IMG/VR virus record: IMGVR_UViG_3300031994_000017 | Location: 58,023 to 122,022 of that record | Direction: 5' to 3' (one strand) | Origin: a virus | Taxonomy: Duplodnaviria > Heunggongvirae > Uroviricota > Caudoviricetes | DNA: 64,000 nt | Shown here: one piece after another, positions 1-64,000 of the stretch | Layout of the letters: each line of letters starts with the position of its first letter | Position numbering within the stretch: position 1 is the first letter of the stretch | Position numbers and translations under genes: made by a program | Notes under the pieces: generated by a model | Database searches by the model: none | The model's input: only the letters and a program-made list of their open reading frames with translations | Told to the model about the DNA's origin: nothing

Positions 1-382
1 CAGTCTTTCCAACAAGCGGAATACCAATTGCCGCGATAAAAGACTCAAAATTAGTAGATTTTGCTGCTTCAATTGAATTGAGAATGCGGTCAACTGACTT
101 TATGCCAAAGCCAGGAAGTTGTTTCCATTCTTCTTCATGTTCTTTTAGATGAAAAATATCCGCAAAACTATTAATCCAACCTTTATCAATTAGTTTTTCA
201 AGAGTCGCCTTAGAGATACCTTTAATATCTAAGCCTTTTTTGCCGCAGAAGTGTTCAATTTTATTTAACCATTTCCCTTCGCAATCGGGATTAGTACAGT
301 AAAGTTGTTCTGACTCATTAATTGCGGTAGGCTGGCCACAAATCGGACAAGTTTTTGGAATTTCAAAATAAATTTTATTCAT
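1..382 (-). CDS. ligA: C-terminal fragment of an NAD-dependent DNA ligase (Zn-finger CxxC...CxC plus HhH), partial at the window edge; a separate ORF with its own start and SD
   Basis: Translates to MNKIYFEIPKTCPICGQPTAINESEQLYCTNPDCEGKWLNKIEHFCGKKGLDIKGI...IGIPLVG. The Zn-ribbon and helix-hairpin-helix pattern matches the LigA C-terminal domains. Confidence 0.6.
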   Translation of the reverse strand, partial: MNKIYFEIPKTCPICGQPTAINESEQLYCTNPDCEGKWLNKIEHFCGKKGLDIKGISKATLEKLIDKGWINSFADIFHLKEHEEEWKQLPGFGIKSVDRILNSIEAAKSTNFESFIAAIGIPLVGKT

Positions 383-989
383 CATCTACATATCTCCAAT
401 GTAATTTTCCGCAGGTTTTTCGCTAACCTCTACATACCATACAAATTTTAGACTAAGTAGTGTTTGGATTCTATCGGGCAGCTTCTGAAGCACTTTCATA
501 GATTATACCAGTTTCAATACACTAAACTTTTCTTTTTCTTGCTTCAGTTGCTTTTTGAGCATTTATTTTTCGCATCTTAGCCATCTCTTCTGGATGTTCT
601 TTTTGCCATTTAAGCATATCTGCTGCTCGAGCAAGACCAAATTCTGGATGCTATTTTTGCCATTCTAAAGCTGCTGGTAAAGCATTTGGAGAGATTGAAT
701 GAAAACCGCCTCGATTTATATTATATCCTTTTTGAGGATCTCTAGCTTCATACAATTCTATATAATAATCTTCTTTTTCAGAAATTAAATTGGGTTCCCA
801 ATCTCCTTCTTCTAAAATAATATGTTCAAAATTATTCCAACCATATTTTTTAATAGCTTGAGTAAAATGCTAATTTTCTTTATAACCATGTCCATTTGCC
901 CATCTATCATTTGGTTTTTTTTGAGTTGTATACCCAATATACACCTTATTATTTATTTTGTTTTTATGCATATAAATAAAACAATACAT
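375..989 (-). mobile_element. GIY-YIG homing endonuclease with a C-terminal NUMOD-like DNA-binding motif, inserted between the two ligA segments; contains 3 in-frame TAG codons
   Basis: Starts MYCFIYMHKNKINNKVYIGYT and contains NINRGG (GIY-YIG). The C-terminal GIIYESASEAAR resembles a NUMOD helix. It has its own SD (AAGGAG). The reading frame is only open if TAG is sense. Confidence 0.55.
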
Positions 990-1058
990 ATTTATCACTC
1001 CTTCTATGTAATATAATTTTTGGAATAATCATATTACATAGAATTGTCCCAAAAATGT

Positions 1059-2174
1059 TTATTCTTTTTCAGCTTTAACAACTTGAGGAATGATAGCATT
1101 TTGTTTACATACCCAAATTTTTTGACCCCGATAAGGTTTTTCACCTAAAAGTTCTCTCATAATATTAAGATTATGAAGACTTGCCCTCTCAATAATACTA
1201 TCACCGTCATCTACTGGTTCAAAAACAGCCACAGGAGTCAGAATACCGGTTCTTCCCATAGACCATTCAATATTAAATAATCTAGTTTCAAATTCTTCAT
1301 CATAGAATTTGTAAGCAATAGCATTTTTAAAATGGTGGTCAGTTTCACCTAGAGAATTACCATAAGAGATATTATCAAACTTAAATACTAGACCGTCAAT
1401 AGGATAACCTTCTTGTTTACAAAGATCTTGAATATCTTTAACCGCATAAGCAAGATTTTCTTGAATCCAAGGGACAACTTCAAAACCCAATTGCGCTAGA
1501 GTAATAAGTCTTCGTTTAAAAGAATTATTATTTTCTATATCGCCTTTAATTAAGTCCCAAGCGATAAAAGTTAAATTCCGAGCAGCACATTCTTTACTAT
1601 TTAACAATCTGATACTTCCAGAAGCAAAATTACGAGGATTTTTATATTGTCCAGAAAAAGGTTCAAAATTTTTGTAAGTACAAATAACTTCTCCATCTAC
1701 GATTGTTTCATTCAAATTTGAAATTTTCTTAGGAATAGAAGGAATTACCATAGCATTATGTGTAATATCTTCTCCAATTAACCCATTACCGCGTGTTTCG
1801 GCTTTGATTAATTCACCATTAAGATAAATCAATGAACAAGTTAAACCATCCATTTTTGCCATGGCGACAAAATCTTTATTACCTAAAAAACTTTCAATTT
1901 CATCTATACTCTTGGTTTTATCTAAAGATAACATTTTATGATTATGTTTTGACTTCTTTAGGTTATTGACTGTTGTATAAACAATATTATGGGTGGGGGA
2001 ATTGGGATAATAAATACCTGTTTTTTGTTCAAGTTGTTCTAATTTAAAATATAAATCATCCCATTCTTTGTCGCTAATGGTAGGATGTCCTTCATCATAC
2101 TCTTTAGTCCTATCATTCAGATATTTAATTAGTTGCGGAATGTAATTTGCATCTGAAATATCAAAATCAAACAT
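1059..2174 (-). CDS. ligA: N-terminal adenylation and OB domains of an NAD-dependent DNA ligase
   Basis: Motifs KMDGL (KxDG) and ETRGNG in the 371-aa ORF; stop is TAA. Confidence 0.7.
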   Translation of the reverse strand: MFDFDISDANYIPQLIKYLNDRTKEYDEGHPTISDKEWDDLYFKLEQLEQKTGIYYPNSPTHNIVYTTVNNLKKSKHNHKMLSLDKTKSIDEIESFLGNKDFVAMAKMDGLTCSLIYLNGELIKAETRGNGLIGEDITHNAMVIPSIPKKISNLNETIVDGEVICTYKNFEPFSGQYKNPRNFASGSIRLLNSKECAARNLTFIAWDLIKGDIENNNSFKRRLITLAQLGFEVVPWIQENLAYAVKDIQDLCKQEGYPIDGLVFKFDNISYGNSLGETDHHFKNAIAYKFYDEEFETRLFNIEWSMGRTGILTPVAVFEPVDDGDSIIERASLHNLNIMRELLGEKPYRGQKIWVCKQNAIIPQVVKAEKE

Positions 2175-2185
2175 ATTTTATCCTC

Positions 2186-2240
2186 TTTTTCTTTTCTTAT
2201 ATATATTATACAATATTTTTTTTAAAAAGTCAAATTTGGT
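2186..2240 (-). promoter_or_regulatory. Conserved phage promoter motif (copy 1) upstream of the ligA N-terminal ORF
   Basis: Minus-strand TTGACTTTTTAAAAAAATATTGTATAATATATATAAGAAAAG; -35 TTGACT and -10 TATAAT. Confidence 0.5.
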
Positions 2241-2304
2241 CCAAAAGAAAGAAAAATAGTGTATAAACTTTCATATATTAAAAAGAGGAAAGGAGAATAT
2301 TCTC

Positions 2305-2490
2305 ATGCCCATTATTTCAAAAGTGAAACTTCCTAATATAACTACACCTTATGATATTGGCGTAAATTGGGAAAATGTTAAAGATAAACCAAATGTGGGT
2401 GGAGTTGATGTTAGCGTGAGTGATGAGGATTTAAAAATAAAAACAAATAATAATATATTATTAGAAAGTGCCGAGGAGGTAAGTTTCTAA
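2305..2490 (+). CDS. Small hypothetical protein upstream of the plus-strand fiber gene
   Basis: 61-aa ORF with AGGAG SD. Confidence 0.4.
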   Translation: MPIISKVKLPNITTPYDIGVNWENVKDKPNVGGVDVSVSDEDLKIKTNNNILLESAEEVSF

Positions 2491-2492
2491 TT

Positions 2493-4439
2493 ATGAGTGA
2501 ATTATATAGTATTAAAGAAGAAACTTTAACAAGTATAGCAAATGCGATACGTAGCAAAAATGGTAGTTCTGATACTTATACGCCTGGCGAAATGGCAGAT
2601 GCTATTGCGGCGATTAGTAGTGGAAGCGTAGAACATCTGTCGTGGCATTAGTGTCCAGAGCTGGTGCGGAATTATCTGGTGGCAGCAGCCGCGGCATATC
2701 CAACTGCGGCAGCAGATTTTACTGTTATCAATGAAAATGATTATGGTGAAGTAATGTATCAAAACATCCCCGACGCTGTAAGCAATGCAAACTCAAAACC
2801 AATTGGATATACTATTGATGGCATTACGTTTTATAACAATGAACCTGGTGTAGCAACGCCTTTTGCTACAACAAACAAAGCTGGGACATTAATGGCTTTA
2901 GATTGGCTCAGATGGTATAATACGACATTGGCACCTAAGGCGGAAGGAAGCTAGTATCCGCGTGGAAAGAATTGTAGAGATCTTGGTGGTTGGGCTTGTG
3001 ATGGTGGTACAATTAAATATGGGATGCTCGTGCGCGGCTCTGAGCCAAATCCTGCCGATAAAGATTTAATGGTCAACAAAATTGGCATCAAGACTGAAGT
3101 TCAGCTCCTACCGGTCTCGGAACAAGGCACGAATTACAAAATGAAATCTCCATGGGGCATTGATTGGGCAGGAAATGACACAGAGGCTAGTTCTGTTTAC
3201 AGCATTACCGACAGCAAAGTGCTTTGGAAGAAGCTCCTCGAACCTATCATGGATTCTGTTATTCACAGCAAACCAGTTTACTTTCATTGTGGTGTTGGCG
3301 CAGATCGCACTGGTGTTATAGCTATGATGCTAGAAGGACTGCTTGGGGTAAGCAGAGCTAATGTAGATATGGATTTTGAACTTACGAATTTTGCGCTTGG
3401 ATGGAAAATAATTAATGGTAATGTATATCGTTCTAGAGCATACCCTACATATCAAAGTATGATGACGGCTTGGATGAGTGACAGTTCTAATCCTCTAGTT
3501 GGGGGATTAACAGATAGTTTTCGTAATCGCTGTATCTCTCATGTTTTGTCTTGCGGTATTAAAATTGATAAAATCAACGCTTTTCGTGCGGCAATGATTG
3601 ATGGAAACCCTGAGACGATCACCATTACAGTACCAGCTTACACAATCAGCAAGAGTGGAATTAATATCAATTTTGATAATCAAATTTCGTCTGTAAATGA
3701 AAATGACTCGTATAGCGTAGGTGTGACTCCGGCAAGCGGCTATGTGATTTCTGATGTCTCCATAACGATGGGTGGCGTGGACATCACGAGTCAGGTGTTC
3801 AGCGGAACTCCAACCACGCGCCGCGTCCGTGTAACAAACAATCTGGTAAACTGCTCCACGTCCAACAGCGCAAAAGTGGTTGAGACTGGAACGGCATATG
3901 CGGCTACGATCACCGCTGACGAAGGGTACACGCTTGATGGAGCAATAATAACTATTACAATGGGAGGAACTAGCATGAGTCAATATTATTCAAATGGTAC
4001 AATCAATATTCCTGCTGTGACTGGTGATGTTGTTATCAGCATTTCAGCGGTTGAATCTGTTCGGGAGAATCTATTTGATCCTACTAACGCACAATATAAT
4101 AAGAGAATCAGTTATAGTAGCGGCACAGAAAGAGACAAGACTGGCGGTTTGGTCACAAATATGATTGATATTACTAACATTAACACGCTTACTGTTGAAG
4201 GAATCACCGAGCTGGCATTGTTTGAATCCCTTTATGCTTTGGAAGCATACTATTCAACAGGCACGTTTGGTCAAGGATACCTTGGATACAGATCATCTAC
4301 GAGTGCTACATATGTTTTTGATGTCGCATCTTACAAAGCAGAGTATCCTACCGCTACGCACATTGCGCTCTACTTCGGTATCTCGACTGAAGCAATCTCG
4401 GCGGCAAATGTGGCAGATCTTGCTATTTATGGTAGCTAA
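2493..4439 (+). CDS. Tail-fiber or receptor-binding-like protein. It has an N-terminal anchor module shared with the 14195..16081 paralog, a Cys-based phosphatase domain (HCGVGADRTG, CX5R) and Ig-like repeats. It contains 2 in-frame TAG codons.
   Basis: ATG at 2493 after a GAGGAGG SD. Two in-frame TAG codons are read through. The N-terminus ETLTSIANAIRSKNGSSDTYTPGEMADAIAAIS parallels SNLTAIANAIRAKNGLSASYTPAQMPAAIGEIS of 14195..16081. The GC content is elevated. Confidence 0.5.
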
Positions 4440-4486
4440 AAAAGACATAACTATAATAAAATCTAAAATGCGAAAAATTAATTAAA

Positions 4487-4520
4487 TGAAAAGACGAGTC
4501 TTTAAAGACTCGTCTTTTTT
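4487..4520. terminator. Bidirectional intrinsic terminator between the convergent fiber gene and the topoisomerase gene
   Basis: AAGACGAGTC-TTTAAA-GACTCGTCTT perfect hairpin flanked by T/A runs. Confidence 0.6.
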
Positions 4521-6880
4521 TATATCTTACTTACTGATAAAATACGATTATCCTTTATAATAATATTACCTTGTGCCATGCGTCCTACTTGAGGAATTTC
4601 TTCAGCTTTTATACATAGACTATTATTATTACCAATAGCTAGTAAAGTATCGCTATTATTTACTATGGCCGCATCTTTTACATAATCATTATCATTTAAT
4701 TTACAGATTATTAAACCTTTACCGCCTCGGCTTTGTACCATTAGTTCATTTGTATTAGTCCTTTTGCCCATGCCTTCATAGGTAAAAACCGCCAAATCAT
4801 CATTTTTATCTCTAATAGGAAGAGCTTTTACAACTTGGTCATCATCTTTCAAAGTAATTCCTTTTAAACCAATAGTTGTTCTACCACTAGCAGGAATAGT
4901 TAAGCTGTTAAGTCTAAGCGCCATACCCTTTTTAGTTAAAATAACTACATCCTCATCATTCACTAAGAAAGCTGAAGCAATATTATCTCCTTCTTTAAGG
5001 TTAATAGCGGCCAAACCGGTCTTTTTCCGCGTCTTAGTATATTCTTCAAGACTAGTCTTTTTAGTAATTCCATTTCTAGTAACAAACATAACATACTTAG
5101 CGTTAGTATCTCGGTAAATAGAATAAATAGTAACAGGATATTCACCTGTTTCCATTTCAATTAAAGCATTTACCGGCATACCCTTAGAAGTATTATTGCC
5201 TTCTGGAATTTCATTTACGATAAGACGATACATATTACCCTTATTGGTAAATACCATAAGTTTGTCTACGGTATTAGTGCGCAACACCATATTTGTAATA
5301 TCATCTTTTGTTTTTACACCTTTAGTATTGCGGCGTTGGGTCCGGAAGGCGGAAATGGGAATACGCTTAATAAGACCGCTTTCACTCAAAATTACGACGC
5401 ATTTTTCAGGTTCAATATTTGCGATTTCTTTATCTTCATCTTTTGGTTCGGCAATTTGAGTTAATTCAGTTCTGCGAGGACGGCCATATTTCTTACCAAA
5501 GGTAATTAAACGTGTTAAGAAAATACTTTCTCGTTCTTGAACGCTATTTATAACTTTTAAAGCATTAGTTATTTTTTGCTCTAATTCAGCTTTTTCCTCA
5601 TTTAGTTCAATACTCTCTAGGTGCGCCAATCTACCTAACTTCATATCAACAATTGCTTTAGCTTGTTTTTCAGTGAAGTTATATTGTTGTTTTAATTTAA
5701 TAACTGCATCACTAGAACTATTAGATTTCTTAATGAGCGCAATGATATTATCTATATCTTCTAGGGCTTTAAGAAGACCATCAACAATTTCTTTGCGATT
5801 AAGCATTTTATTATAATCAAAAGAATATTCTTTCAAGATGCAATTAATGTTATGTTCAATATATATGTCTAAATATTCTTTTAAATTAAGAAGTTTAGGA
5901 GTTTTACCCACCAAAGCATACTGATTTGCATTAAAACTTTTCTGCAAATCAGTATTTTTATACAGAGCATTTAAGATTTTATGAATGTTTCCTTCACATT
6001 CAATTTCAATTAAAAGCTGTTTTTTATCACTTTTATTAGTTACATTGATAATACCAGGAATAGTATCTTCAATAGCCAGTTTTTTAATTTCCTCTATCAA
6101 TGGTTCTATATAAACTTGATAAGGTACTTCGGTAATTAGAATTTTATCTTTTTGTATTTCTGCCTTTGCGCGCAAAACGACTTTACCCTTGCCAGTTTCA
6201 TAAATAGACTTTAAATTATCTTTATTTATAATAATTCCACCAGTAGGAAAGTCTGGGGCCAAATTAGAATAATTTAGTTTTTTTGTTTCTACGTATTCTT
6301 TAATAACCGCGATTAACTCATTTAAGTTACTGGGCAACCATACATTTGCGATTGTACTACCGATTCCTTGGCAACCATTAATCATAAGTCGCGGAAAGAT
6401 AGCTGGTAAAACTACCGGCCATTCAGCATCTTCAGAGAAATTCTGTTTCATTGGGACATTATTTTTATTAATACCAACAAACATACCTTCTTCTGTTGAT
6501 TTGGCCAATCTAGCTTCTGTATATCTATCAGCGGCTGGTTCTCCGCTAATTTGGATAGAACCATTTGCTCCATGCCAATCTACTTCTGGAAGATTATTAA
6601 TCCAAGGCTGAGACATTCTCGCAAATGTTTCATAAACAGCTACGTTACCATGCGGCCACCAAGTTGCGATAGTTCCGCCGCTAATCTTAGCACTTTTTAC
6701 ATGAGGCTTATTGCTAGTATAACCTTTTGAATACATTTCCCAAAGACAAGCCCGTTGTCCAGGCTTAAGTCCGTCTCTCGCATCAGCAAAAGCTCTTTGG
6801 CAGTTTGCTTCATAAGAAAAATCCAAAAAGTTTTGACCTAATTCTTTATTAATATCAATCATTTTCATTAGCCTCCTCAC
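4520..6880 (-). CDS. Type II DNA topoisomerase, large (GyrA/ParC/T4 gp52-like) subunit
   Basis: DGLKPGQRACLWEM (compare GyrA DGLKPVHRRVL); 786 aa. Confidence 0.7.
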   Translation of the reverse strand: MRRLMKMIDINKELGQNFLDFSYEANCQRAFADARDGLKPGQRACLWEMYSKGYTSNKPHVKSAKISGGTIATWWPHGNVAVYETFARMSQPWINNLPEVDWHGANGSIQISGEPAADRYTEARLAKSTEEGMFVGINKNNVPMKQNFSEDAEWPVVLPAIFPRLMINGCQGIGSTIANVWLPSNLNELIAVIKEYVETKKLNYSNLAPDFPTGGIIINKDNLKSIYETGKGKVVLRAKAEIQKDKILITEVPYQVYIEPLIEEIKKLAIEDTIPGIINVTNKSDKKQLLIEIECEGNIHKILNALYKNTDLQKSFNANQYALVGKTPKLLNLKEYLDIYIEHNINCILKEYSFDYNKMLNRKEIVDGLLKALEDIDNIIALIKKSNSSSDAVIKLKQQYNFTEKQAKAIVDMKLGRLAHLESIELNEEKAELEQKITNALKVINSVQERESIFLTRLITFGKKYGRPRRTELTQIAEPKDEDKEIANIEPEKCVVILSESGLIKRIPISAFRTQRRNTKGVKTKDDITNMVLRTNTVDKLMVFTNKGNMYRLIVNEIPEGNNTSKGMPVNALIEMETGEYPVTIYSIYRDTNAKYVMFVTRNGITKKTSLEEYTKTRKKTGLAAINLKEGDNIASAFLVNDEDVVILTKKGMALRLNSLTIPASGRTTIGLKGITLKDDDQVVKALPIRDKNDDLAVFTYEGMGKRTNTNELMVQSRGGKGLIICKLNDNDYVKDAAIVNNSDTLLAIGNNNSLCIKAEEIPQVGRMAQGNIIIKDNRILSVSKI

Positions 6881-8762
6881 TGTGCGCTAAAAGATAAGCT
6901 CGTCTAGGTGGAACAGAAGGACCCAATAGACATTCAATCAAATTCTCAGTTTCTTTTATATCATTAACAACAAGTTGGGCAATATTACGAGTCTCAGGAT
7001 TTAGGAGCGCATCAGCAAGCTCTTCTGCGTCACTCTCGCCAAGGCCCTTGTTTCTGTTTATAAGATATTTTTCATTTTTATGAGCTTCTTTGTATTCTTC
7101 TAGTGCTTTATTATCTTTTAAAAAGATATATTGATTTTTCTTAGTGGTAATACGGAAAAGAGGTGGCATAGTTGTATAAACATGACCATTTAAAATTAAC
7201 TCTGGGCAAATCCACCAAAAGAACTCAATAAGTAAGTTACGAATAGCAGAACCATCAGCATCAGCATCAGCGCATAAAAGAATTTTTCCGTAACGTAATT
7301 TTTTGGTGTCATAAATAAGTTTATTAGTTTTAGGATTTAATTCAAGTCCTAATGCCTTAATAATATTTATTACTTCTTGATTTGCGAAAATCTTTTCACT
7401 ACTATTTTTATATGTTGAAATTAATTTTCCTCTAATAGGAAATACAGCATGAATTTCTGCTGTACGTGCTTCTACTAGTCCGGATGCGGCAGAGTCACCC
7501 TCCGCAATTAATAGCTCACATTTACTTCTATCCTTACCCCAACAGTCTACTAATTTGGTAGGAAGATTAAGTAATTTGTTTTTATTTCCTTTAAGTTCTT
7601 TATCTCTAACCGCGTTTCTAGCTTTTGCAGCAGCTTCACGAGCCTTTTTCGCCATTTTAGCTTTATCTGCAATAATTTTAATTTCTTTTTCATTCGCGGC
7701 CAACCATATGCGCAGCTCTTCAGCAATTGCCGCTGTATATGGCGTCATTTCAAGCTTCGTTACGCGCGTTTTTACCTGCGCATCATAGCCAACATTAGGA
7801 GCAGTAATATTAAATACAATATATAATCCTTCTTGAATATCTTCGCCAGAAAGATTATCTTCTCCCTCTTTAAGCCACTTTTTATCTTTAAAGAATTTAT
7901 TAAATTCTCTTGTCAAAAGAGATTTAATTTGAGTAATATGCGGACCAACGCTTGTGAGACCGGTATTGACATATGGAACCATAGTCATCGCATAGTTTGA
8001 GGTATATGTCATTACCATATCAATTTTATTTTTGCCATTAGCAAACTTTAAATCAAAGCGATGGTCAATTAATTCTTTACCTTTAACCGCTTCATCTACC
8101 AAATCATTTAATCCGTTTTTAGAAAAGTATGTTGTCTTTTCTCCATTGTTATTTAATTCAATAGTAAGACCAGGGCAAAGACATGAAACTGTCTTGAACA
8201 GGGCTTTCAGTTCACTTACATTTACTTCTGGATGTGTAAAAAATTCTTCACTTGGCTGCCAACATACTTCTGTTCCATCTGGTAGAGTAGTTTTTTCAGA
8301 CCAGCGTTTTTCAAATTCTCCCTCTTTAAAACGGATTTGTTCGCTATCACCATTACGATAAGTTTTAACAACTAACCAATGAGAAAGGAATGTTGTAATC
8401 TTTGAACCAATGCCAAAAGAACCAAGAGATGTACCTTCATATGTTCCATCTTCTCTATATTTACCCGAAGTATTTAATACACTAAAAGCGGCTTCAAGAA
8501 TAGTTTTTCCATCTTCTCTAAAAGAATTAGGAATAAAACCTTGACCGTAATCCCTTAAACGGCATTTTGTTCCTTCAATTTCAACTTCAATTTTATTTCC
8601 ATGCCCTAATCTAAATTCATCTACGGCATTAGAGAAAATTTCTACCAAAAGTTGAGTGGAATAGGTTGTGTCGCCCGCATAAACGCCTGGCCGCAAACGA
8701 GTAAATTCTAGTGGAGAAAGTGATTCAATTGATTTTTCATTATATAATGTTTTATCTGTCAT
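6855..8762 (-). CDS. Type II DNA topoisomerase, ATPase/Toprim (GyrB/ParE/T4 gp39-like) subunit
   Basis: GHKL-like N-terminus (EIFSNAVDE) and Toprim (LLIAEGDSAASG). Confidence 0.7.
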   Translation of the reverse strand: MTDKTLYNEKSIESLSPLEFTRLRPGVYAGDTTYSTQLLVEIFSNAVDEFRLGHGNKIEVEIEGTKCRLRDYGQGFIPNSFREDGKTILEAAFSVLNTSGKYREDGTYEGTSLGSFGIGSKITTFLSHWLVVKTYRNGDSEQIRFKEGEFEKRWSEKTTLPDGTEVCWQPSEEFFTHPEVNVSELKALFKTVSCLCPGLTIELNNNGEKTTYFSKNGLNDLVDEAVKGKELIDHRFDLKFANGKNKIDMVMTYTSNYAMTMVPYVNTGLTSVGPHITQIKSLLTREFNKFFKDKKWLKEGEDNLSGEDIQEGLYIVFNITAPNVGYDAQVKTRVTKLEMTPYTAAIAEELRIWLAANEKEIKIIADKAKMAKKAREAAAKARNAVRDKELKGNKNKLLNLPTKLVDCWGKDRSKCELLIAEGDSAASGLVEARTAEIHAVFPIRGKLISTYKNSSEKIFANQEVINIIKALGLELNPKTNKLIYDTKKLRYGKILLCADADADGSAIRNLLIEFFWWICPELILNGHVYTTMPPLFRITTKKNQYIFLKDNKALEEYKEAHKNEKYLINRNKGLGESDAEELADALLNPETRNIAQLVVNDIKETENLIECLLGPSVPPRRAYLLAHSEEANEND

Positions 8763-9208
8763 TATTTACCTCCTATTGGTTTTTCTTTTCCGGTCGCGAG
8801 CTTATCTGCTCTCTCGTTCCAGATATGGCCCGCGTGACCTTTAATTTTTTGGAGATTAATTCTATAACCTTTTTGATAATGCTCATAATATGCTTTTATA
8901 ATATCAAGATTTTCTGGAATTTTTTTATCACTTTTTATCCACCCATTATTAGCCCAACTAAACATCCAATTGGTAAGTGTATTGAAGCAATATGCGGAAT
9001 CAGTATATACTTCTGGATAAGGAGCTTCTTTTACTCCATACATAAGCATAGAATATAAAATAGCTTCTAATTCCATGCGGTTATTGGTTACATTTTCTTT
9101 TTGCTTAGCATATTCGCTAATTAAATATCCTTCATCGGCAACTACTACGACCCCAAAGCCGCCTGGCCCTGGGTTTCCGTGCGAAGAACCGTCAGTAAAT
9201 ATTTTCAT
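8762..9208 (-). CDS. rnhA: Ribonuclease H
   Basis: MKIFTDGSSHGNPGPGGFGVVV...NNRMELEAI...HAGHIWNERADKLA. Confidence 0.7.
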   Translation of the reverse strand: MKIFTDGSSHGNPGPGGFGVVVVADEGYLISEYAKQKENVTNNRMELEAILYSMLMYGVKEAPYPEVYTDSAYCFNTLTNWMFSWANNGWIKSDKKIPENLDIIKAYYEHYQKGYRINLQKIKGHAGHIWNERADKLATGKEKPIGGK

Positions 9209-9295
9209 TTATTTGCCTCCATACATTGACTTTTCAAAAAAAATTATTTATACTATTTATAGAGATTGAAAAATCAATTAATTTTATTATCTTTT

Positions 9296-9350
9296 TTCTT
9301 TATATAATATATTATATCATATTTTTTCATAAAAATCAAGCAAAAAATAA
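9296..9350 (-). promoter_or_regulatory. Conserved promoter motif (copy 2)
   Basis: TTGATTTTTATGAAAAAATATGATATAATATATTATATAAAG on the minus strand. Confidence 0.45.
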
Positions 9351-9399
9351 AAAAGGACTATATTAATATAAAATAATATAGTCCTTTTATTAAAATTTA

Positions 9400-10713
9400 T
9401 TACATTTTATTTGCTATTTCCGCGATTTTACTTCTATGAATTTGATTTAGTTCAATTTCACCATAAATATCTTCGCCTCTAAAAATTTTAGAAGCTCGAT
9501 ACATACCATTCTTTATACCTTCATAATTAGTTAAATCAACCTAGCTTTTTATATCACCATCTAGAATAAAAATAACATCTTCTCCTGCGCGCTATAATGC
9601 TAATTTTAATAATTCAACATCTAAATTTTGCGCTTCGGTAATATAAATACCGGCATTCATTCCAGAAGTATCATATCCTCTAATATCACTTATAGGCAAT
9701 AATATTAATTTTTCATTGTTTATTAACTATTCTACAATTAATTTACTACCTAATTTGCTTGCTAAAAAGTTGCCTATTTGAGAATCTAAAAGTTTAGCAT
9801 CTTTACTGCCTGGGTAAAAGCCAAGCTTGGCCGCATTTTTAGTCGCTACTGGATTACAAAAGATAATTATTTTATCTATTTTATTTTTTTCTAATAAATA
9901 GAATAAATAACCAATAGCCAAATAAGATTTACCTGTGCCCGCAGGCCCTTTTATCATTGTTATTTGGTTATTTAATAAGCTATCTGCTACCATAGCTTGA
10001 TAAATATCATCTTTATAAGGTTTAATTTCTCCTAATTGTTTAGAGCAAAAACTTTTGTATTTTAATGGACGAAAAGAATTTCCTAACCAGCATAAAGTAT
10101 CTACTCTATTTTTAGTTTGAGTTTCATAAATATTTAAATATTGATTTACTTTTAATTTTAAATCTTGCCCAAGTTTTTCTGGATAAGAATAAAAGTCAGC
10201 CATTTCTTCCTCATTAAGGTAAGCATCAATATATCCTTTATAATCATCTTTGATTTTTTCGCTTTTTACATTTTCTTTACCAAAGAATTGTTGAGCGATT
10301 ATTTTTAAAGCCAAATCATTAGTATAAAAAACACATTTTTCATCCCAATGAGTTTGTAAATAATTATAAGCTGCGGCAAGTATTTTACTATCATTATTTA
10401 TTTCAATATTTAAATCATGAAGCCAATTTTCAAAATTAGTTTTATAAATAATACAAGTATATTTATCAGGATTTTCATCTAATTGATGTAGTAGCTACTA
10501 TGCTTTACTTTTAATACTTGAATCTTTGTTTGCGGAAGTTTTTATATTTTCTAATTCTTTTAATGAAATATTTGTAATAACTATTTTGTCATTGGTATCA
10601 AAAATTTCTTCTGCTTTAATTAATAAGCTACTTGTGTCATATATTTTAGTCATTTTCATATTCTTCTCCTTCTTGCGGTATAGTAAAACCAATTGCGGAT
10701 ACATTATTTTCAA
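9400..10713 (-). CDS. phoH: PhoH2-like protein (PIN domain plus PhoH ATPase) with at least 6 in-frame TAG codons, including a TAG-TAG tandem
   Basis: The N-terminal PIN shows KIYDTSSLL and SLKELENIK. The Walker A is GPAGTGKS. The C-terminal ILDGDIKS[TAG]VDLT aligns with the conserved PhoH GD-x-TQ-I/V-DL motif (recalled from memory), placing TAG at a Gln. The true stop is TAA at 9400. Confidence 0.6.
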
Positions 10714-11029
10714 TATTTGTATTTGTTGCTATTTTTGTTTGATTTTCCGCAATCTTTAACGCTACTTCACTTTGTTTCTATTGGAACCAACTTGCGCACG
10801 TATTAAATATATTATCTAATACTGATACTCCCCAAGCGCCAAAAGAGAAGCCTAAGAAAAATATTGTTATTTTAGAAATAAGACATCATCCTCTCTTATT
10901 AATATATAGGGGTAATAATTTATTACCCCTATATGTATTATTTAGCAGTAGAGTTTTTATTTAAATAATTGATTTTAATTATCCAAGAGGAAAATTTTCT
11001 TTTTCCTTGTTTTCATTTTTATCAGAGTT

Positions 11030-11269
11030 CTATGAAATTTTTAATAAATTTTCTTTCTCAGCCTTTTTATAATAATATGCTTGACTTACCCCATAGGCAG
11101 TCCAAGGTAAAGCCACCATTGCGGTTAGCCAAGGCAATTCCGCGTATGCTCCTAAGAAAACACAAATAAAAGAAAGAGCAATAAGTGAAATTGTCATGAT
11201 CCAAATAAGAGCTGATTCTTGAATTAGTAATTTTTTAGAAAATTCTTTTTTTTTTTGTTCTTTCTTCAT
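11030..11269 (-). CDS. Small membrane protein
   Basis: Hydrophobic helices (ISLIALSFICVFLGAYAELPWLTAMVALPW). Confidence 0.35.
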   Translation of the reverse strand: MKKEQKKKEFSKKLLIQESALIWIMTISLIALSFICVFLGAYAELPWLTAMVALPWTAYGVSQAYYYKKAEKENLLKIS

Positions 11270-11307
11270 TTAAAATTATCTCCTTTTGGTAGGTATGCTT
11301 TAGGTGC

Positions 11308-11742
11308 TTAAGGGTTTTCTTTTATCGGATATTCGTATTTATGTTCGCAACCGAAAATAATATGATTTGGTGATTCTCCAAAATTATTACTATTGAATCC
11401 AATAGCAAACACATCCGCATCCATTCGATTAGCATATTGTATAGTATATTTTCCATTATATATATTACCAGGATAGTCATTTTCAGAATAGACGCAAACG
11501 TTTGGCATAGCATTAATAATTTCTTCATATGTTTTATCAAGTCTTAAATTATTAGTACCTTCAATACGTTCTATATTTACTATTAAGGCTGAAGAATCGC
11601 TGGAGTCATCACCAGATTCAGCATTCTCTTCAACAACATCAGCAATTTTATCCATTACAGATATTAAATTTTTATCCTCTGCTTCCTCACCACTAAGTGC
11701 GGTAAAAATTCTCTTTAATGGTTTTAATAAATTTAGTTTCAT
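11308..11742 (-). CDS. Hypothetical acidic protein
   Basis: 144-aa ORF. Confidence 0.35.
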   Translation of the reverse strand: MKLNLLKPLKRIFTALSGEEAEDKNLISVMDKIADVVEENAESGDDSSDSSALIVNIERIEGTNNLRLDKTYEEIINAMPNVCVYSENDYPGNIYNGKYTIQYANRMDADVFAIGFNSNNFGESPNHIIFGCEHKYEYPIKENP

Positions 11743-11764
11743 TGTTATTATCTCCTTTTAAAAA

Positions 11765-12880
11765 TTATTTTTTTTCAGTATAATCAAGGCAAATCCAACC
11801 AGCGCCAGATTTTAATTTGCCCCAATTATCCTTTTTATCAACAATAGTATATACACCATTTTTATAAATAACAGTTTTAACGCTATAATTGGCGCCTGGG
11901 CCGCTGCGGACATTAAGTGCGTTCGCGGTTACACGGATTACATAGGGGTCAAAAGCAGGGGCAGGTGGTTGCGTGCTGGCCGCAGCTTTAGTGAGATATT
12001 TTGTATTAATAGGGCTACTAATTGAACTCTTTTGGTCTTCTGATTTATCAATAACAGCTCTATCACCTTTAATAGATTTAATATACCATTTTTTAGCTAA
12101 TACCCATGAAGGAATTGCTTTTCCGTTGTAATAAGTTGCGCCAGATTTGATATCAACTAAATCGCCAGCCTTAAATTCTTCGGTAGTTGGGGGAGTCGGC
12201 GGTTCAGGCTCTTTTGCGGCTGGAGGAGTAGTTGCTTTTAAAATCGCAGAAACGTCTGCCCGCACATTGTTCATATCTTTATTGTATTTATTAAACCAAC
12301 TATAAATATCAGTGTGCGCGCCTCCAAGACCTAACTTATAGCTATCCCAGTGGCAAAGAATGGTAGGAACTTGAACGCCCTTATACTATACTGTGCCATT
12401 TGGATCAATATTAAACATATTACATAAATAGGCAGTTATTTCACAAGCTTCTTTATAAGCCTTATTAAAATAGTCCTAGCTTGTGTAGCCGTCATCACAG
12501 ATTTCAAACTAGATCCAAAATGGTCCACCAGTAGAACCATTACAACTACCTTTAGGTCCTGAGCCGCAGCCCCAAGGACGATAATTCCAAGGCATTGTTT
12601 GAACAGTGGTTATAGTTCCATCCGCCAGTTTACCAACCCAGCAGTTAAGACCAGCAGAGTGATGAATATGATTCCAATCATTCTTATAAGCATTTTTACC
12701 TAATAATTGAAGTAATTGAGCTTTATTTGCCGCATTATCATCTGGTTGAACATATCTGCGAAGTTCTGGGTTTCCACCAGCGGTATCATGCCAAAGAATG
12801 CCTACGGGTGTGCCTTTTGTGGTACCTTTATAGCAAGTACTCTATGTCATCATACAAACTAGAGGTTTATTATTTGTATT
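11765..12880 (-). CDS. Endolysin: an N-terminal catalytic domain that uses TAG codons, plus C-terminal tandem SH3b cell-wall-binding domains
   Basis: The C-terminus has KAGDLVDIKSGATYYNGKAIPSWV and VIRVTANALNVRSGPGANYSVKTVIYKNGVYTIVD (SH3-like). The N-terminus MKYNTNNK...GILWHDTAGGN... has a GGAGG SD at 12880 and 4 in-frame TAG codons. Confidence 0.55.
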
Positions 12881-12897
12881 ATATTTCATAAAAAATC

Positions 12898-13113
12898 CTC
12901 CTTTTATTCTTCTTCTTCTTTAGTTGGGTTATTTTTATCTACCCATGTTTTATTTCCATTTAAAATATATTCTTTTCCGCTATTTATTACATAAGCAGTA
13001 CTTCCCATTTTATCAGTAGTGCGTAATTGCTTTATATCTTCATCTGTATCTACTATATAAGTCTAAATACCATATGCTTTAATTCCATTAGAAGCAATAA
13101 TGCCTATAGACAT
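12898..13113 (-). CDS. Small hypothetical protein (1 TAG)
   Basis: MSIGIIASNGIKAYGI[TAG]TYIVDTDEDIKQL... Confidence 0.3.
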
Positions 13114-13210
13114 TTTATTTCCCTCCTTTTTTAATCTCTACTTTTTATAAAAAAGATATCGGTAAAATGAAGCAAAATGGCCCAAAAAGAAAAAGCCAGA
13201 GTGATTTATT

Positions 13211-13633
13211 TCACTCTGGCTTCTTATCTTCGTATTTGTTTTTAATGCGTGTCGCATATTCAGAATAAACATTTACAATATCTTTTTCAAATTTTTTACT
13301 TTGATAAATATAATCTTTAATTACTTCCAAATCATCTTCTCGTTGGCGGATTTGTCGCTGAAGCATTATTGCTTCATAACTCTTTGGATTATATTTTTTG
13401 CTTTTATTCATTGAATAATATAATTGCTTTAAGGCTTGTAATTGCGGTTTAATTTCATTTTCTCGGACGAAACATAAATATTTACGAAATGCTCTTCGTT
13501 CTGCGAGAGAACCGCCAATATATTCACTAAACCTATCTTCTGGATGACAATGAGCTTCTCCAGTAAAGGAAAATCCTTTGTAATCCATAACCGCAGTTGT
13601 TAAACCATTTTCCGCATTGAAAAAAGTTTCCAT
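13211..13633 (-). CDS. Hypothetical protein
   Basis: 140-aa ORF; a promoter motif lies upstream at 13640-13690. Confidence 0.4.
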   Translation of the reverse strand: METFFNAENGLTTAVMDYKGFSFTGEAHCHPEDRFSEYIGGSLAERRAFRKYLCFVRENEIKPQLQALKQLYYSMNKSKKYNPKSYEAIMLQRQIRQREDDLEVIKDYIYQSKKFEKDIVNVYSEYATRIKNKYEDKKPE

Positions 13634-13639
13634 ATATAG

Positions 13640-13690
13640 AACTCCTTTTTTCTTTTATTATATCATATATTTTTATAAAAGTCAAAACAA
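13640..13690 (-). promoter_or_regulatory. Conserved promoter motif (copy 3, more divergent)
   Basis: TTGACTTTTATAAAAATATATGATATAATAAAAGAAAA on the minus strand. Confidence 0.4.
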
Positions 13691-13724
13691 ATATTTATAT
13701 TAAGAGATATACTTGTTTTAATTA

Positions 13725-14041
13725 TTTCATTTGAACATAATCAATTTTAAAGTAATTGGTTCCATCTTTGGTTAACCGCAATGTGCCAACGGTATCATAA
13801 CCAAAAATAATAAAATCAATAAATTTGTAATAAGTATCACAAATATAACTAGTTAATTTACCCGTACAATTAGGTCCTTTAATTTCAATAGCTAAATCTT
13901 CATTATTTTTTGCTAAATTGAAAATATAATCCCAATTAAATTTAGCTTCTTCAATATTTTTACTTTCAAAAATAAGGTTTTTATTTTCCTAATAAGGATT
14001 ATCAGTAATAGTAATAGTAGGGATATAAATAGTCATAGTAT
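13725..14041 (-). CDS. Small hypothetical protein (1 TAG)
   Basis: MTIYIPTITITDNPY[TAG]ENKNLIFESKN... Confidence 0.3.
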
Positions 14042-14194
14042 TTTTTCCTCCTTAAAATTAATTAGCAATTAGATAAATATTATTTAGGCGTGTAAACATT
14101 CACGTCAACAAACAATTTATAAAAGGAAGTCTGCGCGACCTTAGTAGCATGACCAACACAACGATAATTGCTTCGCTTATGTTGATTCCCTCCC

Positions 14195-16081
14195 TTATGT
14201 GATTACTTCATTGATCGTGATGGTCCAATTTGCGCCGGACCCATAGCCCGCGATGCGCAGTAGCGGTCGGTTATTTACTGATTTCAGTGGCATATTATCA
14301 GGCGTCAGCGTCCATGTCATATTGCCGCTCGCATCAAAAGCGATTGTTCCATAGTTGGTGGATGTACCCTCCGTGAGATAACCGCCGCCAACAAAGGTCT
14401 CATCCGTATGGTAACAGCACCACGTTGCGTTGCTGTGTGTAGACTTTCGCATATCCACACCGCTCGTGCGGATGACAACAGTCTCGCCCTTGTCCACCCA
14501 CGGCGTCAGATCGATGAAGCCGGAGGTCGTGTAGCCAGTGGCAGCAGAAAGTGTGCCTTTGCTTGTGGACAGGCGATAGCCGTCTGTGTAGCCGATTGTG
14601 TTGATAAGGTTGGTATAACCACTCGTCACACAGGAAATCGTGATGTTCCCGGTCACATTTGCGATGGAGATTGTTCCATTATTGTATGCCGTCGCAGAGA
14701 TGTCCACGCCTCCCATTAAGACGGTCACGCTGCCGATGGTGTAGCCACTCGGAACGGTCAGTGTTGCGCTGTAGGTCTGGCCCTCTTCGATAGATGTCGC
14801 CATGTTAGAGATCTCCGCCTTGCCAAGGCTGTTGATCGTAATCGTGTATTGTGCCGTCACGTAGTTATAGGTCCGGTCATAGCCGGCGCCGTAATGGTCT
14901 GCGTATATGACACCGCGATCCAGGTCGATGCTCACCACGACAAAGGCCGTGTCCTGTCCGGAGTCAGCGGTCTTGTTGTAAGTAGTTGTTTCGCCGAACT
15001 CGACGCCATTAGATTCTGTTCCGCTATTGCGGCCATATTCGTTATTGCGTCCGAAGCAGACATTTGGTACCGCCAGTCGGACCACATCCATCTCACCCTC
15101 GTCGATGGCGCCACCAGAGTATCCGATGGCGTGGAGCTTGCCCATGAGGTAATTGTGAGTGTGCCCATGAATCTGCGCGATGAGCTTAGCACTGTTTTTC
15201 CCGGAAAAATTGTAGCTTATTGTTATTCCGTCATAAGCCAGTGAGACAGCGCTGCCGTTTAAGTATGCCTTGATTATCTGAGACACGCGGAAGGTCTGCC
15301 AGTCGATTGGGTGGTGACAGCAGATAATCACTCCCCAATTAGCTGCGTCGCTCTTGCTACCAACCTCGCCGAGCCGGTCGGCAAACCACTGTAGCTGCCT
15401 GCCGCTGATCCACAGGTCCTTCGATTGCGTGTCCGCTGTCGTCTCGGCGCTGTTAAGGCAGATCACCCGGATTTGCTTGGATACAAAGTCCTGATAGCAG
15501 TATCCGCCCTTGAGATTTTGCGGATCGACCGTGCCGGTGCTATAGACGCCGACCAGGTTATACATCTCGTCCCGATAGATCGGCGTGTGACCACCGAGGT
15601 CTGAGGAAAAGTGTAGATTATCATGGTTGCCAACACTATGGAACTGCGGCAGACTTCCGAAGGCGTCCGCGAGGTTGGCATGCATCTGCCTAATCTCCGC
15701 AACGCCGTTATCATAGGTTGTGTTGCTGCCGCCGGCGGTGGCATCTCCTAACCACATGCAGCAGTCGATCTCCAGTGCCCGGCGCAACAGGCTGGCCGCT
15801 TGTCCAGCGTGCTTTGCTGAGGTAACAAGCTGCGCGTTAGTGCGGTCGATGTGACTATCTGATAGCGCAAGAATGCGGAAACCATTCACGATCCCGTGGC
15901 TACTGACCTGATTGGCCACCCGGAGCGCCTCCTGTACCACATAACTGTCCGGATAGCTGCTGATCTCCCCGATCGCCGCCGGCATCTGCGCCGGGGTATA
16001 GGATGCGCTTAACCCGTTCTTCGCTCGAATCGCGTTGGCAATCGCGGTGAGGTTAGATTCTGTTATTAAAGCTTGACTCAT
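14195..16081 (-). CDS. Receptor-binding or tail-fiber paralog with a calcineurin-like metallophosphoesterase domain and Ig-like repeats; GC-elevated
   Basis: ILALSDSHID, GDATAGG, GNHDN and GHTHNY metallophosphoesterase motifs. The N-terminus is shared with the 2493..4439 protein. The repeat TLTVPSGYTIGSVTVLMGGVDIS resembles SVGVTPASGYVISDVSITMGGVDIT. Confidence 0.55.
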   Translation of the reverse strand: MSQALITESNLTAIANAIRAKNGLSASYTPAQMPAAIGEISSYPDSYVVQEALRVANQVSSHGIVNGFRILALSDSHIDRTNAQLVTSAKHAGQAASLLRRALEIDCCMWLGDATAGGSNTTYDNGVAEIRQMHANLADAFGSLPQFHSVGNHDNLHFSSDLGGHTPIYRDEMYNLVGVYSTGTVDPQNLKGGYCYQDFVSKQIRVICLNSAETTADTQSKDLWISGRQLQWFADRLGEVGSKSDAANWGVIICCHHPIDWQTFRVSQIIKAYLNGSAVSLAYDGITISYNFSGKNSAKLIAQIHGHTHNYLMGKLHAIGYSGGAIDEGEMDVVRLAVPNVCFGRNNEYGRNSGTESNGVEFGETTTYNKTADSGQDTAFVVVSIDLDRGVIYADHYGAGYDRTYNYVTAQYTITINSLGKAEISNMATSIEEGQTYSATLTVPSGYTIGSVTVLMGGVDISATAYNNGTISIANVTGNITISCVTSGYTNLINTIGYTDGYRLSTSKGTLSAATGYTTSGFIDLTPWVDKGETVVIRTSGVDMRKSTHSNATWCCYHTDETFVGGGYLTEGTSTNYGTIAFDASGNMTWTLTPDNMPLKSVNNRPLLRIAGYGSGANWTITINEVIT

Positions 16082-16102
16082 TTTTTATCTTACCTCACTT
16101 TC

Positions 16103-18688
16103 TTAATAACTTGTAGTATTAGCATTAGCCATGGGAACCCAATTAATTTTTAAATTATTGGTAGAACCATTTTGACTAATTTCAAACTACCCATAAGATA
16201 AGCCTGTGTCTTCATCCTAATAATTAAAATTAAAATATATTTTTTCTATGTCAGTATCTACAAAATAAGAATTTAATCTACCTCTGTTGTATCCGCCATC
16301 ATTAATAATTAATGAAATATTATCACAATTGTCAGCAGCATTCTCAAGTGTGCTCCATGTTACAGCGGGAGTATATGAAAGAGTAGCTGTTGTGAAAGGA
16401 TTAGACGTTATTGTCAATTCTAACTAAGTAGTTACTGCTTTATTGTCTATAAACAATTCATTAGATGATGGATTATAGGTTAATGATGAAGCTTTGTTCA
16501 CAGTAGCAGTTACAGCTGTTGTAGCAGTTGTACCACCCAATAATATTGGATAATTACCACTAGTTGTAATTGCCGCGGCTTGCGTAACTTGATGATCACC
16601 AGTTGGTATAGTCCATGATCCAGAATTATTTAAGAAGTAAGTAGAAGAAGAACCAAAAGCTGGGCCAGCTTTTACCATATTACTATCGCTATTGTCAGTA
16701 ATTAAAATACGGTCACTAGAAGCAACTGTTACAGTAGTTGTTACAGCGCCAGCATTAGTGATATTACCATGAGTATGCTCGTAAGTAGCAGCTCCTCCTG
16801 AAGAACCAAGAGTCATAATACCAGGAGAATCAGTAGTAGCTGTTGGTGGTGTGTAATTTAATGATAGATGACCATCTATTAGTGTAAACTATTCACTAAC
16901 ACTTTCGATAAAATTAAAATTTTTAATATAAATAGTTAATATATGATCTTCACCATTATATATAGCTGCTTGTCCCTAAAAGAAACTTGAAGCTATTTGT
17001 TGAGCAAAACCAATAGTACCAGGAATAAGCATAAAAGATCCCATAGTTACGGTACTTTTAGGATAAAATAAAATTTCTGAAGGATAAAATAAAATTTCTG
17101 AATCAGTAAAATCATATACTGCTATATAATAACTTAATATTTCTTGGTTAATAAAACTCTAAGGTACATTATTATAGGTCAGAGTAGTTACACCATTTTT
17201 AGTAATTATTGTGGGAGGTCCATAATCATTTAAATTTATATGATGTATTAGTGTCTCATTTCCAAGTTCTTCCCAAGTATTACCATTCCATACAAATTCA
17301 GTCTAGCTATTATCAGCGCTATTATATTGTAAATATACATCACCAGCATCACCTAAATACTCACTACCTATAACACTACTTGCCGCATTCTCAGTTCCGC
17401 CATCAGTAATGGTCTATTGGGCAGAACCTTTAAAGTGCATTGCTCCTGTGGTAGCACCAATTTCATAGATGTCTGTTATGGTAGCGATACAGTATTCTGA
17501 ATTTTCAGATTGCGTTACTAAAAAAGTAATTAATTTATTTTTATAAATCCCTTGAAATGAAATACTGGTTCCATTTATTCCAATAGGAAGAATAGGAAAA
17601 GAATCAACTATTTCATTTGCCTATGAATCATCAACTAATACTCCTACTATATAAGTCTAAGCTCCCTCCAAACAAAAACCAATTAATTGACTATAAGATA
17701 TTTCACTACGAGATGTAAAATTCACTACGGCAAAAGTGTTATTTATAGAAAGTGAAAAAGGATAAGAAACTACTCTTATAAACTCTACAAGTTTTGCATC
17801 ATAATTGGTAAAAGCATTACTTATTTGACTATTGACCCAACTAATATTAGGTATTATATCTCCGCTAGAATCATCAGTAGGAGTGGGAGCCGTTGGGGCT
17901 CCAGTAAACGCAGGGCTTGCTACTGGCGCTCTACTTGTGTCAGTTGGGTGAACATGGTCTGCTCTAGCATATTCGGTTGAAGTACCAATAGCGCCTGTAC
18001 CATCCATAACGGGAGTAGTTGTAGCAAAACCACGATTTCCATTATAGATACCAACAATATGATATTGCGTGCTATACATCATAATAACAACATCATTAGG
18101 TTTGATTAAATTAGTGGGGCAAGCAGCACCATTCCAATAAATCGCTTTAGCGCCTTTACTATTTATATTTAAGGTTGGATTTGCGGCCGTATTACCATTG
18201 GTAAATTTAATTGCGCAAATACCATGAGCAACTAAAGCATATGATGACATTGAAACAGTTTTTGCGGCTGTGCCTACTGCGGTACTACAAGTTCCATAGC
18301 ATTGACCTTGTGCTACATTATTTGTATAACCAGAGGAATTATAGCCATAATACATCATCCAACAGCCGCCAGAGATTCTAGTGCTATCATATACAAATAA
18401 CATTGTATAAGCTGTATTAAATGTAGTAGTTACTGCGCTGGCGTTGGCCATACTATTATAAATGGGTTTAGCGCCCAAACCATTGACATTTAAAGTACAA
18501 CCAGAAGCAGAAGTTACTTTACCATTTTTGATAAAGCAGCAAACACCATCTCGCAACTCTTTAATGCCAGGAACAGTGGCGGTAAAGGCTGTTGAAGTTG
18601 AAGTGCTGTCAACAGTGCCGGACGGAATAGCCACTGCCCGCACACCATATTCTTGTTCATTAACTTCTATATTACTTATAAAAGCCAT
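16103..18688 (-). CDS. Tail fiber protein (about 860 aa) with many in-frame TAG codons
   Basis: The start MAFISNIEVNEQEYGVRAVAIP has an AAAGGAG SD. An internal module MHFKGSAQ[TAG]TITDGGTENAA...GDAGDVYLQ...EFVWNG is shared with 19924..21170. The frame is continuous through ORFs 17657..18688, 16424..16816 and 16217..16417 to a TAA at 16103. Confidence 0.55.
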
Positions 18689-18709
18689 AATTTATATTTT
18701 CTCCTTTCA

Positions 18710-19840
18710 TCATTTTTATTTTGATGACTAGGATTTTTCTAATAAAGCTAAATAATTTTTCTAAATTCTTTCATCTAAAGGAGCTAGCTATAAGGCTTTT
18801 AAAGCATTTTTTAAACCTTTCTCTATATCATTAAGATAAAAACAAGAAATAGCAATTGTATCATACGGACCTTCGCGCCAGACGACAGCGCGTTCAGTCC
18901 AGTCAAAATGCTAATGACTTTTCGCCAATCCCTCTTCCATGAAAGCAAGAGCAATATTATACAGCCCTAGATCATTATATATAGTGGCAAGATTATAATA
19001 TGGTTCTCTATATGTATAATCTAATATTAATTGTTGATTATAGTATTTTATTGAGGTAGCAATATCATTTTTACAACGATAAATATCTCCCAAATAACCC
19101 GTTACACAATATTCGACAAGCGGGAATGTTTTAATATCATCTCTGGCAAGACATAATTTAAACTATTCTATTGCTTTATCAAATTCTCTAAAATTACCAT
19201 ATTCTCTACCTAAGAGATAATAACCATAAGTATCAGTAGGATCTTCTTCAACCCGCAGTTTTAACAAATCTAAATAATTAGATCGTGATTTTTCCTAGTC
19301 GGGATAGTGATGTAAGGTAATAGAATTACCGAAATCAATTAAATGACCTCCTTGTATTTCTGCGGCTAATTCTTTGTATCCTCCAGGAGGTAAAAGAACT
19401 TCATGAACCGCGAAATGCCATTGATACCCATGGATATGCATTTTATCATACCAAAATGTTTCAGCGGGTTCTCCTGTTGGGGTATGTGACCAAATATACC
19501 GATAATGGCCACGCCAAGTATTTTCTGTCCAATTATTGCGAATTAAATCACCCCAACCGGGTTCAAGTAATTCGTCTAAATCAGTGCAAAATAAGATATT
19601 AGCATCTTCTGGCACAAGTTTTAATGATTCATTGCGGGCAACATCAAAACGCCAAGGTTTAATTATTTTTTGTTCTATTCTTGTTACTCGTGAATCATTT
19701 TTAAAAAATTCATATGTTCCATCGGTTGAGCCGGTATCTAAAATTACTATATAATCGGCCTCTGACATTGAATCAAGCCATTTGGCAGCAAATTTCATCT
19801 CATTTTTACATATAGCGTAAATACAAACTTTATTTTCCAT
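18710..19840 (-). CDS. Family-2 glycosyltransferase fused to TPR repeats. It contains TAG codons and an apparent +1 frame change near 19195.
   Basis: GT2 N-terminus (CIYAICKNE...ILDTGSTDGT...DLDE). The TPR text continues in the +1 frame after ...YYLLGRE|LW*. Confidence 0.4.
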
Positions 19841-19923
19841 ATATAATCTCCTTTATCTCATTTACATCAAGAGGTGACCATTAGGCCACCTCTTGATAGT
19901 TATAATTTTTATTAAATTGTTTA

Positions 19924-21170
19924 TTACAGAGTGACAGAGCCAGTAACGCCTTCCATATATTGTTTTGTGCTAGTAACAGTAATGGTTGCTGAGGTGCCCG
20001 TAAATGTAGGACGAGAAACTGTGCCATTTGGCAGTGTAATAGAAGTGCTGGTAGATGTGTCAATTTCGGTAACAACATCTTCGGTAGCTGTAACTGTAAT
20101 AGTTGCTGAAGTACCGGTAAATGTAGGCTGAGAAACTGAACCAGCGGGAGTATATGTTCCAGTACTAGTAATAGCGGCCTTTGTTGGGGTGATTTCGACA
20201 CTAACAGGAAGTGTAACATTGACCGTAGTAGAACCCCAAGTAAGAGTAGGAGCAGAAACTGTGCCAGCAGGAGTATAAGAGGCCGTAACTGTAATAGTCG
20301 CAGTAGTGCCAGAGAAGGTAGCTCCTGTAACATCTTTTACTACTGGTGTTGTTAAAGGATTAATAGCAGTTACTACATTCTCAGTAGACCAAGATAATAT
20401 TTCATTACTTACTGTAGCTGTATAAAGAACATTCGCTAAAGTAGGAGTATCAAAACCATAAACAACAGAAGTAGTTGTTTTATTTACACTAACGGAACCA
20501 GCGGGAGTATATGTTCCAGTACTAGTAATTGTAGCTTTAGTGCCAGTAAAGGTAGGTTGACTTATTGTATTACTAAGCAAAGTAGCTTGACCAGTTCCAG
20601 ATGTTACATCTTTAACAAACTACTCTGAGCTAGTAACTGTAATAGTCGTTGAAGTGCCAGTAAAAGTGGGTTCTGAAACTGTGCCGGCAGGAGTATATGT
20701 TCCGCTGCTAGTAACCTTTTTTAGCGTTGGAGTATCAAAATTAATATTAACTGCCACAGTTTTTGTGGAGTTTGTAGTAGCCCAACTGAAAGAAGGGGTG
20801 CTAATGGTACCAGCAGGAGTATAAGTTGCGGTTGAACTTACTGTAGATTTTGTGGGAGTAAGATCTACTGAATATGTGCCATGAGTTGCGTAAGAACCTT
20901 CATCGCCTAAAAGTTCCCAAGCTGACCCAGTCCATACAAATTCGCTAGTGCCAGGAGATTTTTGTAAATATACATCACCAGCAGCACCTGTATATGGACT
21001 GCCAGAAGCAGCAGCCGCATTTTCAGTTCCGCCATCTGTTAAAGTCTACAAAGCTCTATTTTTAAAATGCATTGGACTACCAATACTACCAATTTGTTCA
21101 CGAGCCCATGCGTCTTTAATATTATAAGTAATTGTACCTATATTTACTTTAGAAATATATGGTGTTGTAG
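19924..21170 (-). CDS. Tail fiber paralog with tandem 'PTFTGT-ATIT-TGTYTPAGSVS' repeats; contains TAG codons
   Basis: The start MPTTPYISKVNIGTITYNIKDAW has an SD. It shares the MHFKNRAL[TAG]TLTDGGTENAA module. About 7 imperfect repeats of roughly 30 aa. Confidence 0.5.
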
Positions 21171-21199
21171 GCATATTTTTTCCACCTTTCTTTTTAAAA

Positions 21200-21745
21200 T
21201 TAAATTGGCGTTATAGAAATTCCAGAAATAAATTCAGTATCAAAAGTAAGTATTTCAGAGCCTTCTACTACAGAAGCAGGAAGACTTTGATTAATGCCTA
21301 TTGCAATACTATCTTTATAAGCTAAGGCGCCCAATGACTAAGTAGTCGCGATACCTAATTCTGAAATTACTTGCTATTTTGTAAGAGACCTAATGCGGCC
21401 ATTGTTATCTATAACCGCAAAATTATCGGGGATACTTTCCCCTTCACCAATACTTATATTGCCTGTAGTTTCTAAGTATTGGCCTTGGATTGCCCCAGTA
21501 GAAGCATTAAAAGAACTTGAAGTAGTTCCATTTTGATCTACTATTTGAACATCGCCTGTAATCGTTCCGCCTGTTAAAGACATTTTTAAAGGGTCTTTAA
21601 CTTGAACTCTACGATCAGTTAAATCTATATAAAGAGCTAATGTTTCTGAATCAAAAACAAAAGCACCTGGTTCTAATGGCGGAAAAAATGGAGACGTCGC
21701 AGTAACCGAGGGGCCGTATTTAAATTTTACTAAATTTTGGTTCAT
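21200..21745 (-). CDS. Short tail fiber-like protein with an 'SLTGGTITG' motif (T4 gp37/gp12-like LSGGTMTG)
   Basis: MNQNLVKFKYGPSVTA...KDPLKMSLTGGTITGDVQI...; 2 TAG codons in the C-terminus. Confidence 0.45.
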
Positions 21746-21763
21746 GCCACTTCTCCCTTCTAA

Positions 21764-22147
21764 TTTTTTAATTAAGGAGTAGAATTTTCTGGTTCGAAAT
21801 GCTCCCAAGTCGGTAAAGCATTATATACAGCCCTGGCACTAGGAATTTGATCATCTGTTGACAATGAGTTAATTACTGTAATTAAATCTAAATCTTCTCC
21901 CGTAATGCCTGGAATAGTTATTTCTTCACCATTAATCAGAAGGGTCCCTGGTTCTGTGCCGGGGGTAATAGATATTGAAACGACCTAATCAATAGCTTCT
22001 AGAATTTCATTATTTAGTTCTATTTGTTTTATGAATTCCTATAATTTAGTATCTATTTCATATTTATTATAATAATGTAATTTTATTCTTTCAGCCAATT
22101 GCTTTAAAGCAGAAACTTTTACTAATTTTGTTAGGTCATAAGCCATT
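21764..22147 (-). CDS. Hypothetical protein (3 TAG codons)
   Basis: MAYDLTKLVKVSALKQLAERIKLHYYNKYEIDTKL[TAG]EF... Confidence 0.35.
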
Positions 22148-22172
22148 ATTCTCTCCCTCCTTTTTTTAGAAT

Positions 22173-22222
22173 TTTAATAATAAATTTACTCCATTAAAAC
22201 ATGAAAGGTGCTTTAATGGAGT
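22173..22222. terminator. Hairpin (TTTACTCCATTAAA / TTTAATGGAGTAAA) downstream of the large virion gene
   Basis: A 14-bp perfect inverted repeat around a 13-nt loop. Confidence 0.4.
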
Positions 22223-22373
22223 AAATTAATTTTGACCAAAAAAATTCTTACGTATTAATCTATTCAATATGATTCTAATTATTAAAATAATACCATATAA
22301 GTTGTTTAACCTAAGGATTATAACTATCATCAAAATCATAATAATTAAATACTATTCCTATATTATTAATAGA

Positions 22374-25300
22374 ATCAATTATGCTCTAAGTTAAAGATCC
22401 ACCAATTATGGTTTTGCCTCCAAAATCTCCATCAATAAATTTTAAAGTTATAGAACCTCTTTTTTGGAGAATTTCTTTTGCTAAAAGAAGATCATTTTCT
22501 GTAATAGAATCATATAAATCTTCTCCTATCTTTTTCTCATATTCATAACTATTATATAAAGGTCTCCAATAAAATTCAAAAATATTATTATTATCATTTG
22601 ATATTTTATAAACGAAAGTGGGTGTTGATGAATCAGATCTAAAACCTGCTCCGTCCGGGGAGTTCAGCTGAAAAACATCATTAGAAGGTGATAATATCAA
22701 AGAACCATCTTTATAATTTTTTCTACTTTCAGTTTTATTGGTAGAGTTAAAAATATATTCACCCACATCACTATCATAAGTAATAGTTTCATAATCCATT
22801 AAATAACGCATATTTGGTGCGTTTATTTTATTTTTGACGGAAGTATTTAAATCAGATAAAGGAATTCCGCCAGAAGGCTTAACATAAGCATTATCTATTT
22901 TTGTCTATAAACTATTATCTAAATCATTATAAGAAATTATTTTATTACTCAAGTCTCCAATTTTTGTGGTAACAACATAATCAGATTGAATTTCTCCTAC
23001 TTGATAGAAAGACTAATTACAAATAATAACATCATTTACCGCAGGAATAGCATTACCCGCAAAAGGATATGGCAATGAAGTTAAATCAAAAACATAAGTA
23101 TCATCACCATAACGTCCACCAGAAGAAGGATTGCGACTTGACAATAATATTTTAAAGGAATTAAGTTTGTCAACTACATTACTAGCTAATTGAACTTCGC
23201 TAATTGAACCTTCTGGAATAATAATGCGTGTAGGATCAAACTCTATTGAAGAACCATCTTCTATATTGATAGTAAATGGTAATGAAGTAATAGGAATTGC
23301 ATCTATTCCAATAGGACATTGTAAATTAGTCAATAATCTATATCTTAAATCTTTTAAATATTCTACATCATTTTCGTTTTTGCGATAATTGTAAATGGTG
23401 TCAATATCTAAATTAGGATATTCTTCTTTAAGTAATTTCAACCATTCGATTAAAGAAGAACAAGTTTCCAATAATTCCGCATGGTTATTTTCCGCGTAAC
23501 TACTACCATTCCAAATGTAAGGATATTGAATTTCATCAGAACTTTCATCTTTCTTAAAATGATATAATTTGAAATCATCCCCATCATGTAAGCCCGCGTT
23601 CTTTAATTCTGTGATTAAAATATCTCTTAGAACAACATCATGCATTAATAAAGTTCTATTAGATGTGGCATTGCGCGCTAAATAACAAGCAAAATTAATA
23701 AAAATTTCTCTACCTTCTGGATAGTCTTTAAAAATATCATAAAGATAAGGAGCTGAAGTAGTTTGATATAAATTAAAGAAATTATTCTCCGTACTTAAAA
23801 CAAAATCACCTGGTATCATATGATTTAATTGTTTAAAACGAATTTCAGTTCTTAAACTATTATTCACTTCACTACTGGAAATTTTTTCTTGTATTACTTT
23901 TGGTAATAAATACAAAGTATTAAATACTAATTTAGTTTTATCTTGCTCATTGTTTAAAATATTATTTTGATATTTTTTGAGCTGTTCAATATAATCACTT
24001 AATCCATGGAAATAAGAGTCATTTAGGCCCTATTGAGACTATAAATATTCTATAAAACCAGGTAAAGCCGCAATCTTATTAATATTTTGATCTTGCTAAT
24101 TAGGAGATAAATAAGTAATATTATTTCCGCGGATGTAAGTTCCGCCAGCTCTAGTAGCACCATCAACCTCGTTGTTAATATAAGTTAAAACATCTTCGGT
24201 TAAGAAAGATTCGCGGCCAGAGCCATTTTCTGCGATAGTCTAAGGGCGGTAAACGCGTCTTAATTCTGAAGAATAAGGATTATATATATAATCATTTACT
24301 CTTGGGGTATTGTCATTATTATATCCTAAAAGTTTTTGATATACCTTTCCACCTGGATATTCTATGCCGCCAGAGTATAATAAATCTCCGCAGAACTACC
24401 AGATATTCCCGGTATTAATAGTTCCACGTTTAACGCAATGTAAAGCCATCGCTCCATGAGGATATTCTTTTACAATATTTTCACCATAAATTTCTTCATT
24501 TAAAATTGGAATATGGTAATAAATTCTAGGAGAGGCAATATTAATTACAGGTCTAAAAAGAGAACTTCCTTGCCAAACATTATTATTAAAAACCGCGGAA
24601 ATTTCTCCACCTTGCCCCAGATAAGTATTTAAATCACTAGTAATTCTTGGAATTTCGTTCTAATTAACAATATCTTCCGTTTTATCAGAGTCATAACTGA
24701 CATTGTATTTAGGATGAGTAGTATAATAAATTTTATTATTTTCTTCATTTAAATTGCCAGTTACCATATTTTCTCTTTTTATAAAATCAGATAGTTTATA
24801 ATCTGTGTTTCCAATTTTTCCGATTACAATATCTTTATTTTCTTGCATCATTAATTCGTAATGATTACGAATGGTAGTATGTCCACTTCCATTTACCAAT
24901 TCGCTATCAGCACCAGAAGCAACACTTTCATCTACTCCTGGGGTCATTGATTTTAGAATTAAATATAACGCATTAGCTTCATCTATAAAATATGTATGAG
25001 TTGCTTCTGGTTCATTTGGATCTGGATCACCAAAAGTTTTCTTTATTCTGTCCTAATACTCCCAATTATAAATTGTTTCTGGACGATATTGATTAGTATT
25101 ATTTTTATCTACCTATAAAGATAAGGCTGTATTGGCGGTAATTCCTTCACTATTTGCGGTAACTTCATAAATATTACCAGTAGAAGGCTAAAATAAAATT
25201 GCTCCAGACAAAGAACTGGTCTAAGAACCAATTTTTTCTGGAACAAAAGTTTCCCAAGGAAGAGCAACATATTCTACAAAAGCAGAAATAGAGCCTCCTA

Positions 25301-25982
25301 CTTGAGTATTATAAAGACCAGTTAATAATCTTTCTTTTTTTACATCTGCTTCTCCGCCGAATATTAAATTATAAGCAGCTGCGTCACTGGCATCAACTTT
25401 TTCTTCACAAACTTTCGCAAAATCAGCAAAATGCCATTTATTTTTTACCCAAGCATTAGTGGTATTTTTAAGAGCATTTTTATATTTTTTAATCCATTCT
25501 GGTTCATTTTTAAATAACTCTTCATAAGTGGTTTTCTTATAAATAACATCTTTATAATTAATATCTTCAAAATATTCTGAAAGAATTGGAATACCATATT
25601 CTTCTACTTTGGCCTATGGGGTTAAAATAAATAATTTACGTTTGCCATTAGCTATATCTGTAAAAGCTTGTTTAACCCAATTATCTTCTTGGTCTAAGAT
25701 AGTAAGTCCTTTTGCGCTAGTCGCCAAATTATTCAGCACATTAGCTATTTTTGCTTCTAGTATTCCATCGCCAAAGATATTAGTAATAGCAGTTTCTTGT
25801 TCTACAAGAGTTGGATTTTGTGAATTATAAGAAACATAATTTTCTTGTTCTAAGAAATCTCTTACGTCTTTAGCTACATAGTTTATCTATTCTTCTGTAA
25901 TAATAGCATTTTTTTCAAGTTCATATTGACTGTTGCCTTGATATAATTGCGGATTATTTTTATCGTAAACTATATCTGCCAT
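22374..25982 (-). CDS. Large virion or structural protein, about 1202 aa, in a single frame with about 16 in-frame TAG codons
   Basis: ATG at 25982 with GGAGG 9 nt upstream. The frame is continuous through ORFs 24660..24947, 23013..23915 and 22386..22811, which are separated only by TAG, to a TGA at 22374. Confidence 0.55.
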
Positions 25983-26156
25983 TATGCGTTTACCTCCTTT
26001 TTATCATTATATCTATTATTTATAAAAAACGATAAAGGAAAATAAAGCTTTTTGGGCCAAATTAGTTTTTACTTTAAAAAAACTTAAAGGGCTTTCAAAT
26101 TTGGGTTTTCGGGGCTTACTTTTGCGGCCGGTCCGAGGAACCGATTGTAAAAGAAA

Positions 26157-26186
26157 GTGAGCTATAAGATCATCTTATAGCTCACT
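26157..26186. terminator. Perfect hairpin GTGAGCTATAAGAT-CA-TCTTATAGCTCAC at the early/late boundary
   Basis: A 14-bp inverted repeat located after the small peptide gene. Confidence 0.45.
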
Positions 26187-26197
26187 AGTATTCTTAT

Positions 26198-26266
26198 ATA
26201 TTAAATATACAAACAATAGCCATAATACCAATAATAACTATCAAGCCAATAAAAATTCCTGCCATA
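26198..26266 (-). CDS. Possible 23-aa single transmembrane peptide (MAGIFIGLIVIIGIMAIVCIFNI)
   Basis: An entirely hydrophobic ORF followed by the hairpin. Confidence 0.25.
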
Positions 26267-26274
26267 ATTTTGCC

Positions 26275-26565
26275 TCATTTATCTTCATCATCCCAATGAC
26301 GACATTCTCCATCGCTAGATAAAAGTGCTCTACACTCCTCTGCCGCTTCTTCTACTGGCATATCTCCGTATAGCTCCTCATACCAATCTGGATAATAACA
26401 CTTAATATAAGCAGGATCATTTACACATCCTTCATAGCCTACAATACAAGCAGGCGTATAATCGGGTAGGCGGACACTGGCTTTCGCGACCGCTTCGGCA
26501 ATTGCCGCAAGTTCTTCAATCGGCATTTCCTCAAGCTTTTTTAGTAATTCTTCTATATTCAACAT
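26275..26565 (-). CDS. Hypothetical acidic protein
   Basis: 96-aa ORF. Confidence 0.4.
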   Translation of the reverse strand: MLNIEELLKKLEEMPIEELAAIAEAVAKASVRLPDYTPACIVGYEGCVNDPAYIKCYYPDWYEELYGDMPVEEAAEECRALLSSDGECRHWDDEDK

Positions 26566-26652
26566 TTACAATTCCTCTTTACACTCTTCAACCAGTATAT
26601 TAATGGTTTACTAATTTTATAATTACATATCCGCATCTTTTACATGGTAGCA

Positions 26653-27060
26653 TTATTTCAAATTATCAAGCGGAATAAATTCAAATTCATCATAGACATT
26701 AGGATAGAAAATTCCAACCCAAAAATTTTTTTGAAGTGCCTTTCCTTCTGCCAAATCTTCATTCCATTCTTGGACCTGATTTGCTAGTTCCTTTTTACCA
26801 TATTCATTATCATTGTTATACATGCCGCTTTCTACTTGATGCATCAAGGAATCATATCTCTGATGACTAGAAGCAACAAAACCAGGAGCACCCAAAGATT
26901 GAATAAGAATTATAATGGTCATAACGATAATAGCAACAGTAGTTGTCATACCTCCAAGAAGACTAGTTATCTCCCAACCATCATAATCATAGCTATCTTT
27001 AAATTTGACATAAACTACCCAACAAGCAATACATAAGATAATACAAATAAAATAAATCAT
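26653..27060 (-). CDS. Membrane protein with two predicted TM helices
   Basis: MIYFICIILCIACWVVYV...TTTVAIIVMTIIILI. Confidence 0.4.
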   Translation of the reverse strand: MIYFICIILCIACWVVYVKFKDSYDYDGWEITSLLGGMTTTVAIIVMTIIILIQSLGAPGFVASSHQRYDSLMHQVESGMYNNDNEYGKKELANQVQEWNEDLAEGKALQKNFWVGIFYPNVYDEFEFIPLDNLK

Positions 27061-27078
27061 TTTTCTCTCCTTTAATTA

Positions 27079-27693
27079 TTATAATTGTTCTTTACATTCT
27101 TCAACCTTTTGATACATTTCCGCGATTACATTTTCAATATTTACAGGGAAACAATCATGGCTATCTACGCCTACATGATACATATAAGGTTGGTCTTCAA
27201 AGAAATTATTTTTTTGATGTGTATGACCATAAAGATTAAGTGTCATTTGCTTTAAGCTTTCTTTTTCAAGATTACCAGTAAGAGTAGGAAAATGAGAAAG
27301 ATAAAAATGATACTTGCCATATTTAAGATAAATAGCATTTTTACATTCAACTACATTTGGAAGTGTAGGATACGCAAGCCATCGCTGTTCTGTATCATGG
27401 TTGCCTCTTACAATATGGAGTTTTCCATTCATTTGTTTAATAAGCTCAAGACCTTCATTCATTTTATCAGCGCCACCAAGCATAAGGTCTCCAAGCACAT
27501 AAACATCATCTTCTGGTGTAACAATAGAATTATGTCGCATCAAAAGGGCTTGGTTCATGTCTTCTACTAAAGTAAAGCCACGAGGGACATAAATAAATTC
27601 TCTATTATGGCAAAAATGCCAGTCACTAGTAACATAAATTTTACTCATATTATTCCTCCATGTAGATAATTTTATCATAGGTAAAATTATCAT
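27079..27693 (-). CDS. Calcineurin-like metallophosphoesterase
   Basis: YVTSDWHFCH, GDLMLGG, GNHD and GHTHQ. Confidence 0.6.
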   Translation of the reverse strand: MIILPMIKLSTWRNNMSKIYVTSDWHFCHNREFIYVPRGFTLVEDMNQALLMRHNSIVTPEDDVYVLGDLMLGGADKMNEGLELIKQMNGKLHIVRGNHDTEQRWLAYPTLPNVVECKNAIYLKYGKYHFYLSHFPTLTGNLEKESLKQMTLNLYGHTHQKNNFFEDQPYMYHVGVDSHDCFPVNIENVIAEMYQKVEECKEQL

Positions 27694-28138
27694 CTTTTGG
27701 GTCTGTCATTCCATTATACATGGTTTCAATAGCATGATGAGGAACATTTGCGCGACCAGTGCGGGTATCATTGCGCTTAAAGCACGTTTCAAGGGAAGGC
27801 TTGAAAACAACAACCCAAACTTCATCATAACATTTATCGCCAGAACGCTTACAAAATCTATCAATATTAGCAAGAAGCTTTCTGCGGCTTAACCAATTCA
27901 AATGAGACGCATCTGCGATTACGTCATGCCCGAACCGCAATTCACCTACGATATGATTACAGAATGTGTTAAAAACCAACTTTTCTTTTGCGAAATAATC
28001 ATCTTCTTCTTTCAAAAGAGAAAAACGAATTTCATCTCGGCTAATTACAATCGTGCCAAGATGTTTAGCCGCGTAATTTCTTGCCCAGGTAGATTTTCCA
28101 CTACCGGGAGCGCCAGAAAGAATAATTATTTTACCCAT
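27650..28138 (-). CDS. P-loop kinase (polynucleotide kinase / AAA_33-like)
   Basis: GKIIILSGAPGSGKST Walker A; about 160 aa. Confidence 0.5.
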   Translation of the reverse strand: MGKIIILSGAPGSGKSTWARNYAAKHLGTIVISRDEIRFSLLKEEDDYFAKEKLVFNTFCNHIVGELRFGHDVIADASHLNWLSRRKLLANIDRFCKRSGDKCYDEVWVVVFKPSLETCFKRNDTRTGRANVPHHAIETMYNGMTDPKDDNFTYDKIIYMEE

Positions 28139-28446
28139 GCTTTACCATTCTCCTTTATGTATTCAATAGAATTTGCTGCCTCTTCTTTAAAATGTCCAGC
28201 AGCAAATTCTTCAAGAAACCATTCTTTATCTTCAAGGCAAGTAACTTCAATACAATTAACTTCTACTCGGCAGTATGGGCAATAGAGAGCCTTCTTATGG
28301 CATCTGCTATGTTTATGACCTTTTTTCCGCATAATAGGAAAAGTCTTATTGCCGCAATTCATACAATAAAAATCATGCGACTCATATTTAGCTGTTCCTC
28401 TACTCATTTTCTTCTCCTGTTGTAACTTCAAAAATATGTTCATCAA
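28126..28446 (-). CDS. Zn-ribbon protein
   Basis: CMNCG...CPYCR motifs. Confidence 0.4.
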   Translation of the reverse strand: MMNIFLKLQQEKKMSRGTAKYESHDFYCMNCGNKTFPIMRKKGHKHSRCHKKALYCPYCRVEVNCIEVTCLEDKEWFLEEFAAGHFKEEAANSIEYIKENGKAWVK

Positions 28447-29146
28447 AAGTGTCTAAATCAAGAACCACTGTTTTATTTGACCACACACTTCCCATATCAA
28501 GGCATACTTTATGATTATCCGCATACCAAAAAGCACCATCTTCATACACAGGAGGTTCTTTCTGATAAAACTCAGCAACATCTTGCAATTCTTTTACCAA
28601 AAGCGGAATAGGAGTATGTCCATGAACTACAATCACATTTTCTGGTCCAAGCCAACCTTTTGCGAAATCTCTTTTATAACGAGTTCTGTCCCAGAGAAGT
28701 TCATTTTCCCAAGGGAAAGTTTTATTTTCATCATAGAAGCCAGAATGATTAAGAATAATTCTTATTCCATCTTTATTTAGATATTCTGTCTCAAGAATTA
28801 AATCTTTCATAAGAGGATAAATATCAAAACCATTTTCATCAGCAACAATTTGATCGAATGTAATAACTCCGCCATTAGCAAACCAGATAGGAATATTATC
28901 TTGATAATTACCATACTTTACGTCGTTCATGGCTTTAAAGCACATATCTTCATGGTTTCCTTTAAGAAGTTTACAACGAGGATCTTTCATTACTTCTTTA
29001 AAAAGCTTCCAACCATCGGGGCCTCTGTCAATGACATCACCAAGAATATAAAGTGTATCATCTTTATTTAAGAAAGCTTTAATTTGTTTAAAGAGGTCTA
29101 GGCGGCCATGTAGATCCGCGCAAGCATAAACACTCATATTTATCAC
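28400..29146 (-). CDS. PPP-family Ser/Thr (lambda-like) phosphatase
   Basis: GDVIDRG, GNHE and HGHTP. Confidence 0.6.
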   Translation of the reverse strand: MINMSVYACADLHGRLDLFKQIKAFLNKDDTLYILGDVIDRGPDGWKLFKEVMKDPRCKLLKGNHEDMCFKAMNDVKYGNYQDNIPIWFANGGVITFDQIVADENGFDIYPLMKDLILETEYLNKDGIRIILNHSGFYDENKTFPWENELLWDRTRYKRDFAKGWLGPENVIVVHGHTPIPLLVKELQDVAEFYQKEPPVYEDGAFWYADNHKVCLDMGSVWSNKTVVLDLDTFDEHIFEVTTGEENE

Positions 29147-29152
29147 ATCCTT

Positions 29153-29641
29153 TTACTTTTGTTCAGTATTAGTGCGAGTAGGAAGCATCATATCAAAATC
29201 ATAATTTTCAAGTCCGTCAAGACCCTTTACTCTAGCATAGCAGCCATTAGAACACATAAGACTCATCGGTTCATTGGTCATTTCAACCATAATAATTTTC
29301 TTTCCCTTGGCAAAGGCATAGCCACATTCCCAACAAGTTCCTGCTGTTGGGTCAAGACGACCATAATTCAATGAAATTACAATATCGGCTGTTTCAAGTG
29401 CGGCAATATCAGCCGCAAAAACCATGAGTCCCCATTCTTTATTGAGATAATCCCAATCATTAGGGAACTTGAGTGTCCAAGGCGCGTATACGGAACTTTC
29501 GTCAAATTTGCGGATAAGAATTTCTCTAAGTTTTTCGCAGTTTTCTCTTTTTCTTTTGGTATCTACATCATTGCGGCCATTAAAAGCCGCGGCAATATAA
29601 ATTTTATTCATTATCATATCACCATCCAAATGGATTATCAT
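29153..29641 (-). CDS. Nucleoside 2-deoxyribosyltransferase-like protein
   Basis: IYIAAAF...AADIAALETAD...GTCWECGYAFAKGK pattern of the deoxyribosyltransferase/Rcl fold. Confidence 0.45.
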   Translation of the reverse strand: MIIHLDGDMIMNKIYIAAAFNGRNDVDTKRKRENCEKLREILIRKFDESSVYAPWTLKFPNDWDYLNKEWGLMVFAADIAALETADIVISLNYGRLDPTAGTCWECGYAFAKGKKIIMVEMTNEPMSLMCSNGCYARVKGLDGLENYDFDMMLPTRTNTEQK

Positions 29642-29903
29642 CTGTTAAAATTTGATTAGTTAACACTCGTGTACTATGACATACTTTACAAAGACATTTA
29701 TGTCTATCTTCGGTCAAATAAACCCTTTCTTTAATCATTGGTTGACAGCAACATAAATATTTATCTTTTTTAGTGCGGCCACAAGGAATTGTTCTTTCTT
29801 TATGGAAATATTTATACAATAGCCATTGTATATTAGCGAAAAAGTGAACATCTTTGGCGATATAAATTTGAATTGGAAAAATACCATTTTTACTCATTAT
29901 CAA
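29619..29903 (-). CDS. Cys-rich hypothetical protein
   Basis: 94-aa ORF. Confidence 0.3.
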   Translation of the reverse strand: MIMSKNGIFPIQIYIAKDVHFFANIQWLLYKYFHKERTIPCGRTKKDKYLCCCQPMIKERVYLTEDRHKCLCKVCHSTRVLTNQILTDDNPFGW

Positions 29904-30717
29904 AATCCTCTTTTACAGAAATTTTCATAATTTGATAAGCAACGTCATCAAAAAGCTCGTCTACTGCGGAATTTACTTTTTCATTTTTGTGGGCTTTAAC
30001 AAATTTATCACACTTTTCGTGAATATTTGCATAAGTTGTATTTGCAATATCTCTTGCTTCGTCAAGTTCAAAACAACCTTTTTTAGCAGCAAGAAGGTAT
30101 TCAGCTTGATTGCTCACCAAACAATCACCATACGGTTCTCCTGCAAGGTACCTATCAAGATATTCTGAAACCCGCAAAAGATGATGCAACTGCTTTGGGT
30201 CATAACCATATTTTTCAATCCAAGCCATGCGAGAGGGGTAATGGTGCTCCATAGCGAAGTATTTTTCACTAGCAATACCCATCATAGATTTTACGCTACG
30301 AACAGGGTCATAATGAGTAATTTCTTCTCTATGCGCCACAAGTCTTTTCCACTGTTCTTCAAAATGCTGGTTTGGCAAGTAAAAATAAGGAGTATAAAGA
30401 ATTTCAAGGAAATTAAGGTTTTGTTTGCGGAAAGTCTGAATATAAAGACGAATATCTTTTAAATCAATATGTTCGTCATTTTCACGAATATGAGTAGTAC
30501 TTACCGGCTTACGTGCAAGAGCAATGTCTTTAAAAGTGGGAGTAACAATACATTTAGTATCTACGTCAGAGTCTTCATAATCAAGACCATAGTTCTGCGA
30601 ACCCTGAAGGAAAACACCGACAATATGTTTCTTGGGAACAAGAGTTTCTGCTTCAAGAACATGTTCCGCTAATCTATTAGTAATCCAATGATTTGTATGA
30701 TAATTCATTAATATCAC
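29890..30717 (-). CDS. Nucleotidyltransferase-fold protein (GS-x9-13-DhD signature)
   Basis: GSQNYGLDYEDSDVDTKC. Confidence 0.45.
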   Translation of the reverse strand: MILMNYHTNHWITNRLAEHVLEAETLVPKKHIVGVFLQGSQNYGLDYEDSDVDTKCIVTPTFKDIALARKPVSTTHIRENDEHIDLKDIRLYIQTFRKQNLNFLEILYTPYFYLPNQHFEEQWKRLVAHREEITHYDPVRSVKSMMGIASEKYFAMEHHYPSRMAWIEKYGYDPKQLHHLLRVSEYLDRYLAGEPYGDCLVSNQAEYLLAAKKGCFELDEARDIANTTYANIHEKCDKFVKAHKNEKVNSAVDELFDDVAYQIMKISVKEDFDNE

Positions 30718-30726
30718 TCCTTTATT

Positions 30727-31014
30727 TTAATCTTCTTTCCAGTTAATTATAAGACAATAACGTGCGCCCATTTCTAACTGAGTCTTATATCCAAAATCAG
30801 CAACTTCCTTTAGAACTTCTTTAATAATTTTTTCATAATCACAATTAGTTAATCTTGCCGGAGTTTCTAAATAAATTTTATATTTATAATAACCCATTTG
30901 AGCATTTTCTCTGACACGCTTATCAATAGTTTCCATAAGATTAGCTTTTACTTCGGACCTATACTTTTCATTTTTCATATCAGCAATTTGTCTAGCTTCT
31001 TCAAGACTAATCAT
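30727..31014 (-). CDS. Hypothetical protein
   Basis: 95-aa ORF. Confidence 0.35.
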   Translation of the reverse strand: MISLEEARQIADMKNEKYRSEVKANLMETIDKRVRENAQMGYYKYKIYLETPARLTNCDYEKIIKEVLKEVADFGYKTQLEMGARYCLIINWKED

Positions 31015-31035
31015 TTAATTTTGTTCCTTTCTTTA

Positions 31036-31410
31036 TCACCAATTTAAATCTTTCTCAGATTGTTTAATTAGCTCATCAGTAAATCCATTAATGCAATGAA
31101 GGTTTTTTCCTTTTCCTTCTCTTACTTGCACAAGAGAAAACATGACAATAATTTTATCAATTAAATTATTCTTAAACTTTCCATCTTCTCTAAGAGACCA
31201 AAGAACAAATGATGGATTTTTCACACCATTAATATAATCACACAATGCTTCAAAAAGAATATTTTCTAAAATACCTGTAGTATAAGAACCTTTAGAGCAA
31301 TTACATTCATGCGCTAAATAATGCTTAATACTATAAATAGGGTCACATCTATAACTATACCTATCGTTACCTTTACAACACATAATAATATTACAAGTTC
31401 TTTGTGTCAT
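31036..31410 (-). CDS. Hypothetical Cys-rich protein
   Basis: 124-aa ORF. Confidence 0.35.
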   Translation of the reverse strand: MTQRTCNIIMCCKGNDRYSYRCDPIYSIKHYLAHECNCSKGSYTTGILENILFEALCDYINGVKNPSFVLWSLREDGKFKNNLIDKIIVMFSLVQVREGKGKNLHCINGFTDELIKQSEKDLNW

Positions 31411-31514
31411 TTTTATTAACTTCTTTCTTTATTTTCTATATATATTATACTATATTTTTTAATAAAAATCAATAAAAAGAGAGGAAAGTAGAAACTTTCC
31501 TCTCTTATTTTATA

Positions 31515-32468
31515 TTACTTCATACCAACAATAGTGCTTGCATTTTCAGAACCTACATATGTAGTAGGAAGTTTACCATCCCACTGCTGAATGTAATAAT
31601 ACTGAATAAGGTCTTCAGACAGCCATTCTGCGATTGCCTTATTTTTCGCAGCTTCCTTCAAACCAGCATATTCAGCTGCGTCAGCCTGAATCTTCGTAAC
31701 TTCCAAATCAGCCTGAGCTTGAATCTTAGCAACTTCAGCTTCTGCGTTTGCGGCAATGACCGAGCGGTCAGCAGCAGCTTGTTCCTCAATAACTTTCTGT
31801 TCCTGCTCAGTAGTGGCGCGAAGCTTATTCTGCTGTGCTACCTGCTTTGCCTCAACCGCATCGGTAAAAGCATCTGTAAAGTCAAGGTCTTCAATTGATG
31901 TGCTTACAACTTCAATATTATACTGTGTAAGTGCTTCCCTTAGGAGGCTTTCAATATCTGCGGCCAAGATGCTGCGACCGCCAACCAGACCCTCTGCATT
32001 ATACTTTGCGATCGCAACCTTGACGCATTCCGCCACACTGGGCATCACAACAGTATCATAATAATCTTTGCCGACTTCACGATAAAGACGCTGGGCATTC
32101 TGCTTATCAATCTGATAATTAAGAGTATAAATTACCTGAACTTCCTGAATGTCTTTGGAGAAAGAGGAAAGTTCAATGGTTGCTTTTTGTACGCGATTAT
32201 CCATCTTAATGACTGAACGCCATGGGGCTGTGAAATGAATACCCGCATCAAGAGTGTAATTTTCAACGCGACCGAAAGTAGTTACAACACCCGTGTGGCC
32301 TGTCGGTACCGAGGAAATACAAGAGATGAGAATTAGAGCTGCGGCAATGGCAATTCCTACCGTAAACACAAAACCAGAATATCGCTTAAAATCTTTTGAT
32401 TTTGTGAAGCTAAAACCTACATATAAGCCAGCTAAAAGAATCACAATGCCCAAAATAAACAAAAACAT
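31515..32468 (-). CDS. SPFH/band-7 (prohibitin/HflC-like) membrane protein
   Basis: N-terminal TM helix, SPFH core, Ala/Glu-rich coiled-coil tail. Confidence 0.55.
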   Translation of the reverse strand: MFLFILGIVILLAGLYVGFSFTKSKDFKRYSGFVFTVGIAIAAALILISCISSVPTGHTGVVTTFGRVENYTLDAGIHFTAPWRSVIKMDNRVQKATIELSSFSKDIQEVQVIYTLNYQIDKQNAQRLYREVGKDYYDTVVMPSVAECVKVAIAKYNAEGLVGGRSILAADIESLLREALTQYNIEVVSTSIEDLDFTDAFTDAVEAKQVAQQNKLRATTEQEQKVIEEQAAADRSVIAANAEAEVAKIQAQADLEVTKIQADAAEYAGLKEAAKNKAIAEWLSEDLIQYYYIQQWDGKLPTTYVGSENASTIVGMK

Positions 32469-32498
32469 TTTCTTACTCCTTTTTTAATATTAACTTTT

Positions 32499-33641
32499 TT
32501 ATCTTTTAATTACATTATATGGATTATTACTAAAATATTCTGCTTGCTGATACAAGTCGGCAAATTCATTACAGTGAGTGATTGCCATACTCTTTTTAAA
32601 GCGGTTATCGGCTTCTGCGATCGCCCAATCTTTTGTAATTCGCTCTCTTTGATCTTTATCAGCGAGATAACCATATCTAAGAGACCCCTGGAAATTATTA
32701 TGAACATTCGTTCTATCTACCATACTTTCATTAATCTCACTCTTCTTTACCGCTTCTTCTAGGGGCCCGACGCCATGACGCGTCAAATAAGAACGAGAAA
32801 CATAACAAACCTCAGCATTAAAATCAGTTTTATCCTTTAACATATTATAAGGATTAATAAGTCCAGTATTAGAAGTTGTATGCCAATCGTTATCAACATT
32901 CCGGTCCAGTCCAAGCCCTTGACCATTTTCAAAGATTAAACTGTCATATGTATCATATACTTTGTCGAAAGATAAGATATTAGTTTTATTAAAGAAGAAA
33001 GCCAAATCATCTTTAAAATGAGAAATCAAATTGGCTTTCTGCGAGGAATTAAGGATAAAGTAATTCTTGAACTGCGGCAAACGGTCCACATCTACGCCAC
33101 GAGAAATTAAGATTGCGAGACATTCCTTCCACACTTCTTCCATCATATAATTAAAGAAGAGAGGATCTTTAGCCATAAAATCAGTAACTCTAAAAGTCGC
33201 CCGAGGGTAGCGGTCTGTGGCGCACCAGGTGCCATAACCGCACGAGCCATATTCTGGCTCCCCATTAATAAGATGAATCCAAGCCTCTGTTGCGTGATCA
33301 ATCAACATATCAAAAGGAGTAACCACTAGAGCATTGGGATCGCAAATGGTCATAGGAACAATACCTTCTACGGCGAGTTGTTTATATTCACGCGCAAATT
33401 CCATAGGATGAACCCAGAAGGTATCAGTAAAAAAGGTAGGCACTTTATCTCCACTACCACTTCCAAAGTGATGGAAAACATGACGGTAATGGGGGTTGTA
33501 ATCTACAGTATGACCTCGCTGTGCTGTCCCATTGTGAAAAACCACAATGGAGTTAGGATTCTGCTTTGCGAAATAGCGAGTTAGCAAGCCTTTGCCCTCA
33601 TCACCATAATTAGCACCAATAATTACTTTTACATCCTTCAT
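32499..33641 (-). CDS. Adenylosuccinate synthetase homolog (PurA/PurZ-like)
   Basis: IIGANYGDEGKGLLT (compare GTQWGDEGKGK) and HNGTAQRGHTV (compare QGGNNAGHT). Confidence 0.5.
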   Translation of the reverse strand: MKDVKVIIGANYGDEGKGLLTRYFAKQNPNSIVVFHNGTAQRGHTVDYNPHYRHVFHHFGSGSGDKVPTFFTDTFWVHPMEFAREYKQLAVEGIVPMTICDPNALVVTPFDMLIDHATEAWIHLINGEPEYGSCGYGTWCATDRYPRATFRVTDFMAKDPLFFNYMMEEVWKECLAILISRGVDVDRLPQFKNYFILNSSQKANLISHFKDDLAFFFNKTNILSFDKVYDTYDSLIFENGQGLGLDRNVDNDWHTTSNTGLINPYNMLKDKTDFNAEVCYVSRSYLTRHGVGPLEEAVKKSEINESMVDRTNVHNNFQGSLRYGYLADKDQRERITKDWAIAEADNRFKKSMAITHCNEFADLYQQAEYFSNNPYNVIKR

Positions 33642-33660
33642 GGGTTCATCCTCACTTTCT

Positions 33661-34554
33661 TTACCAGGTTACTTCGCCATTTTCGTTAACGCCAATCGCA
33701 GGGGTATAGGGAATAGCAGTAATATTGTTACCATGTTTGAGAATAATATCTACAATAACAGGAGCCAACTGGTCAAGATTAGCCACATAAAAGTGGTCTT
33801 CCCCAAGTAGCTTCTTCCATTCTTTTTCAGCACCGCGAGATTTAAACCACTTAAAAGAGGTTTCGGGGTCATCAACCGCGATATGATAAATTTCAAATTT
33901 TTCCTGTGCCTCTTTTAGCAAATCAGAAGTTTCAATATTGGCCTGAAGATCATGCTCTCCTACAATGCTGCCCATGCCTCTCGGTAGGTAGGGATTGGGG
34001 AATTCATCACCAAGGGTAATGATGATACCCTTCTGGCCGCGATTCCAGCAGTCTAACTTACAGTGATTAAGACCCATATACCAAGCAGCGGAATAAGATT
34101 CACTGTTATTACCGCCACCGCCGCCTTCAAAGTAAATCTGGTCGAGCTGTTCTGCGATACGAATATCAGATTCAAACTGCGAGATCTGAATAGGCGCATC
34201 ATCATAAATAACATCACCAATAGCCATAATACAGAATTCAGGATCCTGAACCTGCTCATCGGCATAAAGATCAGTCATAATTTCATTGAGCTTCTGTGCT
34301 ACTTTAACTGCTGCGCCGCCCATACTACCCGTAACATCAAGAGCGAGAATAATAGGAAGAGAATTAGGATGTTCTTCACTATCGCAGCATTCTCTCATGA
34401 CGTTTTTCGGATTGAGGACAGGAGCAACACTATGACACTTAAATATAGACTGCGCAGTATAATTAGTAGCCGTGGTGAAATGATCAAGGCTTACACCTTT
34501 AGTTGTCGTAGTATACGAAGCATAGGAACTAACATCCCAAGAACCGCTACCCAT
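33661..34554 (-). CDS. von Willebrand factor A (vWA) domain protein
   Basis: MIDAS motif LALDVTGSMGG. Confidence 0.5.
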   Translation of the reverse strand: MGSGSWDVSSYASYTTTTKGVSLDHFTTATNYTAQSIFKCHSVAPVLNPKNVMRECCDSEEHPNSLPIILALDVTGSMGGAAVKVAQKLNEIMTDLYADEQVQDPEFCIMAIGDVIYDDAPIQISQFESDIRIAEQLDQIYFEGGGGGNNSESYSAAWYMGLNHCKLDCWNRGQKGIIITLGDEFPNPYLPRGMGSIVGEHDLQANIETSDLLKEAQEKFEIYHIAVDDPETSFKWFKSRGAEKEWKKLLGEDHFYVANLDQLAPVIVDIILKHGNNITAIPYTPAIGVNENGEVTW

Positions 34555-34556
34555 AA

Positions 34557-35153
34557 TTACGCCTCCTTATTTCCCTCGGCGTCTTCATCATCGCCGCCGA
34601 AATTAAACGCTCCTTCAAACATATTACTGAAAAGATTGTCTCCACTACCATTCATCATCATCAGCATCATGGGGTTGAAACTATTGTAGTTATTGCCATT
34701 ACCACTATTGAACATCTGGCCCATCATCATCATAATCATCATAGAAGACATGGTATCATTGTCCTTAGTCATATTCATAAATGGGCTGAAAATCTTACCA
34801 TAGCAATAAGTCTTGCCCATAAAAACATGATGCTCGGGGACGACTTCGTTAATGGTAGAATTTTCATAAGAGAAAGCCTTAATAGAATTGGGGGCTACTT
34901 CAATAACACAACACGGCTTACCATTTACAAGGATAATATCACCGCGTTTAACCTTAAAAGTAGGAACAACCCAATAGGCGCCATCCATATCAAAGCAGAA
35001 ATTATCACAGCTAACAAGTTTTCCGCTCTCAGTGTTATAAGTCTTATAACCGCTACTAGTCCTAATTGCGACCTGTCCGTTTGCGCCCATCTTACAGAGT
35101 CCACGAGCAACAGGCTTAAACATTCCATTAAAAGCATTGCCAAAATCAAACAT
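34557..35153 (-). CDS. Hypothetical protein with a Met-rich C-terminus
   Basis: 198-aa ORF. Confidence 0.35.
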   Translation of the reverse strand: MFDFGNAFNGMFKPVARGLCKMGANGQVAIRTSSGYKTYNTESGKLVSCDNFCFDMDGAYWVVPTFKVKRGDIILVNGKPCCVIEVAPNSIKAFSYENSTINEVVPEHHVFMGKTYCYGKIFSPFMNMTKDNDTMSSMMIMMMMGQMFNSGNGNNYNSFNPMMLMMMNGSGDNLFSNMFEGAFNFGGDDEDAEGNKEA

Positions 35154-35810
35154 ATCTTTTTGCTCCTTTTCTATTTTCTATATATATTATATCATTTTTT
35201 TTATAAAAAATCAATTAAAATTATCCTTTACATCCAATAGGTGTCCAGCAGGCACATTCTTTACCTAGGCAATCTTGAAATTCTGATTCAATTTCAGTTG
35301 CATTTTTTAAAGTTGTAGTCCAATCACCGTTATAAGTATGATAAATTTTTCTATAAGGACATTTAGTTCCTACTACTGGATTTATTACATTTGAACCTGT
35401 CGTTGGAGGTGGAGGTGGATAACTTTTTCCATTAATCGTTACATTTAATTCTTTAGCCATTTACTTATCCTCATCATCATAATCTGAGTTGTTTTTACAA
35501 TATGTCACTTTTACTATCTTTTTATCATTGGATGGTAATTCTTCATATTTTTTTAAAGCAACTTCAGCATTAAAGGGGATTTTTGGTCCAACATTATGAG
35601 AATCATTTTCATAATATTCATGCTCAATTTTAAGAAGCTATATTAGACGGTCTCGTGAAATTTTATATTGTCTATCTTCGTATAACATTTATTTATCCTC
35701 GTCATCATAATTTTGTTTCTTTTAGATTTTGAAGAGCTTGAATTGCGGAATCTACAGAGTCATAATATCCTTCATGCTCAAACTCTTCATTTTCATTTTC
35801 AATACAAATT

Positions 35811-37022
35811 TCAATTCTCATTATAAACAATTCCTTTCATGTCTGCGCCACAGTTGCCGCAAAAATGCGAACCCGCACAATACAATGGGTTGTGCTTATC
35901 GGTAGCCCACCATGTTTCAGCCTTACAATGGCAATGACTACATTTCCACGCACCAAGACCCCAATCCATACCGTTTTCATCCCATTCCCAATGCGCTCGC
36001 ACCACGGGCCGCACATTAGCAGCTGGGATACTTAGAAGAAATTCTTTAAATCTCTCTGCGATAACTCTATTATCCTGCGCAGAAGTGCTTAAATCCTGGG
36101 TTGGTATCATGAAATCTAATGCTGCTTCTCGACTAATATACTCATTCATTGTCAGCTTTCCTGTTCCATGCTTCTACCGTATTGCTCTGTTGACTGCTTG
36201 AACTGCAGGTGATTTCTGGCCCATTCCACGTCCACGACTGCATGACATACGGGCAAGGATTGTTTGTAATTAGGCATAGACCACACGGGAGTCTGGAACC
36301 GCACGATTCAGCAGCATTTGGAAACGTAATTGTTGTCTCAGTCACCCTCGTTGCCTCCTTTCTCGCCAATTACAATCGGGAATGAGTCATTCATCCAGCG
36401 CTTAAATCTCCTTGCGCACGAGGCGCAGAGTTCATACTTTTCTTTCGGTTCATTCCAACAATCCATGTTATAGCCCACTACAATCCTGCTTGATGCGGGA
36501 ATAATTGGAGCCCCACATTTATCACATACAAGTTTATACGCCATCAGCATTTCCTCCTTCCGCAGGCACGATTGTGGGAGCATTAAGCAAATCAACAATG
36601 TTGATAACTCTTTCATAGGTTCCTCTGTTTGTTTTGATTTCATAAGTTAGCTTCTTGAGTTTATCCAGATCGCCCAGCTTCCCATGTCCTTCCGGGAGAG
36701 GAACGAGAGGACAACCTTTCGCCCTGTTGTCATCATCGCCCCAATCTTTGACACGCCAACATTTCCACGCCCCAAAGCATTCATCGTCCTTAAACGGACA
36801 AACTCCACAACCTTTTGGCATCTCCATACCCCTAAAAAGGACATCAGCCATCTTTGCTGCCTCCTCCCGTATAATTTGTCCAATATGTTTCATTGTCTTT
36901 TGTTGATGTTGTTGTCGTCGTTCTATATGTATTGCTTTGATATTTCGGATTAATACAAACTGTTGTCTTACAATACCCAAATTCATTTCTGTTTGGGCAT
37001 TCCCAATAAGGGCAATTACCAT
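35811..37022 (-). CDS. Block of four small Cys/His-rich hypothetical ORFs (35811..36149, 36142..36369, 36338..36643, 36534..37022); locally higher GC
   Basis: ORF track; no recognizable domains. Confidence 0.3.
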
Positions 37023-37052
37023 ACATCATTTTTATTGTCTCCTTTTTGGCTT

Positions 37053-38459
37053 TTAAAGTTCAGCAAGTCTATCTTCGTCCATGGTATCAGTTGCGCCACT
37101 CTCTGCCGCAAGGTCGGCCGCAATTCCAGAGAGAACCTTAAAGGAAAAATTCTTATGCTTGTAAGCAGTAAACTTAGGACGATTTACAATGCGAATTACA
37201 ACACCTTCGCGCACATGAGTCTTACCAATAGGGTCAGGGCCATCATAAAATTGTTCAGCAATATCTTTTACATACTCGCCAGGAACAAAGTCTTTTTTAG
37301 TCCAATCATCTGGTTCATCAAGATAACCACGCCACAATACAGGAACACATTTTGCGCCCATTTGTTCGCAACGATAACGCATAAAATCGGGAGTATATTC
37401 AACAACATCTCCATCTTCATTAGTAAAAGTCATGCGATAAACATAGAAATCAGACTGCGGCACAGCTTCTTGAATAACTTTATCAGTATTGGCATCAATC
37501 ATAGCGGAAAGAGGTTTAGGATTACAGCCATAAGAAAATACAGTAGTAGGACCATACTGCTTAGTAAATTTCTTATCAGAAATTTTACTATTCGGAACAG
37601 AAGCCATAATAGGATTACCATCAGTAGTAAAACCTACAATCTCGTAATATACGGTTTCGCCCTTCCAAAGCTTGCCTTCAAAGAATTTAGCATGAGGCTC
37701 GCGGAAAGCATTGCTTCCGTAGAAACCACCATCTTCAAAATCATCAAGAACAACTCGACGAGTACCAGTTACATAACCCCAATCATAAATAGGAGTTCCT
37801 TGCCGACGGAGAATCTTATCCAAAAGAGTGCGCTTATAGCCTTGGAGTTTCGGAAGATAGCCAGTTCGGCCAGAAGTGCCGTGCATCTTCAAGGTAATTT
37901 CAATCTGGTCGCCGGGTTTAAAAGCGTTCATATTATAGACAAGCTGTTCAGTATCTGCGTGCTCTGCGAATAAAGGCGCAATAGGGACAGAGCGCTTACG
38001 AGTTCTATTTCCCTGCCGAGTATAAGTAGAAGAGGAGTGATTACCACGAGGAATATACTTGCGGCAAATCTCATGACCATTTACAATATCAATTTTATCG
38101 CCTACTTCAAACCTAGTTTCGCCAGTGTAAGCAAGACTAATAAGTGGCATAAAAAGTCCTTCAGATTTTTCACCACGCAACTTCATGGCGCGAATATTGC
38201 GCTTTTCCGGATCAAGGTAGCCACCAGCAGGATTACCATTCTCATCCTTGCGCCGCACAAGGTCATTTACCTTACAGTACTCTTCACTCAACTGAAGATC
38301 AATAGGGAAATAAACACCAATATCACCAAGCTGAGTGCTAAGATCTACAATCACATTGTTGCTAAAAATAGTAGCAATTTGAAGTCTATCCGCATTAGAA
38401 TGAGGATGAAGTTCATTAATTTTCACAATATAAGCAACATGTTCGCTCATTTTTATCAC
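37053..38459 (-). CDS. RNA ligase-like nucleotidyltransferase (K-x-H-G) with an N-terminal tRNA-binding OB (Myf-like) domain
   Basis: N-terminus KINELHPHSNADRLQIA...KLRGEKSEGLF; motif I LKMHGTSGR. Confidence 0.45.
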   Translation of the reverse strand: MIKMSEHVAYIVKINELHPHSNADRLQIATIFSNNVIVDLSTQLGDIGVYFPIDLQLSEEYCKVNDLVRRKDENGNPAGGYLDPEKRNIRAMKLRGEKSEGLFMPLISLAYTGETRFEVGDKIDIVNGHEICRKYIPRGNHSSSTYTRQGNRTRKRSVPIAPLFAEHADTEQLVYNMNAFKPGDQIEITLKMHGTSGRTGYLPKLQGYKRTLLDKILRRQGTPIYDWGYVTGTRRVVLDDFEDGGFYGSNAFREPHAKFFEGKLWKGETVYYEIVGFTTDGNPIMASVPNSKISDKKFTKQYGPTTVFSYGCNPKPLSAMIDANTDKVIQEAVPQSDFYVYRMTFTNEDGDVVEYTPDFMRYRCEQMGAKCVPVLWRGYLDEPDDWTKKDFVPGEYVKDIAEQFYDGPDPIGKTHVREGVVIRIVNRPKFTAYKHKNFSFKVLSGIAADLAAESGATDTMDEDRLAEL

Positions 38460-38462
38460 TCC

Positions 38463-39636
38463 TTAATTTTCATTTTTTTCTACTAGTTCTCTTTGATGCT
38501 GAATTGCTTCTTCAACGGTAGTATAGGTTCTACCATCAGTGCAAGTCCATTCAGCATAAGAAAGGGTAAGCATAGATTTAATTTTATTTTTTTCGGTCTT
38601 AGACATACCGGTTTTATAAGTTTCCGCATGAGGATAGGGAATAAGTTTAGACATTTTTACTCGCATCCAACCCTGACCATTCTGCTGTCCTGCTAAAACG
38701 GGAACAAAACAAACCGCAAAAACTGAACTACCTTCTGTGTAAATTTTAAAGACATCAACATCGCATTTATAATCTTTATGCCACATAGTAATAATTTCTT
38801 TAGCCATTTTTATTATTCCTTTCGATAAATATATTTTGCTGCTTCTTCCGGTGTGTAATACACCATTTTCCCGATAGCTTCAGGAATAATAGTAAATTCT
38901 GCTGGATACTCAGAGGACAGTTTTGCTCCCCAATAATTCTGAGCTTCCAAATAAATTAAATAATGTAACTCCTTATTAAATATAGTAATATATTTTACCA
39001 CATATTTAATAACATTATTACCAACAGGGTAAAAAAGTGAGTCACCAGGAGCAATAATTAAATTTACAGTATTCATATTATTTATAAAATGTCTAACTTT
39101 TTAATTTCTTCGGTAGAAGAAATAGGATTTGAAACTTCACTAGCGGACATAATAAGTCTTTTCATTTCATCATACTGCCATCGCACTTGCTCTTGTGCTT
39201 CACTAACTCGCTTGTCCGCCACTTGTTGTGCCGAGGTCAAGAGCATTTGATATTCTTTAAGATTTTCATTATCCTCGCCGCGCACCTTTTCTTTTCTTAA
39301 AAATTTCTTCCATTTACGATAATCTCGCCATGTAAGAAACTTAATAAATTGCGGTTCATCTCCAACTCTAAGATTTTCTTCATTAACTTTGAAATAAACC
39401 GGCATTACAAAATATTTATAGCCATTATCCTTAATTTGGGCCGTTTTCCAACCATCTGGGTCTGCTTGATAAAGAGCAAGCCATTGTGTAAATTTTAAAT
39501 AAGTAGTATTTTCTTCTTTTAAATCACAATCATCGCGCCAAAAATAGCTAGTGGATGGCAGAAAATCATTTTGATAAGTACTTAAACAATTACATTTTTC
39601 ATGAGTTTTATATGAAACAAATTTCATAAGTATCAC
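38463..39636 (-). CDS. Three hypothetical proteins (38463..38807, 38813..39076, 39082..39636)
   Basis: ORF track. Confidence 0.35.
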
Positions 39637-39639
39637 CTC

Positions 39640-39921
39640 TTACTCGGCAGATAATGTAATTCCTTGCTCTTCAAGCTGACTGACTGCCATATAAATCATC
39701 TTTTTGCGACTTCTACTTTGCGTTTTTCGAATAAGACCCATTTTATTTAGTTCAGAAAGGATGCGAGCCATCTTCTGAGAAGAGCGGCCATGTAGAGTCA
39801 TACTTTTACTACAAATTTCTTCAATAGTCAAAGCAACAGGAGATTCTGACAAAACATTCAAAGTCTCAAACTCAAGCATCCGATTTTCAGCTTTTGAACT
39901 TCCTCTATTCCTACCAGGCAT
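39640..39921 (-). CDS. Small winged-helix or DNA-binding-like regulator
   Basis: 93 aa, basic (RKTQSRSRKKMIYMAV). Confidence 0.3.
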   Translation of the reverse strand: MPGRNRGSSKAENRMLEFETLNVLSESPVALTIEEICSKSMTLHGRSSQKMARILSELNKMGLIRKTQSRSRKKMIYMAVSQLEEQGITLSAE

Positions 39922-40002
39922 TTTTATTTTCCCCTTTCTCTTTATCTTACACTTATATTATATCATATTTTTTAAATAAAATCAATAAAAACTCCGGTGT
40001 TT

Positions 40003-41283
40003 TTATTTACCGGAGTTTTTTATTCTTTCCATAGCAGTTTCTAATTCTTCAGCCTTTTGGCGGATATATATATCATTTTTAATTATTTCTTTTCGGATAA
40101 TTTTATCAATTTTATCTGCGCATTTTATAAACTGTGGAATATCCCATCCTTTAGTCACCATGGCCGCGGTGCCGATCCTAATTCCAGAAGCTTGTTTAGG
40201 AGAACGTTTTTCATTGGGAATACAATTTTTATTAACTATAATTCCTTCTGCTTCAAGAGCTTTCTCTACATGACTACCCGATAAATTAGTTTTACTTAAA
40301 TCCAAAAGGAACATATGATTATCTGTCCCATCAGTTACAATATCATAACCCAATTCTTTAAAACGAGAAGCCATAGCATTTGCGCAATTAACAACCTTTT
40401 GGGCATAAGTGGCAAATTCTGGTTTCAATGCTTCTTCAGCGCATATAGCCTTGGCGGCAATAATATGCTGTAAAGGACCACCTTGTGAACCAGGAAATAC
40501 TGCGCTATCAATTTGTTTTGCTAGTTCTGGTCGGCAGAAGATAAGACCACCTCGTGGGCCACGCAGAGTCTTATGAGTGGTAGTGGTGATAATATCCGCA
40601 TATCCAAAAGGAGAGGGATGTACACCACCGGCAATTAAACCAGCGACATGAGCCATATCAACCATAAAGTATGGTTCATAATGAACTTCATAATCATCTC
40701 CATTTGGTAAAGATTCTGAATACGATAACAACGCTTTCTTCTCTTGGATAATATTATAAATCTTTTTATAATCAATAAAACGAGAATAAGCACTAGCTCC
40801 TGCTACTATCAATTGAGGCTTCAAATCTTCAATCTTTTTTGCCAAGTCATCATAATCAATAAAACCATCTTTGTCAAGGTTATAAAAATAAGTATTATAT
40901 AATTTACCAGAAAAATTAACATGGGAGCCGTGCGTTAAATGGCCGCCATTTTTTAGATCCATAGCCAAAATTCTATCTCTAGGTTTTAGTACTGCCATAT
41001 ATGCGGCAAAATTTGCTTGCGAGCCGCTGTGTGGTTGGACATTTACATGATAATCAGTCTTAAAAACTTCTTGCCATTTTTGTTGACAATAATTTTCAAT
41101 TTTATCAACAATTTCACAACCGCCATAATAACGCGCCCCAGGGTATCCTTCCGAGTACTTGTTGGTTAAACAAGACCCCATCGCGCGTTTAATATCTTCA
41201 CTTACAAAGTTTTCAGAAGCAATTAACTAAACAGTATTAGCTTGTCTTTCTTCTTCTTGCTTAATTAAATCAAAAACAATTGA
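40003..41283 (-). CDS. glyA: Serine hydroxymethyltransferase (1 in-frame TAG near the N-terminus)
   Basis: LIASENF, HLTHGS and TTTHKTLRGPRGG. The N-terminus MSIVFDLIKQEEERQANTV[TAG]LIASENFVSEDIKRA runs into the 40003..41181 ORF. Confidence 0.65.
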
Positions 41284-41286
41284 CAT

Positions 41287-42075
41287 TTAATGAGTATCTC
41301 CTTCGTAATAAAAATTAGGGTCTTTTTTAAGCCACCAATCAATTTCGCCTGTTTCCGCGTAGTTATTCCAACGGTCTACAATAGTTTGAAGTGGCTCAAT
41401 ATCAGTATAATACATTTCAACCCCTGGCCGCACTAAACGGTCATCATGATAATGGCCAAAAAGCCAAATTTTCCAATTAGCAGTTTTTTGGACACTATTT
41501 AAAAATTTTTCCATAGTTTTATCTATTTTCTTTTGGTCTATAGCAGATAAAAATAAATCAGTAGGCTCCCACGGCAAAGGGCAAGTATGAGTTAATACTA
41601 AATCTACAGTTAAATTTTGAGAGAAAATAAGAATTTTACTTCGTTCATGTTCATTTAACATTTCATTAGCAAACCAACCTGTTGCTTTTGGGTTATTATT
41701 TTCTTCAGTATATCCAGCTCTAAAAATACGATACCATTTATCAACAGAATATGCTCCCCCAATAGTAAAAGTAATAATACCATTAAAATTATAAAGTCCG
41801 CCATCCATTAAATAACGAATATGCGGAAATTGTGTTTCCATGTAGACATATTCATTTACTTCTGGGTCATACAAGTAAGACATCGTAGGAATGTCTTCAG
41901 GTCGTGCTTCATGATTGCCTCTTAGACAGTAAAAAGTAAATCCTAAATCTTCGGCTTGCTGTTTTAGTTTTTGATCCTTTTTATTAAGATAAAAATTAAA
42001 ACCACAATCTCCTAAACAAATGATAGCTGTTTCTGTTGGATTATATACAAGATGTAAATCAATAAAGCGGTCAAG
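41287..42075 (-). CDS. Metallophosphoesterase (start uncertain; 1 TAG near the N-terminus)
   Basis: VSDLHGKLDRF...LGDCGFNFY...CLRGNHEARPED... continuing into the 41287..41883 ORF (THTCP, GHYH). Confidence 0.45.
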   Translation of the reverse strand, partial: LDRFIDLHLVYNPTETAIICLGDCGFNFYLNKKDQKLKQQAEDLGFTFYCLRGNHEARPEDIPTMSYLYDPEVNEYVYMETQFPHIRYLMDGGLYNFNGIITFTIGGAYSVDKWYRIFRAGYTEENNNPKATGWFANEMLNEHERSKILIFSQNLTVDLVLTHTCPLPWEPTDLFLSAIDQKKIDKTMEKFLNSVQKTANWKIWLFGHYHDDRLVRPGVEMYYTDIEPLQTIVDRWNNYAETGEIDWWLKKDPNFYYEGDTH

Positions 42076-42135
42076 CTTACCATGTAAGTCACTAACCTGT
42101 GACTAGCCAATAACTAATCACAATTCATTCCTCCT

Positions 42136-42432
42136 TTACTTGTAAAATTCTTTACCATAATCAGTAATCCAATATACCTTTTTATTATTTCCATTGTCAG
42201 AACTTGCCGCCATGCCTCTTGAAATCAAAGGCCGCAAAGCTCCAGCAATTTTAGCAGGAGTTACAATAATACCATAATTCTTTTTTGTGAGTCTGCTAAT
42301 ATCATTGGCAGATGAACATCCATAAGTTAGAAGAGTTTGAATAATCATTTCACGCTGTTCGTTCATATTATTGATTTTCTCCTTTATTATTTTTTCTATA
42401 TATATTATAACATATTTTTTTATAAAAAGCAA
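42136..42432 (-). CDS. Small hypothetical protein
   Basis: ORF track; the likely start is the internal MNEQRE. Confidence 0.3.
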   Translation of the reverse strand: MLFIKKYVIIYIEKIIKEKINNMNEQREMIIQTLLTYGCSSANDISRLTKKNYGIIVTPAKIAGALRPLISRGMAASSDNGNNKKVYWITDYGKEFYK

Positions 42433-42491
42433 AAAAATCCTCTTTTTAAAGATTAAAAAGAGGATTTTTTTATTAGTTATCTTTTTATTAT

Positions 42492-44048
42492 TTACTTAAT
42501 ACAACTGTATCTTTCATCGTTAAGCTTATCAAGCATAAGCTCAATACCAGTCTTATTCTTCATAATCTGCTCAAAGATGGAAGCACTCATACCACTTACA
42601 TAAGAAACACTAGGGCCATCATCCAAAATTGTATTTTGACGAGCCTGTACATTCCAATAAATAAGCTTGGGCATTTGATATCCAGCATGATTCCACTTAT
42701 ATCGCATATTTTCCATCATGGTCTTGGTATTATCTGAACGATGATAATAACTATAATAACCACCTCTGGCAGCATCAATTTCCATATCACTAATTACAAT
42801 GATAGAACCAGGAAGATCTTCTTGCGCCAAATGGTTTTTAATAGCAGTATTTAGCACGAGGTCAAAAGCAGCTTCAAGATTGGTATTCTCACAAAGGTTG
42901 GTGGAATAAATTCTTTCTACCTTATCTACAAAATCAACGCCTTCAGTCTTAATTAGCTGGGGAGAACGACTAAAGGAAATATAATTTCCATGGAAAGGAC
43001 CTTTAGCCTTTTCTGCGCAATACAAACCAAGTGAAATTGCGACATTGATAGGGGCCGCAGCATCTGTGCCCCACATAGAGCCAGAAGTATCTACCATAGC
43101 AAGCGCGTTAAGATTTGCTCCATTAAAATAATCTGTAAGATTATCCCAATACTTATTAATCATAAGACGTTCGGTATTATCAAGAGGAATTTCTTCTCGC
43201 CCATACCAACTATAATGACTATGATAAGTAAGATTATAAGCCTTTGCTACAACCTCATAAGGATAAAGATCCTTAGCATTTACTTTAGTGGTAGTATCTT
43301 TAGCGAAATCCGCATAAGACTTTACGTTTTTGTTCTTCATGCGCTCAACATCGTGGCGCGCAAAAGCATTACGATAAATAAAGCCAGCCTTAGAAGGAAT
43401 TTTATCAAATTCAATCTTATCCCACTCATTTGCGCTCATAAGACGTTCAAGCACATTAATACGTTTCCGCAGCACAGACAAAGTCTTACGATATTGCTGA
43501 TGCGTCATATTAAAATAATTCCGAGTTTTATTACCAAGCAAACGACTCTCAGGGCTAGAAGTATTTTCACTTTTCAGCCACTTAGCCAGCAAAGAAGGAG
43601 TCTTACACTGAACATCCAAAGCAAGCTGATGTTTCATCAACTTAAAAGCGTCCTTCTCTACAGGAGTGCCAACAAAGGTATAGAGGTCATCCCATCTACC
43701 ATACAGAGGCACACAATCAAGATTTACGCGTACATCATCGGGATATGCATTTGCGAGCCACTTTGCGCATACGCGCCAAAAACGTCTTTCACCCTGGCCG
43801 CCACGCACATCGCGCAAATAAAACAGACACTTAAGCGCGTAAAGACGATCCTCTTCATAAGCGTTCTTAAAAAGAAGGATAACATCTGCATCACTTCTGG
43901 TCCGATATGCGCCACCAAAAGCAAACATATCATAAACTGCGCTCAAGGTAGACTTATGCGCCAGGCCGCCGTTCTCAGTCAACTTATAATTAGTGTCTTT
44001 AGTCATAGCATCAATAAGCTTACTCATATTTTTTCTCCTTTTTCTCAA
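42492..44048 (-). CDS. Ro60/TROVE-like N-terminal domain plus a C-terminal vWA domain (Rsr-like architecture)
   Basis: 518 aa; MIDAS VDTSGSMWG in the C-terminal third; helical N-terminal region (ALKCLFYLRDVRGGQGERRFWRV). Confidence 0.35.
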   Translation of the reverse strand: MRKRRKNMSKLIDAMTKDTNYKLTENGGLAHKSTLSAVYDMFAFGGAYRTRSDADVILLFKNAYEEDRLYALKCLFYLRDVRGGQGERRFWRVCAKWLANAYPDDVRVNLDCVPLYGRWDDLYTFVGTPVEKDAFKLMKHQLALDVQCKTPSLLAKWLKSENTSSPESRLLGNKTRNYFNMTHQQYRKTLSVLRKRINVLERLMSANEWDKIEFDKIPSKAGFIYRNAFARHDVERMKNKNVKSYADFAKDTTTKVNAKDLYPYEVVAKAYNLTYHSHYSWYGREEIPLDNTERLMINKYWDNLTDYFNGANLNALAMVDTSGSMWGTDAAAPINVAISLGLYCAEKAKGPFHGNYISFSRSPQLIKTEGVDFVDKVERIYSTNLCENTNLEAAFDLVLNTAIKNHLAQEDLPGSIIVISDMEIDAARGGYYSYYHRSDNTKTMMENMRYKWNHAGYQMPKLIYWNVQARQNTILDDGPSVSYVSGMSASIFEQIMKNKTGIELMLDKLNDERYSCIK

Positions 44049-44056
44049 ATGAGTTT

Positions 44057-44787
44057 TCTATTACTAGATAACCAGATATTTTTTATTCAAAATATCTGAA
44101 AAACAATTTATTTTAGATAAATCAGTATAGGGAATTCTGTATAAAGGAATGTTATGAGATAAACAATAATCATTTTTTATTTTATCTCTCATTTGGTTCT
44201 TTGATAAATTAAAAAATCCTTCTTCAAAGTGCTATTTACCATCATATTCTATTAAATATTTTAAATTGTTATTTTCATCAAAAATAGCAAAATCAAAACG
44301 ACATAAATAACCTTTTTCTGTTTTACAATTCTAAAAACTGTATTCTTGTTTAAAAAGAATATTATTTTTTTGTAAAATAGAACTTATCTTTTTTTCACCA
44401 AAAGATTTAATACATCCACAACTTTTACTTTTTCCAGATAACAAAGAACCAATTTCAACATCTCGCTCTGTTCCGCAAGAACATTTACAATGCCAATAAT
44501 AAGAACCAGTAGAGGTTTTTTTATCTGTTCTATATAAAGCAATCCATTCTCCAAATTTCTAATTTGTAATATCTTTTGGCTAAAACTAATTTTTTATTGT
44601 AGTATTTTTTTTAATACAACCACAACTCTTAGTATTATTATTTTTTAAATTAGAACCTAAAACTTCAACTTTATTACCACAATCACACTAACATAACCAA
44701 TAATAACCATGTTTGGAGGATTTTGTTTTATATAAAACTTTTAATTTACCAAACTAACAATTTGCTAAATCTAATGTTTTAGGCATT
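44057..44787 (-). mobile_element. PD-(D/E)xK (DUF559/Vsr-like) putative homing endonuclease with two duplicated N-terminal DNA-binding modules; at least 6 in-frame TAG codons
   Basis: Repeats FGKLKVLYKT...YYWLC[TAG]CDCG and FGEWIALYRTD...YYWHCKCSCG. The C-terminus has YLCRFDFAIFDEN...LIEYDGK[TAG]HFEE. Confidence 0.4.
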
Positions 44788-44841
44788 ATTTTCCTCCTTT
44801 TTTCTATATATATTATATTAAAATTTTTTATAAAAATCAAA

Positions 44842-45576
44842 TTAAAAATCTTTTGTTCCTTTACCAAGATTACAATCTTGGCACAATGTTTGTAGATTTT
44901 CTGGGACAGTTTTTCCACCTTTTGCAATTGGAATAATATGGTCAACATGAAGTTTAACTCCATCCGCTTGTGTACGGCCACAAATTTGACATTTATAATT
45001 GTCTCGTTTCAAAATATCATAACGCAATCCTGCGGTTAATTTTTCTCGTTCTTGCTTTCTATTATCAATTGAATTATTTAAATTTTTTGTGTTATTTTCC
45101 AAGAATTTATCTAAAAAGAAAAAATTTTTTTGTTTTATTGCTTCTAAATATTCATCAGTTCCCCAACTTATAAGGCAATAATACGCTAAAGGATGATTCA
45201 TATCTTCTTGACATAAAACTTTAGAAAAATTTTGATTGTCAACAATATTAAGAAAATCTTTTATTTGAAATTTATGATAAGGAGGAACGTTAAAATAAAC
45301 TACCCCATGTCCTTCTTTTCTTGAATTTGGAATGGTTTTTTGACTAAAATAAATGCGCCAAAAACTATTTGTATCAAAATCTAAGCGACACAATATATAA
45401 GATAATCCTTGATTAGCCAATTCAATTAACCATTTTGAAAAATATTCATTAAAAAAATTATTAGAATCCTGAATCGCTCTTTCTCTTTTTATTTGTTGTT
45501 CTAATTGATATGTTTTTTCTTGCTGTTCTATTGTGGTTTTGGTTAATTCTTGTAATTGACTAACTAAACTATTCAT
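44842..45576 (-). CDS. HNH endonuclease
   Basis: C-terminal YKCQICGRT...HVDHIIPIAKGG...NLQTLCQDCN. Confidence 0.6.
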   Translation of the reverse strand: MNSLVSQLQELTKTTIEQQEKTYQLEQQIKRERAIQDSNNFFNEYFSKWLIELANQGLSYILCRLDFDTNSFWRIYFSQKTIPNSRKEGHGVVYFNVPPYHKFQIKDFLNIVDNQNFSKVLCQEDMNHPLAYYCLISWGTDEYLEAIKQKNFFFLDKFLENNTKNLNNSIDNRKQEREKLTAGLRYDILKRDNYKCQICGRTQADGVKLHVDHIIPIAKGGKTVPENLQTLCQDCNLGKGTKDF

Positions 45577-45616
45577 TTTAATTATTCCTTTATTCTTTAT
45601 TATTATTTAAAAAAAT

Positions 45617-45652
45617 GGACCGGGATACCAGATTCGAACTGGCATCGCAGTC
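45617..45652 (-). pseudogene. tRNA 3'-half fragment (T-arm plus acceptor 3' strand, no 5' partner)
   Basis: Minus-strand GACTGCGATGCCAGTTCGAATCTGGTATCCCGGTCCA. Confidence 0.3.
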
Positions 45653-45657
45653 TTATA

Positions 45658-45746
45658 TGGTGCCGGGGAGGGGATTTGAACCCCCAATCCCTCACGGGCG
45701 TCGGATTTTAAGTCCGATGCATATACCTAAATTCTGCCACCCCGGC
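45658..45746 (-). tRNA. tRNA-Leu(TAA), class II, CCA encoded
   Basis: GCCGGGGTGGCAGAAT...CGGACTTAAAATCCG...GGGGTTCAAATCCCC...CGGCACCA. Confidence 0.7.
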
Positions 45747-45754
45747 ATTTATTA

Positions 45755-46069
45755 TTATCTAATGTTATTTAGATATTCTTCTTCAGTAATTTCTTCCCAA
45801 GTGGTATAGTCAGAAATAGAGTCATAATAATCTTCTCGGTCTTCTTCAGATTCCCAATCTTCATCCCAACCAGTTACTACATACTCATAGGATTCTGCGT
45901 ACTCATAGGCGAAATTATCTGCACAAGATTCAATATAAAAAGGATCAGAATTAATATCTTCTTCTGTGACCATGATATATTCATCCCAGTCACAACCACA
46001 GTAACCATTTCCACCGGATAAATGAAAATAACGCATAATTTTACTCCTTTTTTTATTATCTAGACTCAT
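45755..46069 (-). CDS. Acidic hypothetical protein
   Basis: 104-aa ORF. Confidence 0.35.
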   Translation of the reverse strand: MSLDNKKRSKIMRYFHLSGGNGYCGCDWDEYIMVTEEDINSDPFYIESCADNFAYEYAESYEYVVTGWDEDWESEEDREDYYDSISDYTTWEEITEEEYLNNIR

Positions 46070-46141
46070 TAAAAAACATCTTCTAAAATCCCAAATTCTA
46101 TGATTATTTTTTTAATAAATTGCTGTGTGAGTCTAATTACA

Positions 46142-46217
46142 TGGCAGGGGAAGTGAGGCTCGAACTCACAACCTACGGTTTTAGAGACCGTCGCTCTAGC
46201 CGATTGCGCTATTCCCC
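46142..46217 (-). tRNA. tRNA-Sup(CTA), an amber suppressor: anticodon stem ACGGT/ACCGT with loop CTCTAAA
   Basis: GGGGAATAGCGCAATCGGCTAGAGCGACGGTCTCTAAAACCGTAGGTTGTGAGTTCGAGCCTCACTTCCCCTGCCA. Confidence 0.65.
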
Positions 46218-46276
46218 AATATAAAAACAAGACAGTATATTAATTGCTTTATCCTCTAAGCTAACTTTCCTATTCA

Positions 46277-46345
46277 TGGCGGAAGGTATCGGAATCGAAC
46301 CGATGATACATTAAATAATGTATTTGCTGTAACTGTCTTTATCTT
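46277..46345 (-). pseudogene. tRNA-like 3' fragment with a CCA end and T-arm (ATCGGTTCGATTCCGAT) but no canonical 5' acceptor strand
   Basis: Sequence inspection. Confidence 0.25.
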
Positions 46346-46390
46346 ACATATATATTATATCATATTTTTTTTAAAAAATCAAATTAATAT
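46330..46390 (-). promoter_or_regulatory. Conserved promoter motif (copy)
   Basis: TTGATTTTTTAAAAAAAAATATGATATAATATATATGTAAGATAAAG on the minus strand. Confidence 0.5.
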
Positions 46391-46449
46391 TTTTAATTTA
46401 TAAAACCAAAAGTGAAAATATAATACCTAAATATTATAATTAATAACAT

Positions 46450-46716
46450 TTATTTAGCCAATCAGAATCTTTCCAAGTATAATTTCTAAAGGTAAGTAAA
46501 TTCATTCTTGCTAAATATCGTCCTAAAATATTTTTACCTTTATACATTATGGTTATTTTTTCCCAATATTTTTTAATATATGGATAATCTAAAGCTTTTA
46601 ATACTGGCAAAAATGTATTTATATTATAAGGATCAATAATATTTATTAACTCTTGTTTTGTATGCTCAGTATAAAATTGTTTATTTTTTTTCTAATAATA
46701 CTAATGTTTCATTAAA
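46450..46716 (-). CDS. Small hypothetical protein (2 TAG codons)
   Basis: MKH[TAG]YY[TAG]KKNKQFYTEHTKQELINII... Confidence 0.25.
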
Positions 46717-47521
46717 TAAGTCCTTCAATATATGCTCTATCTTCGGTAAGAATAGGCATTTCATCATCAATATACCAAGGATGACGTGTAATTACAATAC
46801 CATTTTCTGTCTCAGTAGATGCTAAATATCGCCGCACAAAAGAGCCTCTCTTTTCGGGAATTGAATAATCATCCCAATTAATTCCCTTTTGGAAAAGCAT
46901 TTCTTGAATATCTGCTTGAGATTTACCATTTAATTCCTTATGACTGAATTGTGCCTGGCCAGCAGCTTGGATACTATTTCTTGTAGCATCCTTTTGGCGC
47001 CAAATAAAATAATTACAAACCTCTTCTTTAGGAATATTAAATGCTCGCGCATCAAAAGTTGCTCTAAATTGTTTAGGACACCAAAGATTATATTTATCCC
47101 AATAGCGTTCATTATCACCTTCAAAAGAATGTTGTGTCATAGCATCATAAGATTTCACTGTTTCAGCAACTTGGTAATTGAAAACTGCGGTAGCACGTGC
47201 GGCCGCAAGGGTAGTAATCTTTTGAAGATTATAGTCAAACCAAGCATCAGTATCAATATTTTGATAATCAATTAAAAGAAGAGAAATTTCATCACTCTGG
47301 ACATATCCACCAACACAACCTTGAATACCTGCGCAAAGAGATTTACAAGTTTCTTGCATCATACGCATAAAGTCGGCATCAAAGGGTCTATCAAGACCGC
47401 GAGTAAAAGTGTGAAAAGCATTACCATCTACTCGGATGATTACAGGCATACGCCGAGTTAGATAAAATCTATATCGGTTTTCATAGAAGTCTTTCATTCT
47501 ATCGCCAAGAGTATCTTTCAT
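46712..47521 (-). CDS. Thg1-like protein (tRNA-His guanylyltransferase / 3'-5' polymerase family)
   Basis: PVIIRVDGNAFHTFTRGLDRPFDADF matches the Thg1/TLP N-terminal catalytic signature; strong SD (AAGGAGGG). Confidence 0.55.
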   Translation of the reverse strand: MKDTLGDRMKDFYENRYRFYLTRRMPVIIRVDGNAFHTFTRGLDRPFDADFMRMMQETCKSLCAGIQGCVGGYVQSDEISLLLIDYQNIDTDAWFDYNLQKITTLAAARATAVFNYQVAETVKSYDAMTQHSFEGDNERYWDKYNLWCPKQFRATFDARAFNIPKEEVCNYFIWRQKDATRNSIQAAGQAQFSHKELNGKSQADIQEMLFQKGINWDDYSIPEKRGSFVRRYLASTETENGIVITRHPWYIDDEMPILTEDRAYIEGLI

Positions 47522-47529
47522 AATTTCCC

Positions 47530-47585
47530 TCCTTTATTTTCTATATATATTATAATATATTTTTTTAAAAAAATCAAATTATTTG
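47530..47585 (-). promoter_or_regulatory. Conserved promoter motif (copy)
   Basis: TTGATTTTTTTAAAAAAATATATTATAATATATATAGAAAATAAAGG on the minus strand. Confidence 0.5.
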
Positions 47586-47890
47586 TCTTTAAACCATTTG
47601 CGCCATTCGGCATTCAGATATTCTTCTTTATTTTTATAACGCTGTGTATATTCTATAGTATGCGGATGAGATATATCAGTTAAATCTTTATAATAATCTT
47701 TTTCAGTTTCTTCTTTAGACCAGCGAAATCTATAATCGTGAATATCCCAAGTATTATAATATCTTTTATATTTGCGGCCATGGGGAATATTTTCCTCTTT
47801 CCGCACACGCTTATTAGCTTTACGTTTAAAGTATTTACGCCCTTTTTTATGATCGGTGCATATGGGCGTTTTCTTATAGCTTCTGGACAT
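47579..47890 (-). CDS. Highly basic small protein
   Basis: 103 aa, Lys/Arg-rich. Confidence 0.35.
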   Translation of the reverse strand: MSRSYKKTPICTDHKKGRKYFKRKANKRVRKEENIPHGRKYKRYYNTWDIHDYRFRWSKEETEKDYYKDLTDISHPHTIEYTQRYKNKEEYLNAEWRKWFKDK

Positions 47891-47949
47891 ATTGTAATTC
47901 CTCCTTAATAAAAGTAATTACATAAAAATACATCCTTTCTATTATCTAT

Positions 47950-48039
47950 TGGCGGGAGCGGTAGGATTTGAACCCACGGACGGAAAACCGCCTCTTGTTT
48001 TCAAGACAAGCGCCATAAACCAGACTCGGCCACACTCCC
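47950..48039 (-). tRNA. tRNA-Ser(TGA), class II
   Basis: GGGAGTGTGGCCGAGTCTGG...CTTGTCTTGAAAACAAG...GGGTTCAAATCC...CCGCCA. Confidence 0.7.
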
Positions 48040-48144
48040 ATATTACAAGACTCCTACTATACTTTGCCGACATATAGTTTTAATAAAAATGGAGGCTATT
48101 AATTTTGCTGTAAGAGTCTTTGTTTGTTAACAAAAATTAATTAA

Positions 48145-49387
48145 TTAAGGCCATTCACCCAACGGCTTACCCAACTTACCAACTTCAATATCAGTATTAA
48201 AATACACACCCTGAACAGCTTCACCTGTAAGAATGTCCTTAGCAATGTCCTGATACAAAGTGCTAACCACACCATGACAATCATTAAGATTATCATTAAA
48301 GAACTGTACAACACAGTTCTTAAATACAACATAAGTCATAGCAAACCAATTATATCCATCTTCTACTGGAGAAACAGCATAAGCAAAAGCGGGATTCTTT
48401 TCAAAAGCAGTTTCAAAGAGTTCCTTCTTACTTACAAAAGCTCGATTACTAGGAACACCATCTACCATAACCTTCAAGATAACATTGCCGCAATAAATTT
48501 CACTAGGCAAAATTTGCGTAAGAGCCGTTACCTTATCCGAGTTATTACAAGCAAGAATAATAAAAGGCTCTGGACCGCTCCAATTCACATTACAAGCAAT
48601 CTGAGGGTCTCCATCAAACAAAGCTTCAATTTCATGGATATAAGTAACCCAAGGAGGGGAAATCTTTAAACGAACATTATCCATTTCTGTCTCCTTTACA
48701 TATTTTCAAAAGTAGCTACCGCGCTTTCAGTTTCCGTTACTTCAAGGCAGGCATTTTTATAATATTTGCGCATTTGCTCATAAAAATCTTGTGCCTGCTT
48801 CAGCTCATTACTAGCAATATTCAACTTCTTCAAAGCTCTCTTCATGCGCTTACGAGCAATCTTATGAGCACATCTTGCGGTTGCAAGGTCTTTACCTTTT
48901 TCAAGATCAAACCGGTCATTAGGAGCGCACTTAGCAATACCACGAACAGCCTTACCAGCGTAAGTTGAAAGAGCAATTACCTTATTACCAGCGGTAATAT
49001 ACTTATAATTATACATATTTTTTCTCCTTAATTATTTTTCATTTTCTATATATATTATACTAAATTTTTTAAATAAAATCAAATTTTGTTTCTTTTTATT
49101 TTTAAAGTACAAGATTGATAAATAGGAATTATTAGAAAATTTTCTATTTCTTCATATTCATGGTCTATTATTTTCATTTCATTATAAGCGTTTTTTAAAT
49201 AAAGATAAAAATAACATCCTTCTTCTAAAGGGTAATTAATATTAACTTCTATTTTTTCTTCACTTTTATCAAAATTATAATTTATAGTTTTACTTGGTAT
49301 TAATTTATAGCAATCACCATTTTTATATAATGGTTGATATCCCGCCACAACGATTCTTAAATCATCAATTATATCTTGTTTTGTCAC
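48145..49387 (-). CDS. Three hypothetical proteins (48145..48684, 48696..49016 basic, 49079..49387)
   Basis: ORF track. Confidence 0.35.
49040..49090 (-). promoter_or_regulatory. Conserved promoter motif (copy)
   Basis: Same consensus. Confidence 0.5.
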
Positions 49388-49464
49388 AATTATATCCTTT
49401 CTTTTTGAATGTTATAATGATCGGGATCGTGACTGACCCCTAAAGTCGCTAGCTGCTATAACAA

Positions 49465-49540
49465 TGGAGCAAATAGCGGGATTCGAACCCGCCCCTAATG
49501 CTTGGCAAGCACTCGTGCTAACCACTGACACCATACCTGC
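49465..49540 (-). tRNA. tRNA-Gly(GCC)
   Basis: Loop TTGCCAA; T-arm GGGTTCGAATCCC; CCA end. Confidence 0.6.
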
Positions 49541-49579
49541 TTAGGTGTCCCGCCATTTAAACTCTAACGGGCTGAGTTA

Positions 49580-49665
49580 TGGAGCCGAAGGTGAGATTCG
49601 AACTCACGCGGGCTTGCGCCTCTGGGTTACAAATCCAGTGCAATCGACCACTATGCGACTTCGGC
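49580..49665 (-). tRNA. Class II tRNA with anticodon loop TTTGTAA. Loop position gives TGT, but the long variable arm argues against Thr, so the identity is uncertain (Tyr-like?).
   Basis: GCCGAAG...CTGGATTTGTAACCCAG...GTGAGTTCGAATCTCAC...CTTCGGCTCCA. Confidence 0.45.
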
Positions 49666-50182
49666 ATATAAAAATATTCTATCTGAATATTTGTTTTGAT
49701 TTTTACTTATATTGCGCTAACCGCAGTTGCCAATAACCCAGAGATTATAGCCACCCCAACCTCAAAATCAAAAAGAAATAATTCAGATAGAATATTCCGT
49801 TTAATAAAAATTTATAATAAATAATGCGTACTATCCGTAATGGAAGATAGCTATAAATTTTATTAAACTTACATTCTATTTAATCGTCTCGCATTATAGA
49901 CATAACATATTATATCATTCATACCATTACCTTTTTCCACTTACTTCGCTTGTATTTTATTATACTGTCTATCTAAACCGCTTGTATTGCTCCATATCAC
50001 TGACCTGCATATCTTAAAGACGTCGAGGTTGAGTGCCAGGAGTAGTTTAGTGGGAATCCGTGCTTTCTTTGACAGTTTTGCGCTACTATCAGCGCAAGTG
50101 GTGACTCGTAGAGAGTACGATTCTCTATCTGTAGCTTGAGAGGCTACTGTCCTAGGCCAATTAGACGAACGAGCCATATAGA

Positions 50183-50259
50183 TGGTAGCGCGTGAGGGAT
50201 TCGAACCCTGCGCCTCCGGCTTGAAGGGCCGGCGTCTTAGCCTACTTGACTAACGCGCC
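50183..50259 (-). tRNA. tRNA-Glu(TTC) (probable; position 33 is C)
   Basis: Stem CCGGC/GCCGG with loop CCTTCAA. Confidence 0.45.
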
Positions 50260-50559
50260 ATATAAGATAGGTACTTGCTTCGCTTTATTTTAAGTCCCAC
50301 GTAGAATGTACCTTAAAACCTTGGACTAAATAAATAACTTTTCCACGGATCGCTTTTAATTATGTCCGAAATTCTAGCGCGCTCTTAGTTACTGTTGTAT
50401 TCCCCAACCTATCTCGCCCTGTTGAGGAGCCTCGGCCTTGAGGCAAGTTATTTATTAAAACTATTTTCAGCTCGCATCAAAGAGATAGTTTTAAATGCGC
50501 CCAGGAACACCACGTGGAGGTAAATAGTCATCGTCCCCATAGAAAGAATTTATTTCTTT

Positions 50560-50620
50560 CTTTATTTTGTATATATATTATACCAAATTTTTTTTAAAAA
50601 GTCAAATAATTTTCTAAATG
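50560..50620 (-). promoter_or_regulatory. Conserved promoter motif (copy)
   Basis: TTGACTTTTTAAAAAAAATTTGGTATAATATATATACAAAATAAAG on the minus strand. Confidence 0.5.
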
Positions 50621-50704
50621 GTGCGGAATAAGGGACTCGAACCCATACGCCCAAAGGACAACAGCTTCTAAAGCTGCCATGACTACCAATTCCATCAATT
50701 CCGC
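50619..50704 (-). tRNA. tRNA-Leu(TAG), class II
   Basis: Stem GCAGC/GCTGT with loop TTTAGAA; long variable arm. Confidence 0.55.
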
Positions 50705-50730
50705 ATATTAAGCAAGACACTTATAATTTT

Positions 50731-50796
50731 AGAGGGTCGGATTTGAACCGACAATTTCCAATTTTTTAGATTGGCGACTTAACCCTTTGTCTACCC
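50731..50796 (-). pseudogene. Degenerate tRNA-like element (anticodon loop CTAAAAA, weak acceptor stem)
   Basis: Perfect T-arm GTCGGTTCAAATCCGAC, but the acceptor has 2 internal mismatches and no CCA. Confidence 0.25.
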
Positions 50797-50829
50797 AAAA
50801 AATTAAATTTGCTGTAAATGTCTTTAAAA

Positions 50830-50906
50830 TGGTGCGCAAAGTGAGACTTGAACTCACACGCTCTAGCGAGCAATAGGGTTTGAGCCTATCGCGTATACCA
50901 ATTCCG
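50830..50906 (-). tRNA. tRNA-Leu(CAA), class II
   Basis: Stem ATAGG/CCTAT with loop CTCAAAC. Confidence 0.6.
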
Positions 50907-51196
50907 CCATTTGCGCATAAAAGCATTTGAGTGGTCTGCAGCCCAACTCCATTAATGATAGCAGCATCACTACCAGTTTATTTTCCAATTTTTGTTACGC
51001 AAGTCTCGGATAACAAACAAAATTCTGACTCCGTTGATATTTGCGGCAATCACAGCCGATGTCTTACGCGGCTAAGACACAAACCGGTTTTTCTTTTCAT
51101 TTTTATGGGTGAAGGTACAACTCCAATACCAAACCAAGTAATTTTTTGATAACTAATCCTCTATTAGTTACAACGTAAAAATTACCAAAACGAAAC

Positions 51197-51259
51197 TGCG
51201 CCCAATGGGATTTGAACCCATACTTCTTCTAATCAACAAAAAGCGTACTCCCTATTATA
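51197..51259 (-). tRNA. Atypical class I tRNA-like with an anticodon loop containing TGA (GTTGATT), a G:G acceptor mismatch and no CCA
   Basis: GTGGCCATAGTATAATAGGGAGTAC...ATGGGTTCAAATCCCAT. Confidence 0.3.
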
Positions 51260-51264
51260 CTATG

Positions 51265-51339
51265 GCCACATATTTGGCGATCTTGCGGGGAATTGAACCC
51301 CGATCTACGGAGAGACAGTCCGTCATAATAGCCATTATA
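51265..51339 (-). tRNA. tRNA-Asp(GTC)
   Basis: Stem ACGGA/TCCGT with loop CTGTCTC; acceptor GGTCTTG/CAAGATC; CCA. Confidence 0.65.
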
Positions 51340-51344
51340 CCACA

Positions 51345-51433
51345 AGACCATATATGGTGAAAGATATGGGAATTGAACCCATCTGTTTTTCTCGGTGCAA
51401 GCGAGACGACTACCCCATGCAGTCCTATCCCCC
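51345..51433 (-). tRNA. tRNA-Ala(TGC) with G3:U70, A73 and CCA; unusually extended 5' region
   Basis: Stem TCTCG/CGAGA with loop CTTGCAC; acceptor GGGGGAT/ATCTTTC via G:U pairs. Confidence 0.45.
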
Positions 51434-51439
51434 ATCTTT

Positions 51440-51490
51440 CTTTACCTTACATATATATTATATCAAATTTTTTTTAAAAAATCAATTTTA
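51440..51490 (-). promoter_or_regulatory. Conserved promoter motif (copy)
   Basis: Same consensus. Confidence 0.5.
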
Positions 51491-51499
51491 AGATTGAAT

Positions 51500-52098
51500 T
51501 TACCAAGAAGCGTAATCAGTAATATCTTGCTTTGTATTACACTTATCACAAATTATATAAATTACCGAACCAACAGAAGTAGGATATACCTCGTAATAAA
51601 TTTTGCCGCCCTTGCAATCATGATGGCGCGCAATAAATTCGTCTCTTCTACTTCTTTCTTTTGGAGTTGTTACTGCCAATGGTTGAAGTTCTTCTGAAGA
51701 ATAAATAGGATCAAAATCAATAACTTGATTTGAAAAATTATTATTATTCTGTTGTTCTTCTAACTTCTTTAATCTAGTTTCAAAATCATTTAAAGTTTGT
51801 AAAATAGTATCAACCATTATAAATCCTCCAAAATTACATCAGAAAAACTTTCCCATTCATCACGAATCTCTACAAAATTACAAGACTCAAAATCAATGTA
51901 TTCTCCAGTTTCTCCAGAAATAATACAACTACCTACTACAATTCCGCCATAATAAATTGTTGGCATATCTACCAAAGTATAAATAACTTGTGCGGGACGA
52001 GGAAAAGTAAAACCATCCATAGTTTCTTTACAATTTATAAAAAACATAAAAACATCCTTTCTTAAAACACAGGAAGCCAATTGCCGCAACACGGACAC
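51500..52098 (-). CDS. Two small hypothetical proteins (51500..51817, 51817..52098)
   Basis: ORF track. Confidence 0.35.
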
Positions 52099-52214
52099 TC
52101 AATATGCGGATAAGGCATAAGAATAATATCTGGATCATCAAAACTTTCTACAGCAACTTCTGTTCCACAAATTTTACATACACAAGAAAAGACGATAGAT
52201 TTCATTTACTTTTT

Positions 52215-52270
52215 TCCTTTCTTCATTTTCTATATATATTATATCAAAAATTTTTATAAAAATCAAAAAA
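52215..52270 (-). promoter_or_regulatory. Conserved promoter motif (copy)
   Basis: Same consensus. Confidence 0.5.
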
Positions 52271-52424
52271 GCGGTTATAAAAATATAAAATTTATAACCG
52301 CTTTATATAAAATAAAAGAACTAAATAAAACTCTTAATCAGAGTGAGATTTTTCTCTATTATAATATAAAATTATTAAAACAATTTTATATCATTTGGGC
52401 CAGAATTAAAAATCATAAATCTCA

Positions 52425-52842
52425 TCTAACATTTCATCAATTTCTTCCTCTGTAGCGATACGAAGATCAAAAGAATCTCCTCCACCAATGATTAAAGCAC
52501 TTTCTTCTTTTAAGATACGAGCGCCGGGATGAATATATCCTAATCTTACATATTTTGTCGGTAAAACCTCAGTTAAATCTTTTGAAATGCCCTTAACCGC
52601 AACATGTAAATCTAAATTAGGAGTTTCTAAAACTTTACTAGGTATTACTGCGTCACATTCAAGCCCCTCTGCTAAACTAACAACTTTCTTTATATTACCG
52701 GCCTAAAAACTGGCTTTTTTATCTAAATTTGCCCATTTATTGTCAAAACTAAAATGAATTTTATGTCCTATTCGACCTGAAGTTAAAATTTCAGGTCTTA
52801 CTACTTTAATGTTGCCATTAAATACAGAAACTTCAATCATTT
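52425..52842 (-). CDS. Hypothetical protein with 2 TAG codons (coordinates approximate)
   Basis: Open frame MIEVSVFNGNIKVVRPEILTSGRIGHKIHFSFDNKWANLDKKAS[TAG]AGNIKKVV...DLRIATEEEIDEMLDEIYDF. Confidence 0.3.
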
Positions 52843-52910
52843 AAAATCAACTCCTTCTATTATTTTTCAAAAAAAAATAAAGTTGATTATTTATCTTGGC
52901 CCTAATTTTA

Positions 52911-52985
52911 TGGCAGGCCCGAGTGGATTTGAACCACTACCAACAGAGTCAAAGTCTGTTATGCTAACCATTACACAACGGGCCC
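52911..52985 (-). tRNA. tRNA-Gln(TTG)
   Basis: Stem ACAGA/TCTGT with loop CTTTGAC; acceptor GGGCCCG. Confidence 0.6.
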
Positions 52986-52998
52986 ATATCATTAAAAT

Positions 52999-53078
52999 TG
53001 GAGGTTCCGGTTGGATTCGAACCAACGTAACTACTGCTTTGCAGGCAGCGGCCTTGAACCAGACTCGGCAACGGAACC
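52999..53078 (-). tRNA. tRNA-Cys(GCA) (probable)
   Basis: Stem GCTGC/GCAGT with loop CTGCAAA. Confidence 0.45.
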
Positions 53079-53082
53079 ATAT

Positions 53083-53217
53083 TGGTGGGGAAGGACAGGA
53101 TTTGAACCTGCGAAGCTTTTTATAGCACTGAATTTACGCTCATTAATTGCTGTTATCAAGCCTGACTACGAGACTCAGTTATGATTTCAGCCCCTTTGAC
53201 CGCTCGGGAACTTCCCC
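53083..53217 (-). ncRNA. 135-nt tRNA-like RNA. Its ends pair perfectly (GGGGAAG / CTTCCCC followed by A-CCA) and it has a canonical T-arm, but it carries about 45 extra nt.
   Basis: GGGGAAGTTCCCGAGCGGTCAAAGGGG...GCAGGTTCAAATCCTGTCCTTCCCCACCA. Confidence 0.3.
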
Positions 53218-53221
53218 ATAT

Positions 53222-53297
53222 TGGTGGGCCATCCTGGAGTTGAACCAGGGACGCGCAGGGCTTCAACCTGCCGCTCTACCAACTGAGCTAAAGACCC
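53222..53297 (-). tRNA. tRNA-Phe(GAA)
   Basis: D-arm TAGCTCAGTTGGTAGAGC; loop TTGAAGC. Confidence 0.65.
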
Positions 53298-53637
53298 ATA
53301 TATATCATTGATTATCCGGCTCAATGATATAAAGCCTTTATATGTCCCAAACTATAAGTAAAGGATTACATAGTAAATCTGGCTGTTCCTCAAACTCCGT
53401 TTAACTGTTTCACAACGCCATGACTCACTCATGAGAAACCTTCGGGCGAATGCAGCACCAGATTATAGATATAATTTTTTTGTATAAAGAAAACTATAAA
53501 AAAACTTCCCAATCTTTTTAAAACGCCGCTATGGGGACGATGCCATCTTAAAAAAAGAGGACCATTAGTTTAATGTAAAAGTGCCCGTTGGACGAAAAGA
53601 TATTTGCATTGGTTAAAAGCGCTATTCATGGCGCCGT

Positions 53638-53714
53638 TGGTGCGGATACACGGACTCGAACCGCGACGTCTCATGCTTGTAAGGCATATGTTTTAACCAG
53701 TTAAACTATACCCG
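53638..53714 (-). tRNA. tRNA-Val(TAC)
   Basis: Loop CTTACAA; acceptor GCGGGTA. Confidence 0.55.
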
Positions 53715-53916
53715 CATATTAAGACAAATCATCAATTTTATCTTCAAATAAAGATTGAATAATAAAATAGGCATATTCAATCAAAGCTTTTCCGTCAATT
53801 TCAATCTCATCATCGTTTTTATGTGTAATTATAACATTACCAGAAAAATCTCCATTATGATGAAAACAATATCCATTTGAACTAGAAAAAGTATGCATAT
53901 AATATTTCTCCTTATA

Positions 53917-54294
53917 TTATCCAATAGCAAATGAACAAAGATGTTTTACACATTCAGGTTCATCAATTTCAAAATATCCATTCTTCTTTTGGTCGTATTT
54001 AAAAAATTGGCGGTTCATTGTATCATTAGAAATACCTTCATAGTATTCTTCCAAAACCGCGTAATTATAAATAGTCTCCCAAAGATCAGTACGATTTTCA
54101 TGAAGGGTATTAAGAGCGTCTTGTTTGTTAGAATAAAATCCCCAACAACGCTGATCGCCAAAATCAGTATAAAATTGTTCGCTAGGTCCAATTCTTTCCA
54201 TTACAGTAATAAACCAATAAGATTGTTTCATATATCCTCCATAAAATAAATTAAAACTAGACACTTTAAAAGAAAAATGTTGGATTTGAACCAA
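53917..54294 (-). CDS. Hypothetical protein
   Basis: 125-aa ORF. Confidence 0.35.
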   Translation of the reverse strand: MVQIQHFSFKVSSFNLFYGGYMKQSYWFITVMERIGPSEQFYTDFGDQRCWGFYSNKQDALNTLHENRTDLWETIYNYAVLEEYYEGISNDTMNRQFFKYDQKKNGYFEIDEPECVKHLCSFAIG

Positions 54295-54345
54295 CTACAT
54301 CCAGATTACAAAGTCAGGCGCTCTACCATATGAGCTAAATTCTCT
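54272..54345 (-). tRNA. tRNA with a TTTGTAA-containing anticodon loop (Thr-TGT-like; imperfect stem)
   Basis: D-arm TAGCTCATATGGTAGAGC; T-arm GTTGGTTCAAATCCAAC. Confidence 0.4.
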
Positions 54346-54366
54346 TTTTAAAGAAGTTTGCTGCAA

Positions 54367-54461
54367 GTGCCTAAAATGGTACTCCCCCTCGGATTCGAAC
54401 CGAGATCGTACGCTAATCTGGCGCCTTATGCCGGGCATAAACCGGTTGCACTACCGTTGTG
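54367..54461 (-). tRNA. Atypical 95-nt tRNA-like with candidate anticodon TAT (loop TTTATGC) and a very long variable region
   Basis: Acceptor GCTCCCC/GGGGAGT, discriminator A, CCA; T-arm CTCGGTTCGAATCCGAG. Confidence 0.35.
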
Positions 54462-54561
54462 CTAGGGGAGCATATAATAGCAGTTATAAAACAGAACCAA
54501 TGTATACATTAATTCCTAGAACTGACCTGCTACAGTTTATATATCTTAAATATATCATTAA

Positions 54562-54825
54562 TTATCCCGCATTATAAGAATATAAAATGATTTTTACTTG
54601 ATTAAAATCTGCTTTACCAATTTTAGTTACCTTTAGAGAATTAGGATCTTGTACCCAATCACTGATATAAGGATAATCAAAATTATAATATAAATTATCG
54701 TCAAATTTGCCATCATATGTTGGATTCATAACTCTGGCTTGATTTTCAGATTCTGCTACACAAACAAAACCAATATATTGATCATAACCAATTTTATCTG
54801 TTCTTTCAACCAAATAAATATTCAT
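54562..54825 (-). CDS. Hypothetical protein
   Basis: 87-aa ORF. Confidence 0.35.
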   Translation of the reverse strand: MNIYLVERTDKIGYDQYIGFVCVAESENQARVMNPTYDGKFDDNLYYNFDYPYISDWVQDPNSLKVTKIGKADFNQVKIILYSYNAG

Positions 54826-54853
54826 ATTTATTATCCTCTAATAAAAAAATATA

Positions 54854-54930
54854 TGGTCCGAGTGGAGGGACTTGAACCCCCGATCTCTTGCGCCCAAAGC
54901 AAGCGCGATACCAACCTTCGCTACACCCGG
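54854..54930 (-). tRNA. tRNA-Pro(TGG) with C1:G72
   Basis: Stem CTTGC/GCAAG with loop TTTGGGC. Confidence 0.6.
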
Positions 54931-54950
54931 ATATACATACAAGACATTTT

Positions 54951-55024
54951 TCATTGCAGAGGGACTCGAACCCCCAATAATCCATTAATCAGACGGATGA
55001 GTTAACCATTTTCTCTATACATTA
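54951..55024 (-). tRNA. tRNA-Ile(GAT)-like with a weak acceptor stem and no CCA (possibly a pseudogene)
   Basis: Stem TCCGT/ATGGA with loop CTGATTA. Confidence 0.3.
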
Positions 55025-55047
55025 AATTGCTGTAAATGTCTTTATTA

Positions 55048-55133
55048 TGGTACCAAGGGGCAGATTCGGACTGCCGTGACGGCATTATCAGTGCCGCATA
55101 CTAGACCGCTATATGACCTCGGTATATTTCTAG
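55048..55133 (-). tRNA. tRNA-Ile(GAT)
   Basis: Stem CGGCA/TGCCG with loop CTGATAA; acceptor ACCGAGG/CCTTGGT. Confidence 0.55.
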
Positions 55134-55184
55134 GCCCATCTTTTTAGAGTATTGATCTACCAGCTGATCTATTTTCAAAATTAA

Positions 55185-55254
55185 TGGCTTGAAAAGTTGG
55201 AATCGAACCAACGACATATACTTTGTTAAGTATGATTGCTGTATAGGCCTATTA
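55185..55254 (-). pseudogene. tRNA-like element with a good T-arm/acceptor 3' strand and CCA but a non-canonical 5' half
   Basis: GTTGGTTCGATTCCAACTTTTCAAGCCA; no matching 5' acceptor strand. Confidence 0.25.
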
Positions 55255-55329
55255 TGGCATCTCCCAAAGGACTCGAACCTTCATCAACGGCTTCGTAGGC
55301 CGCTACTCTCTCCATTGAGCTAAGGAGAT
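55255..55329 (-). tRNA. tRNA-Arg(ACG)
   Basis: Stem GCGGC/GCCGT with loop CTACGAA. Confidence 0.6.
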
Positions 55330-55332
55330 ATA

Positions 55333-55409
55333 TGGCACCCCGGCAGGGATTCGAACCCCGAACCCACAGATTAGAAATCTGTTGCGCTATTCAATTACGC
55401 CACCAGGGC
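55333..55409 (-). tRNA. tRNA-Arg(TCT)
   Basis: Stem ACAGA/TCTGT with loop TTTCTAA. Confidence 0.6.
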
Positions 55410-55412
55410 ATA

Positions 55413-55487
55413 TGGGGCGAAATACCGGATTTGAACCGATACAAACAGAACCACAATCTGTCGTGCTACCTTTACACCAATTACGCC
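55413..55487 (-). tRNA. tRNA-His(GTG) with an encoded G-1 and C73
   Basis: Loop TTGTGGT; 5' GGCGTAAT; 3' ATTTCGC-C-CCA. Confidence 0.55.
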
Positions 55488-55492
55488 AAATA

Positions 55493-55567
55493 TGGCAGGA
55501 CGACTAGGACTCAAACCTAGACCAACGCTTTTGGAGAGCGCTATGCTATCAATTACACCATCCCCCT
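55493..55567 (-). tRNA. tRNA-Trp(CCA)
   Basis: Stem GCGCT/AGCGT with loop CTCCAAA. Confidence 0.55.
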
Positions 55568-56169
55568 ATATTTTACTACTTGTAAGGTGAGTAAGCCTTC
55601 ATTTTAGCAAACGTAAGTAGTCACCGCTCGCAGATAGTTATTGGCCCTATCTCAGCCACCGGACGTCATTCTAACGTTGTTCCTCCGGTCAAACTCGGTA
55701 CTCTTTCTCGCAGTACGGACGGTTTCTTTTTAGGCTCCCCCAAGGCAAACAATTATTCCTTTGGCGGCCAAGGAGAATTACGATATCTCAACCCTACGCT
55801 TAACAGGCGTATGCTCTGCCTTTGAGCTACTCAGCCATAAACTATACGCTTTAATTTATAGAGGAAAGCGTTTGCAACTCCTACCTCTGTACGCCGAACA
55901 TCCTATTGGAACGCTTACACCCTGCGGGACTTCTATTGTTTATTTGCCGGCAGAATTTGAACCATTAACCGTGGCGTAAGGCTTTCCATAACGTCTCCTA
56001 TTGGAAAACTTTTTGAAATTATAGGAAAAAGTTAGAAGTACGACTTCTTTATGAGACTTTCAACTCCAGCATTGCTTTTACAGTAAAGCGACTGCCTACA
56101 ACTCGTTTCTTATCGTGTCCACGGCACGGCTCAGTTTCGTGTGACAGGTACGAGCAATTATACCTTTAA

Positions 56170-56235
56170 TGAACTTGACGGATTCGAACCGTCTAATTGC
56201 CTTACGAGGGTCAATTACAGATCCAGTGTAGTTCA
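56170..56235 (-). pseudogene. Degenerate tRNA-like element (T-arm GACGGTTCGAATCCGTC)
   Basis: 6-bp acceptor but no clear anticodon stem. Confidence 0.2.
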
Positions 56236-56449
56236 AATAATAGAATTTAGTAGTATATCTTGGCCTTCGGTATCCTACTTGCAGTTACTTGGCTCTATCA
56301 AACCAAGCCAGGTCGTTCACACTTTTGCGCAGGGGACAGCCTAGACCTCACCAGCCCCCATTCTGTTAGAAGCACTGCGCTACTTGCCAAAGTTGATTGG
56401 GATTGGCGCCCAATAGCCTGTTGATTATAGAGCTTAGCTCCCAGCTCTA

Positions 56450-56538
56450 TGGTCCCTCGTTGTGGAGTCGAACCACATGAGTCGTTAGACAACGGGTTTA
56501 CAGCCCGCACCGCTTCCACATACGGTATACCGAGGGAT
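56450..56538 (-). tRNA. tRNA-Tyr(GTA), class II, CCA
   Basis: Stem GCGGG/CCCGT with loop CTGTAAA; acceptor TCCCTCG/CGAGGGA. Confidence 0.55.
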
Positions 56539-56704
56539 ATTTTAATAAAAAGGTCCATCGCCGAAGTTTCATGCCCTTGTTTAGCGCTTTTAAGGGGTCA
56601 CCCAAGACCTAGCGATGCTTAACTGGGTACTGACCTTTTTATCTAAATGTAAGATAAAAGATTGAAGGTCATTGTAAAATGTCAAGTCCTCTTTTCTATC
56701 TTGA

Positions 56705-56765
56705 TTTCTTATCTCTTTATCTTACATATATATTATATCATATTTTTTTTAAAAAATCAATTTTC
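56705..56765 (-). promoter_or_regulatory. Conserved promoter motif (copy) driving the non-coding/tRNA block 56680 to 55570
   Basis: Same consensus. Confidence 0.5.
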
Positions 56766-56775
56766 AGATTTTTTA

Positions 56776-56852
56776 ATGGAGCGGATGACGAGACTCGGAC
56801 TCGCAACAGCCTGCTTGGAAGGCAGGAATTCTACCAATTGAACTACATCCGC
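56776..56852 (-). tRNA. tRNA-Gly(TCC)
   Basis: Stem CCTGC/GCAGG with loop CTTCCAA; acceptor GCGGATG/CATCCGC. Confidence 0.6.
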
Positions 56853-56857
56853 ATTTA

Positions 56858-56948
56858 TGGCAGAAAGGGCGGGATTCGAACCCGCGGAAGAGATTTTCCC
56901 TTCACCTGCTTAGCAGGCAGGCACCTTAAACCCCTCGGTCACCTTTCT
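56858..56948 (-). tRNA. tRNA-Ser(GCT), class II
   Basis: Stem CCTGC/GCAGG with loop CTGCTAA; long variable arm. Confidence 0.55.
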
Positions 56949-56977
56949 ATATAAAAGGGATTTTGAAATCCCCAAAA

Positions 56978-57265
56978 TTAGAACCAGTCAAAAAAAGAAA
57001 AGAAGGGACTAGTCTTTGTAAAAGTAGCATGAAAGCTACCATAATCTTTAAGAAACTCATTTAGAACTTTATTATAATTCTGACGAGCCTCTGCCATAGC
57101 CTCATATGCCTTTTCAACCTCTTTTGCGCGCGCGGCACGCTGTTCTGCGAGAGCCTTCTTTTTTTCTTCTGCCTCTGCTCTAGCCTTTTCCTGCGCTTCC
57201 TCTGCTTCTGCGCAGGCCTTTTCAGTGTCATAAAACTTATTCAGTTTTTCACTAAAATACTTCAT
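56978..57265 (-). CDS. Ala/Glu/Lys-rich coiled-coil protein
   Basis: 95-aa ORF. Confidence 0.4.
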   Translation of the reverse strand: MKYFSEKLNKFYDTEKACAEAEEAQEKARAEAEEKKKALAEQRAARAKEVEKAYEAMAEARQNYNKVLNEFLKDYGSFHATFTKTSPFFSFFDWF

Positions 57266-57724
57266 TTGAAATTCCTACCTTTCAAATTAAATTTTGCGTC
57301 CTCGCCTTCTTCCTCGGGACTTGGAACCCGCATACGGTGGTTTACGCAAAATATATAAAAACTAGAGGCAAGAAAAACACATTGTAAAAATACAACTGGG
57401 TGTAAAAGAAACCTCTAGAGTAAATTCTTTTGTTCCCATACACTTTAAAATATATGAGAAAAGATGCCACCCTTCTAGCCAAGACAGCGACTCCCTAAAT
57501 CTTGGTTCTCTGTTTAGAAGGTCTTAAACTTACAAAATTGACGCGTCTTTGTAAGAAGCTGTAAGGAAGCTCAAACCGCATTGCTCATTCACCCGTCAGA
57601 ACTATGCTCCTAGGAGGTACTAATCGGCGTTTTCTTTTATTAGTGAAGAAACCCGTTTTCTCATAACCAAAAAAGAAAAACTTGCGGCAAAAGAGCTGAT
57701 ATCCGCGATACGAATTGCCGCAAT

Positions 57725-57799
57725 TGGTGCCGGATGCGAGAATCGAACTCGCGTAGTTTTGCTTATGAGACAAAACAGGAAACCAACATCCTATCCGGT
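57725..57799 (-). tRNA. tRNA-Met/Ile2(CAT) with an A1-C72 mismatch
   Basis: Stem TTTGT/GCAAA with loop CTCATAA; T-arm GCGAGTTCGATTCTCGC. Confidence 0.5.
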
Positions 57800-57879
57800 A
57801 TATAGTGGTAGTTTTACGAGCTTGACCACACGCCTCGTCATTTAATAAAACATAAATGAAATTAAAAATAATAAATTCT

Positions 57880-57940
57880 TATCTTTATCTTACATATATA
57901 TTATATCAAAAATTTTTGAAAAAATCAAATTTAAAATCAG
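57880..57940 (-). promoter_or_regulatory. Conserved promoter motif (copy)
   Basis: Same consensus. Confidence 0.5.
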
Positions 57941-57943
57941 GAA

Positions 57944-58249
57944 TTAAAATACTTCGGGATTACGATTAAAGAAATCTAGAAGATAACCTTCATCTTCCTT
58001 GTGTTCGCAAAACAGCTCCAAATTATCGCCATCTTTAGCGAGAAGTGCGCCAATAGCTACATATTTGCTCAATTCTGATTTTAGATTATACCTATCACCA
58101 AAAGGAGAAATCAAATAAACATCTCCCTCACAACGATCTATCGCTGCTAAAAAGTCATGTAAAACTACATCATTTTTAATCTTCATTTTCTTTTTCCTCA
58201 ACTCTTTATTTTCTATATATATTATACTAAATTTTTTAAATAAAATCAA
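57944..58249 (-). CDS. Hypothetical protein
   Basis: 101-aa ORF. Confidence 0.35.
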   Translation of the reverse strand: MILFKKFSIIYIENKELRKKKMKIKNDVVLHDFLAAIDRCEGDVYLISPFGDRYNLKSELSKYVAIGALLAKDGDNLELFCEHKEDEGYLLDFFNRNPEVF

Positions 58250-58260
58250 ATCAAATTTCT
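58200..58260 (-). promoter_or_regulatory. Conserved promoter motif (copy)
   Basis: Same consensus. Confidence 0.5.
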
Positions 58261-58307
58261 TATTTAATGTAAAAAATTAAAAGGAACTTTTATCCTAAGC
58301 GGTCCAC

Positions 58308-58658
58308 TTAAAGATCAAAAAATTTTTTCAATCTTTCAATATTATCTTTTTCTTCTTGCGTAATAGCAGTTTGAGAAACAATAGTGGTTTCAACCTTATC
58401 CCAAGGATTAACCGTAGTAGCTTCTTTAGCTACTACAGTAGTCGGCATAGATTCTCCTACAGGATTCTTGGGACAAGTGAGAGCAATACTAATTTGAACT
58501 TGCTCTCCTCCATCATTTGCCCAAACGTAATACTTTTTATCAAATTCGCCAATATATGAAGCACCAAAAGCTTGCTTTAAGATATTTGCTACTTCTACTT
58601 TAGCATTTGCGCCACGAGCCATTTTTATTCTCCTTTCTCCTGGATTTCGTTTATACAA
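58308..58658 (-). CDS. Hypothetical protein
   Basis: 116-aa ORF. Confidence 0.35.
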   Translation of the reverse strand: MYKRNPGERRIKMARGANAKVEVANILKQAFGASYIGEFDKKYYVWANDGGEQVQISIALTCPKNPVGESMPTTVVAKEATTVNPWDKVETTIVSQTAITQEEKDNIERLKKFFDL

Positions 58659-60106
58659 TCATAGCAATAGAAATTTTTATTTAAATAAGTCATTTTAGAT
58701 GTTAAGTAAATTTTTCCGCATCTATTACAAACAGTAGTAAAATCACTAACGCATTCTGAGCACAAAGGCTCACCGTATCCATCTTCGGCATACCATTCAT
58801 TATCTTCAATTCGGCGATCACACACAGAACAGAAAATATCTGTTAAACTAGTATTCGCAATTTTATTAATACATTCCGCGCAAATAAGTTCTCCCGGATT
58901 CTTTAAGATATTTTTTCCGCAACAAGGACATCTTACTTGGCCCCCAATAAAGAATTTCGCTCTTTCTCTATCACTAGGATGTATAGGTCTTTTTATCATA
59001 TAATAAGGATCAGTATAAAAATGAGAATTCAAAAGATCATTATAAAATAACGAATTTTTAGGCTCAACAATTAATTTATCCAAAGTCATCAAAGGCTCTG
59101 AGCCACCTACATAATAATATTTTTTGTTTAACAAAATATCTGTTTCTTTTGAAAATGAACTAGCAGTAGGATCTTTTATGCTTGACAAATTTTTATTTGT
59201 CCATTCGCTCCAGTGGAAAAGCCATTCTGGATATTTTAAAATATCAGATGACAAGTTATCATGAATAACAGATAAACTAGTGGTAATGTCAAAAGGATAT
59301 TGGCGTCCGGCAAAAATCATATCTTGTGTTTCATTAAAAAATAGCAACATGCGCCATTTTTTATTATTCCAAGGAATACCATTAAAACGTGGAATATAGG
59401 TTTCTTTGCCGCTTTTTAAATAACAAATTACTGTGCTATGGTCTATCATATATTGTAGATTACCCGCACAATAATCACCATCAAGAGCATGACAAGAGCG
59501 CCAATTTAAGGTATTTTCACTAAGAGAAAGATAATCCAGGGGATGGACAGAGAAACACAAGTATCCTTCAATTTTTTCTTTCTGAATAAACTCACTAGCT
59601 CTATCTTGAATTTTTCGTAAAAGTTGTTTATCTTGGATAAAACGCTTAAAACTTTTTACCAACTTACTATGAGAAGGAATTACTTCTTCAGCCACTTTAT
59701 TTTCATCTCTATTGGCCCATTTAACAACCTTAATATCTTTAGAGGTTTTATTATCAAAAAAATCATTTACGCCAGCTGATGAAATAAAATCATATAAGGC
59801 GCCTAAATCTGCGTCTTTCATATTAGACCATGTATAATTCTCATCAAGCCAATCCAAAAAATTTTGATACATTGTCTCTTTGTCTTTCTCTTGGAGATAA
59901 AAGGTTAAAAGTATTCCTGTTTCATAAATTAAATTACCATGAAACATTTCAATAAAATCTTCTTTATTCTTTTCCCATGTATCAATTAATTCTGAAACGT
60001 GTTCACAAGAAGTTTTTGTATTATAATCCAAAATATGTTTTACCTGTTGAGTTAATTCTGTTTTGTTCCAAATAGTCATTTTTACATTCTCCACATAAAA
60101 TATCAT
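58625..60106 (-). CDS. Large protein with an N-terminal 'HPLD...NW-SC...NKKWR' domain and a C-terminal cluster of CxxC zinc ribbons; paralog of 62431..63954
   Basis: CFSVHPLDYLSLSENTLNWRSC / NNKKWRMLLFF; C-terminus CPCCGKN...CAEC...CSVCD...CSEC...CNRCG...CYDC. Confidence 0.45.
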   Translation of the reverse strand: MIFYVENVKMTIWNKTELTQQVKHILDYNTKTSCEHVSELIDTWEKNKEDFIEMFHGNLIYETGILLTFYLQEKDKETMYQNFLDWLDENYTWSNMKDADLGALYDFISSAGVNDFFDNKTSKDIKVVKWANRDENKVAEEVIPSHSKLVKSFKRFIQDKQLLRKIQDRASEFIQKEKIEGYLCFSVHPLDYLSLSENTLNWRSCHALDGDYCAGNLQYMIDHSTVICYLKSGKETYIPRFNGIPWNNKKWRMLLFFNETQDMIFAGRQYPFDITTSLSVIHDNLSSDILKYPEWLFHWSEWTNKNLSSIKDPTASSFSKETDILLNKKYYYVGGSEPLMTLDKLIVEPKNSLFYNDLLNSHFYTDPYYMIKRPIHPSDRERAKFFIGGQVRCPCCGKNILKNPGELICAECINKIANTSLTDIFCSVCDRRIEDNEWYAEDGYGEPLCSECVSDFTTVCNRCGKIYLTSKMTYLNKNFYCYDCINEIQEKGE

Positions 60107-60953
60107 TTAATTGTTCAGGGAAAAAGGCTTTTCCGCATCTTGGGCACCATCTAGCTATTTTTAAACAATCCCAACATAAATTTACTTTCGCACCTTTATA
60201 ATAAACGGGTTCTAAAAAAGGAGTATAATGAGCGCAACAATCACACAATAACATTTCAGTCTCTATATAATCAAAACGAGAAATATTACAATTATCTTCT
60301 AATAAATTTTTGACTTTTGTTATTGTGCTATTTAAAAAATCTAATAATAAAATTTCCTGTGTAGTATGTTCATTAAAATAGCCAATAGATAAGTTAACGC
60401 CCGCTATTTTCCACTTGGGGCAAATGATACTTATATCAGTAAAAGTGCCCCAATTAGTTAAAAAATCAAAATTTTCTATGTATTTTGTAAAATCTTTGTT
60501 ATCACAATCATAGAATATACAATCTTTTTCACCTTGGCGGTCAAGTTCAATAATATATTTTAAATTTTCCATTGGCGAAGAATATTTCTTAATAAAAGCT
60601 CTTGCCCCTTGGCCGCCAATCTCTTCACCGCATGTAAAAAGAATATGCGGTTTATAATTATCTGAAATAATTTTTAAGATAGCATAAACTCCAGCTCTAT
60701 CATCCCCAATTCCACCTTCTGTGCTAAAAATAATTTTTGCTTCTTTATTATAAAAGATTCGAGAAGGTGGTGCAGAAAATACCGTATCTAAATGAGCGAT
60801 CAATAGAATAGGAATATTACCTTTAGCATATAAAAATAATTCATTATTATCTATTTTAACATATTTGTTTTTTATATACTCATATAAATATTCTTTTAAT
60901 TCTTTTTCAGTTTTTTGGACTATTTGTTTATAAAGACTAAAATCAAAGTCCAT
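60021..60953 (-). CDS. M42/M20-like metallopeptidase fold with a C-terminal Cys cluster
   Basis: AHLDTV, GGIGDDRAGV and GEEIGGQGA motifs. Confidence 0.4.
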   Translation of the reverse strand: MDFDFSLYKQIVQKTEKELKEYLYEYIKNKYVKIDNNELFLYAKGNIPILLIAHLDTVFSAPPSRIFYNKEAKIIFSTEGGIGDDRAGVYAILKIISDNYKPHILFTCGEEIGGQGARAFIKKYSSPMENLKYIIELDRQGEKDCIFYDCDNKDFTKYIENFDFLTNWGTFTDISIICPKWKIAGVNLSIGYFNEHTTQEILLLDFLNSTITKVKNLLEDNCNISRFDYIETEMLLCDCCAHYTPFLEPVYYKGAKVNLCWDCLKIARWCPRCGKAFFPEQLNDILCGECKNDYLEQNRINSTGKTYFGL

Positions 60954-60964
60954 TATTCTTTCTC

Positions 60965-61020
60965 ACTTTCTTTTATATAAATATTATACCATATTTTTTA
61001 TATAAAATCAACTTTTTATT
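60965..61020 (-). promoter_or_regulatory. Conserved promoter motif (copy)
   Basis: Same consensus. Confidence 0.45.
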
Positions 61021-61800
61021 TATTTTTATATTTATTTTCTAAAGTATTAGCAAATGACATCGCTTGCGGACAATAGTGGCATTTATCTAATTGACAAATT
61101 TGTTTACAATTAAGTCTATGTTCTCCAATATCTTCCTCTAATAAAGAATTATAACAATTATTGCCTAAATCTTTTACTATGTTATTTAAACGCCCCGGCC
61201 ATTCTTTTTTATCTTTATAAATATGTAATAGTGTGCGCTCAAAGATTAAAGGATTTTCTACTGAAACATCTTGAGTGCGGAACTCGCATATAGTGGCGCC
61301 ATATGGCTCATAAAGATAGAGGTCTTCTGGCCGCACCCATTGGCCGTAAACACCACCGTTCTTTCTAGGAATATATTCTTCAAAAGCTTTATTTGGAGTA
61401 ATCCGAATTGGAATACCAAAAGTAGCTACATCAGACATTTGGAAGAAAATTGGCATTCCTAGCCGCACATATGAAACATCCAATTCTTTTAAACATTTTA
61501 ATTCAAAGAAACTATTTGCGGGAAAGGCATAAAAAAATGGCAAATCATATTGTTTACATTTTTGATATAAATAAATATCGTATAAGCAACAATATACTGT
61601 TCCTTCTATCTTTTGATTACAAGCTTTTAACATTTGCCAAGTGGTTTCAGAAATTTCATTTTCTATATCAACTACATAGTCTTTATCTGGAAATTTCTCT
61701 ACCAAATCTAAAAGCATATCAATATCTTTTTGGCGCAAATAAATTTCATCTGCTTGCGCGAGCGTAGAACTGTCCTAGCCGCAAAATACACTAAATCGCA
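61016..61800 (-). CDS. Cys-rich hypothetical protein (1 TAG near the N-terminus)
   Basis: MRFSVFCG[TAG]DSSTLAQADEIYLRQKDIDML... with a GGAGG SD. Confidence 0.4.
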
Positions 61801-61854
61801 TTTTATCATCCTCCTTTATAAAAATTATAACATATTTTTTTAGAAAAATCAAAA

Positions 61855-61885
61855 AACCTCCCCATGAAAGGGGAGGTTTTATTCC
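61855..61885. terminator. Intrinsic terminator, hairpin AAACCTCCCC-ATGAAA-GGGGAGGTTTT
   Basis: Perfect 9-bp GC-rich stem followed by a T-run. Confidence 0.6.
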
Positions 61886-61898
61886 AAATAAGTTTAGA

Positions 61899-62333
61899 TT
61901 ACTCCTCAGTGACCAAAGAATAGACAGTTACCTTGTGCTTAGCGCCAGTTTCGCCAACAGTGGTGGTCTCCTTGGCGGCAACACCATCCGCAATCAGCGC
62001 AGACAGACGACTAGTCAGCTTATTAGGAGTAAGCTCATTCTGCGCGAAATCATTATCTGCATGAGCTTCCTGGATTGCAGTCAGCAGCTCATCACGGGTC
62101 TGAGGAGTCGCAGTGAGCGCATCTCGCACCCATTCTTTAATTTCGTCAGTAGCAGCACGCTTTTCCGCAGCACGCTCCTTAGCCTTGGCAGCCTTATTTT
62201 CCAGCTGCTGGATTTCACCTTCACAAAATTCGGTCAGATCATCAAAATCGAAACCTTCAACATCGTTATCAATTGCGTTAACAATCAGCTTCAGCAGAGA
62301 CTCAAAACGAGACTTCTTAGTAGGGTTCTTCAT
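61899..62333 (-). CDS. Hypothetical acidic protein (GC-elevated)
   Basis: 144-aa ORF. Confidence 0.4.
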   Translation of the reverse strand: MKNPTKKSRFESLLKLIVNAIDNDVEGFDFDDLTEFCEGEIQQLENKAAKAKERAAEKRAATDEIKEWVRDALTATPQTRDELLTAIQEAHADNDFAQNELTPNKLTSRLSALIADGVAAKETTTVGETGAKHKVTVYSLVTEE

Positions 62334-62374
62334 GGGTTTTTCTCCTTTTTTAATTAATTATTTTTTATTATGTT

Positions 62375-62435
62375 TTCTTTCTTTATCTTACATATATATT
62401 TTATCAAAAATTTTTTTAAAAATCAAATCTTTATT
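62375..62435 (-). promoter_or_regulatory. Conserved promoter motif (copy)
   Basis: Same consensus. Confidence 0.5.
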
Positions 62436-63954
62436 CTTCAATAGGAATTAATTTAACAGGCTTTTCAAAAGTAGCCAAGGTGGTATCATAAGAAGAATCA
62501 GCTTTATCACTAGTGATAAATATAGTTGAAGAATTTTTATCTTTATAAATTTCTTTTATTTTATGAGGATACCATGGATAACAATCACCTTTATGAAGAA
62601 AATTTTTTATATCATTTTCTTTTGAATAACAATATTTACAAACATGAGTTGAACAAAAATAATGAACTTTTTTATTTAAAGAATATTCATCATTTTCATC
62701 CAAGATAATTTCATCTGGACTAATACAATATACTTGAGAGAAATTATCGCTAGTGTTGCGCAAAAAGCTATAACAAATTGAACAGGTTGAAAAAGAAGTT
62801 TCATAACAATTTGAACAAACATAACAATTTTCATCTTCAATATAAAAGGTATCTTCATCTTCGGAATTTAGCATTCTTCCGCAATTTTCACAATAGATAG
62901 GAGAAAAGTTTAAATTACATTCCATACATTCCAAAGTATTATTTACTTCATAAAAGTCAAAATCAACTTTTCCGCAAGTCATACATTGTGAAGGACCGCT
63001 ATAAATAATTTCAAGATATTTCTCTTCTTCATCTTCGTTATAATAAGCTTTTAACAATTGCGGATTAAAACGATGAACATGATGCTCATCTAATATATAA
63101 TCATTATACATAATATTTGTAATAAGATTTACGATAATATTGGCACTTTTTCCTTCATTGTCTTCGATAGGTGCGCGTTTGTTCCTAGTAAAAATAGTAG
63201 GATCATATTCCCAACCAAGATTTTGTTTAGCCAAATCCGCAATCCAGTTTACAAATAATTCTTTAACTTCGGAATAATGTTCTGGATAATCCTTAATAGA
63301 TATAATGGCTTCTTTTGTTACCACAAACAAACAGCGCCATTTTTTATTAGACCATGTTGTATTATTATCAATGTAAAAGTCATCTTTTGCGCCTTTAATA
63401 TAGCCCATAATGACACACGGAGAGTTCAGCATTTCGGTGGTTCCCAAACGATATTCACCGTCATTGCTCCATGACATACAACTACTCCAATTATAAGAAT
63501 TATCACTCATTGTCATGAAATCTAATGGATGAATAGATAAACAAAAATCACCACTAGTTTGTCTATTATTTGTAATTTGCGAAACAAAAATTCTAAAATA
63601 CTCAAATTCTTCCCAAATTGGGTCATTTTTATCAATATTTAAAGCATTAAGCAATTTACGATAAATTTTGATAATTTTTTCATTATAAGAAATTTTAATA
63701 TTTTTATTATTTGTTGTTAAAGTATAAGTTGGTTCTTTGTTTACATTATTTAAAATGGTAGTATAACTAAAAAGAGAGCGGACATAAATAGGAAGATCCC
63801 AATAAAAAACATGATTTAAAGCTTTAACAATTTTATTTTGAAGATGTTTAATAAAAAACAAAGCCCTAGAATTTTTTTCAAATTCTTTCGTCATAGTGGA
63901 AATAGTCTTATTATAAAGCACTCTTTTCTTAATAAGACAAGTATTATTGCCCAA
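62431..63954 (-). CDS. Paralog of 58625..60106 ('HPLD...NW-SC...NKKWR' domain plus C-terminal zinc ribbons)
   Basis: CLSIHPLDFMTMSDNSYNWSSC / SNKKWRCLFVV; C-terminus CMTCGK...CMEC...CENCG...CSNC...CSIC... Confidence 0.45.
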   Translation of the reverse strand: MGNNTCLIKKRVLYNKTISTMTKEFEKNSRALFFIKHLQNKIVKALNHVFYWDLPIYVRSLFSYTTILNNVNKEPTYTLTTNNKNIKISYNEKIIKIYRKLLNALNIDKNDPIWEEFEYFRIFVSQITNNRQTSGDFCLSIHPLDFMTMSDNSYNWSSCMSWSNDGEYRLGTTEMLNSPCVIMGYIKGAKDDFYIDNNTTWSNKKWRCLFVVTKEAIISIKDYPEHYSEVKELFVNWIADLAKQNLGWEYDPTIFTRNKRAPIEDNEGKSANIIVNLITNIMYNDYILDEHHVHRFNPQLLKAYYNEDEEEKYLEIIYSGPSQCMTCGKVDFDFYEVNNTLECMECNLNFSPIYCENCGRMLNSEDEDTFYIEDENCYVCSNCYETSFSTCSICYSFLRNTSDNFSQVYCISPDEIILDENDEYSLNKKVHYFCSTHVCKYCYSKENDIKNFLHKGDCYPWYPHKIKEIYKDKNSSTIFITSDKADSSYDTTLATFEKPVKLIPIEE

Positions 63955-64000
63955 CAGTTTATATAAATATTGTTCTTTGGCATTTGACCAAGTTTTAAGC

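Follow-up and report, generated by a model that had tools for sequence, protein, structure and literature searches.

The window, the whole 64,000-nucleotide stretch analysed here, is part of a phage genome of about 150 kb that uses genetic code 15, in which TAG is read as glutamine, and its in-frame TAG codons are concentrated in a single minus-strand block of fibre-like, glycosyltransferase, lysis and PhoH genes. Genes that follow a strong promoter motif of host type are almost free of TAG. The best overall explanation, to which we assign a probability of roughly 70%, is that early-type genes are kept in the standard code and the TAG-rich block is expressed later, with recoding acting as a translational back-stop. 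We infer "early" and "late" from promoter type and gene function. The phage host is probably a Gram-positive bacterium (Bacillota).

In-frame TAG codons are concentrated in one block of genes

Genes were called under genetic code 15, and the calls agree with independent gene calls on the parent contig. Treating TAG as a sense codon yields longer open reading frames almost only at 9.4–26 kb. The block found there is listed below from its first gene to its last.

9400..25982, minus strand: TAG-rich block, 14 genes, as in the independent calls on the parent contig
22248..25982, minus strand: 1244-aa protein with 18 TAG, opening the block; sole PHROG match weak (tail protein)
21772..22146, minus strand: 124-aa protein, 2 TAG
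21200..21745, minus strand: 181-aa fibre-like protein, 2 TAG
19924..21174, minus strand: 416-aa fibre-like protein, repeat-rich, 2 TAG
18716..19840, minus strand: glycosyltransferase-TPR protein, 374 aa, 6 TAG, 4 of which mostly align with Gln in homologs
16103..18688, minus strand: 861-aa tail-fibre protein, 10 TAG, all past codon 343
14195..16081, minus strand: 628-aa metallophosphoesterase-type fibre-like protein, 0 TAG, CAG-rich, GC 54%
13722..14036, minus strand: 104-aa protein, 1 TAG
13211..13633, minus strand: 140-aa gene, TAG-free, driven by the motif copy at 13646–13685
12904..13113, minus strand: 69-aa protein, 1 TAG
11765..12889, minus strand: endolysin (Amidase_2 and SH3), 4 TAG
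11308..11742, minus strand: 144-aa protein, 0 TAG
10979..11269, minus strand: 96-aa hydrophobic membrane-type protein, 1 TAG; holin candidate by position only
9400..10659, minus strand: PIN-PhoH protein, 419 aa, 5 TAG; closes the block and lies beyond the region first proposed

The original prediction had suggested counting TAG in early and late genes after code-15 calling, and this count separates the two modules: the block contains 52 in-frame TAG in 5173 codons (10.05 per 1000) and the rest of the window 23 in 11938 (1.93 per 1000; Fisher p = 5e-12). Two homing-endonuclease-like genes account for 14 of the 23 non-block TAG, and without them the outside density is 0.78 per 1000 (Fisher p = 2e-18 versus the block); the GyrA-like, GyrB-like, RNase H, ligase and DnaB genes have none. 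The contrast is frame-specific, since off-frame TAG are alike in block genes (24.9 and 18.2 per 1000) and non-block genes (17.1 and 18.0), as against 10.05 and 0.78 in frame. TAG makes up 30% of the glutamine codons of the block, and CAG is depleted in its low-GC genes (3 CAG to 87 CAA; in genes outside the block, 35 to 163; p = 5e-4).

The concentration had been placed at 10700–25982, where it is borne out, with 47 TAG in 4755 codons (9.9 per 1000) versus 28 in 12356 (2.3 per 1000) outside (Fisher p = 3e-10; per-gene Mann-Whitney p = 1.4e-5). The region is thus TAG-rich as proposed, but the natural block starts at 9400 rather than 10700, because the PhoH gene with its five TAG is part of it. 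That nearly every gene has multiple TAG was an overstatement: 10 of the 13 genes in the proposed region have at least one and 7 at least two, and three have none (11308–11742, 13211–13633 and 14195–16081). The endolysin, glycosyltransferase-TPR and fibre-like identities were confirmed, and the protein given as 1202 aa in fact has 1244 (22248–25982). The description "late structural module" fits the fibre-like, glycosyltransferase, lysis and PhoH genes, but the module has no capsid, portal or terminase gene, and no terminase gene was found in the window plus 18 kb of flanks. A 61-nt segment, 75% identical, is common to the 416-aa fibre-like gene (19924..21174) and the 861-aa fibre gene, and the 628-aa fibre-like gene at 14195..16081 is probably a recent acquisition.

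TAG is read as glutamine

In-frame TAG occurs in conserved genes free of TAA and TGA, including those for PhoH, the endolysin, the glycosyltransferase, the fibres, the 1244-aa protein and SHMT, and among the stops of 68 genes 62 are TAA, 6 are TGA and none is TAG. Sibling PhoH proteins have Q opposite TAG in 5 of the 11 TAG-bearing alignment columns. Among 120 glycosyltransferase homologs, distant ones included, Q is found more often than any other residue at 4 of the 6 TAG positions, against a background of 2.8%, although close homologs in this alignment may themselves be code-15 translations. The window also encodes a suppressor tRNA.

46142..46218, minus strand: suppressor tRNA, anticodon CUA, 57 bits against the Rfam tRNA model

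Its acceptor features U1, G2-C71, G3-C70, G10 and G73 match those of bacterial tRNA-Gln. No release factor or tRNA synthetase was found among the window proteins.

A host-type promoter motif marks genes that are almost free of TAG

The promoter motif consists of TTGATT or TTGACT, a 17-nt spacer and TATAAT, often with an extended -10 TG (TGnTATAAT) and conserved flanks, in the sigma-70/sigma-A manner; its copies precede a Shine-Dalgarno sequence and ATG, or tRNA genes, on the coding strand. On these features it appears to be a strong, host-type sigma-70/sigma-A promoter. A PWM scan of the window gave 20 minus-strand copies at 31.7–56 bits and one plus-strand copy at 25.8 bits, and the scores are sharply bimodal, with one further position above zero (4.5 bits) and mononucleotide shuffles at or below 1 bit; the roughly 20 copies noticed originally are real. 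The motif precedes tRNA arrays, the suppressor tRNA, and replication, nucleotide-metabolism and RNA-repair genes, which are almost TAG-free. The following elements surround the block or bear on its expression.

46343..46382, minus strand: motif copy, 55.9 bits, 124 nt upstream of the suppressor tRNA
31433..31472, minus strand: nearest motif copy upstream of the block, driving TAG-poor genes from 31410 down to 26275
26156..26186, minus strand: terminator-like hairpin ending the upstream TAG-free operon, just before the block
26009..26061, minus strand: candidate late-promoter or leader motif preceding the 1244-aa gene
13646..13685, minus strand: motif copy within 10.7–26 kb, 31.7 bits, TTGACT-17-TGATATAAT with TG, outside the training set
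13190..13225, minus strand: terminator-like hairpin closing the embedded early-type unit (gene at 13211..13633)
13137..13186, minus strand: other copy of the candidate late motif, preceding the 69-aa and endolysin genes
9351..9388, minus strand: terminator-like hairpin ending the block, just past PhoH
9300..9339, minus strand: motif copy directly after the block, driving TAG-free RNase H, GyrB-like and GyrA-like genes

The block is insulated by terminators, and no motif copy stands in front of its TAG-containing genes. The claim that no copy falls within 10.7–26 kb holds as a depletion but not as an absence, given the copy at 13646–13685, which together with the TAG-free gene and its terminator reads as an embedded early unit within the block. 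Taken alone the depletion is only moderately significant, with P = 0.006 for none of 19 copies, P = 0.03 for at most one of 20, and P = 0.017 when the 30 copies in 82 kb are considered.

Only two copies of the candidate late motif are present, and none was found in relatives; the T4 late-promoter consensus, TATAAATA, occurs in the DNA preceding the 1244-aa gene. A search of 82 kb (window plus flanks) revealed neither a phage sigma factor nor a phage RNA polymerase; the sole Sigma70_r4-like match, in a 262-aa protein, is weak and N-terminal, so that this protein does not resemble a sigma factor.

The same association is seen across 117 related loci (950 kb, 423 motif copies), where TAG per 1000 codons rises from 1.15 in the first gene after a motif to 2.72 at 200–3000 nt and 4.56 beyond 3 kb (codon-level p = 5e-11; gene-level p = 0.005). 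A motif copy lies upstream of 9 of the 10 tRNA-CUA genes in relatives, and a syntenic relative (L002) has the same layout as the window.

The partition between motif-driven and TAG-rich genes is not strict

The separation leaks, most visibly at two endonuclease genes.

44061..44786, minus strand: DUF2726 (PD-(D/E)XK-like) endonuclease-like gene, 8 TAG in 241 codons
44801..44840, minus strand: motif copy, 51.8 bits, directly upstream of the DUF2726 gene
375..989, minus strand: homing endonuclease gene (GIY-YIG) flanked by the two NAD-ligase half-genes; 204 codons, 6 of them TAG

These two genes, both within motif-driven units, have the densest TAG (33 and 29 per 1000 codons), and the left flank contains a further GIY-YIG gene, which has 8 TAG. 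SHMT has a real TAG at codon 20, just ahead of its LIASEN motif; it and the small motif-unit genes h261, h90, h75 and h144 carry one or two TAG each. A second relative, L001, has TAG also in its RNase H and UDG genes, and weaker motif-like sites precede TAG-containing genes there. Preference for TAG is highest in the DUF2726 gene (8 versus 3), the glycosyltransferase (6 versus 5) and the GIY-YIG gene (6 versus 6); the stronger preference of lysis genes expected under the model of Borges et al. is not seen here (endolysin, 4 TAG versus 7 CAA, a comparison of low power in a single genome).

Explanations for the distribution of TAG

Under the back-stop reading, the motif-driven genes would be transcribed by unmodified host polymerase at the start of infection and must be translatable while UAG still terminates, so that selection would keep TAG out of them. 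Transcription of the block would follow later and use a different signal, possibly the motif with copies at 26009–26061 and 13137–13186, and full-length products of the block would appear only once the suppressor tRNA had accumulated and competed with RF1; recoding would thereby form a translational back-stop on top of transcriptional timing. Recoding is also predicted to silence homing endonuclease genes embedded in early transcription units, and C-to-T changes in CAG codons, driven by AT pressure, may be the main source of TAG in tolerant genes.

The original prediction saw a fit to models of a gate, with recoding holding back late or lytic expression until the suppressor tRNA is made. Such a model, as published by Borges et al. 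(10.1101/2021.08.26.457843), agrees with TAG as glutamine, the presence of a tRNA-CUA, the readability of most motif-driven genes in the standard code and the read-through that fibre and lysis genes need, but sits poorly with a suppressor tRNA behind the same promoter class and with the leaky partition (DUF2726, 8 TAG). Since the suppressor is itself early-type, no transcriptional delay is evident and a gate would have no obvious switch; any gate would be kinetic, its delay having to stem from accumulation, charging and RF1 competition, not from when the tRNA is transcribed. Often a long stretch of the gene precedes the first TAG, which stands at codon 344 of 861 in the tail fibre and codon 182 of 374 in the glycosyltransferase; for a gate this is poor design. 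The data are compatible both with an adaptive gate and with a passive outcome of TAG being barred from early genes and tolerated in late ones, and they do not separate the two.

A pure by-product, in which transcription alone sets timing and TAG is neutral (CAG to TAG under AT pressure), accumulating without regulatory role in whatever genes are expressed once suppressor levels are high, is a serious possibility, if short of even odds. Near-neutral drift would give what the block shows, with TAG at about half the CAA frequency and CAG nearly gone, and turnover of TAG is fast, the window and L001 having in common 2 of the 10 TAG-bearing PhoH columns of that pair; the depth of many first TAG and the production of the suppressor from an early promoter class point the same way. 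Late transcription cannot, however, explain why the TAG-densest genes are endonucleases in motif-driven units, nor the left-flank GIY-YIG gene, and neutrality is also opposed by the report that lysis genes and an intron endonuclease have convergently come to favour recoded codons (Borges et al.).

A bolder form of the back-stop reading is tentative and on balance rather unlikely: throughout a widespread family of 100–240-kb phages, one promoter class, of host type and very well conserved, would mark the standard-code-readable genes, the suppressor included, recoding would be a second, transcription-independent timing layer, strongest on the endonucleases of early transcripts, and the two-copy motif would represent true late promoters. 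If so, homing endonuclease genes would be transcribed early yet be untranslatable until the code switches.

Mosaic origin, in which recombination would have brought in the block from a phage with complete recoding and the remaining genome would stem from one using the standard code, the pattern reflecting ancestry and not function, is very improbable. Phages commonly exchange fibre genes, an obviously foreign gene lies inside the block (14195–16081, GC 54%) and there are GC-richer, CAG-using islands outside it, but this gene of foreign appearance carries no TAG. Leaving Gln aside, codon usage in the low-GC genes of the block closely matches that of low-GC genes elsewhere (r = 0.946; split-half control 0.955), so the block is not foreign; moreover, TAG ends no gene anywhere in the window, SHMT and other non-block genes have real TAG, and relatives share the layout. 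That TAG encodes another residue, or that the interrupted frames are pseudogenes or gene-calling artefacts, can be dismissed: ARAGORN labels the tRNA "Pyl" (its name for any CUA anticodon) and standard-code callers do fragment TAG-bearing genes (as in contig L007), but sibling and homolog alignments put Gln at TAG, the tRNA fits the standard Rfam model and has a Gln-type acceptor, no Pyl genes occur among the annotated proteins, a 1244-codon frame without TAA or TGA in 29%-GC DNA cannot be non-coding, and relatives have conserved orthologs.

Comparison with known systems

In large virulent phages such as T4, SPO1 and T5, strong host-sigma consensus promoters stand in front of early and tRNA genes, and late genes have no -35 element and depend on phage factors. 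Here too strong host-type promoters precede early-type and tRNA genes; the present phage differs in that the 82 kb revealed neither a phage sigma factor nor a phage RNA polymerase and in having just two copies of the candidate late motif.

Among recoded phages, phAss-1 (proposed Phassvirus), a gut-virome phage of 136 kb, has 36 tRNA genes, tRNA-Sup-CTA genes among them, TAG in 28% of its ORFs and no dedicated aminoacyl-tRNA synthetase (PMC10607447). It has three suppressor genes, compared with the one seen in this window, and no nucleotide similarity was found to a phage collection that should contain phAss-1. Gut code-15 phages, including crAss-like, Lak and "gemstone" clades, were described by Borges et al. 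(10.1101/2021.08.26.457843), and a further report describes proteomic validation for crAss-like phages (PMC9523058). The present phage differs from those of Borges et al. in that the GenBank phage set contains no close relative by sequence and the window encodes neither a release factor nor a tRNA synthetase, and the link to a sigma-70-type promoter is absent from that preprint, where the word "promoter" does not occur. As in those phages, TAG is glutamine, the phage has its own tRNA-CUA, structural and lysis genes are recoded and replication genes are largely in the standard code; as in their Agate phages, a heavily recoded homing endonuclease lies inside an early gene. [quoted passage not shown]

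In-frame TAG codons concentrate in one block

When TAG is read as sense (genetic code 15), open reading frames lengthen almost solely within 9.4-26 kb, where code-15 frames of, for example, 863, 1251, 452, 429, 385 and 379 codons replace fragments. The proteins encoded in the following block are 1244, 124, 181, 416, 374, 861, 628, 104, 140, 69, 374, 144, 96 and 419 amino acids long, and the gene lengths agree with independent calls on the parent contig.

9400-25982, minus strand: TAG-rich block of fibre, glycosyltransferase, lysis and PhoH genes

As originally predicted, TAG codons concentrate in 10700-25982, with 47 in 4755 codons (9.9 per 1000) versus 28 in 12356 (2.3 per 1000) outside (Fisher p 3e-10; per-gene Mann-Whitney p 1.4e-5); presumed early and late genes therefore differ in TAG density under code-15 gene calls, the comparison on which that prediction had been staked. 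Its wording that nearly every gene there has multiple TAG codons was too strong: 10 of the 13 genes carry at least one and 7 carry two or more, but 3 have none. Because the PhoH gene (5 TAG) belongs to the block, we took 9400-25982 as the natural unit, which holds 52 TAG in 5173 codons versus 23 in 11938 elsewhere in the window (p 5e-12). Fourteen of those 23 sit in two endonuclease-like genes, without which the outside density is 0.78 per 1000 (p 2e-18). TAG accounts for 30% of glutamine codons inside the block and for 6.5% of those elsewhere. Out of frame, the TAG trinucleotide is about as frequent in block as in non-block genes; the contrast thus depends on the reading frame and not on base composition. 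CAG is nearly absent from the low-GC block genes (3 CAG versus 87 CAA, against 35 versus 163 in low-GC genes elsewhere; p 5e-4), consistent with C-to-T change having turned CAG into TAG wherever the latter is tolerated.

A mosaic origin of the block was rejected on codon usage. With glutamine left out, the relative synonymous codon usage of low-GC block genes tracks that of low-GC genes in the rest of the window (r = 0.946), matching the level of a split-half control (0.955), so the block is not foreign. The large block gene without TAG at 14195-16081 (minus strand; GC 54%, CAG-rich) is the one clearly foreign member of the block. It encodes a fibre-like protein with a metallophosphoesterase domain, paralogous to the product of 2493-4439 (plus strand; 42.5% GC, 2 TAG), which bears a tyrosine-phosphatase domain (Y_phosphatase3); the two have N-terminal segments and Ig-like repeats in common. 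Homologs of the former are abundant in metagenomes, with a best non-self match of 68% identity, and both appear to be enzymatic tail appendages of recent acquisition. Another departure in composition was observed outside the block:

31515-34554, minus strand: GC-richer island (39-43%) that prefers CAG

This island encodes an SPFH/Band-7 protein, a protein of unknown function and an adenylosuccinate-synthetase homolog whose best match is a PHROG annotated as PurZ-type; if this homolog is a true PurZ, 2-aminoadenine DNA would be possible in the phage.

Identity of the TAG codon and its suppressor tRNA

None of 68 genes ends in TAG (62 TAA, 6 TGA), indicating that the reassignment is genome-wide. 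An alignment of PhoH from the window and two sibling contigs has 11 TAG-bearing columns, and in 5 of these TAG faces glutamine in the others. Glutamine is also the commonest residue at 4 of 6 TAG positions of the glycosyltransferase-TPR protein (120 homologs), and in its more distant homologs it occurs at these positions at 11-20% versus a 2.8% background. On these alignments and the continuity of the frames, we rejected a pseudogene or artefact origin of the TAG-bearing frames.

The window carries 31 tRNA genes at 45.6-57.8 kb, one of which, at 46142-46218, has the anticodon CUA. It folds into a normal cloverleaf (57 bits) with U1 opposite U72, G2-C71, G3-C70, G10 and G73, which are acceptor features of bacterial tRNA-Gln. 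The ARAGORN label of tRNA-Pyl was set aside, as it merely names the anticodon and the alignments are against it. Unusual tRNA predictions elsewhere in the array, all on the minus strand, include one with a four-base anticodon (ttgt; 54270-54345), a 95-nt tRNA-Ile(TAT) (54377-54471) and a tRNA-Phe(AAA) (50727-50801) besides the normal tRNA-Phe(GAA). Adjoining the array is an RNA-repair and tRNA-maintenance gene set (minus strand; 26653-30708, 37053-38450, 42492-44027 and 46712-47521) comprising an RNA ligase, a polynucleotide kinase, three metallophosphoesterases, a nucleotidyltransferase, a Thg1-like tRNA-His guanylyltransferase and a protein matching the PHROG 'RNA-binding protein' family (Pfam DUF2828/DUF7788). 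The set is TAG-free save for a NinI-like phosphatase (28388-29137) with one TAG, three codons ahead of its stop.

A host-type promoter family marks TAG-poor genes and the suppressor

The window is AT-rich (GC ~35%), and since nearly all genes lie on the minus strand, transcription runs from position 64000 to 1. An ENA metagenome contig (ERZ27256871 k141_3267896; 150,422 bp) is collinear with the window, every sampled 60-mer being identical, and window position 1 corresponds to about its position 17845. No match in the GenBank phage set emerged when 49 kb of the window was searched by megablast, and the GyrA-like protein reached at best 36% identity in that set by tblastn, leaving the virus without an annotated close relative there. 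Shine-Dalgarno sites, sigma-A-type promoters, an Amidase_2 + SH3 endolysin and SPbeta-like YorF/YorH neighbours lead us to infer a Bacillota host. No release factor, GlnRS or phage sigma factor was found among the annotated proteins; the match of a right-flank protein labelled 'Sigma70_r4_2 (weak)' is weak and N-terminal only.

The conserved motif reads, on the coding strand, TTGATTTTTT(A/T)AAAAAA..T.TG.TATAATATATATAGAAAATAAAGA and is composed of a sigma-70-type -35 element, a 17-nt spacer, a -10 element (often extended) and conserved flanks; downstream come either a Shine-Dalgarno site with ATG or tRNA genes. A position weight matrix finds 20 minus-strand copies, sharply separated at 31.7-56 bits; besides these and one plus-strand copy, a single position scores above zero (4.5 bits), and the maximum on mononucleotide shuffles is 1 bit. 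The sequence just past the -10 element occurs in two versions, ATATATGTAAGATAAAGA and ATATATAGAAAATAAAGA (for example 46343-46382 versus 47538-47577, minus strand), which may be promoter sub-classes differing in their initial transcribed sequence; 4 of the 6 copies of the ATATATGTAAGATAAAGA version stand before tRNA genes, the suppressor included.

Nineteen of the 20 copies lie outside 10700-25982. The original prediction had none inside, and this has to be amended: one copy, at 13646-13685 (31.7 bits, outside the matrix training set), lies within. Taken alone, the depletion is of moderate significance (P = 0.006 for 0 of 19, 0.03 for at most 1 of 20, and 0.017 with the flanks included). A scan of the block with a generic sigma-70 consensus returned 101 sites versus 80 +/- 9.5 in shuffles, a count that is uninformative because the DNA is AT-rich.

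Among the best copies is that at 46343-46382 (55.9 bits), 124 nt upstream of the suppressor tRNA, which means that the suppressor and the presumed early genes share one promoter class; a gate, if there is one, would thus be kinetic and not a matter of late tRNA synthesis. Between this promoter and the suppressor lies a tRNA-like remnant (46277-46335, minus strand) with the T-arm consensus GGTTCGATTCC and then an acceptor-like end ...CCGCCA, called by neither ARAGORN nor Rfam.

Boundaries of the block and an embedded early-type unit

Terminator-like hairpins bound the block on both sides. One, at 26186-26156, ends the TAG-poor operon upstream; the other, at 9388-9351, directly follows PhoH and is succeeded at once by a motif copy leading the TAG-free genes for RNase H and the GyrB-like and GyrA-like proteins. 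Near this second boundary stands a copy of opposite orientation:

9226-9265, plus strand: sole plus-strand motif copy, 25.8 bits, TTGACT-17-TATACT

It faces the minus-strand copy at 9300-9339 and is directed at the PhoH 3' end and the TAG-rich block. It could produce a short antisense or convergent transcript, which the hairpin at 9351-9388 may stop.

The copy inside the block precedes a TAG-free 140-aa gene (13211-13633) closed by a terminator-like hairpin (13225-13190), forming a self-contained early-type unit and thus an exception that fits the rule. A second repeated element was found beside the block and within it:

26009-26061 and 13137-13186, minus strand: candidate late motif, two stretches of ~70 nt, about 75% identical

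Its pattern is TTTGGsCCA..GCTT.ATTTT...TTTTTTATAAA.A.TAGA.AT. The first stretch lies just 5' of the block's first gene and the second just past the embedded unit's terminator, ahead of the first TAG-containing gene there, making the pair a possible candidate for a late promoter or leader. Searches of the window, its flanks and relatives turned up no other copy. About 5 kb past the right end of the window, on a flanking stretch (L008, 4892-5527, minus strand), a 211-aa gene with a DNA-binding-like product lies on the strand opposite to its neighbours amid dense early-type promoters; it has 9 TAG (43 per 1000, the highest density seen) and, upstream, ATTTTTATATATAGTAGA-AGGAGG, similar to the candidate late motif core.

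TAG-dense endonuclease genes within early-type units

The partition leaks, most strongly at two endonuclease-like genes:

44061-44786, minus strand: DUF2726 (PD-(D/E)XK-like) endonuclease-like gene, 241 codons, 8 TAG (33 per 1000)
375-989, minus strand: GIY-YIG gene, 6 TAG, in the unit of motif copy 2194-2233

The DUF2726 gene has the top TAG density in the window and is immediately preceded by a motif copy (51.8 bits) and a strong ribosome-binding site. The GIY-YIG gene lies between the halves of a split NAD-dependent DNA ligase (2-2174, minus strand), which comprises a 371-aa N-terminal frame (1059-2174) and a C-terminal frame (274 aa on the parent contig) that the GIY-YIG gene overlaps. Rfam gave no group I intron match here at E <= 1, and the locus may be a split ligase with a free-standing endonuclease or contain an undetected intron. 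The left flank contains another GIY-YIG gene, with 8 TAG. Lesser leaks are four small motif-unit genes with one or two TAG, and a phage-encoded SHMT (40003-41286, minus strand; Pfam SHMT, E 1e-141) in a motif-driven unit; codon 20 of the SHMT frame is a genuine TAG, right before the conserved LIASEN motif.

Generality in related genomes

A scan of IMG/VR with the exact motif pattern returned at least 117 stretches, most on contigs of 100-240 kb. Among the matches listed, about half of the loci show a rise in coding density of over 8% when read under code 15, and the matrix finds 423 copies in 950 kb. When the count is restricted to motif-strand frames of 150 aa or more, TAG density in these matches rises with distance from the motif, being 1.15 per 1000 codons in the first gene behind one, 2.72 at 200-3000 nt, and 4.56 for genes with no motif in more than 3 kb upstream (codon-level p 5e-11; gene-level p for two or more TAG, 0.005), a trend and not a precise estimate given crude frame calls, possibly non-recoded loci and promoter-rich sampling. 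The same matches contain 449 tRNA genes; 10 are tRNA-CUA, 9 of which have a same-strand motif copy upstream, 6 of them within 510 nt. A syntenic related contig shows the same local arrangement: TAG occurs in its genes for endolysin, PhoH and endonucleases, and its TAG-free RNase H-gyrase and ligase genes are preceded by motif-like sites; in a more distant relative, TAG is present in RNase H and UDG too.

A proposed model for timing

Host polymerase would transcribe the motif units from the start of infection, and these would have to be readable while UAG still terminates, and so avoid TAG. The block would be transcribed later from another signal, possibly the 26009-26061/13137-13186 motif. Complete fibre, lysis and endonuclease proteins would appear only once suppressor activity has built up, the kinetic gate arising as the suppressor accumulates, is charged by host GlnRS and competes with RF1. 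TAG in late genes may instead be a tolerated by-product and not an adaptive gate, a view favoured by a first TAG that is often deep in the gene and by fast turnover of TAG sites; the TAG-dense endonuclease genes within early units, however, favour real translational control.

That stop-codon reassignment times late or lytic phage functions is a published idea, for a direct test of which the layout of this genome family is unusually clean: a motif marking TAG-poor genes and the suppressor, an insulated TAG-rich block, an embedded TAG-free unit and TAG-dense endonucleases in early units make transcriptional and translational timing separable within one genome. The window also illustrates the need to annotate such genomes under table 15.

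Comparison with known recoded phages

Borges et al. (10.1101/2021.08.26.457843) described several phage clades in which structural and lysis genes are recoded and replication genes mostly keep the standard code, with suppressor tRNAs present and a heavily recoded intron endonuclease in an early gene. The window has exactly the same pattern, and the gating interpretation of the original prediction is therefore the published model. A comparable code-15 phage is phAss-1 (PMC10607447), of 136 kb and with many tRNA genes. The additions made here are modest. One is the tie to a sharply defined family of host-type promoters, a subject absent from the Borges et al. preprint (0 occurrences of the word 'promoter'); the others are the early unit embedded in the block, the position of the suppressor behind an early-type promoter, and the CAG depletion of the block.

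Follow-up and report, generated by a model that had tools for sequence, protein, structure and literature searches.

This locus raises the question of why a phage should keep, in and around its own tRNA array, a collection of genes for putative RNA end-repair enzymes. The window, i.e. the whole 64,000 nucleotide stretch analysed here, belongs to a large, gut-type phage in which TAG is read as a sense codon rather than a stop, and whose TAG-containing genes are late, lysis and mobile-element genes. A sequence-only reading had recognised a tRNA end-repair toolkit comprising a Thg1-like protein (TLP), an RNA ligase, a Pnk-like kinase and phosphoesterases. Each of these families was confirmed by HMMER, and the end-repair interpretation fits domain content, active-site motifs and cassette order in related phages. 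Beyond that toolkit, RlaP, a third phosphoesterase, a Ro60-like protein and Y-like RNAs were identified (Table 1). The locus probably represents a conserved cassette with which the phage repairs and monitors structured RNAs, tRNA above all, and which is set within its own tRNA array. It is best read as a system that would heal, fill and seal RNA (mainly tRNA), coupled to a Ro/Y-like surveillance particle. Phage kits of this type are already known from comparative genomics: tRNAs, ATP-dependent RNA ligase, Pnk, phosphoesterases, RlaP, Thg1 and Ro/TROVE with tRNA-like RNA have been described as phage counter-measures to tRNA cleavage (PMC7824862, section 3.4.9). The version in the window has unusual features.

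Table 1. Features of the repair cassette and tRNA array, in window coordinates; H1 to H7 are handle RNAs.
Feature	Coordinates	Strand	Evidence and remarks
Metallophosphoesterase 1 (MPE1)	27079..27648	-	Metallophos and Metallophos_2, about 1e-7; phrog_547, 1e-44
Polynucleotide 5'-kinase (Pnk), T4 Pnk kinase-domain type, kinase only	27650..28138	-	AAA_33, 1LY1, phrog_505
Small CxxC...CxxC zinc-ribbon protein	28126..28446	-	Position between MPE2 and Pnk conserved
Metallophosphoesterase 2 (MPE2), lambda-phosphatase/NinI-like	28400..29146	-	Metallophos, 4.5e-13; phrog_246, 2.6e-32; stop = TAG
RlaP, RNA-ligase-associated Pol-beta nucleotidyltransferase	29890..30717	-	PF10127, 5.8e-8, 33 bits (cut-off 23)
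ATP-dependent RNA ligase (Rnl), divergent DraRnl/NgrRnl (Rnl5)-like	37053..38459	-	PF21189, PF09414, phrog_968; N-terminal OB and nucleotidyltransferase, without C-terminal domain
Metallophosphoesterase 3 (MPE3)	41287..41883	-	phrog_1649, 5.5e-11; adjoins ligase in relatives
Ro60-like protein, DUF2828 helical and DUF7788 vWA domains	42492..44048	-	Pfam, AF2, Foldseek; probable ATG start 44027
H7, short cargo, 5 nt downstream of tRNA(CUA)	46060..46136	-	9-bp closed stem and CACAGCAA; weak R1 match, 24.8 bits
Amber-suppressor tRNA(CUA), reads in-frame TAG	46142..46218	-	ARAGORN; Rfam tRNA, 57 bits; U1.U72 and G73 (Gln-like identity)
H6, YrlA-like, about 10 nt upstream of tRNA(CUA)	46229..46339	-	Rfam YrlA, R1, covariation
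TLP, bacterial type; predicted templated 3'-5' nucleotidyltransferase, tRNA 5'-end repair	46712..47521	-	Pfam Thg1, 4KGK, motifs
H5, short cargo, directly upstream of tRNA-Ser(UGA)	48047..48120	-	Handle
H4, tRNA-like cargo	50714..50824	-	ARAGORN 'tRNA-Phe aaa', without CCA, GC 37%
H3, tRNA-like cargo, 8-nt anticodon loop	54258..54373	-	ARAGORN 'tRNA-?(ttgt)', without CCA
H2, normal-order tRNA-like cargo	54941..55042	-	ARAGORN 'tRNA-Ile gat', without CCA, GC 38%
H1, second YrlA-like RNA, between tRNA-Arg(ACG) and tRNA-Ile(GAU)	55131..55251	-	R1, 85 bits, E=3.5e-15, non-seed; handle
tRNA-His(GUG)	55413..55487 (tRNA body 55413-55486)	-	Encoded G-1 (55487) opposite C73; 7.9 kb from TLP

The Thg1/TLP catalytic N-terminus proposed for the TLP gene was borne out by matches to Pfam Thg1 (HMMER, E=3.8e-26, 92 bits, cut-off 29), to the PHROG 'tRNA-His guanylyltransferase' (1.4e-85) and to the Bacillus thuringiensis TLP (BtTLP, PDB 4KGK; full-length alignment covering both halves, E=2.5e-61). 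Residues D32/G33/H37 and S76-D77-E78 are kept in at least 95% of 26 phage TLPs, in which residues 120-148 form a variable insertion. The window protein thus retains the RxDG and SDE motifs of the bacterial TLPs that repair 5'-truncated tRNAs, but differs from BtTLP in being phage-encoded, in the 2-34 aa insertion and in its location in a tRNA array or repair cassette. A full-text literature search found no characterised phage TLP, and apparently there is none. The TLP gene lies within the cassette, between the Ro-like gene and RlaP/MPE3, in three relatives, and adjoins tRNA(CUA) inside the tRNA array in the window and five relatives. Among 21 more distant TLP loci, a ligase or kinase gene is almost never found within 10 kb and 16 have no nearby tRNA, so that linkage of TLP to the cassette is lineage-specific.

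The ligase had been described as a Myf-type tRNA-binding OB domain fused to a KxHG nucleotidyltransferase. The nucleotidyltransferase and an N-terminal OB module are indeed present, but the OB module is of the DraRnl type (PF21189) and PF01588 (tRNA_bind) is absent from the Pfam matches listed at E<=0.01. Matches to PF21189 'PHA02142 OB-fold' (30.7 bits) and PF09414 RNA_ligase (28.5 bits) both barely exceed the gathering score of 27, and phrog_968 'RNA ligase' is matched at 1.4e-71. Motif I reads T189-L-K191-M-H193-G194, and K191/H193/G194, E273, E418-G419 and K434/K436 are invariant. The predicted structure of the ligase was of insufficient quality for use. The Rnl5 enzymes studied to date act on duplex nicks and are not known to seal anticodon-loop breaks. 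As in DraRnl and NgrRnl, the OB module precedes the nucleotidyltransferase and the protein ends about 30 aa past motif V (PMC1807946); motif I (TxKxHG) and motifs III, IV and V are also shared. However, the window ligase is longer (468 aa versus about 340) and contains insertions and a long linker, and its score against TIGR02306, the DraRnl family (E=1.2e-14, 54 bits, cut-off 151), places it in a divergent clade (phrog_968) rather than among DraRnl orthologues. The N-terminal module of DraRnl-type ligases has been likened to the PheRS-beta B2 OB fold (PMC1807946), and in recoding gut phages this family of ligases is enriched 140-fold (PMC10879173).

The P-loop polynucleotide-kinase-like protein and two phosphoesterases expected in the 27079-29146 region were all recovered. 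The kinase matches AAA_33 (1.6e-16), phrog_505 and the kinase domains of T4 Pnk (1LY1, 2.6e-11; both the GSGKS P-loop and RDE align), CthPnkp and Pnkp1, and is without the HAD phosphatase half of T4 Pnkp. Reading frames 27079-27693 and 28400-29146, both on the minus strand, match Metallophos by HMMER; the former corresponds to 189 aa (27079-27648) in an external gene call. The MPE1 start codon lies 1 nt past the Pnk stop, which makes translational coupling of the two genes probable. MPE1 bears a weak resemblance to ligase-associated PdeM. MPE2, encoded immediately after Rnl in relatives, is equally like protein Ser/Thr phosphatases (NinI) and RNA end-healing enzymes, and is a candidate end-healing enzyme for 2',3'-cyclic-phosphate or 3'-phosphate. 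The position of the zinc-ribbon gene is kept in 15 related loci. Members of the RlaP family add 1-2 NMP onto damaged RNA 3'-OH ends and restore aminoacylation, with RNA as sole substrate (PMC12776372).

Family membership and intact catalytic motifs are direct observations, as is the conservation of gene order and strand. In related phages, of roughly 150-200 kb and several with CUA suppressor tRNAs, one same-strand cassette comprises Y-like RNA, Ro-like gene, TLP where present, RlaP, phosphoesterase, ligase, phosphoesterase, zinc-ribbon, Pnk and phosphoesterase genes. In close relatives RlaP, MPE3, Rnl, MPE2, zinc-ribbon, Pnk and MPE1 form a contiguous block downstream of the Ro-like gene. Of 54 Ro-like loci at least 15 kb long, taken with flanks of up to 10 kb, 31 have RlaP, 28 Rnl, 27 MPE3 (between RlaP and Rnl), 15 MPE2, and 14 each Pnk and MPE1, in invariant order and strand. 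This clustering is not due to chance, since the same arrangement recurs in dozens of related contigs, in which the Ro-like proteins share just 57-70% identity with that of the window. In the window itself the cassette is split by about 6 kb (PurA/PurZ-like, Band7 and other genes) between Rnl and RlaP, by SHMT between MPE3 and Rnl, and by unrelated genes, among them a TAG-rich DUF2726 gene and one for an HNH endonuclease. Distances of tens of kb separate the genes for ligase, TLP and DUF2828 in cultured Bacillus phages. Such dispersion would suit unrelated accessory "moron" genes that form no functional unit and have gathered in a variable region around tRNA arrays. We regard this as highly improbable, given the order and strand preserved over such divergence, the probable translational coupling of Pnk and MPE1, and complementary functions that match experimentally established heal-and-seal pathways.

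The neighbours nucleoside 2-deoxyribosyltransferase, PurA/PurZ-like and SHMT could instead indicate that ligase, kinase and phosphoesterase act on DNA or RNA:DNA hybrids, in sealing 3'-ribonucleotide nicks, repair of replication intermediates or nucleotide metabolism, with their closeness to tRNAs being incidental. [quoted passage not shown] Nevertheless, the cassettes of most relatives lack the nucleotide-metabolism genes, which resemble insertions, the phage encodes a separate NAD-dependent DNA ligase, and the conserved partners (Ro60-like protein, Y-like RNAs, RlaP (PMC12776372) and TLP) are RNA-specific. A role on DNA thus appears quite unlikely, and repair of RNA is preferred.

The Ro60-like protein matches DUF7788 (5e-39) and DUF2828 (1e-29) in Pfam, with no TROVE match at E<=0.01, and contains a DxSxS MIDAS motif (D320-T-S-G-S324) in which DTSGS is invariant. 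With its AF2 model (pLDDT 72), all of the top 10 Foldseek matches in the PDB were Ro60 structures (9L5Y, 2NVO, 1YVR and human Ro60 among them; E 4e-6 to 1.4e-3, full length), at 12-13% identity to Ro60.

Putative RNA partners were found in the tRNA array, as seven previously unannotated, tRNA-mimicking small RNAs with a common covarying stem and ACAGCAA "handle". Two are YrlA (Y RNA)-like and three are CCA-less "imperfect tRNAs"; three of the four CCA-less, AT-rich tRNAs, earlier thought imperfect in the sense of defective, are therefore cargo of a conserved handle-RNA family. The handle pattern occurs seven times in the window against 0.08 expected, always on the gene strand, and in Ro-like loci 32 times on the gene strand and never on the opposite one. 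H6 consists of outer stem, ACAGCAA, V hairpin, T-arm, 7-bp acceptor-like hairpin and D-arm; in the YrlA-like modules the T-arm precedes the D-arm, a circular permutation of the tRNA order. H6 scores 28.5 bits against Rfam YrlA (gathering score 69) and 108 bits against our own model R1, of which it is a seed member; non-seed copies score 70-106 bits, and sub-threshold YrlA matches were obtained in the window, two related loci and Bacillus phage Thrax1. Structure and covariation were observed directly, with 96% of cells paired in seven Y-like sequences versus 31-45% in slid controls and compensatory changes at 16/22 pairs. So was the position of the RNA beside the Ro-like gene: the 42 matches in 80 Ro-like loci all share the strand of the Ro-like gene, and 41 lie upstream of it, three at a distance of 32-42 nt from its start codon. 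In cultured Bacillus phages, too, Y-like RNA and handle precede DUF2828, the protein there having only about 37% identity. Since the Ro-like gene sits in or beside the tRNA array, association of the RNAs with Ro is not fully separable from association with the array. In bacteria and phages, YrlA RNAs adjoin Ro60 orthologues (PMC4201824).

The array comprises 31 tRNA calls in the window by ARAGORN and 29 by Rfam, separated by spacers of 3-11 nt; 27 tRNAs have encoded CCA, with well-formed acceptor stems and ordinary leaders. The tRNA-His gene said to adjoin the toolkit does encode G-1 opposite C73, but lies 7.9 kb from TLP, outside the interval in which it had been placed. With G-1 encoded, TLP is dispensable for making tRNA-His by the eukaryotic route. 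The tRNA(CUA) gene is beside TLP, with H6 and H7 on either side. Its U1.U72 and G73 are kept in four phages while the remaining stem covaries, which marks the mismatch as a selected Gln-type identity feature; its interpretation as damage was rejected on these grounds. This tRNA is essential for reading the in-frame TAG codons of the phage. Reliance on its own tRNAs, including a suppressor for TAG-containing genes, provides a plausible selective reason to protect them.

The enzymes might alternatively serve biogenesis rather than damage repair, by maturing the phage's own array transcripts: TLP would correct imprecise RNase P 5' ends in packed arrays or keep G-1 of tRNA-His, and kinase, phosphoesterase and ligase would process or join handle RNAs or permuted modules. 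The handle RNAs lie 4-11 nt from the adjacent tRNA and must be released via tRNA processing, the YrlA-like modules are permuted, RNase P cleaves M. smegmatis YrlA, which also acquires CCA (PMC4201824), and TLP adjoins tRNA(CUA) in the array of the window and five relatives. Such a role is nonetheless unlikely, as the 27 well-formed tRNAs need no unusual maturation, the permuted modules have neither anticodon stem-loop nor bulge-helix-bulge motif and could not be cut and rejoined into tRNAs, and RlaP and Pnk-type enzymes have been characterised on damaged ends.

For the preferred damage-repair reading, enzymatic steps, substrate identity and Ro-handle interaction are all proposed by analogy with known family biochemistry. 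A tRNA would be broken, either through spontaneous damage or by a ribonuclease of the host or of a competitor, leaving 2',3'-cyclic-phosphate or 3'-phosphate and 5'-OH ends. At least one of the three metallophosphoesterases would strip the 3' phosphate and the T4-type kinase would phosphorylate the 5'-OH. Where nucleotides were lost, RlaP could extend the 3'-OH side of the break by 1-2 nucleotides, and TLP could rebuild a truncated 5' acceptor strand by 3'-5' addition templated by the 3' strand, including G-1 opposite C73 of tRNA-His if lost. The Rnl5-like ligase, whose OB module resembles the tRNA-binding fold of a tRNA synthetase, would then seal the 3'-OH/5'-phosphate nick. The Ro60-like protein would bind the handle (stem and ACAGCAA) of the Y-like RNAs, and the particle may recognise damaged or misfolded RNAs or recruit enzymes via its tRNA-like modules. 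The physiological substrate may be nuclease-cleaved tRNA, i.e. counter-defence, or the phage tRNA set under routine upkeep.

With T4 Pnkp and Rnl1, which counter the PrrC anticodon nuclease in a phage that likewise has tRNAs, the window shares heal-and-seal logic and a homologous kinase domain. Unlike T4, it has three separate calcineurin-type metallophosphoesterases in place of the HAD 3'-phosphatase, an Rnl5-like ligase with N-terminal OB instead of Rnl1, and in addition RlaP, TLP and the Ro-like/Y-like module. Bacterial Pnkp/Hen1 (and Pnkp1-Rnl-Hen1) also combine kinase, metallophosphoesterase and ligase, but the window has these activities on separate polypeptides, and no Hen1 methyltransferase was seen among the window ORFs scanned. 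The Rsr (Ro60)/YrlA systems, i.e. the Salmonella rsr-yrlBA-rtcBA operon and Ro60/Y RNA of D. radiodurans and mycobacteria, have in common with the window the Ro60 fold with vWA MIDAS, adjacent small RNAs with outer stem and permuted tRNA-like module, and genetic linkage to an RNA ligase (PMC4201824, PMC7790460). The window differs in its divergent DUF2828/DUF7788 protein and its ATP-dependent, Rnl5-like ligase instead of RtcB. Its RNAs, far under the Rfam threshold, carry ACAGCAA in place of GNCGAA, and are multi-copy, with varied cargo, within a tRNA array. Finally, the parts list is identical to that of the RNA-repair sets predicted in jumbo phages (Iyer et al. 2021; Burroughs & Aravind 2016; PMC7824862), whereas in the window lineage these parts constitute a defined, ordered cassette whose RNA partners are identified and form a multi-member family.

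The region has all its genes on the minus strand, in a sequence with a GC content of 35%. The other genes of the window include those for gyrase A and B and a NAD-dependent DNA ligase, together with 31 tRNAs called by ARAGORN. The region was compared with 50,697 phage records in a DNA search at near identity, which gave no match, so that the phage has no close relative among these deposited records. An identical sequence is carried by a 150,422-bp ENA metagenome contig, and the relatives with 74–77% amino-acid identity are IMG/VR viral contigs of 150–200 kb. Among cultured phages, those of Bacillus have the nearest relatives of individual proteins, and several of the metagenomic relatives come from human faeces, which makes a Firmicutes-infecting gut phage likely.

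Positions of the cassette genes, RNA elements and TAG-bearing genes in the window and in related phages
Feature	Sequence	Position	Strand	Description
TAG-bearing long genes	window	375–26000 and 44061–44786		4–18 in-frame TAGs
TAG-bearing examples	window	22248–26000, 16103–18691, 9400–10755, 11765–12919, 18716–19852, 375–1028		
MPE1	window	27079–27648		calcineurin-type metallophosphoesterase
Pnk	window	27650–28138		polynucleotide 5′-kinase, 162 aa
Zinc-ribbon protein	window	28126–28446	−	CxxC...CxxC
MPE2	window	28400–29146		calcineurin-type metallophosphoesterase
RlaP	window	29890–30717		RNA-ligase-associated Pol-beta nucleotidyltransferase
Inserted block	window	~30.7–37 kb		PurZ-like, Band7 and unknown genes
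PurA/PurZ-like gene	window	32499–33641	−	
Rnl	window	37053–38459		ATP-dependent RNA ligase
MPE3	window	41287–41883		metallophosphoesterase
Ro-like gene	window	42492–44048		DUF2828/DUF7788 protein, 518 aa
DUF2726 gene	window	44061–44786	−	TAG-rich; repeated CxCDCGN/CxCSCG motifs
HNH endonuclease gene	window	44842–45576	−	
CCA-bearing tRNAs (27)	window	45.6–57.8 kb		
YrlA-like handle RNA	window	~46221–46330		between TLP gene and tRNA(CUA)
TLP	window	46712–47521		Thg1-like protein
"tRNA-Ser tga"	window	51196–51270	−	75 nt, GC 43%, CCA-less
tRNA-Ile(UAU)	window	54377–54471	−	95 nt
Second YrlA-like handle RNA	window	about 55130–55252		
tRNA-Met(CAU)	window	57725–57799	−	A1/C72 mismatch
Handle RNAs enclosing AT-rich, CCA-less "tRNAs" (three)	window			Phe(AAA), Ile(GAU), 8-nt-loop species; ARAGORN and Rfam calls
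Short-hairpin handle RNAs (two)	window			
CUA tRNA	related contig L003	11272–11365		94 nt, with insertion
Group-I-intron-like match	related contig L003	11445–11811		after the CUA tRNA
Weaker Y-like matches	Bacillus phage Thrax1	3567–4025 and other inter-tRNA gaps		several, unannotated
Weaker Y-like matches	Bacillus phage FADO	762–4025		several, unannotated

The Thg1/TLP identity that the sequence-only reading had proposed for the TLP gene is correct, since Pfam, PHROG and structure-database searches agree on it. Pfam Thg1 (PF04446), with a cut-off of 29.2 bits, matches at 92 bits (E=3.8e-26), and the PHROG match reaches 1.4e-85. The B. thuringiensis TLP structure 4KGK is matched at E=2.5e-61, whereas eukaryotic Thg1 structures give 5e-10 to 8e-5. 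The Thg1C profile scores 19.8 bits, under its cut-off of 26.3. Residues D32 and D77/E78, the metal-binding carboxylates of the RxDG and SDE motifs, are identical to those of BtTLP in the alignment, and these carboxylates are kept in at least 95% of 26 diverse phage TLPs. By sequence, the protein thus belongs to the bacterial TLP clade and not to the eukaryotic G-1-adding Thg1 clade; its predicted activity is templated 3′-5′ nucleotide addition to tRNA 5′ ends. The tRNA-His gene does encode a G-1, opposite C73, but it lies 7.9 kb from the TLP gene and not next to the toolkit as had been stated.

Similarly, the ligase indeed fuses an N-terminal OB module (PF21189, residues 9–106, 30.7 bits against 27) to a KxHG nucleotidyltransferase (PF09414, residues 186–442), but the Myf-type tRNA-binding domain claimed for it found no match to PF01588 (tRNA_bind; Myf/Trbp111/PheRS-B2) at E<=0.01. 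The N-terminal module of DraRnl has been likened to the B2 OB fold of PheRS-beta (PMC1807946), which explains that earlier assignment. Motifs I, III, IV and V (K191xHG, E273, E418-G419 and K434xK436) are invariant among 31 homologues, residues T189, K191, H193 and G194 correspond to T163, K165, H167 and G168 of DraRnl (residues from PMC1807946), and the protein ends 32 aa past K436, without a C-terminal domain. TIGR02306, the DraRnl family, is matched at E=1.2e-14 and 54 bits, far under the equivalog cut-off of 151, in an alignment spanning only profile positions 4–177 of 341. By sequence, NgrRnl is matched only marginally in the PDB (E about 0.04–0.1), and the AlphaFold model has a pLDDT of 51. 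For one class of phages that recode, a 140-fold enrichment of a DraRnl-family ligase has been reported (PMC10879173).

Profile searches also upheld the kinase-like protein, which is of the T4 Pnk type, and the two phosphoesterases, MPE1 and MPE2, of the 27079–29146 region. Pnk matches the T4 Pnk kinase (1LY1) at E=2.6e-11, with its P-loop GSGKS and its RDE, which holds the catalytic Asp/Arg, aligned to GSGKS and RDD of T4. It corresponds to the kinase half of T4 Pnkp and lacks the phosphatase half: the protein covers phrog_505 positions 1–147 of 295 and has no fused HAD-family 3′-phosphatase domain. Three protein genes were added by a scan of the neighbourhood, namely RlaP (PF10127, 33.2 bits against a cut-off of 23), MPE3 and the Ro-like protein; PHROG scans of the other ORFs within and near the array yielded no further tRNA enzymes. 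In relatives RlaP sits one to two genes upstream of Rnl, and members of its family restore lost 3′ nucleotides of RNA (PMC12776372). In many relatives, a gene for a small zinc-ribbon protein without family assignment is conserved between those for MPE2 and Pnk; the protein may belong to the cassette as an uncharacterised component.

In close relatives, the genes for RlaP, MPE3, Rnl, MPE2, the zinc-ribbon protein, Pnk and MPE1 are contiguous and on the same strand after the Ro-like gene, with TLP a few kb upstream. A survey of 80 viral contigs with a Ro-like homologue at 57–70% identity included 54 loci of at least 15 kb, in which RlaP was found 31 times, Rnl 28, MPE3 27, MPE2 15, and Pnk and MPE1 14 times each, within a 10-kb flank limit that clips many cassettes. 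Order and strand were constant, and TLP lay between Ro-like and RlaP/MPE3 in three loci. Mere co-location of these genes is a weaker explanation given this conserved order and the RNA-specific partners discussed below. Linkage to TLP is lineage-specific and not universal, since more distant TLP-carrying phages rarely have ligase and kinase within 10 kb of it. The arrangement in the window is a derived, interrupted version of the cassette, with PurA/PurZ-like, Band7 and other genes between Rnl and RlaP, and SHMT between MPE3 and Rnl. The inserted block with the PurZ-like gene is absent from most relatives. The PurZ-like gene matches the PHROG "2-aminooxy adenylosuccinate synthetase" and has a weak match to PurA as its sole PDB match; neither DatZ nor MazZ was recognised. 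If it were truly PurZ, a 2-aminoadenine (Z) genome would be implied. The HNH endonuclease and DUF2726 genes, which separate the tRNA cluster from the Ro-like gene, probably represent a mobile insertion within the cassette.

The top 10 Foldseek matches in the PDB for the structure model of the Ro-like protein (pLDDT 72) are all Ro60, full-length, with probability 1.00 and TM scores of 0.36–0.51; they include proteins of Thermus phage phiLo, D. radiodurans (Rsr), Xenopus and human, and are followed by isolated vWA domains. The model thus points to a Ro60 fold, with a helical-repeat ring and a vWA domain whose MIDAS DxSxS motif (D320-T-S322-G-S324) is invariant in 35 homologues. At the sequence level, Pfam (E<=0.01) lists DUF2828 and DUF7788 only, with no TROVE domain, and a PDB sequence search gave no Ro60 match. 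At least 705 deposited phage genomes carry a DUF2828 homologue (Escherichia 120, Mycobacterium 95, Salmonella 77, Vibrio 56, Listeria 54, Staphylococcus 42, among others), and almost all of these homologues bear the annotation "hypothetical" or "DUF2828". The modelled fold suggests that these proteins are Ro60 relatives and that the annotation gap is widespread.

A permissive Rfam scan gave a full-length YrlA match (RF02553) beside the TLP gene, and similar ones in two relatives; YrlA matches score 28.5–45 bits, below the gathering score of 69. A covariance model seeded on these three copies recovered further copies outside the seed at 70–106 bits, one of them a second copy in the window. Over seven distinct sequences, the paired cells amount to 96%, compared with 31–45% when the partners are slid, and 16 of 22 pairs show compensatory changes. 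This Y-like RNA, which is encoded beside a homologue of Ro, has the architecture of YrlA, and covariation supports it. It consists of an outer stem, a V hairpin, a T-arm (GGUUCGAUUCC), an acceptor-like hairpin of 7 bp and a D-arm. YrlA has a Ro-binding motif, GNCGAA(N)G, that is not found here; the position is taken by an invariant ACAGCAA, or ACAGCUA in Bacillus phages. In the 80 Ro-like loci, all 42 Y-like matches with E<1e-5 share the strand of the Ro-like gene and 41 lie upstream of it, three RNAs being 32–42 nt from its start codon; many are directly 5′ of tRNA-Gln(UUG) or a CUA suppressor. From this genomic association, the Ro-like protein is predicted to bind Y RNA. Thrax1 (69 bits) and FADO (44 bits), two cultured Bacillus phages whose Ro-like proteins are only ~37% identical to that of the window, carry the RNA in unannotated tRNA-array gaps upstream of DUF2828, with the same handle (AAAGAC..ACAGCUA...GUCUUG). 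The array of FADO at this place is itself unannotated in the record, and Rfam finds ~17 tRNAs there. Permuted tRNA genes matured by the ligase were considered for the YrlA-like elements and rejected, as these have neither an anticodon arm nor a bulge-helix-bulge motif. Theta (HDV-like) ribozymes, which have been described beside suppressor tRNAs (PMC10879173), were rejected in view of the T- and D-arm features and of the lack of any Rfam ribozyme family at threshold.

The outer stem with (A/G)CAGCAA, here called the handle, occurs seven times in the window, always on the gene strand, against 0.08 copies expected by chance. Its stems consist of 8–9 perfectly paired bases with sequences that covary between copies, and each handle RNA lies 4–11 nt from a neighbouring tRNA, two of them bracketing tRNA(CUA). 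In other loci, 32 closed handles are on the gene strand and none on the opposite strand, and other phages have three more handle-flanked, AT-rich, CCA-less tRNA-like calls. The MAFFT alignment of the three window elements with tRNA-like cargo was too poor for a second model. The "imperfect tRNAs" that had been thought perhaps to need repair are instead mostly a distinct class of RNA, since handle stem and motif enclose three of them. This suggests that some of the "odd tRNAs" reported by tRNA finders in phage arrays are Y-like RNAs.

Other oddities of the array were also noted. A fourth CCA-less call, "tRNA-Ser tga", has a G.G mismatch and neither long variable arm nor handle, and abuts tRNA-Asp. 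A (U)AUAU stands before most of the CCA-bearing tRNAs, and UAUA or UAA comes behind their encoded CCA, with spacers down to 3 nt; these flanks could represent a processing signal or simply be AT-rich spacers that have U at −1. The very long extra region after the anticodon arm of tRNA-Ile(UAU), unusual for a tRNA-Ile, may be an insertion or intron-like element. In the related contig L003, one CUA tRNA of 94 nt has an insertion, and the group-I-intron-like Rfam match following it scores 46 bits against a gathering score of 50. The tRNA-Met(CAU) scores only 29.1 bits on the Rfam tRNA model and may be an initiator-type or aberrant tRNA.

When TAG is read as sense, short ORFs fuse into long genes, one of 1,251 codons with 18 TAGs; others are structural or tail-fibre-like, or encode PhoH/PIN, amidase-SH3 endolysin and GIY-YIG endonuclease proteins. 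Pfam domains (PhoH, PIN, Amidase_2, GIY-YIG and DUF2726) span TAG sites, and the external gene call for the DUF2726 gene reads through eight of them. The toolkit genes have no internal TAG, and MPE2 only terminates at one. Nine "TAG-terminated" genes were considered as evidence against recoding; this was rejected, as each of these TAGs is a sense codon inside a longer gene. Recoding of the code-15 type, in late, lysis and mobile genes, would fit the pattern. Gut phages are known to have TAG-to-Gln recoding and suppressor tRNAs (PMC10607447, PMC9523058), and the conserved U1.U72 and G73 of tRNA(CUA) suggest a Gln-type identity. Editing of this U1.U72 mismatch was rejected as the primary role of TLP, as the mismatch is conserved while the stem covaries. 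Since long genes carry in-frame sense TAGs, tRNA(CUA) is essential for late gene expression, and the findings suggest that TAG-recoding phages may invest in protecting their suppressor tRNA.

The best-supported explanation of the cassette is a putative pathway to heal, fill and seal broken structured RNAs, chiefly tRNAs, each enzymatic step being predicted from family biochemistry. Phosphoesterases and Pnk would mend RNA ends, RlaP would put back lost 3′ nucleotides and TLP lost 5′ nucleotides by templated 3′-5′ synthesis, and the Rnl5-like ligase would close the nick, with a Ro-like/Y-like particle serving in recognition or scaffolding. A purely biogenetic role and a role in DNA or hybrid repair are both weaker when set against the RNA-specific partners and the conserved gene order. 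For an RNA repair pathway, the data are compatible both with counter-defence against nucleases that cleave tRNA and with routine upkeep of the phage's own tRNA pool.

It is tempting to speculate, although we consider it rather unlikely, that the handle is the binding site of the Ro-like protein, by which the phage displays varied tRNA-like modules as scaffolds or decoys. These would be permuted YrlA-type modules, normal-order cloverleaves with anticodon loops, and short hairpins. As scaffolds, they would bring tRNA-binding repair enzymes (TLP, OB-ligase and RlaP) to a Ro-centred particle; as decoys, they would soak up host nucleases that target tRNA. As two handle RNAs bracket tRNA(CUA), the system might in particular safeguard this suppressor, on which the TAG-recoded late genes depend. 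If this were true, RNA repair and surveillance would be linked to genetic-code switching, and a Ro/Y-RNA-like particle would be a common, unannotated phage organelle, given the spread of DUF2828.

How phages counter defences that cleave tRNA is an active topic, in which, to our knowledge, only T4 Pnkp/Rnl1 is understood mechanistically; we know of no phage biochemistry for a TLP, an Rnl5-like ligase or a DUF2828 Ro-like protein. The present locus offers all three in a defined, ordered cassette, with RNA partners identified. As culturable Bacillus phages carry the same RNA and protein, the hypotheses are directly testable, for instance in FADO, which can be grown on B. subtilis and has a TLP as well. 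Systems of this kind have already been described in comparative genomics: jumbo phages were reported to have these components, Thg1 and a ROT/TROVE protein together with its tRNA-like RNA partner among them (PMC7824862, citing Burroughs & Aravind 2016), and YrlA RNAs beside Ro60 orthologues were reported for bacteria and phages (PMC4201824). What appears to be new in comparison is the defined cassette order with an integrated TLP, the evidence that DUF2828/DUF7788 proteins are Ro60-like, the divergent, multi-copy family of handle RNAs with varied tRNA-like cargo within tRNA arrays, and the setting of a TAG-recoding phage.

Follow-up and report, generated by a model that had tools for sequence, protein, structure and literature searches.

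A canonical amber suppressor tRNA and the probable reading of TAG as glutamine in a large, tRNA-rich phage from an animal-gut or rumen metagenome

Positions 46142..46218 of the phage DNA studied here are confirmed as a genuine, canonical phage tRNA gene on the minus strand, with the anticodon CUA. The window, as we call the whole stretch of DNA that was analysed, is 64,000 nucleotides long. Our main reading is that this tRNA(CUA) decodes UAG as glutamine in the 20 TAG-bearing genes of the window, its glutamine being attached most probably by the glutaminyl-tRNA synthetase (GlnRS) of the host, and we give this reading a probability of about 0.87. The tRNA is a fresh and well-formed case of the already described phage amber suppression. 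The only mildly novel points are the enriched mismatch at 1:72 and the Trp-like scaffold.

The window is identical in sequence to positions 17,845-81,844 of the ENA metagenome contig ERZ27256871 k141_3267896 (150,422 bp), whose gene calls are translated with TAG as Gln. The phage is about 150 kb, virulent-looking and from an animal-gut or rumen metagenome, with an AT-rich genome of about 33% GC. It encodes gyrase A and B, serine hydroxymethyltransferase (SHMT), an RNA ligase, a PIN/PhoH protein, an Amidase_2-SH3 endolysin and fibre-like proteins, and its NAD-ligase gene is interrupted by a GIY-YIG endonuclease. The genomic context is that of a phage, with the endolysin, fibre-like proteins, homing endonucleases and an array of 31 tRNA genes all lying in the window. 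Related loci number 33, on IMG/VR viral contigs of 100-240 kb. Compared by megablast with GenBank phages, 20 kb of the window gave no match. Homologues of a DUF2828 protein occur in 705 GenBank phages, the nearest cultured ones being 160-kb Bacillus phages, and no significant sequence match to it was found in the PDB. The name PurZ, considered for a PurA-like protein, is unsupported, the matches being weak and to PurA entries only.

The suppressor gene and its anticodon are placed as follows.
46142..46218, minus strand: amber suppressor tRNA(CUA), 77 nt including the encoded CCA (ARAGORN and Rfam RF00005)
46182..46184, minus strand (TAG on the plus strand): anticodon CUA, positions 34-36 (sequence reading and tRNA-model alignment)

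ARAGORN called the minus-strand tRNA with anticodon CTA at 46142..46218. The RF00005 covariance model aligns in full (1-71) to 46145..46218 (-) and scores 57 bits, where the gathering score is 29 (E-values of 2.8e-10 in a 15-kb search and 6.5e-12 in a local one), and the cloverleaf from ARAGORN is the same as that of the Rfam model. The tRNA reads 5'-U GGGGAA UA GCGC AAUCGGCUA GAGC G ACGGU CUCUAAA ACCGU AGGUU GUGAG UUCGAGC CUCAC UUCCCC U G CCA-3'. Its acceptor stem pairs GGGGAA with UUCCCC (2-7/66-71) and is followed by U8 and A9, the D-loop AAUCGGCUA carries G18G19, and the anticodon stem ACGGU/ACCGU has 5 bp and closes a 7-nt loop, C32 U33 C34 U35 A36 A37 A38. The T arm is GUGAG-UUCGAGC-CUCAC, with U54, U55 and C56 present. 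The variable loop has 5 nt, so the long variable arm of type II tRNAs (Ser/Leu/Tyr-derived) is absent, and the conserved nucleotides of tertiary interactions are all present together with U33, as in an elongator tRNA of type I. At the acceptor end, the 5' U at 46218 faces U72 in a U1.U72 mismatch, and the tRNA further carries G2-C71, G3-C70, G10-C25 and the discriminator G73.

A preliminary description of this DNA had read a loop CTCTAAA with CTA at positions 34-36, and hence a tRNA for UAG; ARAGORN, the RF00005 alignment and the reading of the sequence all bear this out. Its span of 46142-46217 was right to within one base, the 5' U sitting at 46218, and the minus strand had gone unstated. 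By its own account, a covariance-model fold with an alternative anticodon, or a non-tRNA score, was to refute it; the Rfam model gave neither, but a high tRNA score with anticodon CUA. Among the identity elements that it had listed for glutamine charging, G73 was found, with G3-C70 at the 3:70 pair, but U1:A72 was found as U1.U72.

The suppressor stands in a tRNA-rich neighbourhood, whose main elements are given below.
45658..57799, minus strand throughout: tRNA array with 31 genes (ARAGORN)
52911..52985, minus strand: tRNA-Gln(UUG), with G1.U72, G2-C71, G3-C70 and G73 (ARAGORN)
55493..55567, minus strand: tRNA-Trp(CCA), the window tRNA most similar to the suppressor (66%)
46354..46382, minus strand: sigma-70-like promoter match TTGATT-17-(TG)TATAAT, 10/12 plus an extended -10 (a consensus match only)
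46712-47521: Thg1-like 3'-5' nucleotidyltransferase, 0.5 kb upstream of the suppressor (92 bits)

The suppressor is followed by only one further gene of the array when this is read as transcribed, and no more tRNAs were found within 10 kb beyond the array. It is the sole CUA tRNA found in the inspected 79 kb of the source contig. The tRNA-Gln(UUG), which decodes CAA and by wobble also CAG, does share its cluster as the preliminary description had it, the two genes lying 6.7 kb apart in the same array by ARAGORN. The loop of tRNA-Trp(CCA), CUCCAAA, is one base apart from that of the suppressor, at position 35. Several other tRNAs of the array look degenerate, such as Phe(AAA) and those without CCA. 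The promoter match at 46354..46382 lies upstream of a tRNA-like element and the suppressor; promoter-like matches in this AT-rich stretch number 19 against 12.7 +/- 2.9, an enrichment that is not significant. The tRNA-like element is a 3' half at 46265-46300, and a search for a matching 5' half found none.

In-frame TAG codons number 75, spread over 20 of the 73 window genes, and the stop codons of the 73 genes are TAA (64) and TGA (9), with TAG at none of them; the TAG recoding that had been noticed in the coding sequences is thereby upheld. When TAG is read as sense, the longest open reading frame grows from 788 to 1250 codons, and the summed length of frames of at least 300 codons grows from 8,031 to 11,925 codons. 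The codons are concentrated in a block at 9.4-26 kb and in two nuclease-like genes (GIY-YIG and DUF2726), as can be seen from the following genes.
375..989, minus strand: GIY-YIG homing endonuclease, 6 in-frame TAG
9400..10659, minus strand: PIN/PhoH protein, 5 in-frame TAG
11765..12889, minus strand: endolysin (Amidase_2 + SH3), 4 in-frame TAG
16103..18688, minus strand: 861-aa fibre-like protein, 10 in-frame TAG, with 17 CAA and 0 CAG
18716..19840, minus strand: glycosyltransferase-2/TPR protein, 6 in-frame TAG
22248..25982, minus strand: 1244-aa late protein, function unassigned, 18 in-frame TAG, with 29 CAA and 2 CAG
26275..44027, minus strand: replication, nucleotide-metabolism and RNA-repair block of about 40 genes, 3 in-frame TAG only
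40003..41286, minus strand: SHMT, one TAG, at codon 20
44061..44786, minus strand: DUF2726 protein, 8 in-frame TAG, 1.4 kb downstream of the suppressor

The block at 26275..44027 could be read in the standard code. Late genes at 12.9-26 kb hold 42 TAG against about 4 CAG, whereas in the early genes CAG is common (16 in one, 12 in another) and TAG is almost absent. In the late genes, CAG is in effect replaced by TAG as the Gln codon, and the pattern suggests that CAG codons turned into TAG by transitions, which are tolerated where the suppressor can be had and not elsewhere. The base that follows TAG shows no purine preference, with T slightly enriched (chi-square p = 0.02), and there is therefore no sign of context-tuned suppression.

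The amino acid that TAG represents was addressed by a codon-level comparison of the DNA with relatives and with standard-code bacterial homologues. A count of Q in 120 PhoH homologues was discarded as circular, because the database proteins of the relatives are already translated with TAG as Q; the gene of one relative has 12 TAGs that are displayed as Q in the database protein. Relatives have non-TAG codons in 30 of the window TAG columns, and CAA or CAG predominates in 14 of these (47%). This is similar to the window CAA/CAG columns themselves, in which the relatives have Gln in 43%. With substitution frequencies learned from the same alignments, glutamine has the best log-likelihood, ahead of lysine by 36 natural-log units and of glutamate by 37, and tryptophan does not reach the top eight. 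For the 1244-aa protein, IMG/VR gave no relative and the protein database a single diverged one (L040, 69-70% identity), in which the TAGs stand opposite CAA (8), CAG (3), TAG (5) and other codons (4), so that Gln codons make up 11 of the 15 non-TAG partners.

Single conserved positions speak in the same manner. Residue 127 of the endolysin (FWI-x-FEICDD), a TAG in the window, is CAG in 12 of 12 Clostridia homologues, 10 of which are without in-frame TAG; residue 16 is CAA or CAG in six of 12 bacterial homologues and His in five. The TAG at PhoH residue 373 (GDIKSxVDL) takes the place of the Q of the GDxxQxDL motif, which is GDxTQxDL in PDB 3b85 and E. coli YbeZ. In a relative, TAG is found at the Q of the DEAQN box and at that of the upstream Q motif, both Q in E. 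coli YbeZ. Two codons behave otherwise. TAG codon 20 of SHMT corresponds to a conserved Glu (GAA in five of five relatives and Glu in five of five solved SHMTs, LELIASENF), and PhoH residue 54 is AGA/Arg in relatives; we read these two TAGs as real substitutions or rescued nonsense mutations. Taken as codon comparisons, the data show TAG to behave as glutamine in this phage.

The features of the tRNA itself bear on its charging. E. coli GlnRS reads the anticodon (the central U35 and G36), the pairs 1-72, 3-70 and 10-25, and the discriminator (PMC9976931). From the E. coli set, tRNA(CUA) has U35, G73, an unpaired 1:72, G2-C71, G3-C70 and G10-C25. The G36 determinant is replaced by A36, which is unavoidable in amber suppressors, and supE and su+7 are glutaminylated despite A36 (PMC2965240, PMC9976931). 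The U1.U72 mismatch would be compatible with GlnRS charging and, if anything, favourable by the E. coli rules (PMC9976931). In a 2025 preprint, glutamine was inserted by 28 of 29 phage tRNA(CUA) in E. coli extract (PMC12636597). We infer that tRNA(CUA) is charged with glutamine, most likely by the host GlnRS, because its identity elements and the published work on similar phage tRNAs both point to it. Among the Pfam hits recorded for the inspected 79 kb of the 150-kb contig, aminoacyl-tRNA synthetase (aaRS), release-factor and pyl families are absent. The preliminary description had taken this tRNA for the decoding component that TAG recoding needs, and a canonical tRNA together with in-frame TAGs that behave as Gln codons supports it in that role.

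Glutamine could also reach the tRNA indirectly, in a host without GlnRS, through a non-discriminating GluRS that loads glutamate and GatCAB that amidates it. The host is relevant here. Homologues of the endolysin are found in Ruminococcaceae, Ruminococcus, Oscillospiraceae and other Clostridia genomes and metagenome-assembled genomes (rumen, caecum), from which the host is probably a Clostridium-class Firmicute of the animal gut, of the Ruminococcaceae/Oscillospiraceae. The phage belongs to a little-described lineage of large phages with many tRNA genes, which probably infect Clostridia of the rumen or gut. A probable Clostridium-class host favours the indirect route, as do the closest cultured relatives by DUF2828, which infect Bacillus, the statement in general terms that GlnRS is missing in many Firmicutes (PMC9976931), and the U1 kept in most homologues of the suppressor. 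However, the amidotransferase and GluRS2 are reported to rely on U1-A72, and the GluRS of B. subtilis to need a modified U34 (PMC9976931), but tRNA(CUA) has C34 and a U.U, its homologues have C.U or G.A at 1:72, and a mismatched 1:72 suits the binding mode of GlnRS better. Because tRNA(CUA) is without the modified U34 and U1-A72 determinants, we rate the indirect route as minor and unlikely.

A further alternative, which we hold to be quite improbable, is that TAG is read as lysine or glutamate, or as a mixture of these with glutamine; it arises because CUA tRNAs have U35 in common with the Lys and Glu anticodons. Lysine codons are the second most frequent partners of TAG (AAA 16, AAG 5), the TAG of SHMT lies opposite a universally conserved Glu, and mischarging of amber suppressors by LysRS is frequent (PMC2965240, PMC1483225). 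Against this, both amino acids fall 36-37 units below glutamine in likelihood, columns of invariant Gln match TAG (endolysin Q127 in 12 of 12, and the motif Q of PhoH), and the admixture of K and E is equal in the window CAA/CAG columns. The discriminator of E. coli tRNA-Lys is A73, and by this identity rule the G73 of the suppressor differs from it. The acceptor G1-C72 of tRNA-Glu is lacking in tRNA(CUA) as well.

The body of the tRNA raises the question of tryptophan. By local alignment, tRNA(CUA) is 77% identical to E. coli tRNA-Trp (trpT) and 66% to tRNA-Gln, and among 671 distinct phage tRNAs its nearest isotype is Trp (0.74), with Gln at 0.72. By these comparisons, the body appears no less similar to tRNA-Trp than to tRNA-Gln. 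A descent from tRNA-Trp is suggested by this and is not claimed here, being inconsistent across the suppressors of the family; it is not established because the margin over tRNA-Gln is small in the phage-tRNA background. Were the tRNA Trp-derived and still charged by TrpRS, TAG would mean tryptophan. This has in its favour the E. coli identities, the position of Trp as nearest isotype both in the window and among the 671 phage tRNAs, the anticodon loop, which equals that of tRNA-Trp except at position 35, and the G73 found in both. Yet TGG stands opposite TAG in none of the window TAG columns and once among the TAGs of relatives, whereas the Trp columns of the window align to Trp in about 70%, and Trp is outside the top eight by likelihood. 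The TrpRS determinants C35 and A1-U72 (PMC9976931) are both altered, and E. coli tRNA-Trp(CUA) is no longer recognised by TrpRS and is charged by GlnRS (PMC2965240). Among the features of a bacterial tRNA-Trp, only G73 and A36 are kept, with U35 and U1.U72 in place of the others. A tryptophan reading is for these reasons very improbable.

The conservation of the gene bears on whether it functions at all. CUA tRNAs are found in 13 of 30 related IMG/VR loci, always within the tRNA array, and the exact sequence of tRNA(CUA) gave no match in IMG/VR. In nine aligned CUA homologues, CUCUAA is invariant and double compensatory changes occur in 16 of 20 base pairs, which argues for a functional and selected tRNA. 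It is hardly credible, then, that tRNA(CUA) is decaying or non-functional and that the read-through comes from elsewhere, for example from a suppressor of the host or a different factor of the phage. Suppressor tRNAs are found in only about 40% of TAG-recoded phages, so that other routes may exist (Borges et al., 10.1101/2021.08.26.457843), and the degenerate look of several array tRNAs fits decay too; but this tRNA scores 57 bits with an intact cloverleaf and an encoded CCA, its homologues have 16 of 20 pairs compensated and an invariant anticodon loop, and it is the sole CUA tRNA in the 79 kb inspected. The hallmarks of tRNA-Pyl are a compact D-loop without G18G19, the lack of a canonical T-loop, a 6-bp anticodon stem, a 3-nt variable loop and the presence of pylS/pylBCD. 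A tRNA-Pyl with TAG as pyrrolysine, to which the CUA anticodon alone points (ARAGORN prints 'tRNA-Pyl' because any CUA anticodon gets that name), can be dismissed, since the D-loop GG, the UUCGAGC T-loop, the 5-bp anticodon stem, the 5-nt variable loop and the two bases between acceptor and D stems are all canonical, pyl gene families are absent among the Pfam hits for the 79 kb, and TAG aligns with Gln.

The mismatch at 1:72 recurs in phage CUA tRNAs. A non-Watson-Crick 1:72 is found in eight of nine CCA-ending CUA tRNAs of the related loci (the ninth has U-A) against 11 of 188 for all other CCA-ending tRNAs there (Fisher p ~1e-8, with several copies near-identical), and the homologues have U.C, C.U or G.A at this place. 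More widely in IMG/VR, among CUA tRNAs with the anticodon arm CGGUCUCUAAAACCG, the mismatch is present in 13 of 52 against five of 243 other tRNAs (p ~2e-7). In this sample, phage amber suppressors are heterogeneous, some being of the G-C/A73 or the A-U/G73 type and many having a long variable arm, and type II CUA tRNAs are present in the relatives L034 and phAss-1. The type seen in the window, 'UGGGG...CCCC-Y-G-CCA', is one recurrent subclass. The mismatch could be a selected identity switch on a Trp-like scaffold, by which A1-U72 would be destroyed and the end pre-opened for GlnRS, offsetting the loss of G36, and it could also make the tRNA a substrate of the Thg1-like enzyme; we regard this as speculative and unlikely. 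If it were true, templated replacement of nucleotide 1 by the Thg1-like enzyme would tune or time the suppressor, and hence the code switch. No homologue of the Thg1-like frame was found among the related loci compared, and for this reason the enzyme is not tied to the suppressor.

Comparison with known systems places the tRNA in familiar company. Its best match in GenBank phages is the tRNA-Sup-CTA of phAss-1 (OQ749652), with 79% identity over the full length. Both have the acceptor UGGGGA.../...UCCCC, a mismatched 1:72 (U.C in phAss-1), G73, the same anticodon loop and an encoded CCA, and the phAss-1 suppressor adjoins a tRNA-Leu(UAA) in a large tRNA set. In phAss-1 ('Caudoviricetes code 15 clade'), TAG is read as Gln in 41 ORFs and a phage aaRS is absent (Babkin et al. 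2023, PMC10607447). The two phages are nevertheless unrelated at the nucleotide level (20-kb megablast); phAss-1 carries three suppressors, of which one has a long variable arm, whereas the window has a single suppressor, and position 72 is C in phAss-1 and U in the window tRNA. Code-15 gut phages (crAss-like, Lak, Garnet and others) carry CUA suppressors (10.1101/2021.08.26.457843; PMC9523058), and TAG as Gln was found by metaproteomics in two crAss-like phages (Peters et al. 2022, PMC9523058). Like the window phage, they combine a CUA tRNA with TAG in structural and lysis genes, standard-code early genes and low GC, and a host synthetase is presumed to charge the suppressor, as is proposed here. 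Unlike them, the window phage is of another lineage with a probable Clostridium-class host, and the RF2/aaRS 'code change module' was not seen in the 79 kb inspected.

Among bacterial suppressors, su+7 (supU) is tRNA-Trp with C35 changed to U, giving CUA, and is charged with Gln by GlnRS according to Yaniv et al. 1974 as cited in PMC2965240 and PMC9976931. It resembles the window tRNA in its Trp-like body, the loop CUCUAAA and G73, but keeps A1-U72 where the window tRNA has U1.U72. The other bacterial counterpart, supE, is glnV tRNA-Gln with anticodon CUA and reads UAG as Gln. It has U1, G2-C71, G3-C70, G4, G5, G73 and CCA in common with the window tRNA, at 66% identity, whereas the anticodon loop and stem of the window tRNA are Trp-like and the U1-A72 pair of supE is replaced by the mismatch.

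The process can be pictured in steps. The suppressor would be transcribed with the 31-tRNA array of the phage and then processed, with its CCA already encoded. The host glutaminyl-tRNA synthetase would load glutamine onto tRNA(CUA), and the charged tRNA would compete with host release factor 1 at UAG, inserting glutamine. This would let the 20 window genes, mainly lysis, fibre-like, virion-associated and mobile-nuclease genes, be fully translated. Early replication and nucleotide-metabolism genes could be read in the standard code of the host, and late TAG genes would be completed once charged suppressor accumulates. An early/late code-switch model has been put forward by Borges et al. (10.1101/2021.08.26.457843), with metaproteomic support in crAss-like phages (PMC9523058). 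The way TAG genes are distributed in the window fits this timing model, and on these two grounds we infer that the suppressor has a timing or regulatory role.

For the reading of this genome, the window needs annotation with genetic code 15, as a standard-code annotation would break up the endolysin, the fibre-like proteins, PhoH and about 15 further genes into fragments. The phage is a clean added example of TAG-to-Gln recoding, with an early/late partition as in the published timing idea. Additionally, the recurrent 1:72 mismatch is a small, testable lead on how a host synthetase accepts a tRNA that reads a stop codon, and this lead is relevant to the mining of phage tRNAs for genetic-code expansion.

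The amber suppressor tRNA has a tRNA-like element beside it, and a half-tRNA-like element lies at the end of the array:

46221-46330, minus strand: tRNA-like element, directly upstream of the suppressor
45610-45657, minus strand: second T-arm plus acceptor-like half, GCGAUGCCAGUUCGAAUCUGGUAUCCCGGUCCA, then a run of seven T

The element beside the suppressor contains a perfect T-arm (AUCGG-UUCGAUU-CCGAU), together with a D-arm-like hairpin and an acceptor-like 3' strand that ends in GCCA, and a search of the vicinity found no 5' acceptor half for it. Its full-length match to YrlA, a Y-RNA-like family, scores 28.5 bits (local E = 2.8e-4), below the gathering score of 69, and the Ro-binding stem is unmatched. 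A further weak YrlA match lies at 55150-55220. The second element begins straight after the CCA of tRNA-Leu(UAA), and could represent a tRNA-like terminator or processing signal that closes the array. Inside the array, the twister-P1 ribozyme family gives a weak sub-threshold match at 57295-57348 (minus strand). It scores 27 bits where the gathering score is 67, and is probably due to chance.

Several members of the array are themselves unusual:

54270-54345, 50727-50801, 54377-54471 and 51196-51270, minus strand: odd tRNAs of the array

One tRNA has an anticodon loop of 8 nt (UUGU), and its relative in the compared locus L005 is called as Thr. The tRNA-Phe(AAA) scores low, the tRNA-Ile(UAU) carries an insertion that brings it to 95 nt, and several tRNAs have no encoded CCA. 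No tRNA-Lys was called in the window array, though the codon AAA is very common.

Many phage CUA tRNAs that share the anticodon arm of the suppressor possess a long variable arm (84-95 nt tRNAs), often with G73:

L034, a compared locus, 4538-4632: long-variable-arm CUA tRNA
L047, phage phAss-1, 6079-6166: long-variable-arm CUA tRNA
L048-L166, the wider phage sample: long-variable-arm CUA tRNAs in many loci

SerRS recognises the long-variable-arm architecture independently of the anticodon, and the residue that these tRNAs insert at TAG may be either Gln or Ser. In one related phage locus (L022, 2186-2257) an opal suppressor with anticodon UCA replaces the CUA tRNA, and another (L007, 6949-7258) bears a tmRNA inside its tRNA array, with the tag peptide ADYSAYKMAA.

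Among the genes of the window, the SHMT gene (40003-41286, minus strand) contains a single TAG, at codon 20 (41227-41229). This codon occupies the Glu site of the near-universal LELIASENF motif, a site that is GAA in five relatives and Glu in the five solved structures shown. Either the enzyme tolerates Gln in place of Glu here, or the TAG is a nonsense mutation that the suppressor rescues. Other genes or gene parts also stand out:

14195-16081, minus strand: 628-aa gene, a 52% GC island (rest of the window about 33% GC)
1059-2174, minus strand: DNA ligase adenylation/OB part
375-989, minus strand: GIY-YIG endonuclease with six TAGs, after the ligase part
32499-33641, minus strand: divergent adenylosuccinate-synthetase-like protein (Pfam E = 5.6e-23)

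Despite lying midway through the TAG-rich late block, the 628-aa gene uses 14 CAG, 6 CAA and no TAG codons, and appears to have been acquired recently from a GC-richer, standard-code source; the N-terminus of its protein resembles that of the Y_phosphatase3 protein (2493-4439, plus strand). The NAD-dependent DNA ligase is split (window 375-2174, minus strand; compared locus L046, 11186-12614), its HHH/BRCT part being a separate ORF just beyond the window. For the adenylosuccinate-synthetase-like protein, a PurZ identity with a 2-aminoadenine genome was considered; specific support was not found, the PDB matches being to PurA only (E about 1e-5).

The array region also contains a Thg1-family gene, and an RNA-repair-type set accompanies the array:

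46712-47521, minus strand: Thg1-family protein (tRNA-His guanylyltransferase / 3'-5' polymerase; Pfam Thg1, 92 bits, E = 3.8e-26)
27079-30708, 37053-38450 and 42492-44027, minus strand: RNA-repair-type gene set

No homologue of the Thg1-family protein was seen among the related phage loci compared with the window. Because G-1 of the phage tRNA-His is already encoded in its gene, a role in tRNA 5'-end repair seems more likely. The RNA-repair-type set consists of an RNA ligase, an RlaP nucleotidyltransferase, an AAA_33 kinase-like protein, two Metallophos phosphoesterases and a DUF2828/DUF7788 protein, the DUF2828 protein having no match in a PDB sequence search. The co-occurrence of these genes with the 31-tRNA array suggests a defence against host tRNA-cleaving systems.

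Follow-up and report, generated by a model that had tools for sequence, protein, structure and literature searches.

What kind of RNA is encoded by a gene in a phage tRNA array that begins and ends like a tRNA and carries some 50 extra nucleotides in its anticodon arm? The gene lies on the minus strand at 53083-53217 of a 64,000-nt stretch of a Caudoviricetes record (hereafter the window), exactly where a sequence-only reading had placed it, and it is part of an array of 31 tRNAs. It is flanked by tRNA-Phe(GAA) (53222-53297) and tRNA-Cys(GCA) (52999-53078), and the CCA-AUAU-G spacers on both of its sides are the punctuation of the neighbouring tRNAs. The RNA, the reverse complement of these 135 nt, reads GGGGAAG-UU-CCCGAGCGGUCAAAGGG-G-CUGAA-(53 nt)-UUCAG-U-GCUAUAAAAAGC-UUC-GCAGGUUCAAAUCCUGU-C-CUUCCCC-A-CCA and comprises D, variable and T arms as well as a 7-bp acceptor stem that is followed by A73-CCA (Table 1). 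The 7-bp pairing of the ends (GGGGAAG/CUUCCCC), the A-CCA and the canonical T arm noticed earlier are all present, as are the elbow nucleotides of canonical tRNAs (GG in the D loop and UUCRANY in the T loop), and an extra C at 53094, at the junction of the T and acceptor stems, is conserved among the orthologs. Extra sequence is likewise present, at a length of 49 nt (Rfam alignment) or 53 nt (between the CUGAA and UUCAG strands) rather than the estimated 45 nt or so; in place of a canonical 5-bp anticodon stem with a 7-nt loop, CUGAA/UUCAG encloses 53 nt. The Rfam tRNA model (RF00005), with positions 1-71 aligned, gives 25.8 bits (E=0.0016, local search) against a gathering score of 29 bits, and ARAGORN makes no call here with its intron mode on or off. 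These tRNA detectors miss the gene because about 53 nt stand in place of the anticodon loop, and its description as a tRNA mimic, not detectable as a standard tRNA, is supported.

Table 1. Features of the tRNA-shaped RNA gene, of the related elements in the array and of the proposed protein partner (window coordinates)
Feature	Coordinates	Strand	Basis or remark
Whole tRNA-shaped RNA gene	53083..53217	-	Rfam tRNA full-length alignment with insertion; orthologs, pair counts
Acceptor stem, 5' strand GGGGAAG	53211..53217	-	Pairs with 53087-53093; 7/7 pairs, invariant in 3 orthologs
D arm CCC-GAGCGGUCAAA-GGG	53192..53208	-	3-bp stem as in type II tRNAs; GG dinucleotide in loop
Proximal 'anticodon' stem, 5' strand CUGAA	53186..53190	-	Pairs with UUCAG 53128-53132; invariant
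Module hairpin: AUCA (with UGAU), UAACUGA internal loop, distal GUCU-CGUAGUC-AGGC, U, UGAU	53155..53185	-	Ortholog alignment
ACAGCAA signature, invariant, single-stranded	53147..53153	-	1 nt 3' of module hairpin
Linker UUAAUGAGCGUAAA	53133..53146	-	Core AUGARCG(G)UAAA conserved in orthologs
Proximal 'anticodon' stem, 3' strand UUCAG	53128..53132	-	Rfam alignment and ortholog pair table
Variable-arm hairpin GCU-AUAAAA-AGC	53115..53126	-	Compensatory GCU/AGC versus GUC/GAC in ortholog L157
T arm GCAGG-UUCAAAU-CCUGU	53095..53111	-	Rfam alignment and ortholog pair table
Acceptor 3' strand CUUCCCC, discriminator A, encoded CCA	53083..53093	-	Sequence, orthologs
Open-class element: AAGACAGU-U-ACAGCAA, V hairpin, T arm, acceptor hairpin (loop GCCAUGAAUA), D arm, ACUGUCUU-G	46229..46339	-	
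Open-class variant, UAGGCC...GGCCUA around YrlA-like permuted tRNA module	55131..55251	-	
Open-class element, 9-bp helix AAGACAUUU/AAAUGUCUU around tRNA-like cargo without CCA	54941..55042	-	ARAGORN: tRNA-Ile(GAU)
Open-class element around tRNA-like cargo without CCA	50714..50824	-	ARAGORN: tRNA-Phe(AAA)
Open-class element, short hairpin cargo	48047..48120	-	Upstream of tRNA-Ser
Open-class element UAGACUCA/UGAGUCUA, short cargo	46061..46135	-	Upstream of ORF 45755-46069
DUF2828 + DUF7788 (vWA/MIDAS) protein, proposed partner	42492..44048	-	Likely start ATG at 44026

The insertion consists of a hairpin directly followed by the single-stranded ACAGCAAU. No match to the gene was returned by exact and near-exact DNA searches of viral contigs or by BLAST against the first 27 related loci, a small adjoining ORF retrieved no related loci, and the invariant CTGAAATCATAACTGA...ACAGCAA gave only chance matches in coding sequence in viral and genome collections; homologs were found only via spurious ARAGORN 'intron' calls and gapped patterns. 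All 31 proposed base pairs are kept in the three distinct orthologs, all metagenomic (100% of 93 cells), with compensatory double changes at four pairs in two helices. The acceptor, D and T arms and the CCA are invariant, as are the anticodon-loop-like flanks of the insertion, AUCAUAA and GUAAA, and the distal stem of the hairpin covaries (GUCU/AGGC, AUCU/AGAU and GCCU/AGGU). The array punctuation and the conserved pairs confirm that the gene is real and not a chance match. Because only three orthologs exist, the covariation statistics for this gene alone are weak (the observed value is reached in 21 of 500 shuffles), and the CUGAA/UUCAG stem is invariant and thus yields no covariation evidence for or against itself. 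The conserved structure has the distal helix stacked on the 5' side of the proximal stem and a 22-nt single strand on its 3' side. A relative in locus L005 is a shortened copy in which the putative anticodon stem has no 3' half.

Besides this gene, the same array holds six further copies of the module formed by a helix and ACAGCAA. The element at 46229-46339 is YrlA-like and has a sigma70-like promoter upstream; its ends, and also those of the element at 55131-55251, pair into a stem bearing the module, as in YrlA. The best matches to the YrlA model in the window are at 46221-46330 and 55150-55220 (28 bits versus a threshold of 69). In the close relative L156, the element at 50714-50824 has a 9-bp version of its helix, and the helix of the element at 46061-46135 shows compensatory changes. 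Among the pseudo-tRNA sites that had been suggested as related decoys, those at 46277, 50731 and 55185 indeed lie inside ACAGCAA-module elements, whereas those at 45617 and 56170 are orphan T-arm-like hairpins. The window holds forms of normal topology as well as permuted ones, which run from the T arm through the acceptor 3' strand, N-CCA, a spacer and the acceptor 5' strand to the D arm. An open element corresponds exactly to what lies between successive modules in a tandem dimer of closed elements.

Phage loci with the module number in the hundreds, and cultured phages of Mycobacterium, Bacillus, Listeria and E. coli have it as well. It is composed of a covarying helix with the consensus AAGAC-N4/N4-GUCUU-G (xAGAC-N4 / N4-GUCUx-G) and of ACAGCAA, which is single-stranded and lies 0-2 nt to the 3' side of one of the helix strands, a placement also seen in our gene and its orthologs. 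With the anchor picked independently of the variable N4 bases, N4 and its partner form on average 2.45 of 4 Watson-Crick pairs, compared with 1.53 in permuted controls (maximum 1.77 in 1000 permutations). Several pair types occur at each position of the helix, its outer pair covaries (A..U, U..A and G..C), and a 3' G follows it in 114 of 141 cases. Comparing hairpins with shuffles in single sequences is a weak test (p from 0.0 to 0.6), and an alignment-based covariation test was used instead. For 14 loop-closed modules that other phages carry inside tRNA-like RNAs, the paired cells amount to 82.5%, versus 58.7% in shuffles, and the covariation score is 0.619 versus 0.201, with none of 500 shuffles reaching the observed value. 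The helix of our gene and its orthologs (AGGC/GUCU, AGAU/AUCU and AGGU/GCCU) departs from the AAGAC/GUCUU consensus and is extended by a segment of 4 bp and an internal loop; a covariance model made from the loop-closed modules of other phages (R1), which is small and of low information, gives our gene 9.2 bits (E about 4). The module occurs in three topologies, namely attached at the acceptor end of a tRNA-like RNA, in a permuted YrlA-like form and inserted into the anticodon arm as in our gene. No Rfam family covers the helix-plus-ACAGCAA signature, and no ACAGCAA-type RNA was found in the literature on DUF2828, Ro-like phage proteins and phage Y RNAs, of which our coverage is incomplete, so that an earlier description may exist.

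On the same strand as the RNA gene and 9.0 kb from it, ORF 42492-44048 has the layout previously ascribed to it, namely an N-terminal part made of helices and, at the C terminus, an alpha/beta domain; it has an invariant DTSGS MIDAS motif (residues 320-324). The expected TROVE similarity did not appear, since Pfam matches at E<=10 are to DUF2828 and DUF7788 only, and sequence or profile searches of the PDB returned no Ro60 match. The structure model, which is of modest confidence (pLDDT 71.5, Foldseek TM about 0.34), shows a ring of helical repeats and, after it, a vWA domain with MIDAS, which is the order of the Ro60 fold. As modelled, the product is a Ro60 homolog at the fold level. Among cultured phages, 705 records contain DUF2828-vWA proteins; Felix O1-like, Listeria P100-like, Bacillus and mycobacterial phages are represented.

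It is also evident that the module is linked to DUF2828 genes. A DUF2828 homolog is present in about 30 of some 119 loci that were retrieved by the DNA motif alone. Every module near a DUF2828 gene is on the strand of that gene, ten lie no more than 62 nt upstream, and several abut its Shine-Dalgarno sequence (loci L068, L134 and L057). Among loci retrieved independently of the motif, 22 of the 35 ACAGCAA sites in DUF2828-positive loci are structured, compared with 3 of the 50 sites in DUF2828-negative loci. All four cultured phages tested (of Mycobacterium, Bacillus, Listeria and E. coli) carry 3-7 modules within 4 kb and on the gene strand, whereas the negative control, a 40-kb tRNA region of Bacillus phage G without a DUF2828 or Ro gene, had none (0 of 5). 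This strand-specific linkage spans phages of four bacterial phyla. The sibling modules in the window are 2.0-2.2 kb from the DUF2828 gene.

Because the module marks phage small RNAs beside Ro60-like proteins, it is most likely that our gene encodes a new, tRNA-topology form of Y RNA. On balance, and with restrained confidence, we favor a tRNA-shaped Y-like RNA, circularly permuted, with the phage's Ro60-like DUF2828-vWA protein as its partner. By analogy with Y RNAs, we infer that the module may be the binding site of the protein encoded by ORF 42492-44048. The anticodon arm would serve as a Y-RNA-type protein-binding arm, built from a proximal stem of 5 bp, a covarying hairpin distal to it and the single-stranded ACAGCAAU; the module would hold the ring protein, and the tRNA-like body would recruit or decoy tRNA-recognising factors, as in a Y RNA. 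We further infer that the RNA is stable and functions in this way; it would be non-coding, transcribed with the tRNA array and probably excised by the normal tRNA end-processing enzymes. The setting may be a neighbourhood of tRNA quality control or repair, with an RNA ligase, a Thg1-like enzyme and a metallophosphoesterase encoded nearby. Several observations run against the Y-like reading, namely the distance of 9 kb, the non-consensus hairpin, its low score with the R1 covariance model, the weak covariation statistics for the gene itself, the non-YrlA motif, a protein without a TROVE match and a structure model of modest confidence. A functional tRNA precursor would agree equally well with the encoded CCA, with the invariant flanks and with the perfect type II tRNA that results when the insertion is deleted.

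It is unlikely, in our judgment, that the gene encodes a functional type II tRNA (Tyr, Leu, Met/Ile or amber suppressor, depending on the junction) with a protein-spliced intron of about 50 nt. Cleavage by an endonuclease would then take place at the module, end-healing enzymes would help the phage RNA ligase to rejoin the halves, and the DUF2828 protein could be the recognition platform. Deletion of the insertion in silico leaves an 85-nt tRNA with an ARAGORN score of 104.4, the anticodon of which is ambiguous (GUA, CUA, CAA or CAU), and an intron-less tRNA-Leu(CAA) in another phage shares the D arm and anticodon stem of our gene; however, the window already has tRNA-Tyr, tRNA-Leu(CAA), tRNA-Met and tRNA(CUA). 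Splicing would agree with the encoded CCA, the tRNA-type punctuation and the invariance of AUCAUAA and GUAAA-UUCAG, but the L005 relative without the 3' half of the anticodon stem speaks against it. Nearby genes provide an RNA ligase, a Thg1-like enzyme and a metallophosphoesterase, whereas no splicing endonuclease was found in the window. Moreover, 50 nt is far below the size of a group I intron, no intron family matches at E<=10, and the conserved structure has no bulge-helix-bulge (no 3-nt bulges spaced 4 bp). Some loop-closed modules of other phages lie 5' of an intact anticodon stem-loop, but RNAs other than tRNAs share the module, among them short hairpins and also the 5' leader of the DUF2828 gene. 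Somewhat less likely again is that the helix and ACAGCAA are a processing or regulatory signal (an endoribonuclease site or a leader element of polycistrons) instead of a Ro-like site, the copy in our gene merely directing cleavage or regulation of a tRNA-like transcript. Modules do occur between tRNAs, at sites downstream of sigma70-like promoters and immediately ahead of ribosome-binding sites, and they flank many kinds of cargo; among permuted cargos, the acceptor-hairpin loop begins with N-CCA and an AU-rich spacer in 13 of 41, which resembles a processing junction. Such a signal would leave the strand-specific DUF2828 linkage across four phyla unexplained, and a helix of 7-9 bp is shorter than RNase III requires. 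The adjacent Ro60-fold protein, a candidate RNA-binding protein on the basis of its model, would be a more economical reader of the motif. The two readings, as a processing signal and as a Ro-like site, can both hold.

Slightly more doubtful than a processing signal is the view that closed and open forms are interconverted at the RNA level or are substrates of a phage system that cuts and rejoins RNA. The helix and ACAGCAA would then act like the archaeal bulge-helix-bulge signal and be read by the Ro60-like protein; a nuclease would cut and the phage RNA ligase would seal, so that our RNA would be spliced into a working tRNA and the permuted cargos with N-CCA-spacer acceptor loops would be circularised. 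A decayed and functionless pseudo-tRNA, disrupted by a small repeated element, is very improbable. The score below the tRNA-model threshold, the repetition of the module in the array and the shortened L005 copy could be explained in this way, but all pairs are kept in three orthologs, two helices carry compensatory changes, the arms and CCA are invariant, and analogous tRNA-embedded modules recur in many unrelated phages.

Other candidates were rejected for particular features of the sequence. The repeated motif, one copy of which is T7-promoter-like, was considered as a phage promoter, but its copies lie downstream of sigma70-type promoters and its variable part covaries with a downstream complement. 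A tmRNA, considered for the GGGG...CCACCA ends, is contradicted by the lack of a G3-U70 pair, of a tag reading frame and of an ARAGORN tmRNA call. For a small self-cleaving ribozyme, no Rfam ribozyme match overlaps the gene; a weak twister-P1 match lies elsewhere in the window (27 bits versus a threshold of 67).

Ro60-Y RNA particles are known from animals, bacteria and a few phages. To our knowledge, the RNA partners of bacterial and phage Ro60 proteins have been catalogued only for those annotated as TROVE, and we know of no phage Ro60-linked Y-like RNA described with a tRNA topology, an acceptor end and a CCA. Our analysis points to a second, much larger phage Ro60-like branch (DUF2828-vWA) with, apparently, an RNA signature of its own. 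If true, a phage gene that is very common and of unknown function would gain an RNA partner that can be tested, and many 'pseudo-tRNAs' and odd tRNA calls in phage arrays would be accounted for. RNAs of the kind described here may be an evolutionary intermediate between tRNAs and YrlA-type Y RNAs, which would offer a concrete path for the origin of Y RNAs from tRNAs. Should the cut-and-rejoin view be true, a protein-dependent system for splicing or permuting tRNAs would be described from bacteriophages for the first time.

Among known systems, intron-containing tRNA genes (bacterial group I and archaeal bulge-helix-bulge) resemble our gene in that the insertion lies in the anticodon loop and its removal restores a cloverleaf; they differ in that the insertion of about 50 nt has neither a group I core nor bulge-helix-bulge geometry and has a motif in common with RNAs other than tRNAs. 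The permuted tRNA genes of Cyanidioschyzon merolae and permuted tmRNA have a parallel in the window, where one architecture is present in a normal-topology and in a permuted form; the permuted forms of the window have no anticodon loop and end in the module helix. Closer parallels are offered by the Y RNAs, in which a stem and a conserved single-stranded or bulged motif touched by Ro60 are joined to a tRNA-like domain, and the genes of which adjoin the Ro60 gene on the same strand (PMC4201824; PMC12135203). Yrl1 and Yrl2 of Thermus phage phiLo have a CGAA motif and TROVE-type proteins (PMC12135203). These RNAs and mycobacteriophage YrlA are similar to our case in that a phage vWA ring protein has small RNAs encoded alongside and in that the 5'-3' stem of the RNAs flanks a bulge with a short conserved motif, and they are different in having the CGAA motif and TROVE-type proteins.

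YrlA (Rfam RF02553) is a tRNA-like Y RNA of bacteria and phages that is bound by Rsr/Ro60 (Chen et al. 2014, PMC4201824) and has the motif GNCGAAN0-1G near its 5' end (PMC4201824). The sequence-only reading had proposed, beside the alternative of an intron-containing tRNA, that our gene might be exactly of this form, with a long terminal stem as the Ro-binding stem. That stem has turned out to be the usual acceptor stem of 7 bp, followed by a CCA that the gene encodes, whereas YrlA ends at its protein-binding stem; GNCGAAN0-1G is absent, and the candidate binding module, with the motif ACAGCAA(U), is internal to the insertion. The Rfam Y_RNA and YrlA models give no match to the gene at E<=10 (the YrlA gathering score is 69 bits). 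Further differences from YrlA are the helix consensus AAGAC/GUCUU-G of the module family, the DUF2828-type partner candidate without a TROVE sequence match and the distance of 9 kb from the protein gene, which in YrlA is within about 4 kb. The Y-RNA reading has kept its tRNA mimicry and its related siblings and has lost the Ro-binding terminal stem, the Rfam Y-RNA match, the YrlA motif and the TROVE match. Both our gene and YrlA have a tRNA-like domain that includes an acceptor-type helix besides canonical T and D arms; in both, a short purine-rich motif, conserved and single-stranded, comes after a helix, and both are encoded on the strand of a gene for a Ro60-fold vWA protein. Since the candidate module (the hairpin and ACAGCAAU) is at the position of the anticodon arm, our gene would be a circular permutation of the YrlA layout, with its ends at the acceptor stem, its module helix closed by a loop and its linear order permuted. 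The cyclic order is the same in both: helix strand, motif, V, T, acceptor 3' strand, acceptor 5' strand, D and helix strand.

The tRNA array spans about 45.6-57.8 kb of the window and contains 31 tRNA genes called by ARAGORN, all on the (-) strand, 29 of which were confirmed at the Rfam gathering score. The target gene (53083-53217, (-)) is located between tRNA-Phe(GAA) and tRNA-Cys(GCA) and shares the CCA-AUAU-G punctuation of the neighbouring tRNAs. Its RNA aligns end to end with the Rfam tRNA model, but an anticodon-loop insertion of 49 nt brings the score down to 25.8 bits, under the gathering score of 29, and it was not called by ARAGORN, intron mode included. The sequence-only reading had described this RNA accurately overall, except for its strand and the exact insertion size, which is 49 nt by the Rfam alignment; it had also proposed a candidate Y RNA or intron-containing tRNA, and none of the Y_RNA, YrlA, intron and ribozyme families of Rfam matches the target at E ≤ 10.

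Features of the window by position, with the elements of the target RNA
Feature	Coordinates	Strand	Detail
Target, acceptor 5′ strand		(-)	GGGGAAG, then UU
Target, D arm		(-)	CCC-GAGCGGUCAAA-GGG, then G
Target, stem with insertion		(-)	CUGAA ... 53 nt ... UUCAG, then U
Target, variable arm		(-)	GCU-AUAAAA-AGC, then UUC
Target, T arm		(-)	GCAGG-UUCAAAU-CCUGU, then C
Target, acceptor 3′ strand		(-)	CUUCCCC, then A + CCA
Class (a)	54941-55042, 50714-50824	(-)	normal-order tRNA-like cargo without CCA, helix-enclosed
Class (b)	46229-46339, 55131-55251	(-)	permuted tRNA-like module: V hairpin, T arm, acceptor hairpin, D arm
Class (c)	48047-48120, 46061-46135	(-)	short hairpin cargo
RNA ligase	37053-38459	(-)	
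Metallophosphoesterase	41287-41883	(-)	
HNH endonuclease	44842-45576	(-)	
Thg1-like tRNA-His guanylyltransferase	46712-47521	(-)	

Relatives of the target's phage were traced via the neighbouring Thg1-like gene. Homologous RNAs in related phage contigs start with UAUAU followed by GGGGAAC and end with GUUCCCCACCA, and a gapped pattern search of metagenomes revealed true orthologs in locus L157 and in locus L159 (identical to L160). The three-way alignment varies only in the D loop, distal hairpin, linker and variable arm, and a seven-helix model keeps 100% of its 93 pair cells among the three sequences. Compensatory changes are evident in the distal hairpin (GUCU/AGGC, AUCU/AGAU and GCCU/AGGU) and in the variable arm (GCU/AGC vs. 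GUC/GAC). The register controls are clean, since shifting the partner by 1-3 columns leaves 31-56% of cells paired, and the shuffle statistics are modest for an alignment of three sequences only (21/500).

At its end, immediately 3′ of the hairpin, the insertion reads ACAGCAAU. The window has 10 copies of the motif ACAGCAA on its (-) strand and 4 on its (+) strand, and 7 of the (-) copies are in the tRNA array, with a longer common consensus AAAGAC-N4-ACAGCAA-W-UU. At the six array copies other than that of the target, xAGAC-N4 has a perfect 6-9-nt complement 58-106 nt downstream, followed by G; a downstream complement is present at 135 of 202 such sites in the fetched loci and the window. When pairing was anchored at the first GUCU downstream, which is independent of N4, N4 and its partner formed on average 2.45 of 4 Watson-Crick pairs, compared with 1.53 in permuted controls (maximum 1.77, 1000 permutations). 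The pairs at N4 position 1 are A-U (61), G-C (25), U-A (21) and C-G (8), the outer pair of the helix also covaries (A..U 96, U..A 9, G..C 7), and G follows the helix in 114 of 141 cases. These results make the module a genuine RNA helix, whose inner side carries a conserved single-stranded ACAGCAA. The first idea, that ACAGCAA is a promoter, was ruled out by copies located downstream of sigma70-like promoters. A sigma70-like promoter (TTGATT-17-TATAAT, 46340-46400 (-)) immediately precedes an open-class module, whose helix strands enclose a cargo, and the promoter-then-module arrangement is kept in two related loci (L003, about 11100; L004, about 1020). This conservation suggests that open-class module RNAs are primary transcripts of host RNA polymerase.

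The cargo between the helix strands differs among copies, which gives classes (a) to (c). ARAGORN calls two "tRNAs" in class (a), Ile-GAU (54950-55025) and Phe-AAA (50727-50801), with AU-rich, imperfect acceptor stems; instead of decoding, they probably form the tRNA-like domains of module RNAs. The two class (b) RNAs, each with a closing helix plus ACAGCAA, are the window's best matches to the YrlA model (28.5 and 28.1 bits, far under the gathering score of 69), and their acceptor-hairpin loops read G-CCA, then an AU-rich spacer. The target represents a fourth arrangement, in which the helix is capped by a loop and the RNA ends at the acceptor stem. About 20 further RNAs of this loop-closed arrangement were found in other phages in a scan by acceptor and T-arm criteria only. 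Aligned without the target, their hairpins share a GUCUU-G...AAGAC consensus with an invariant G and covary strongly, with 82.5% of cells paired vs. 58.7% in shuffles and a covariation score of 0.619 vs. 0.201 (reached by 0/500 shuffles). With a small covariance model of this loop-closed module, the top hits are the six open modules at 12-14 bits; the target scores 9.2 bits.

The target and class (b) show the same cyclic order of elements (helix strand, ACAGCAA, V, T, acceptor 3′, acceptor 5′, D, helix strand); each is a circular permutation of the other. Among 41 candidate permuted cargos in the fetched loci (for example, L040 6074, L045 5741, L094 3413 and L082 4577), 13 have an acceptor-hairpin loop that begins with N-CCA, mostly GCCA, and continues into an AU-rich spacer; chance would give about 0.6. 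These loops resemble a retained tRNA 3′ end, a spacer and the next 5′ end, which suggests either that they arose from tandem dimers or that processing takes place there; an N-CCA-spacer loop would be the expected outcome if two target-type genes in tandem were read from module to module. Some phages bear tandem tRNA-embedded modules (L030 3470-3860, L036 10451-10811 and L116/L117), readable either as a tRNA with an insertion or as a helix-closed cargo that combines one tRNA's 3′ half with the 5′ half of the tRNA after it.

Several other elements were observed in and around the array. An amber-suppressor-type tRNA with anticodon CUA (ARAGORN label "Pyl") is located at 46142-46218 (-) and is also found in related loci L001-L005, with one or two copies in related phages, a hint that part of the genome recodes TAG; with the standard code, the ORFs of the window read through. 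A tRNA-like gene at 54270-54345 (-) has an 8-nt anticodon loop (CUUUGUAA) and an AU-rich acceptor stem without CCA, and a nearly identical body is a module cargo in locus L053 (site 3026). Long extra/variable arms, unusual for the isotype, are present in tRNA-Ile(UAU) (54377-54471 (-), 95 nt) and tRNA-Thr(UGU) (49580-49665 (-), 86 nt). Two orphan T-arm-like hairpins lie outside the called tRNAs, GCCAG-UUCGAAU-CUGGU at 45627-45643 (-), with CCA-UAU-AAGACUGCGAU before it and a U run after it, and GACGG-UUCGAAU-CCGUC at 56177-56193 (-). A weak twister-P1 ribozyme match at 57295-57348 (-) (27.2 bits vs. a gathering score of 67.2) is probably due to chance.

The ORF at 42492-44048 (-) matches Pfam DUF2828 (1e-29) and DUF7788 (5e-39) as well as PHROG 850 "RNA-binding protein". 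The earlier claim that this protein is Ro60-like is borne out by its fold but not by its sequence family: Pfam gave no match to TROVE even at E ≤ 10, and PDB sequence and profile searches gave no Ro60, whereas an AlphaFold2 model from 22 homologs (pLDDT 71.5; helical at residues 37-308, alpha/beta at 315-509) has Ro60 as all of its top seven Foldseek matches (E = 2e-4 to 6e-3, with low TM-scores of ~0.34), and the MIDAS motif DTSGS is invariant. Homologs occur in 705 cultured-phage records, and those in mycobacteriophages are annotated "Ro-like RNA binding protein".

Among about 119 loci fetched only by DNA motif, about 30 carry a DUF2828 homolog (23-70% identity). All modules near these genes are on the gene's strand, ten of them within 62 nt upstream, and several (in L068, L134 and L057) end directly at the gene's Shine-Dalgarno sequence, a placement typical of RNA-binding proteins regulating their own mRNA. 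Among loci fetched independently of the motif, structured modules account for 22 of 35 ACAGCAA sites in DUF2828-positive loci (100 kb) and for 3 of 50 in DUF2828-negative loci (363 kb). In each of four cultured phages spread across the family (Mycobacterium phage Clautastrophe, Bacillus phage PBC2, a Listeria Pecentumvirus and E. coli Felixounavirus nataliec), 3-7 modules lie on the strand of the DUF2828 gene and no more than 4 kb from it. The GC-rich mycobacteriophage has a GGAC/GUCC helix with ACAGCAA unchanged, and among its three tandem modules one matches YrlA at 39 bits. A tRNA region of Bacillus phage G that includes no DUF2828 gene has no modules. A ROOL RNA match (89 bits vs. a gathering score of 99.1, E = 9e-17) was observed in Listeria phage vB-LmoM-SH3-3 (L169 2472-3023), between tRNAs; the DUF2828 gene, with its three ACAGCAA modules, is about 1 kb downstream.

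The strongest rival explanation sees the target as a functional tRNA whose intron is spliced by proteins. Removal of the insertion in silico yields a perfect 85-nt type II tRNA, an intron-less look-alike, tRNA-Leu(CAA), is found elsewhere, and the insertion flanks are invariant and resemble anticodon-loop halves; however, a known splicing device is absent, the same module is found in non-tRNA RNAs, and one relative is without the 3′ half of the stem. A weaker possibility is that the module is purely a processing signal, which is opposed by its linkage with DUF2828 genes, and a pseudogene, also weaker, is opposed by the compensatory changes.

Y RNAs have been described as having a stem adjoining a short conserved single-stranded or bulged motif contacted by Ro60, a second domain, which is a tRNA mimic in YrlA, and a gene next to that of Ro60 and in the same orientation (PMC4201824, PMC12135203). 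As the ACAGCAA-module RNAs fit this three-feature description, the target is read here as a tRNA-topology Y-like RNA with putative binding and function: its processing would follow that of a tRNA, its modified anticodon arm would bind the DUF2828 protein, and a tRNA-like body would be displayed. Ro-type particles have a proposed role in RNA repair or quality control (PMC7824862). The ligase, metallophosphoesterase, Thg1-like and HNH genes found around the tRNA array and the Ro60-like gene resemble an RNA-repair neighbourhood, which fits such a role. No description of the ACAGCAA + AAGAC/GUCUU module, of its systematic pairing with DUF2828-type proteins or of the tRNA-topology form with a CCA end was found in Rfam 15 or the searchable literature. 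Ro60-Y RNA systems, phage ones included, and tRNA mimicry by YrlA are already known; the ACAGCAA-module RNAs differ from Y RNAs in their motif and in their divergent Ro60-like partner.
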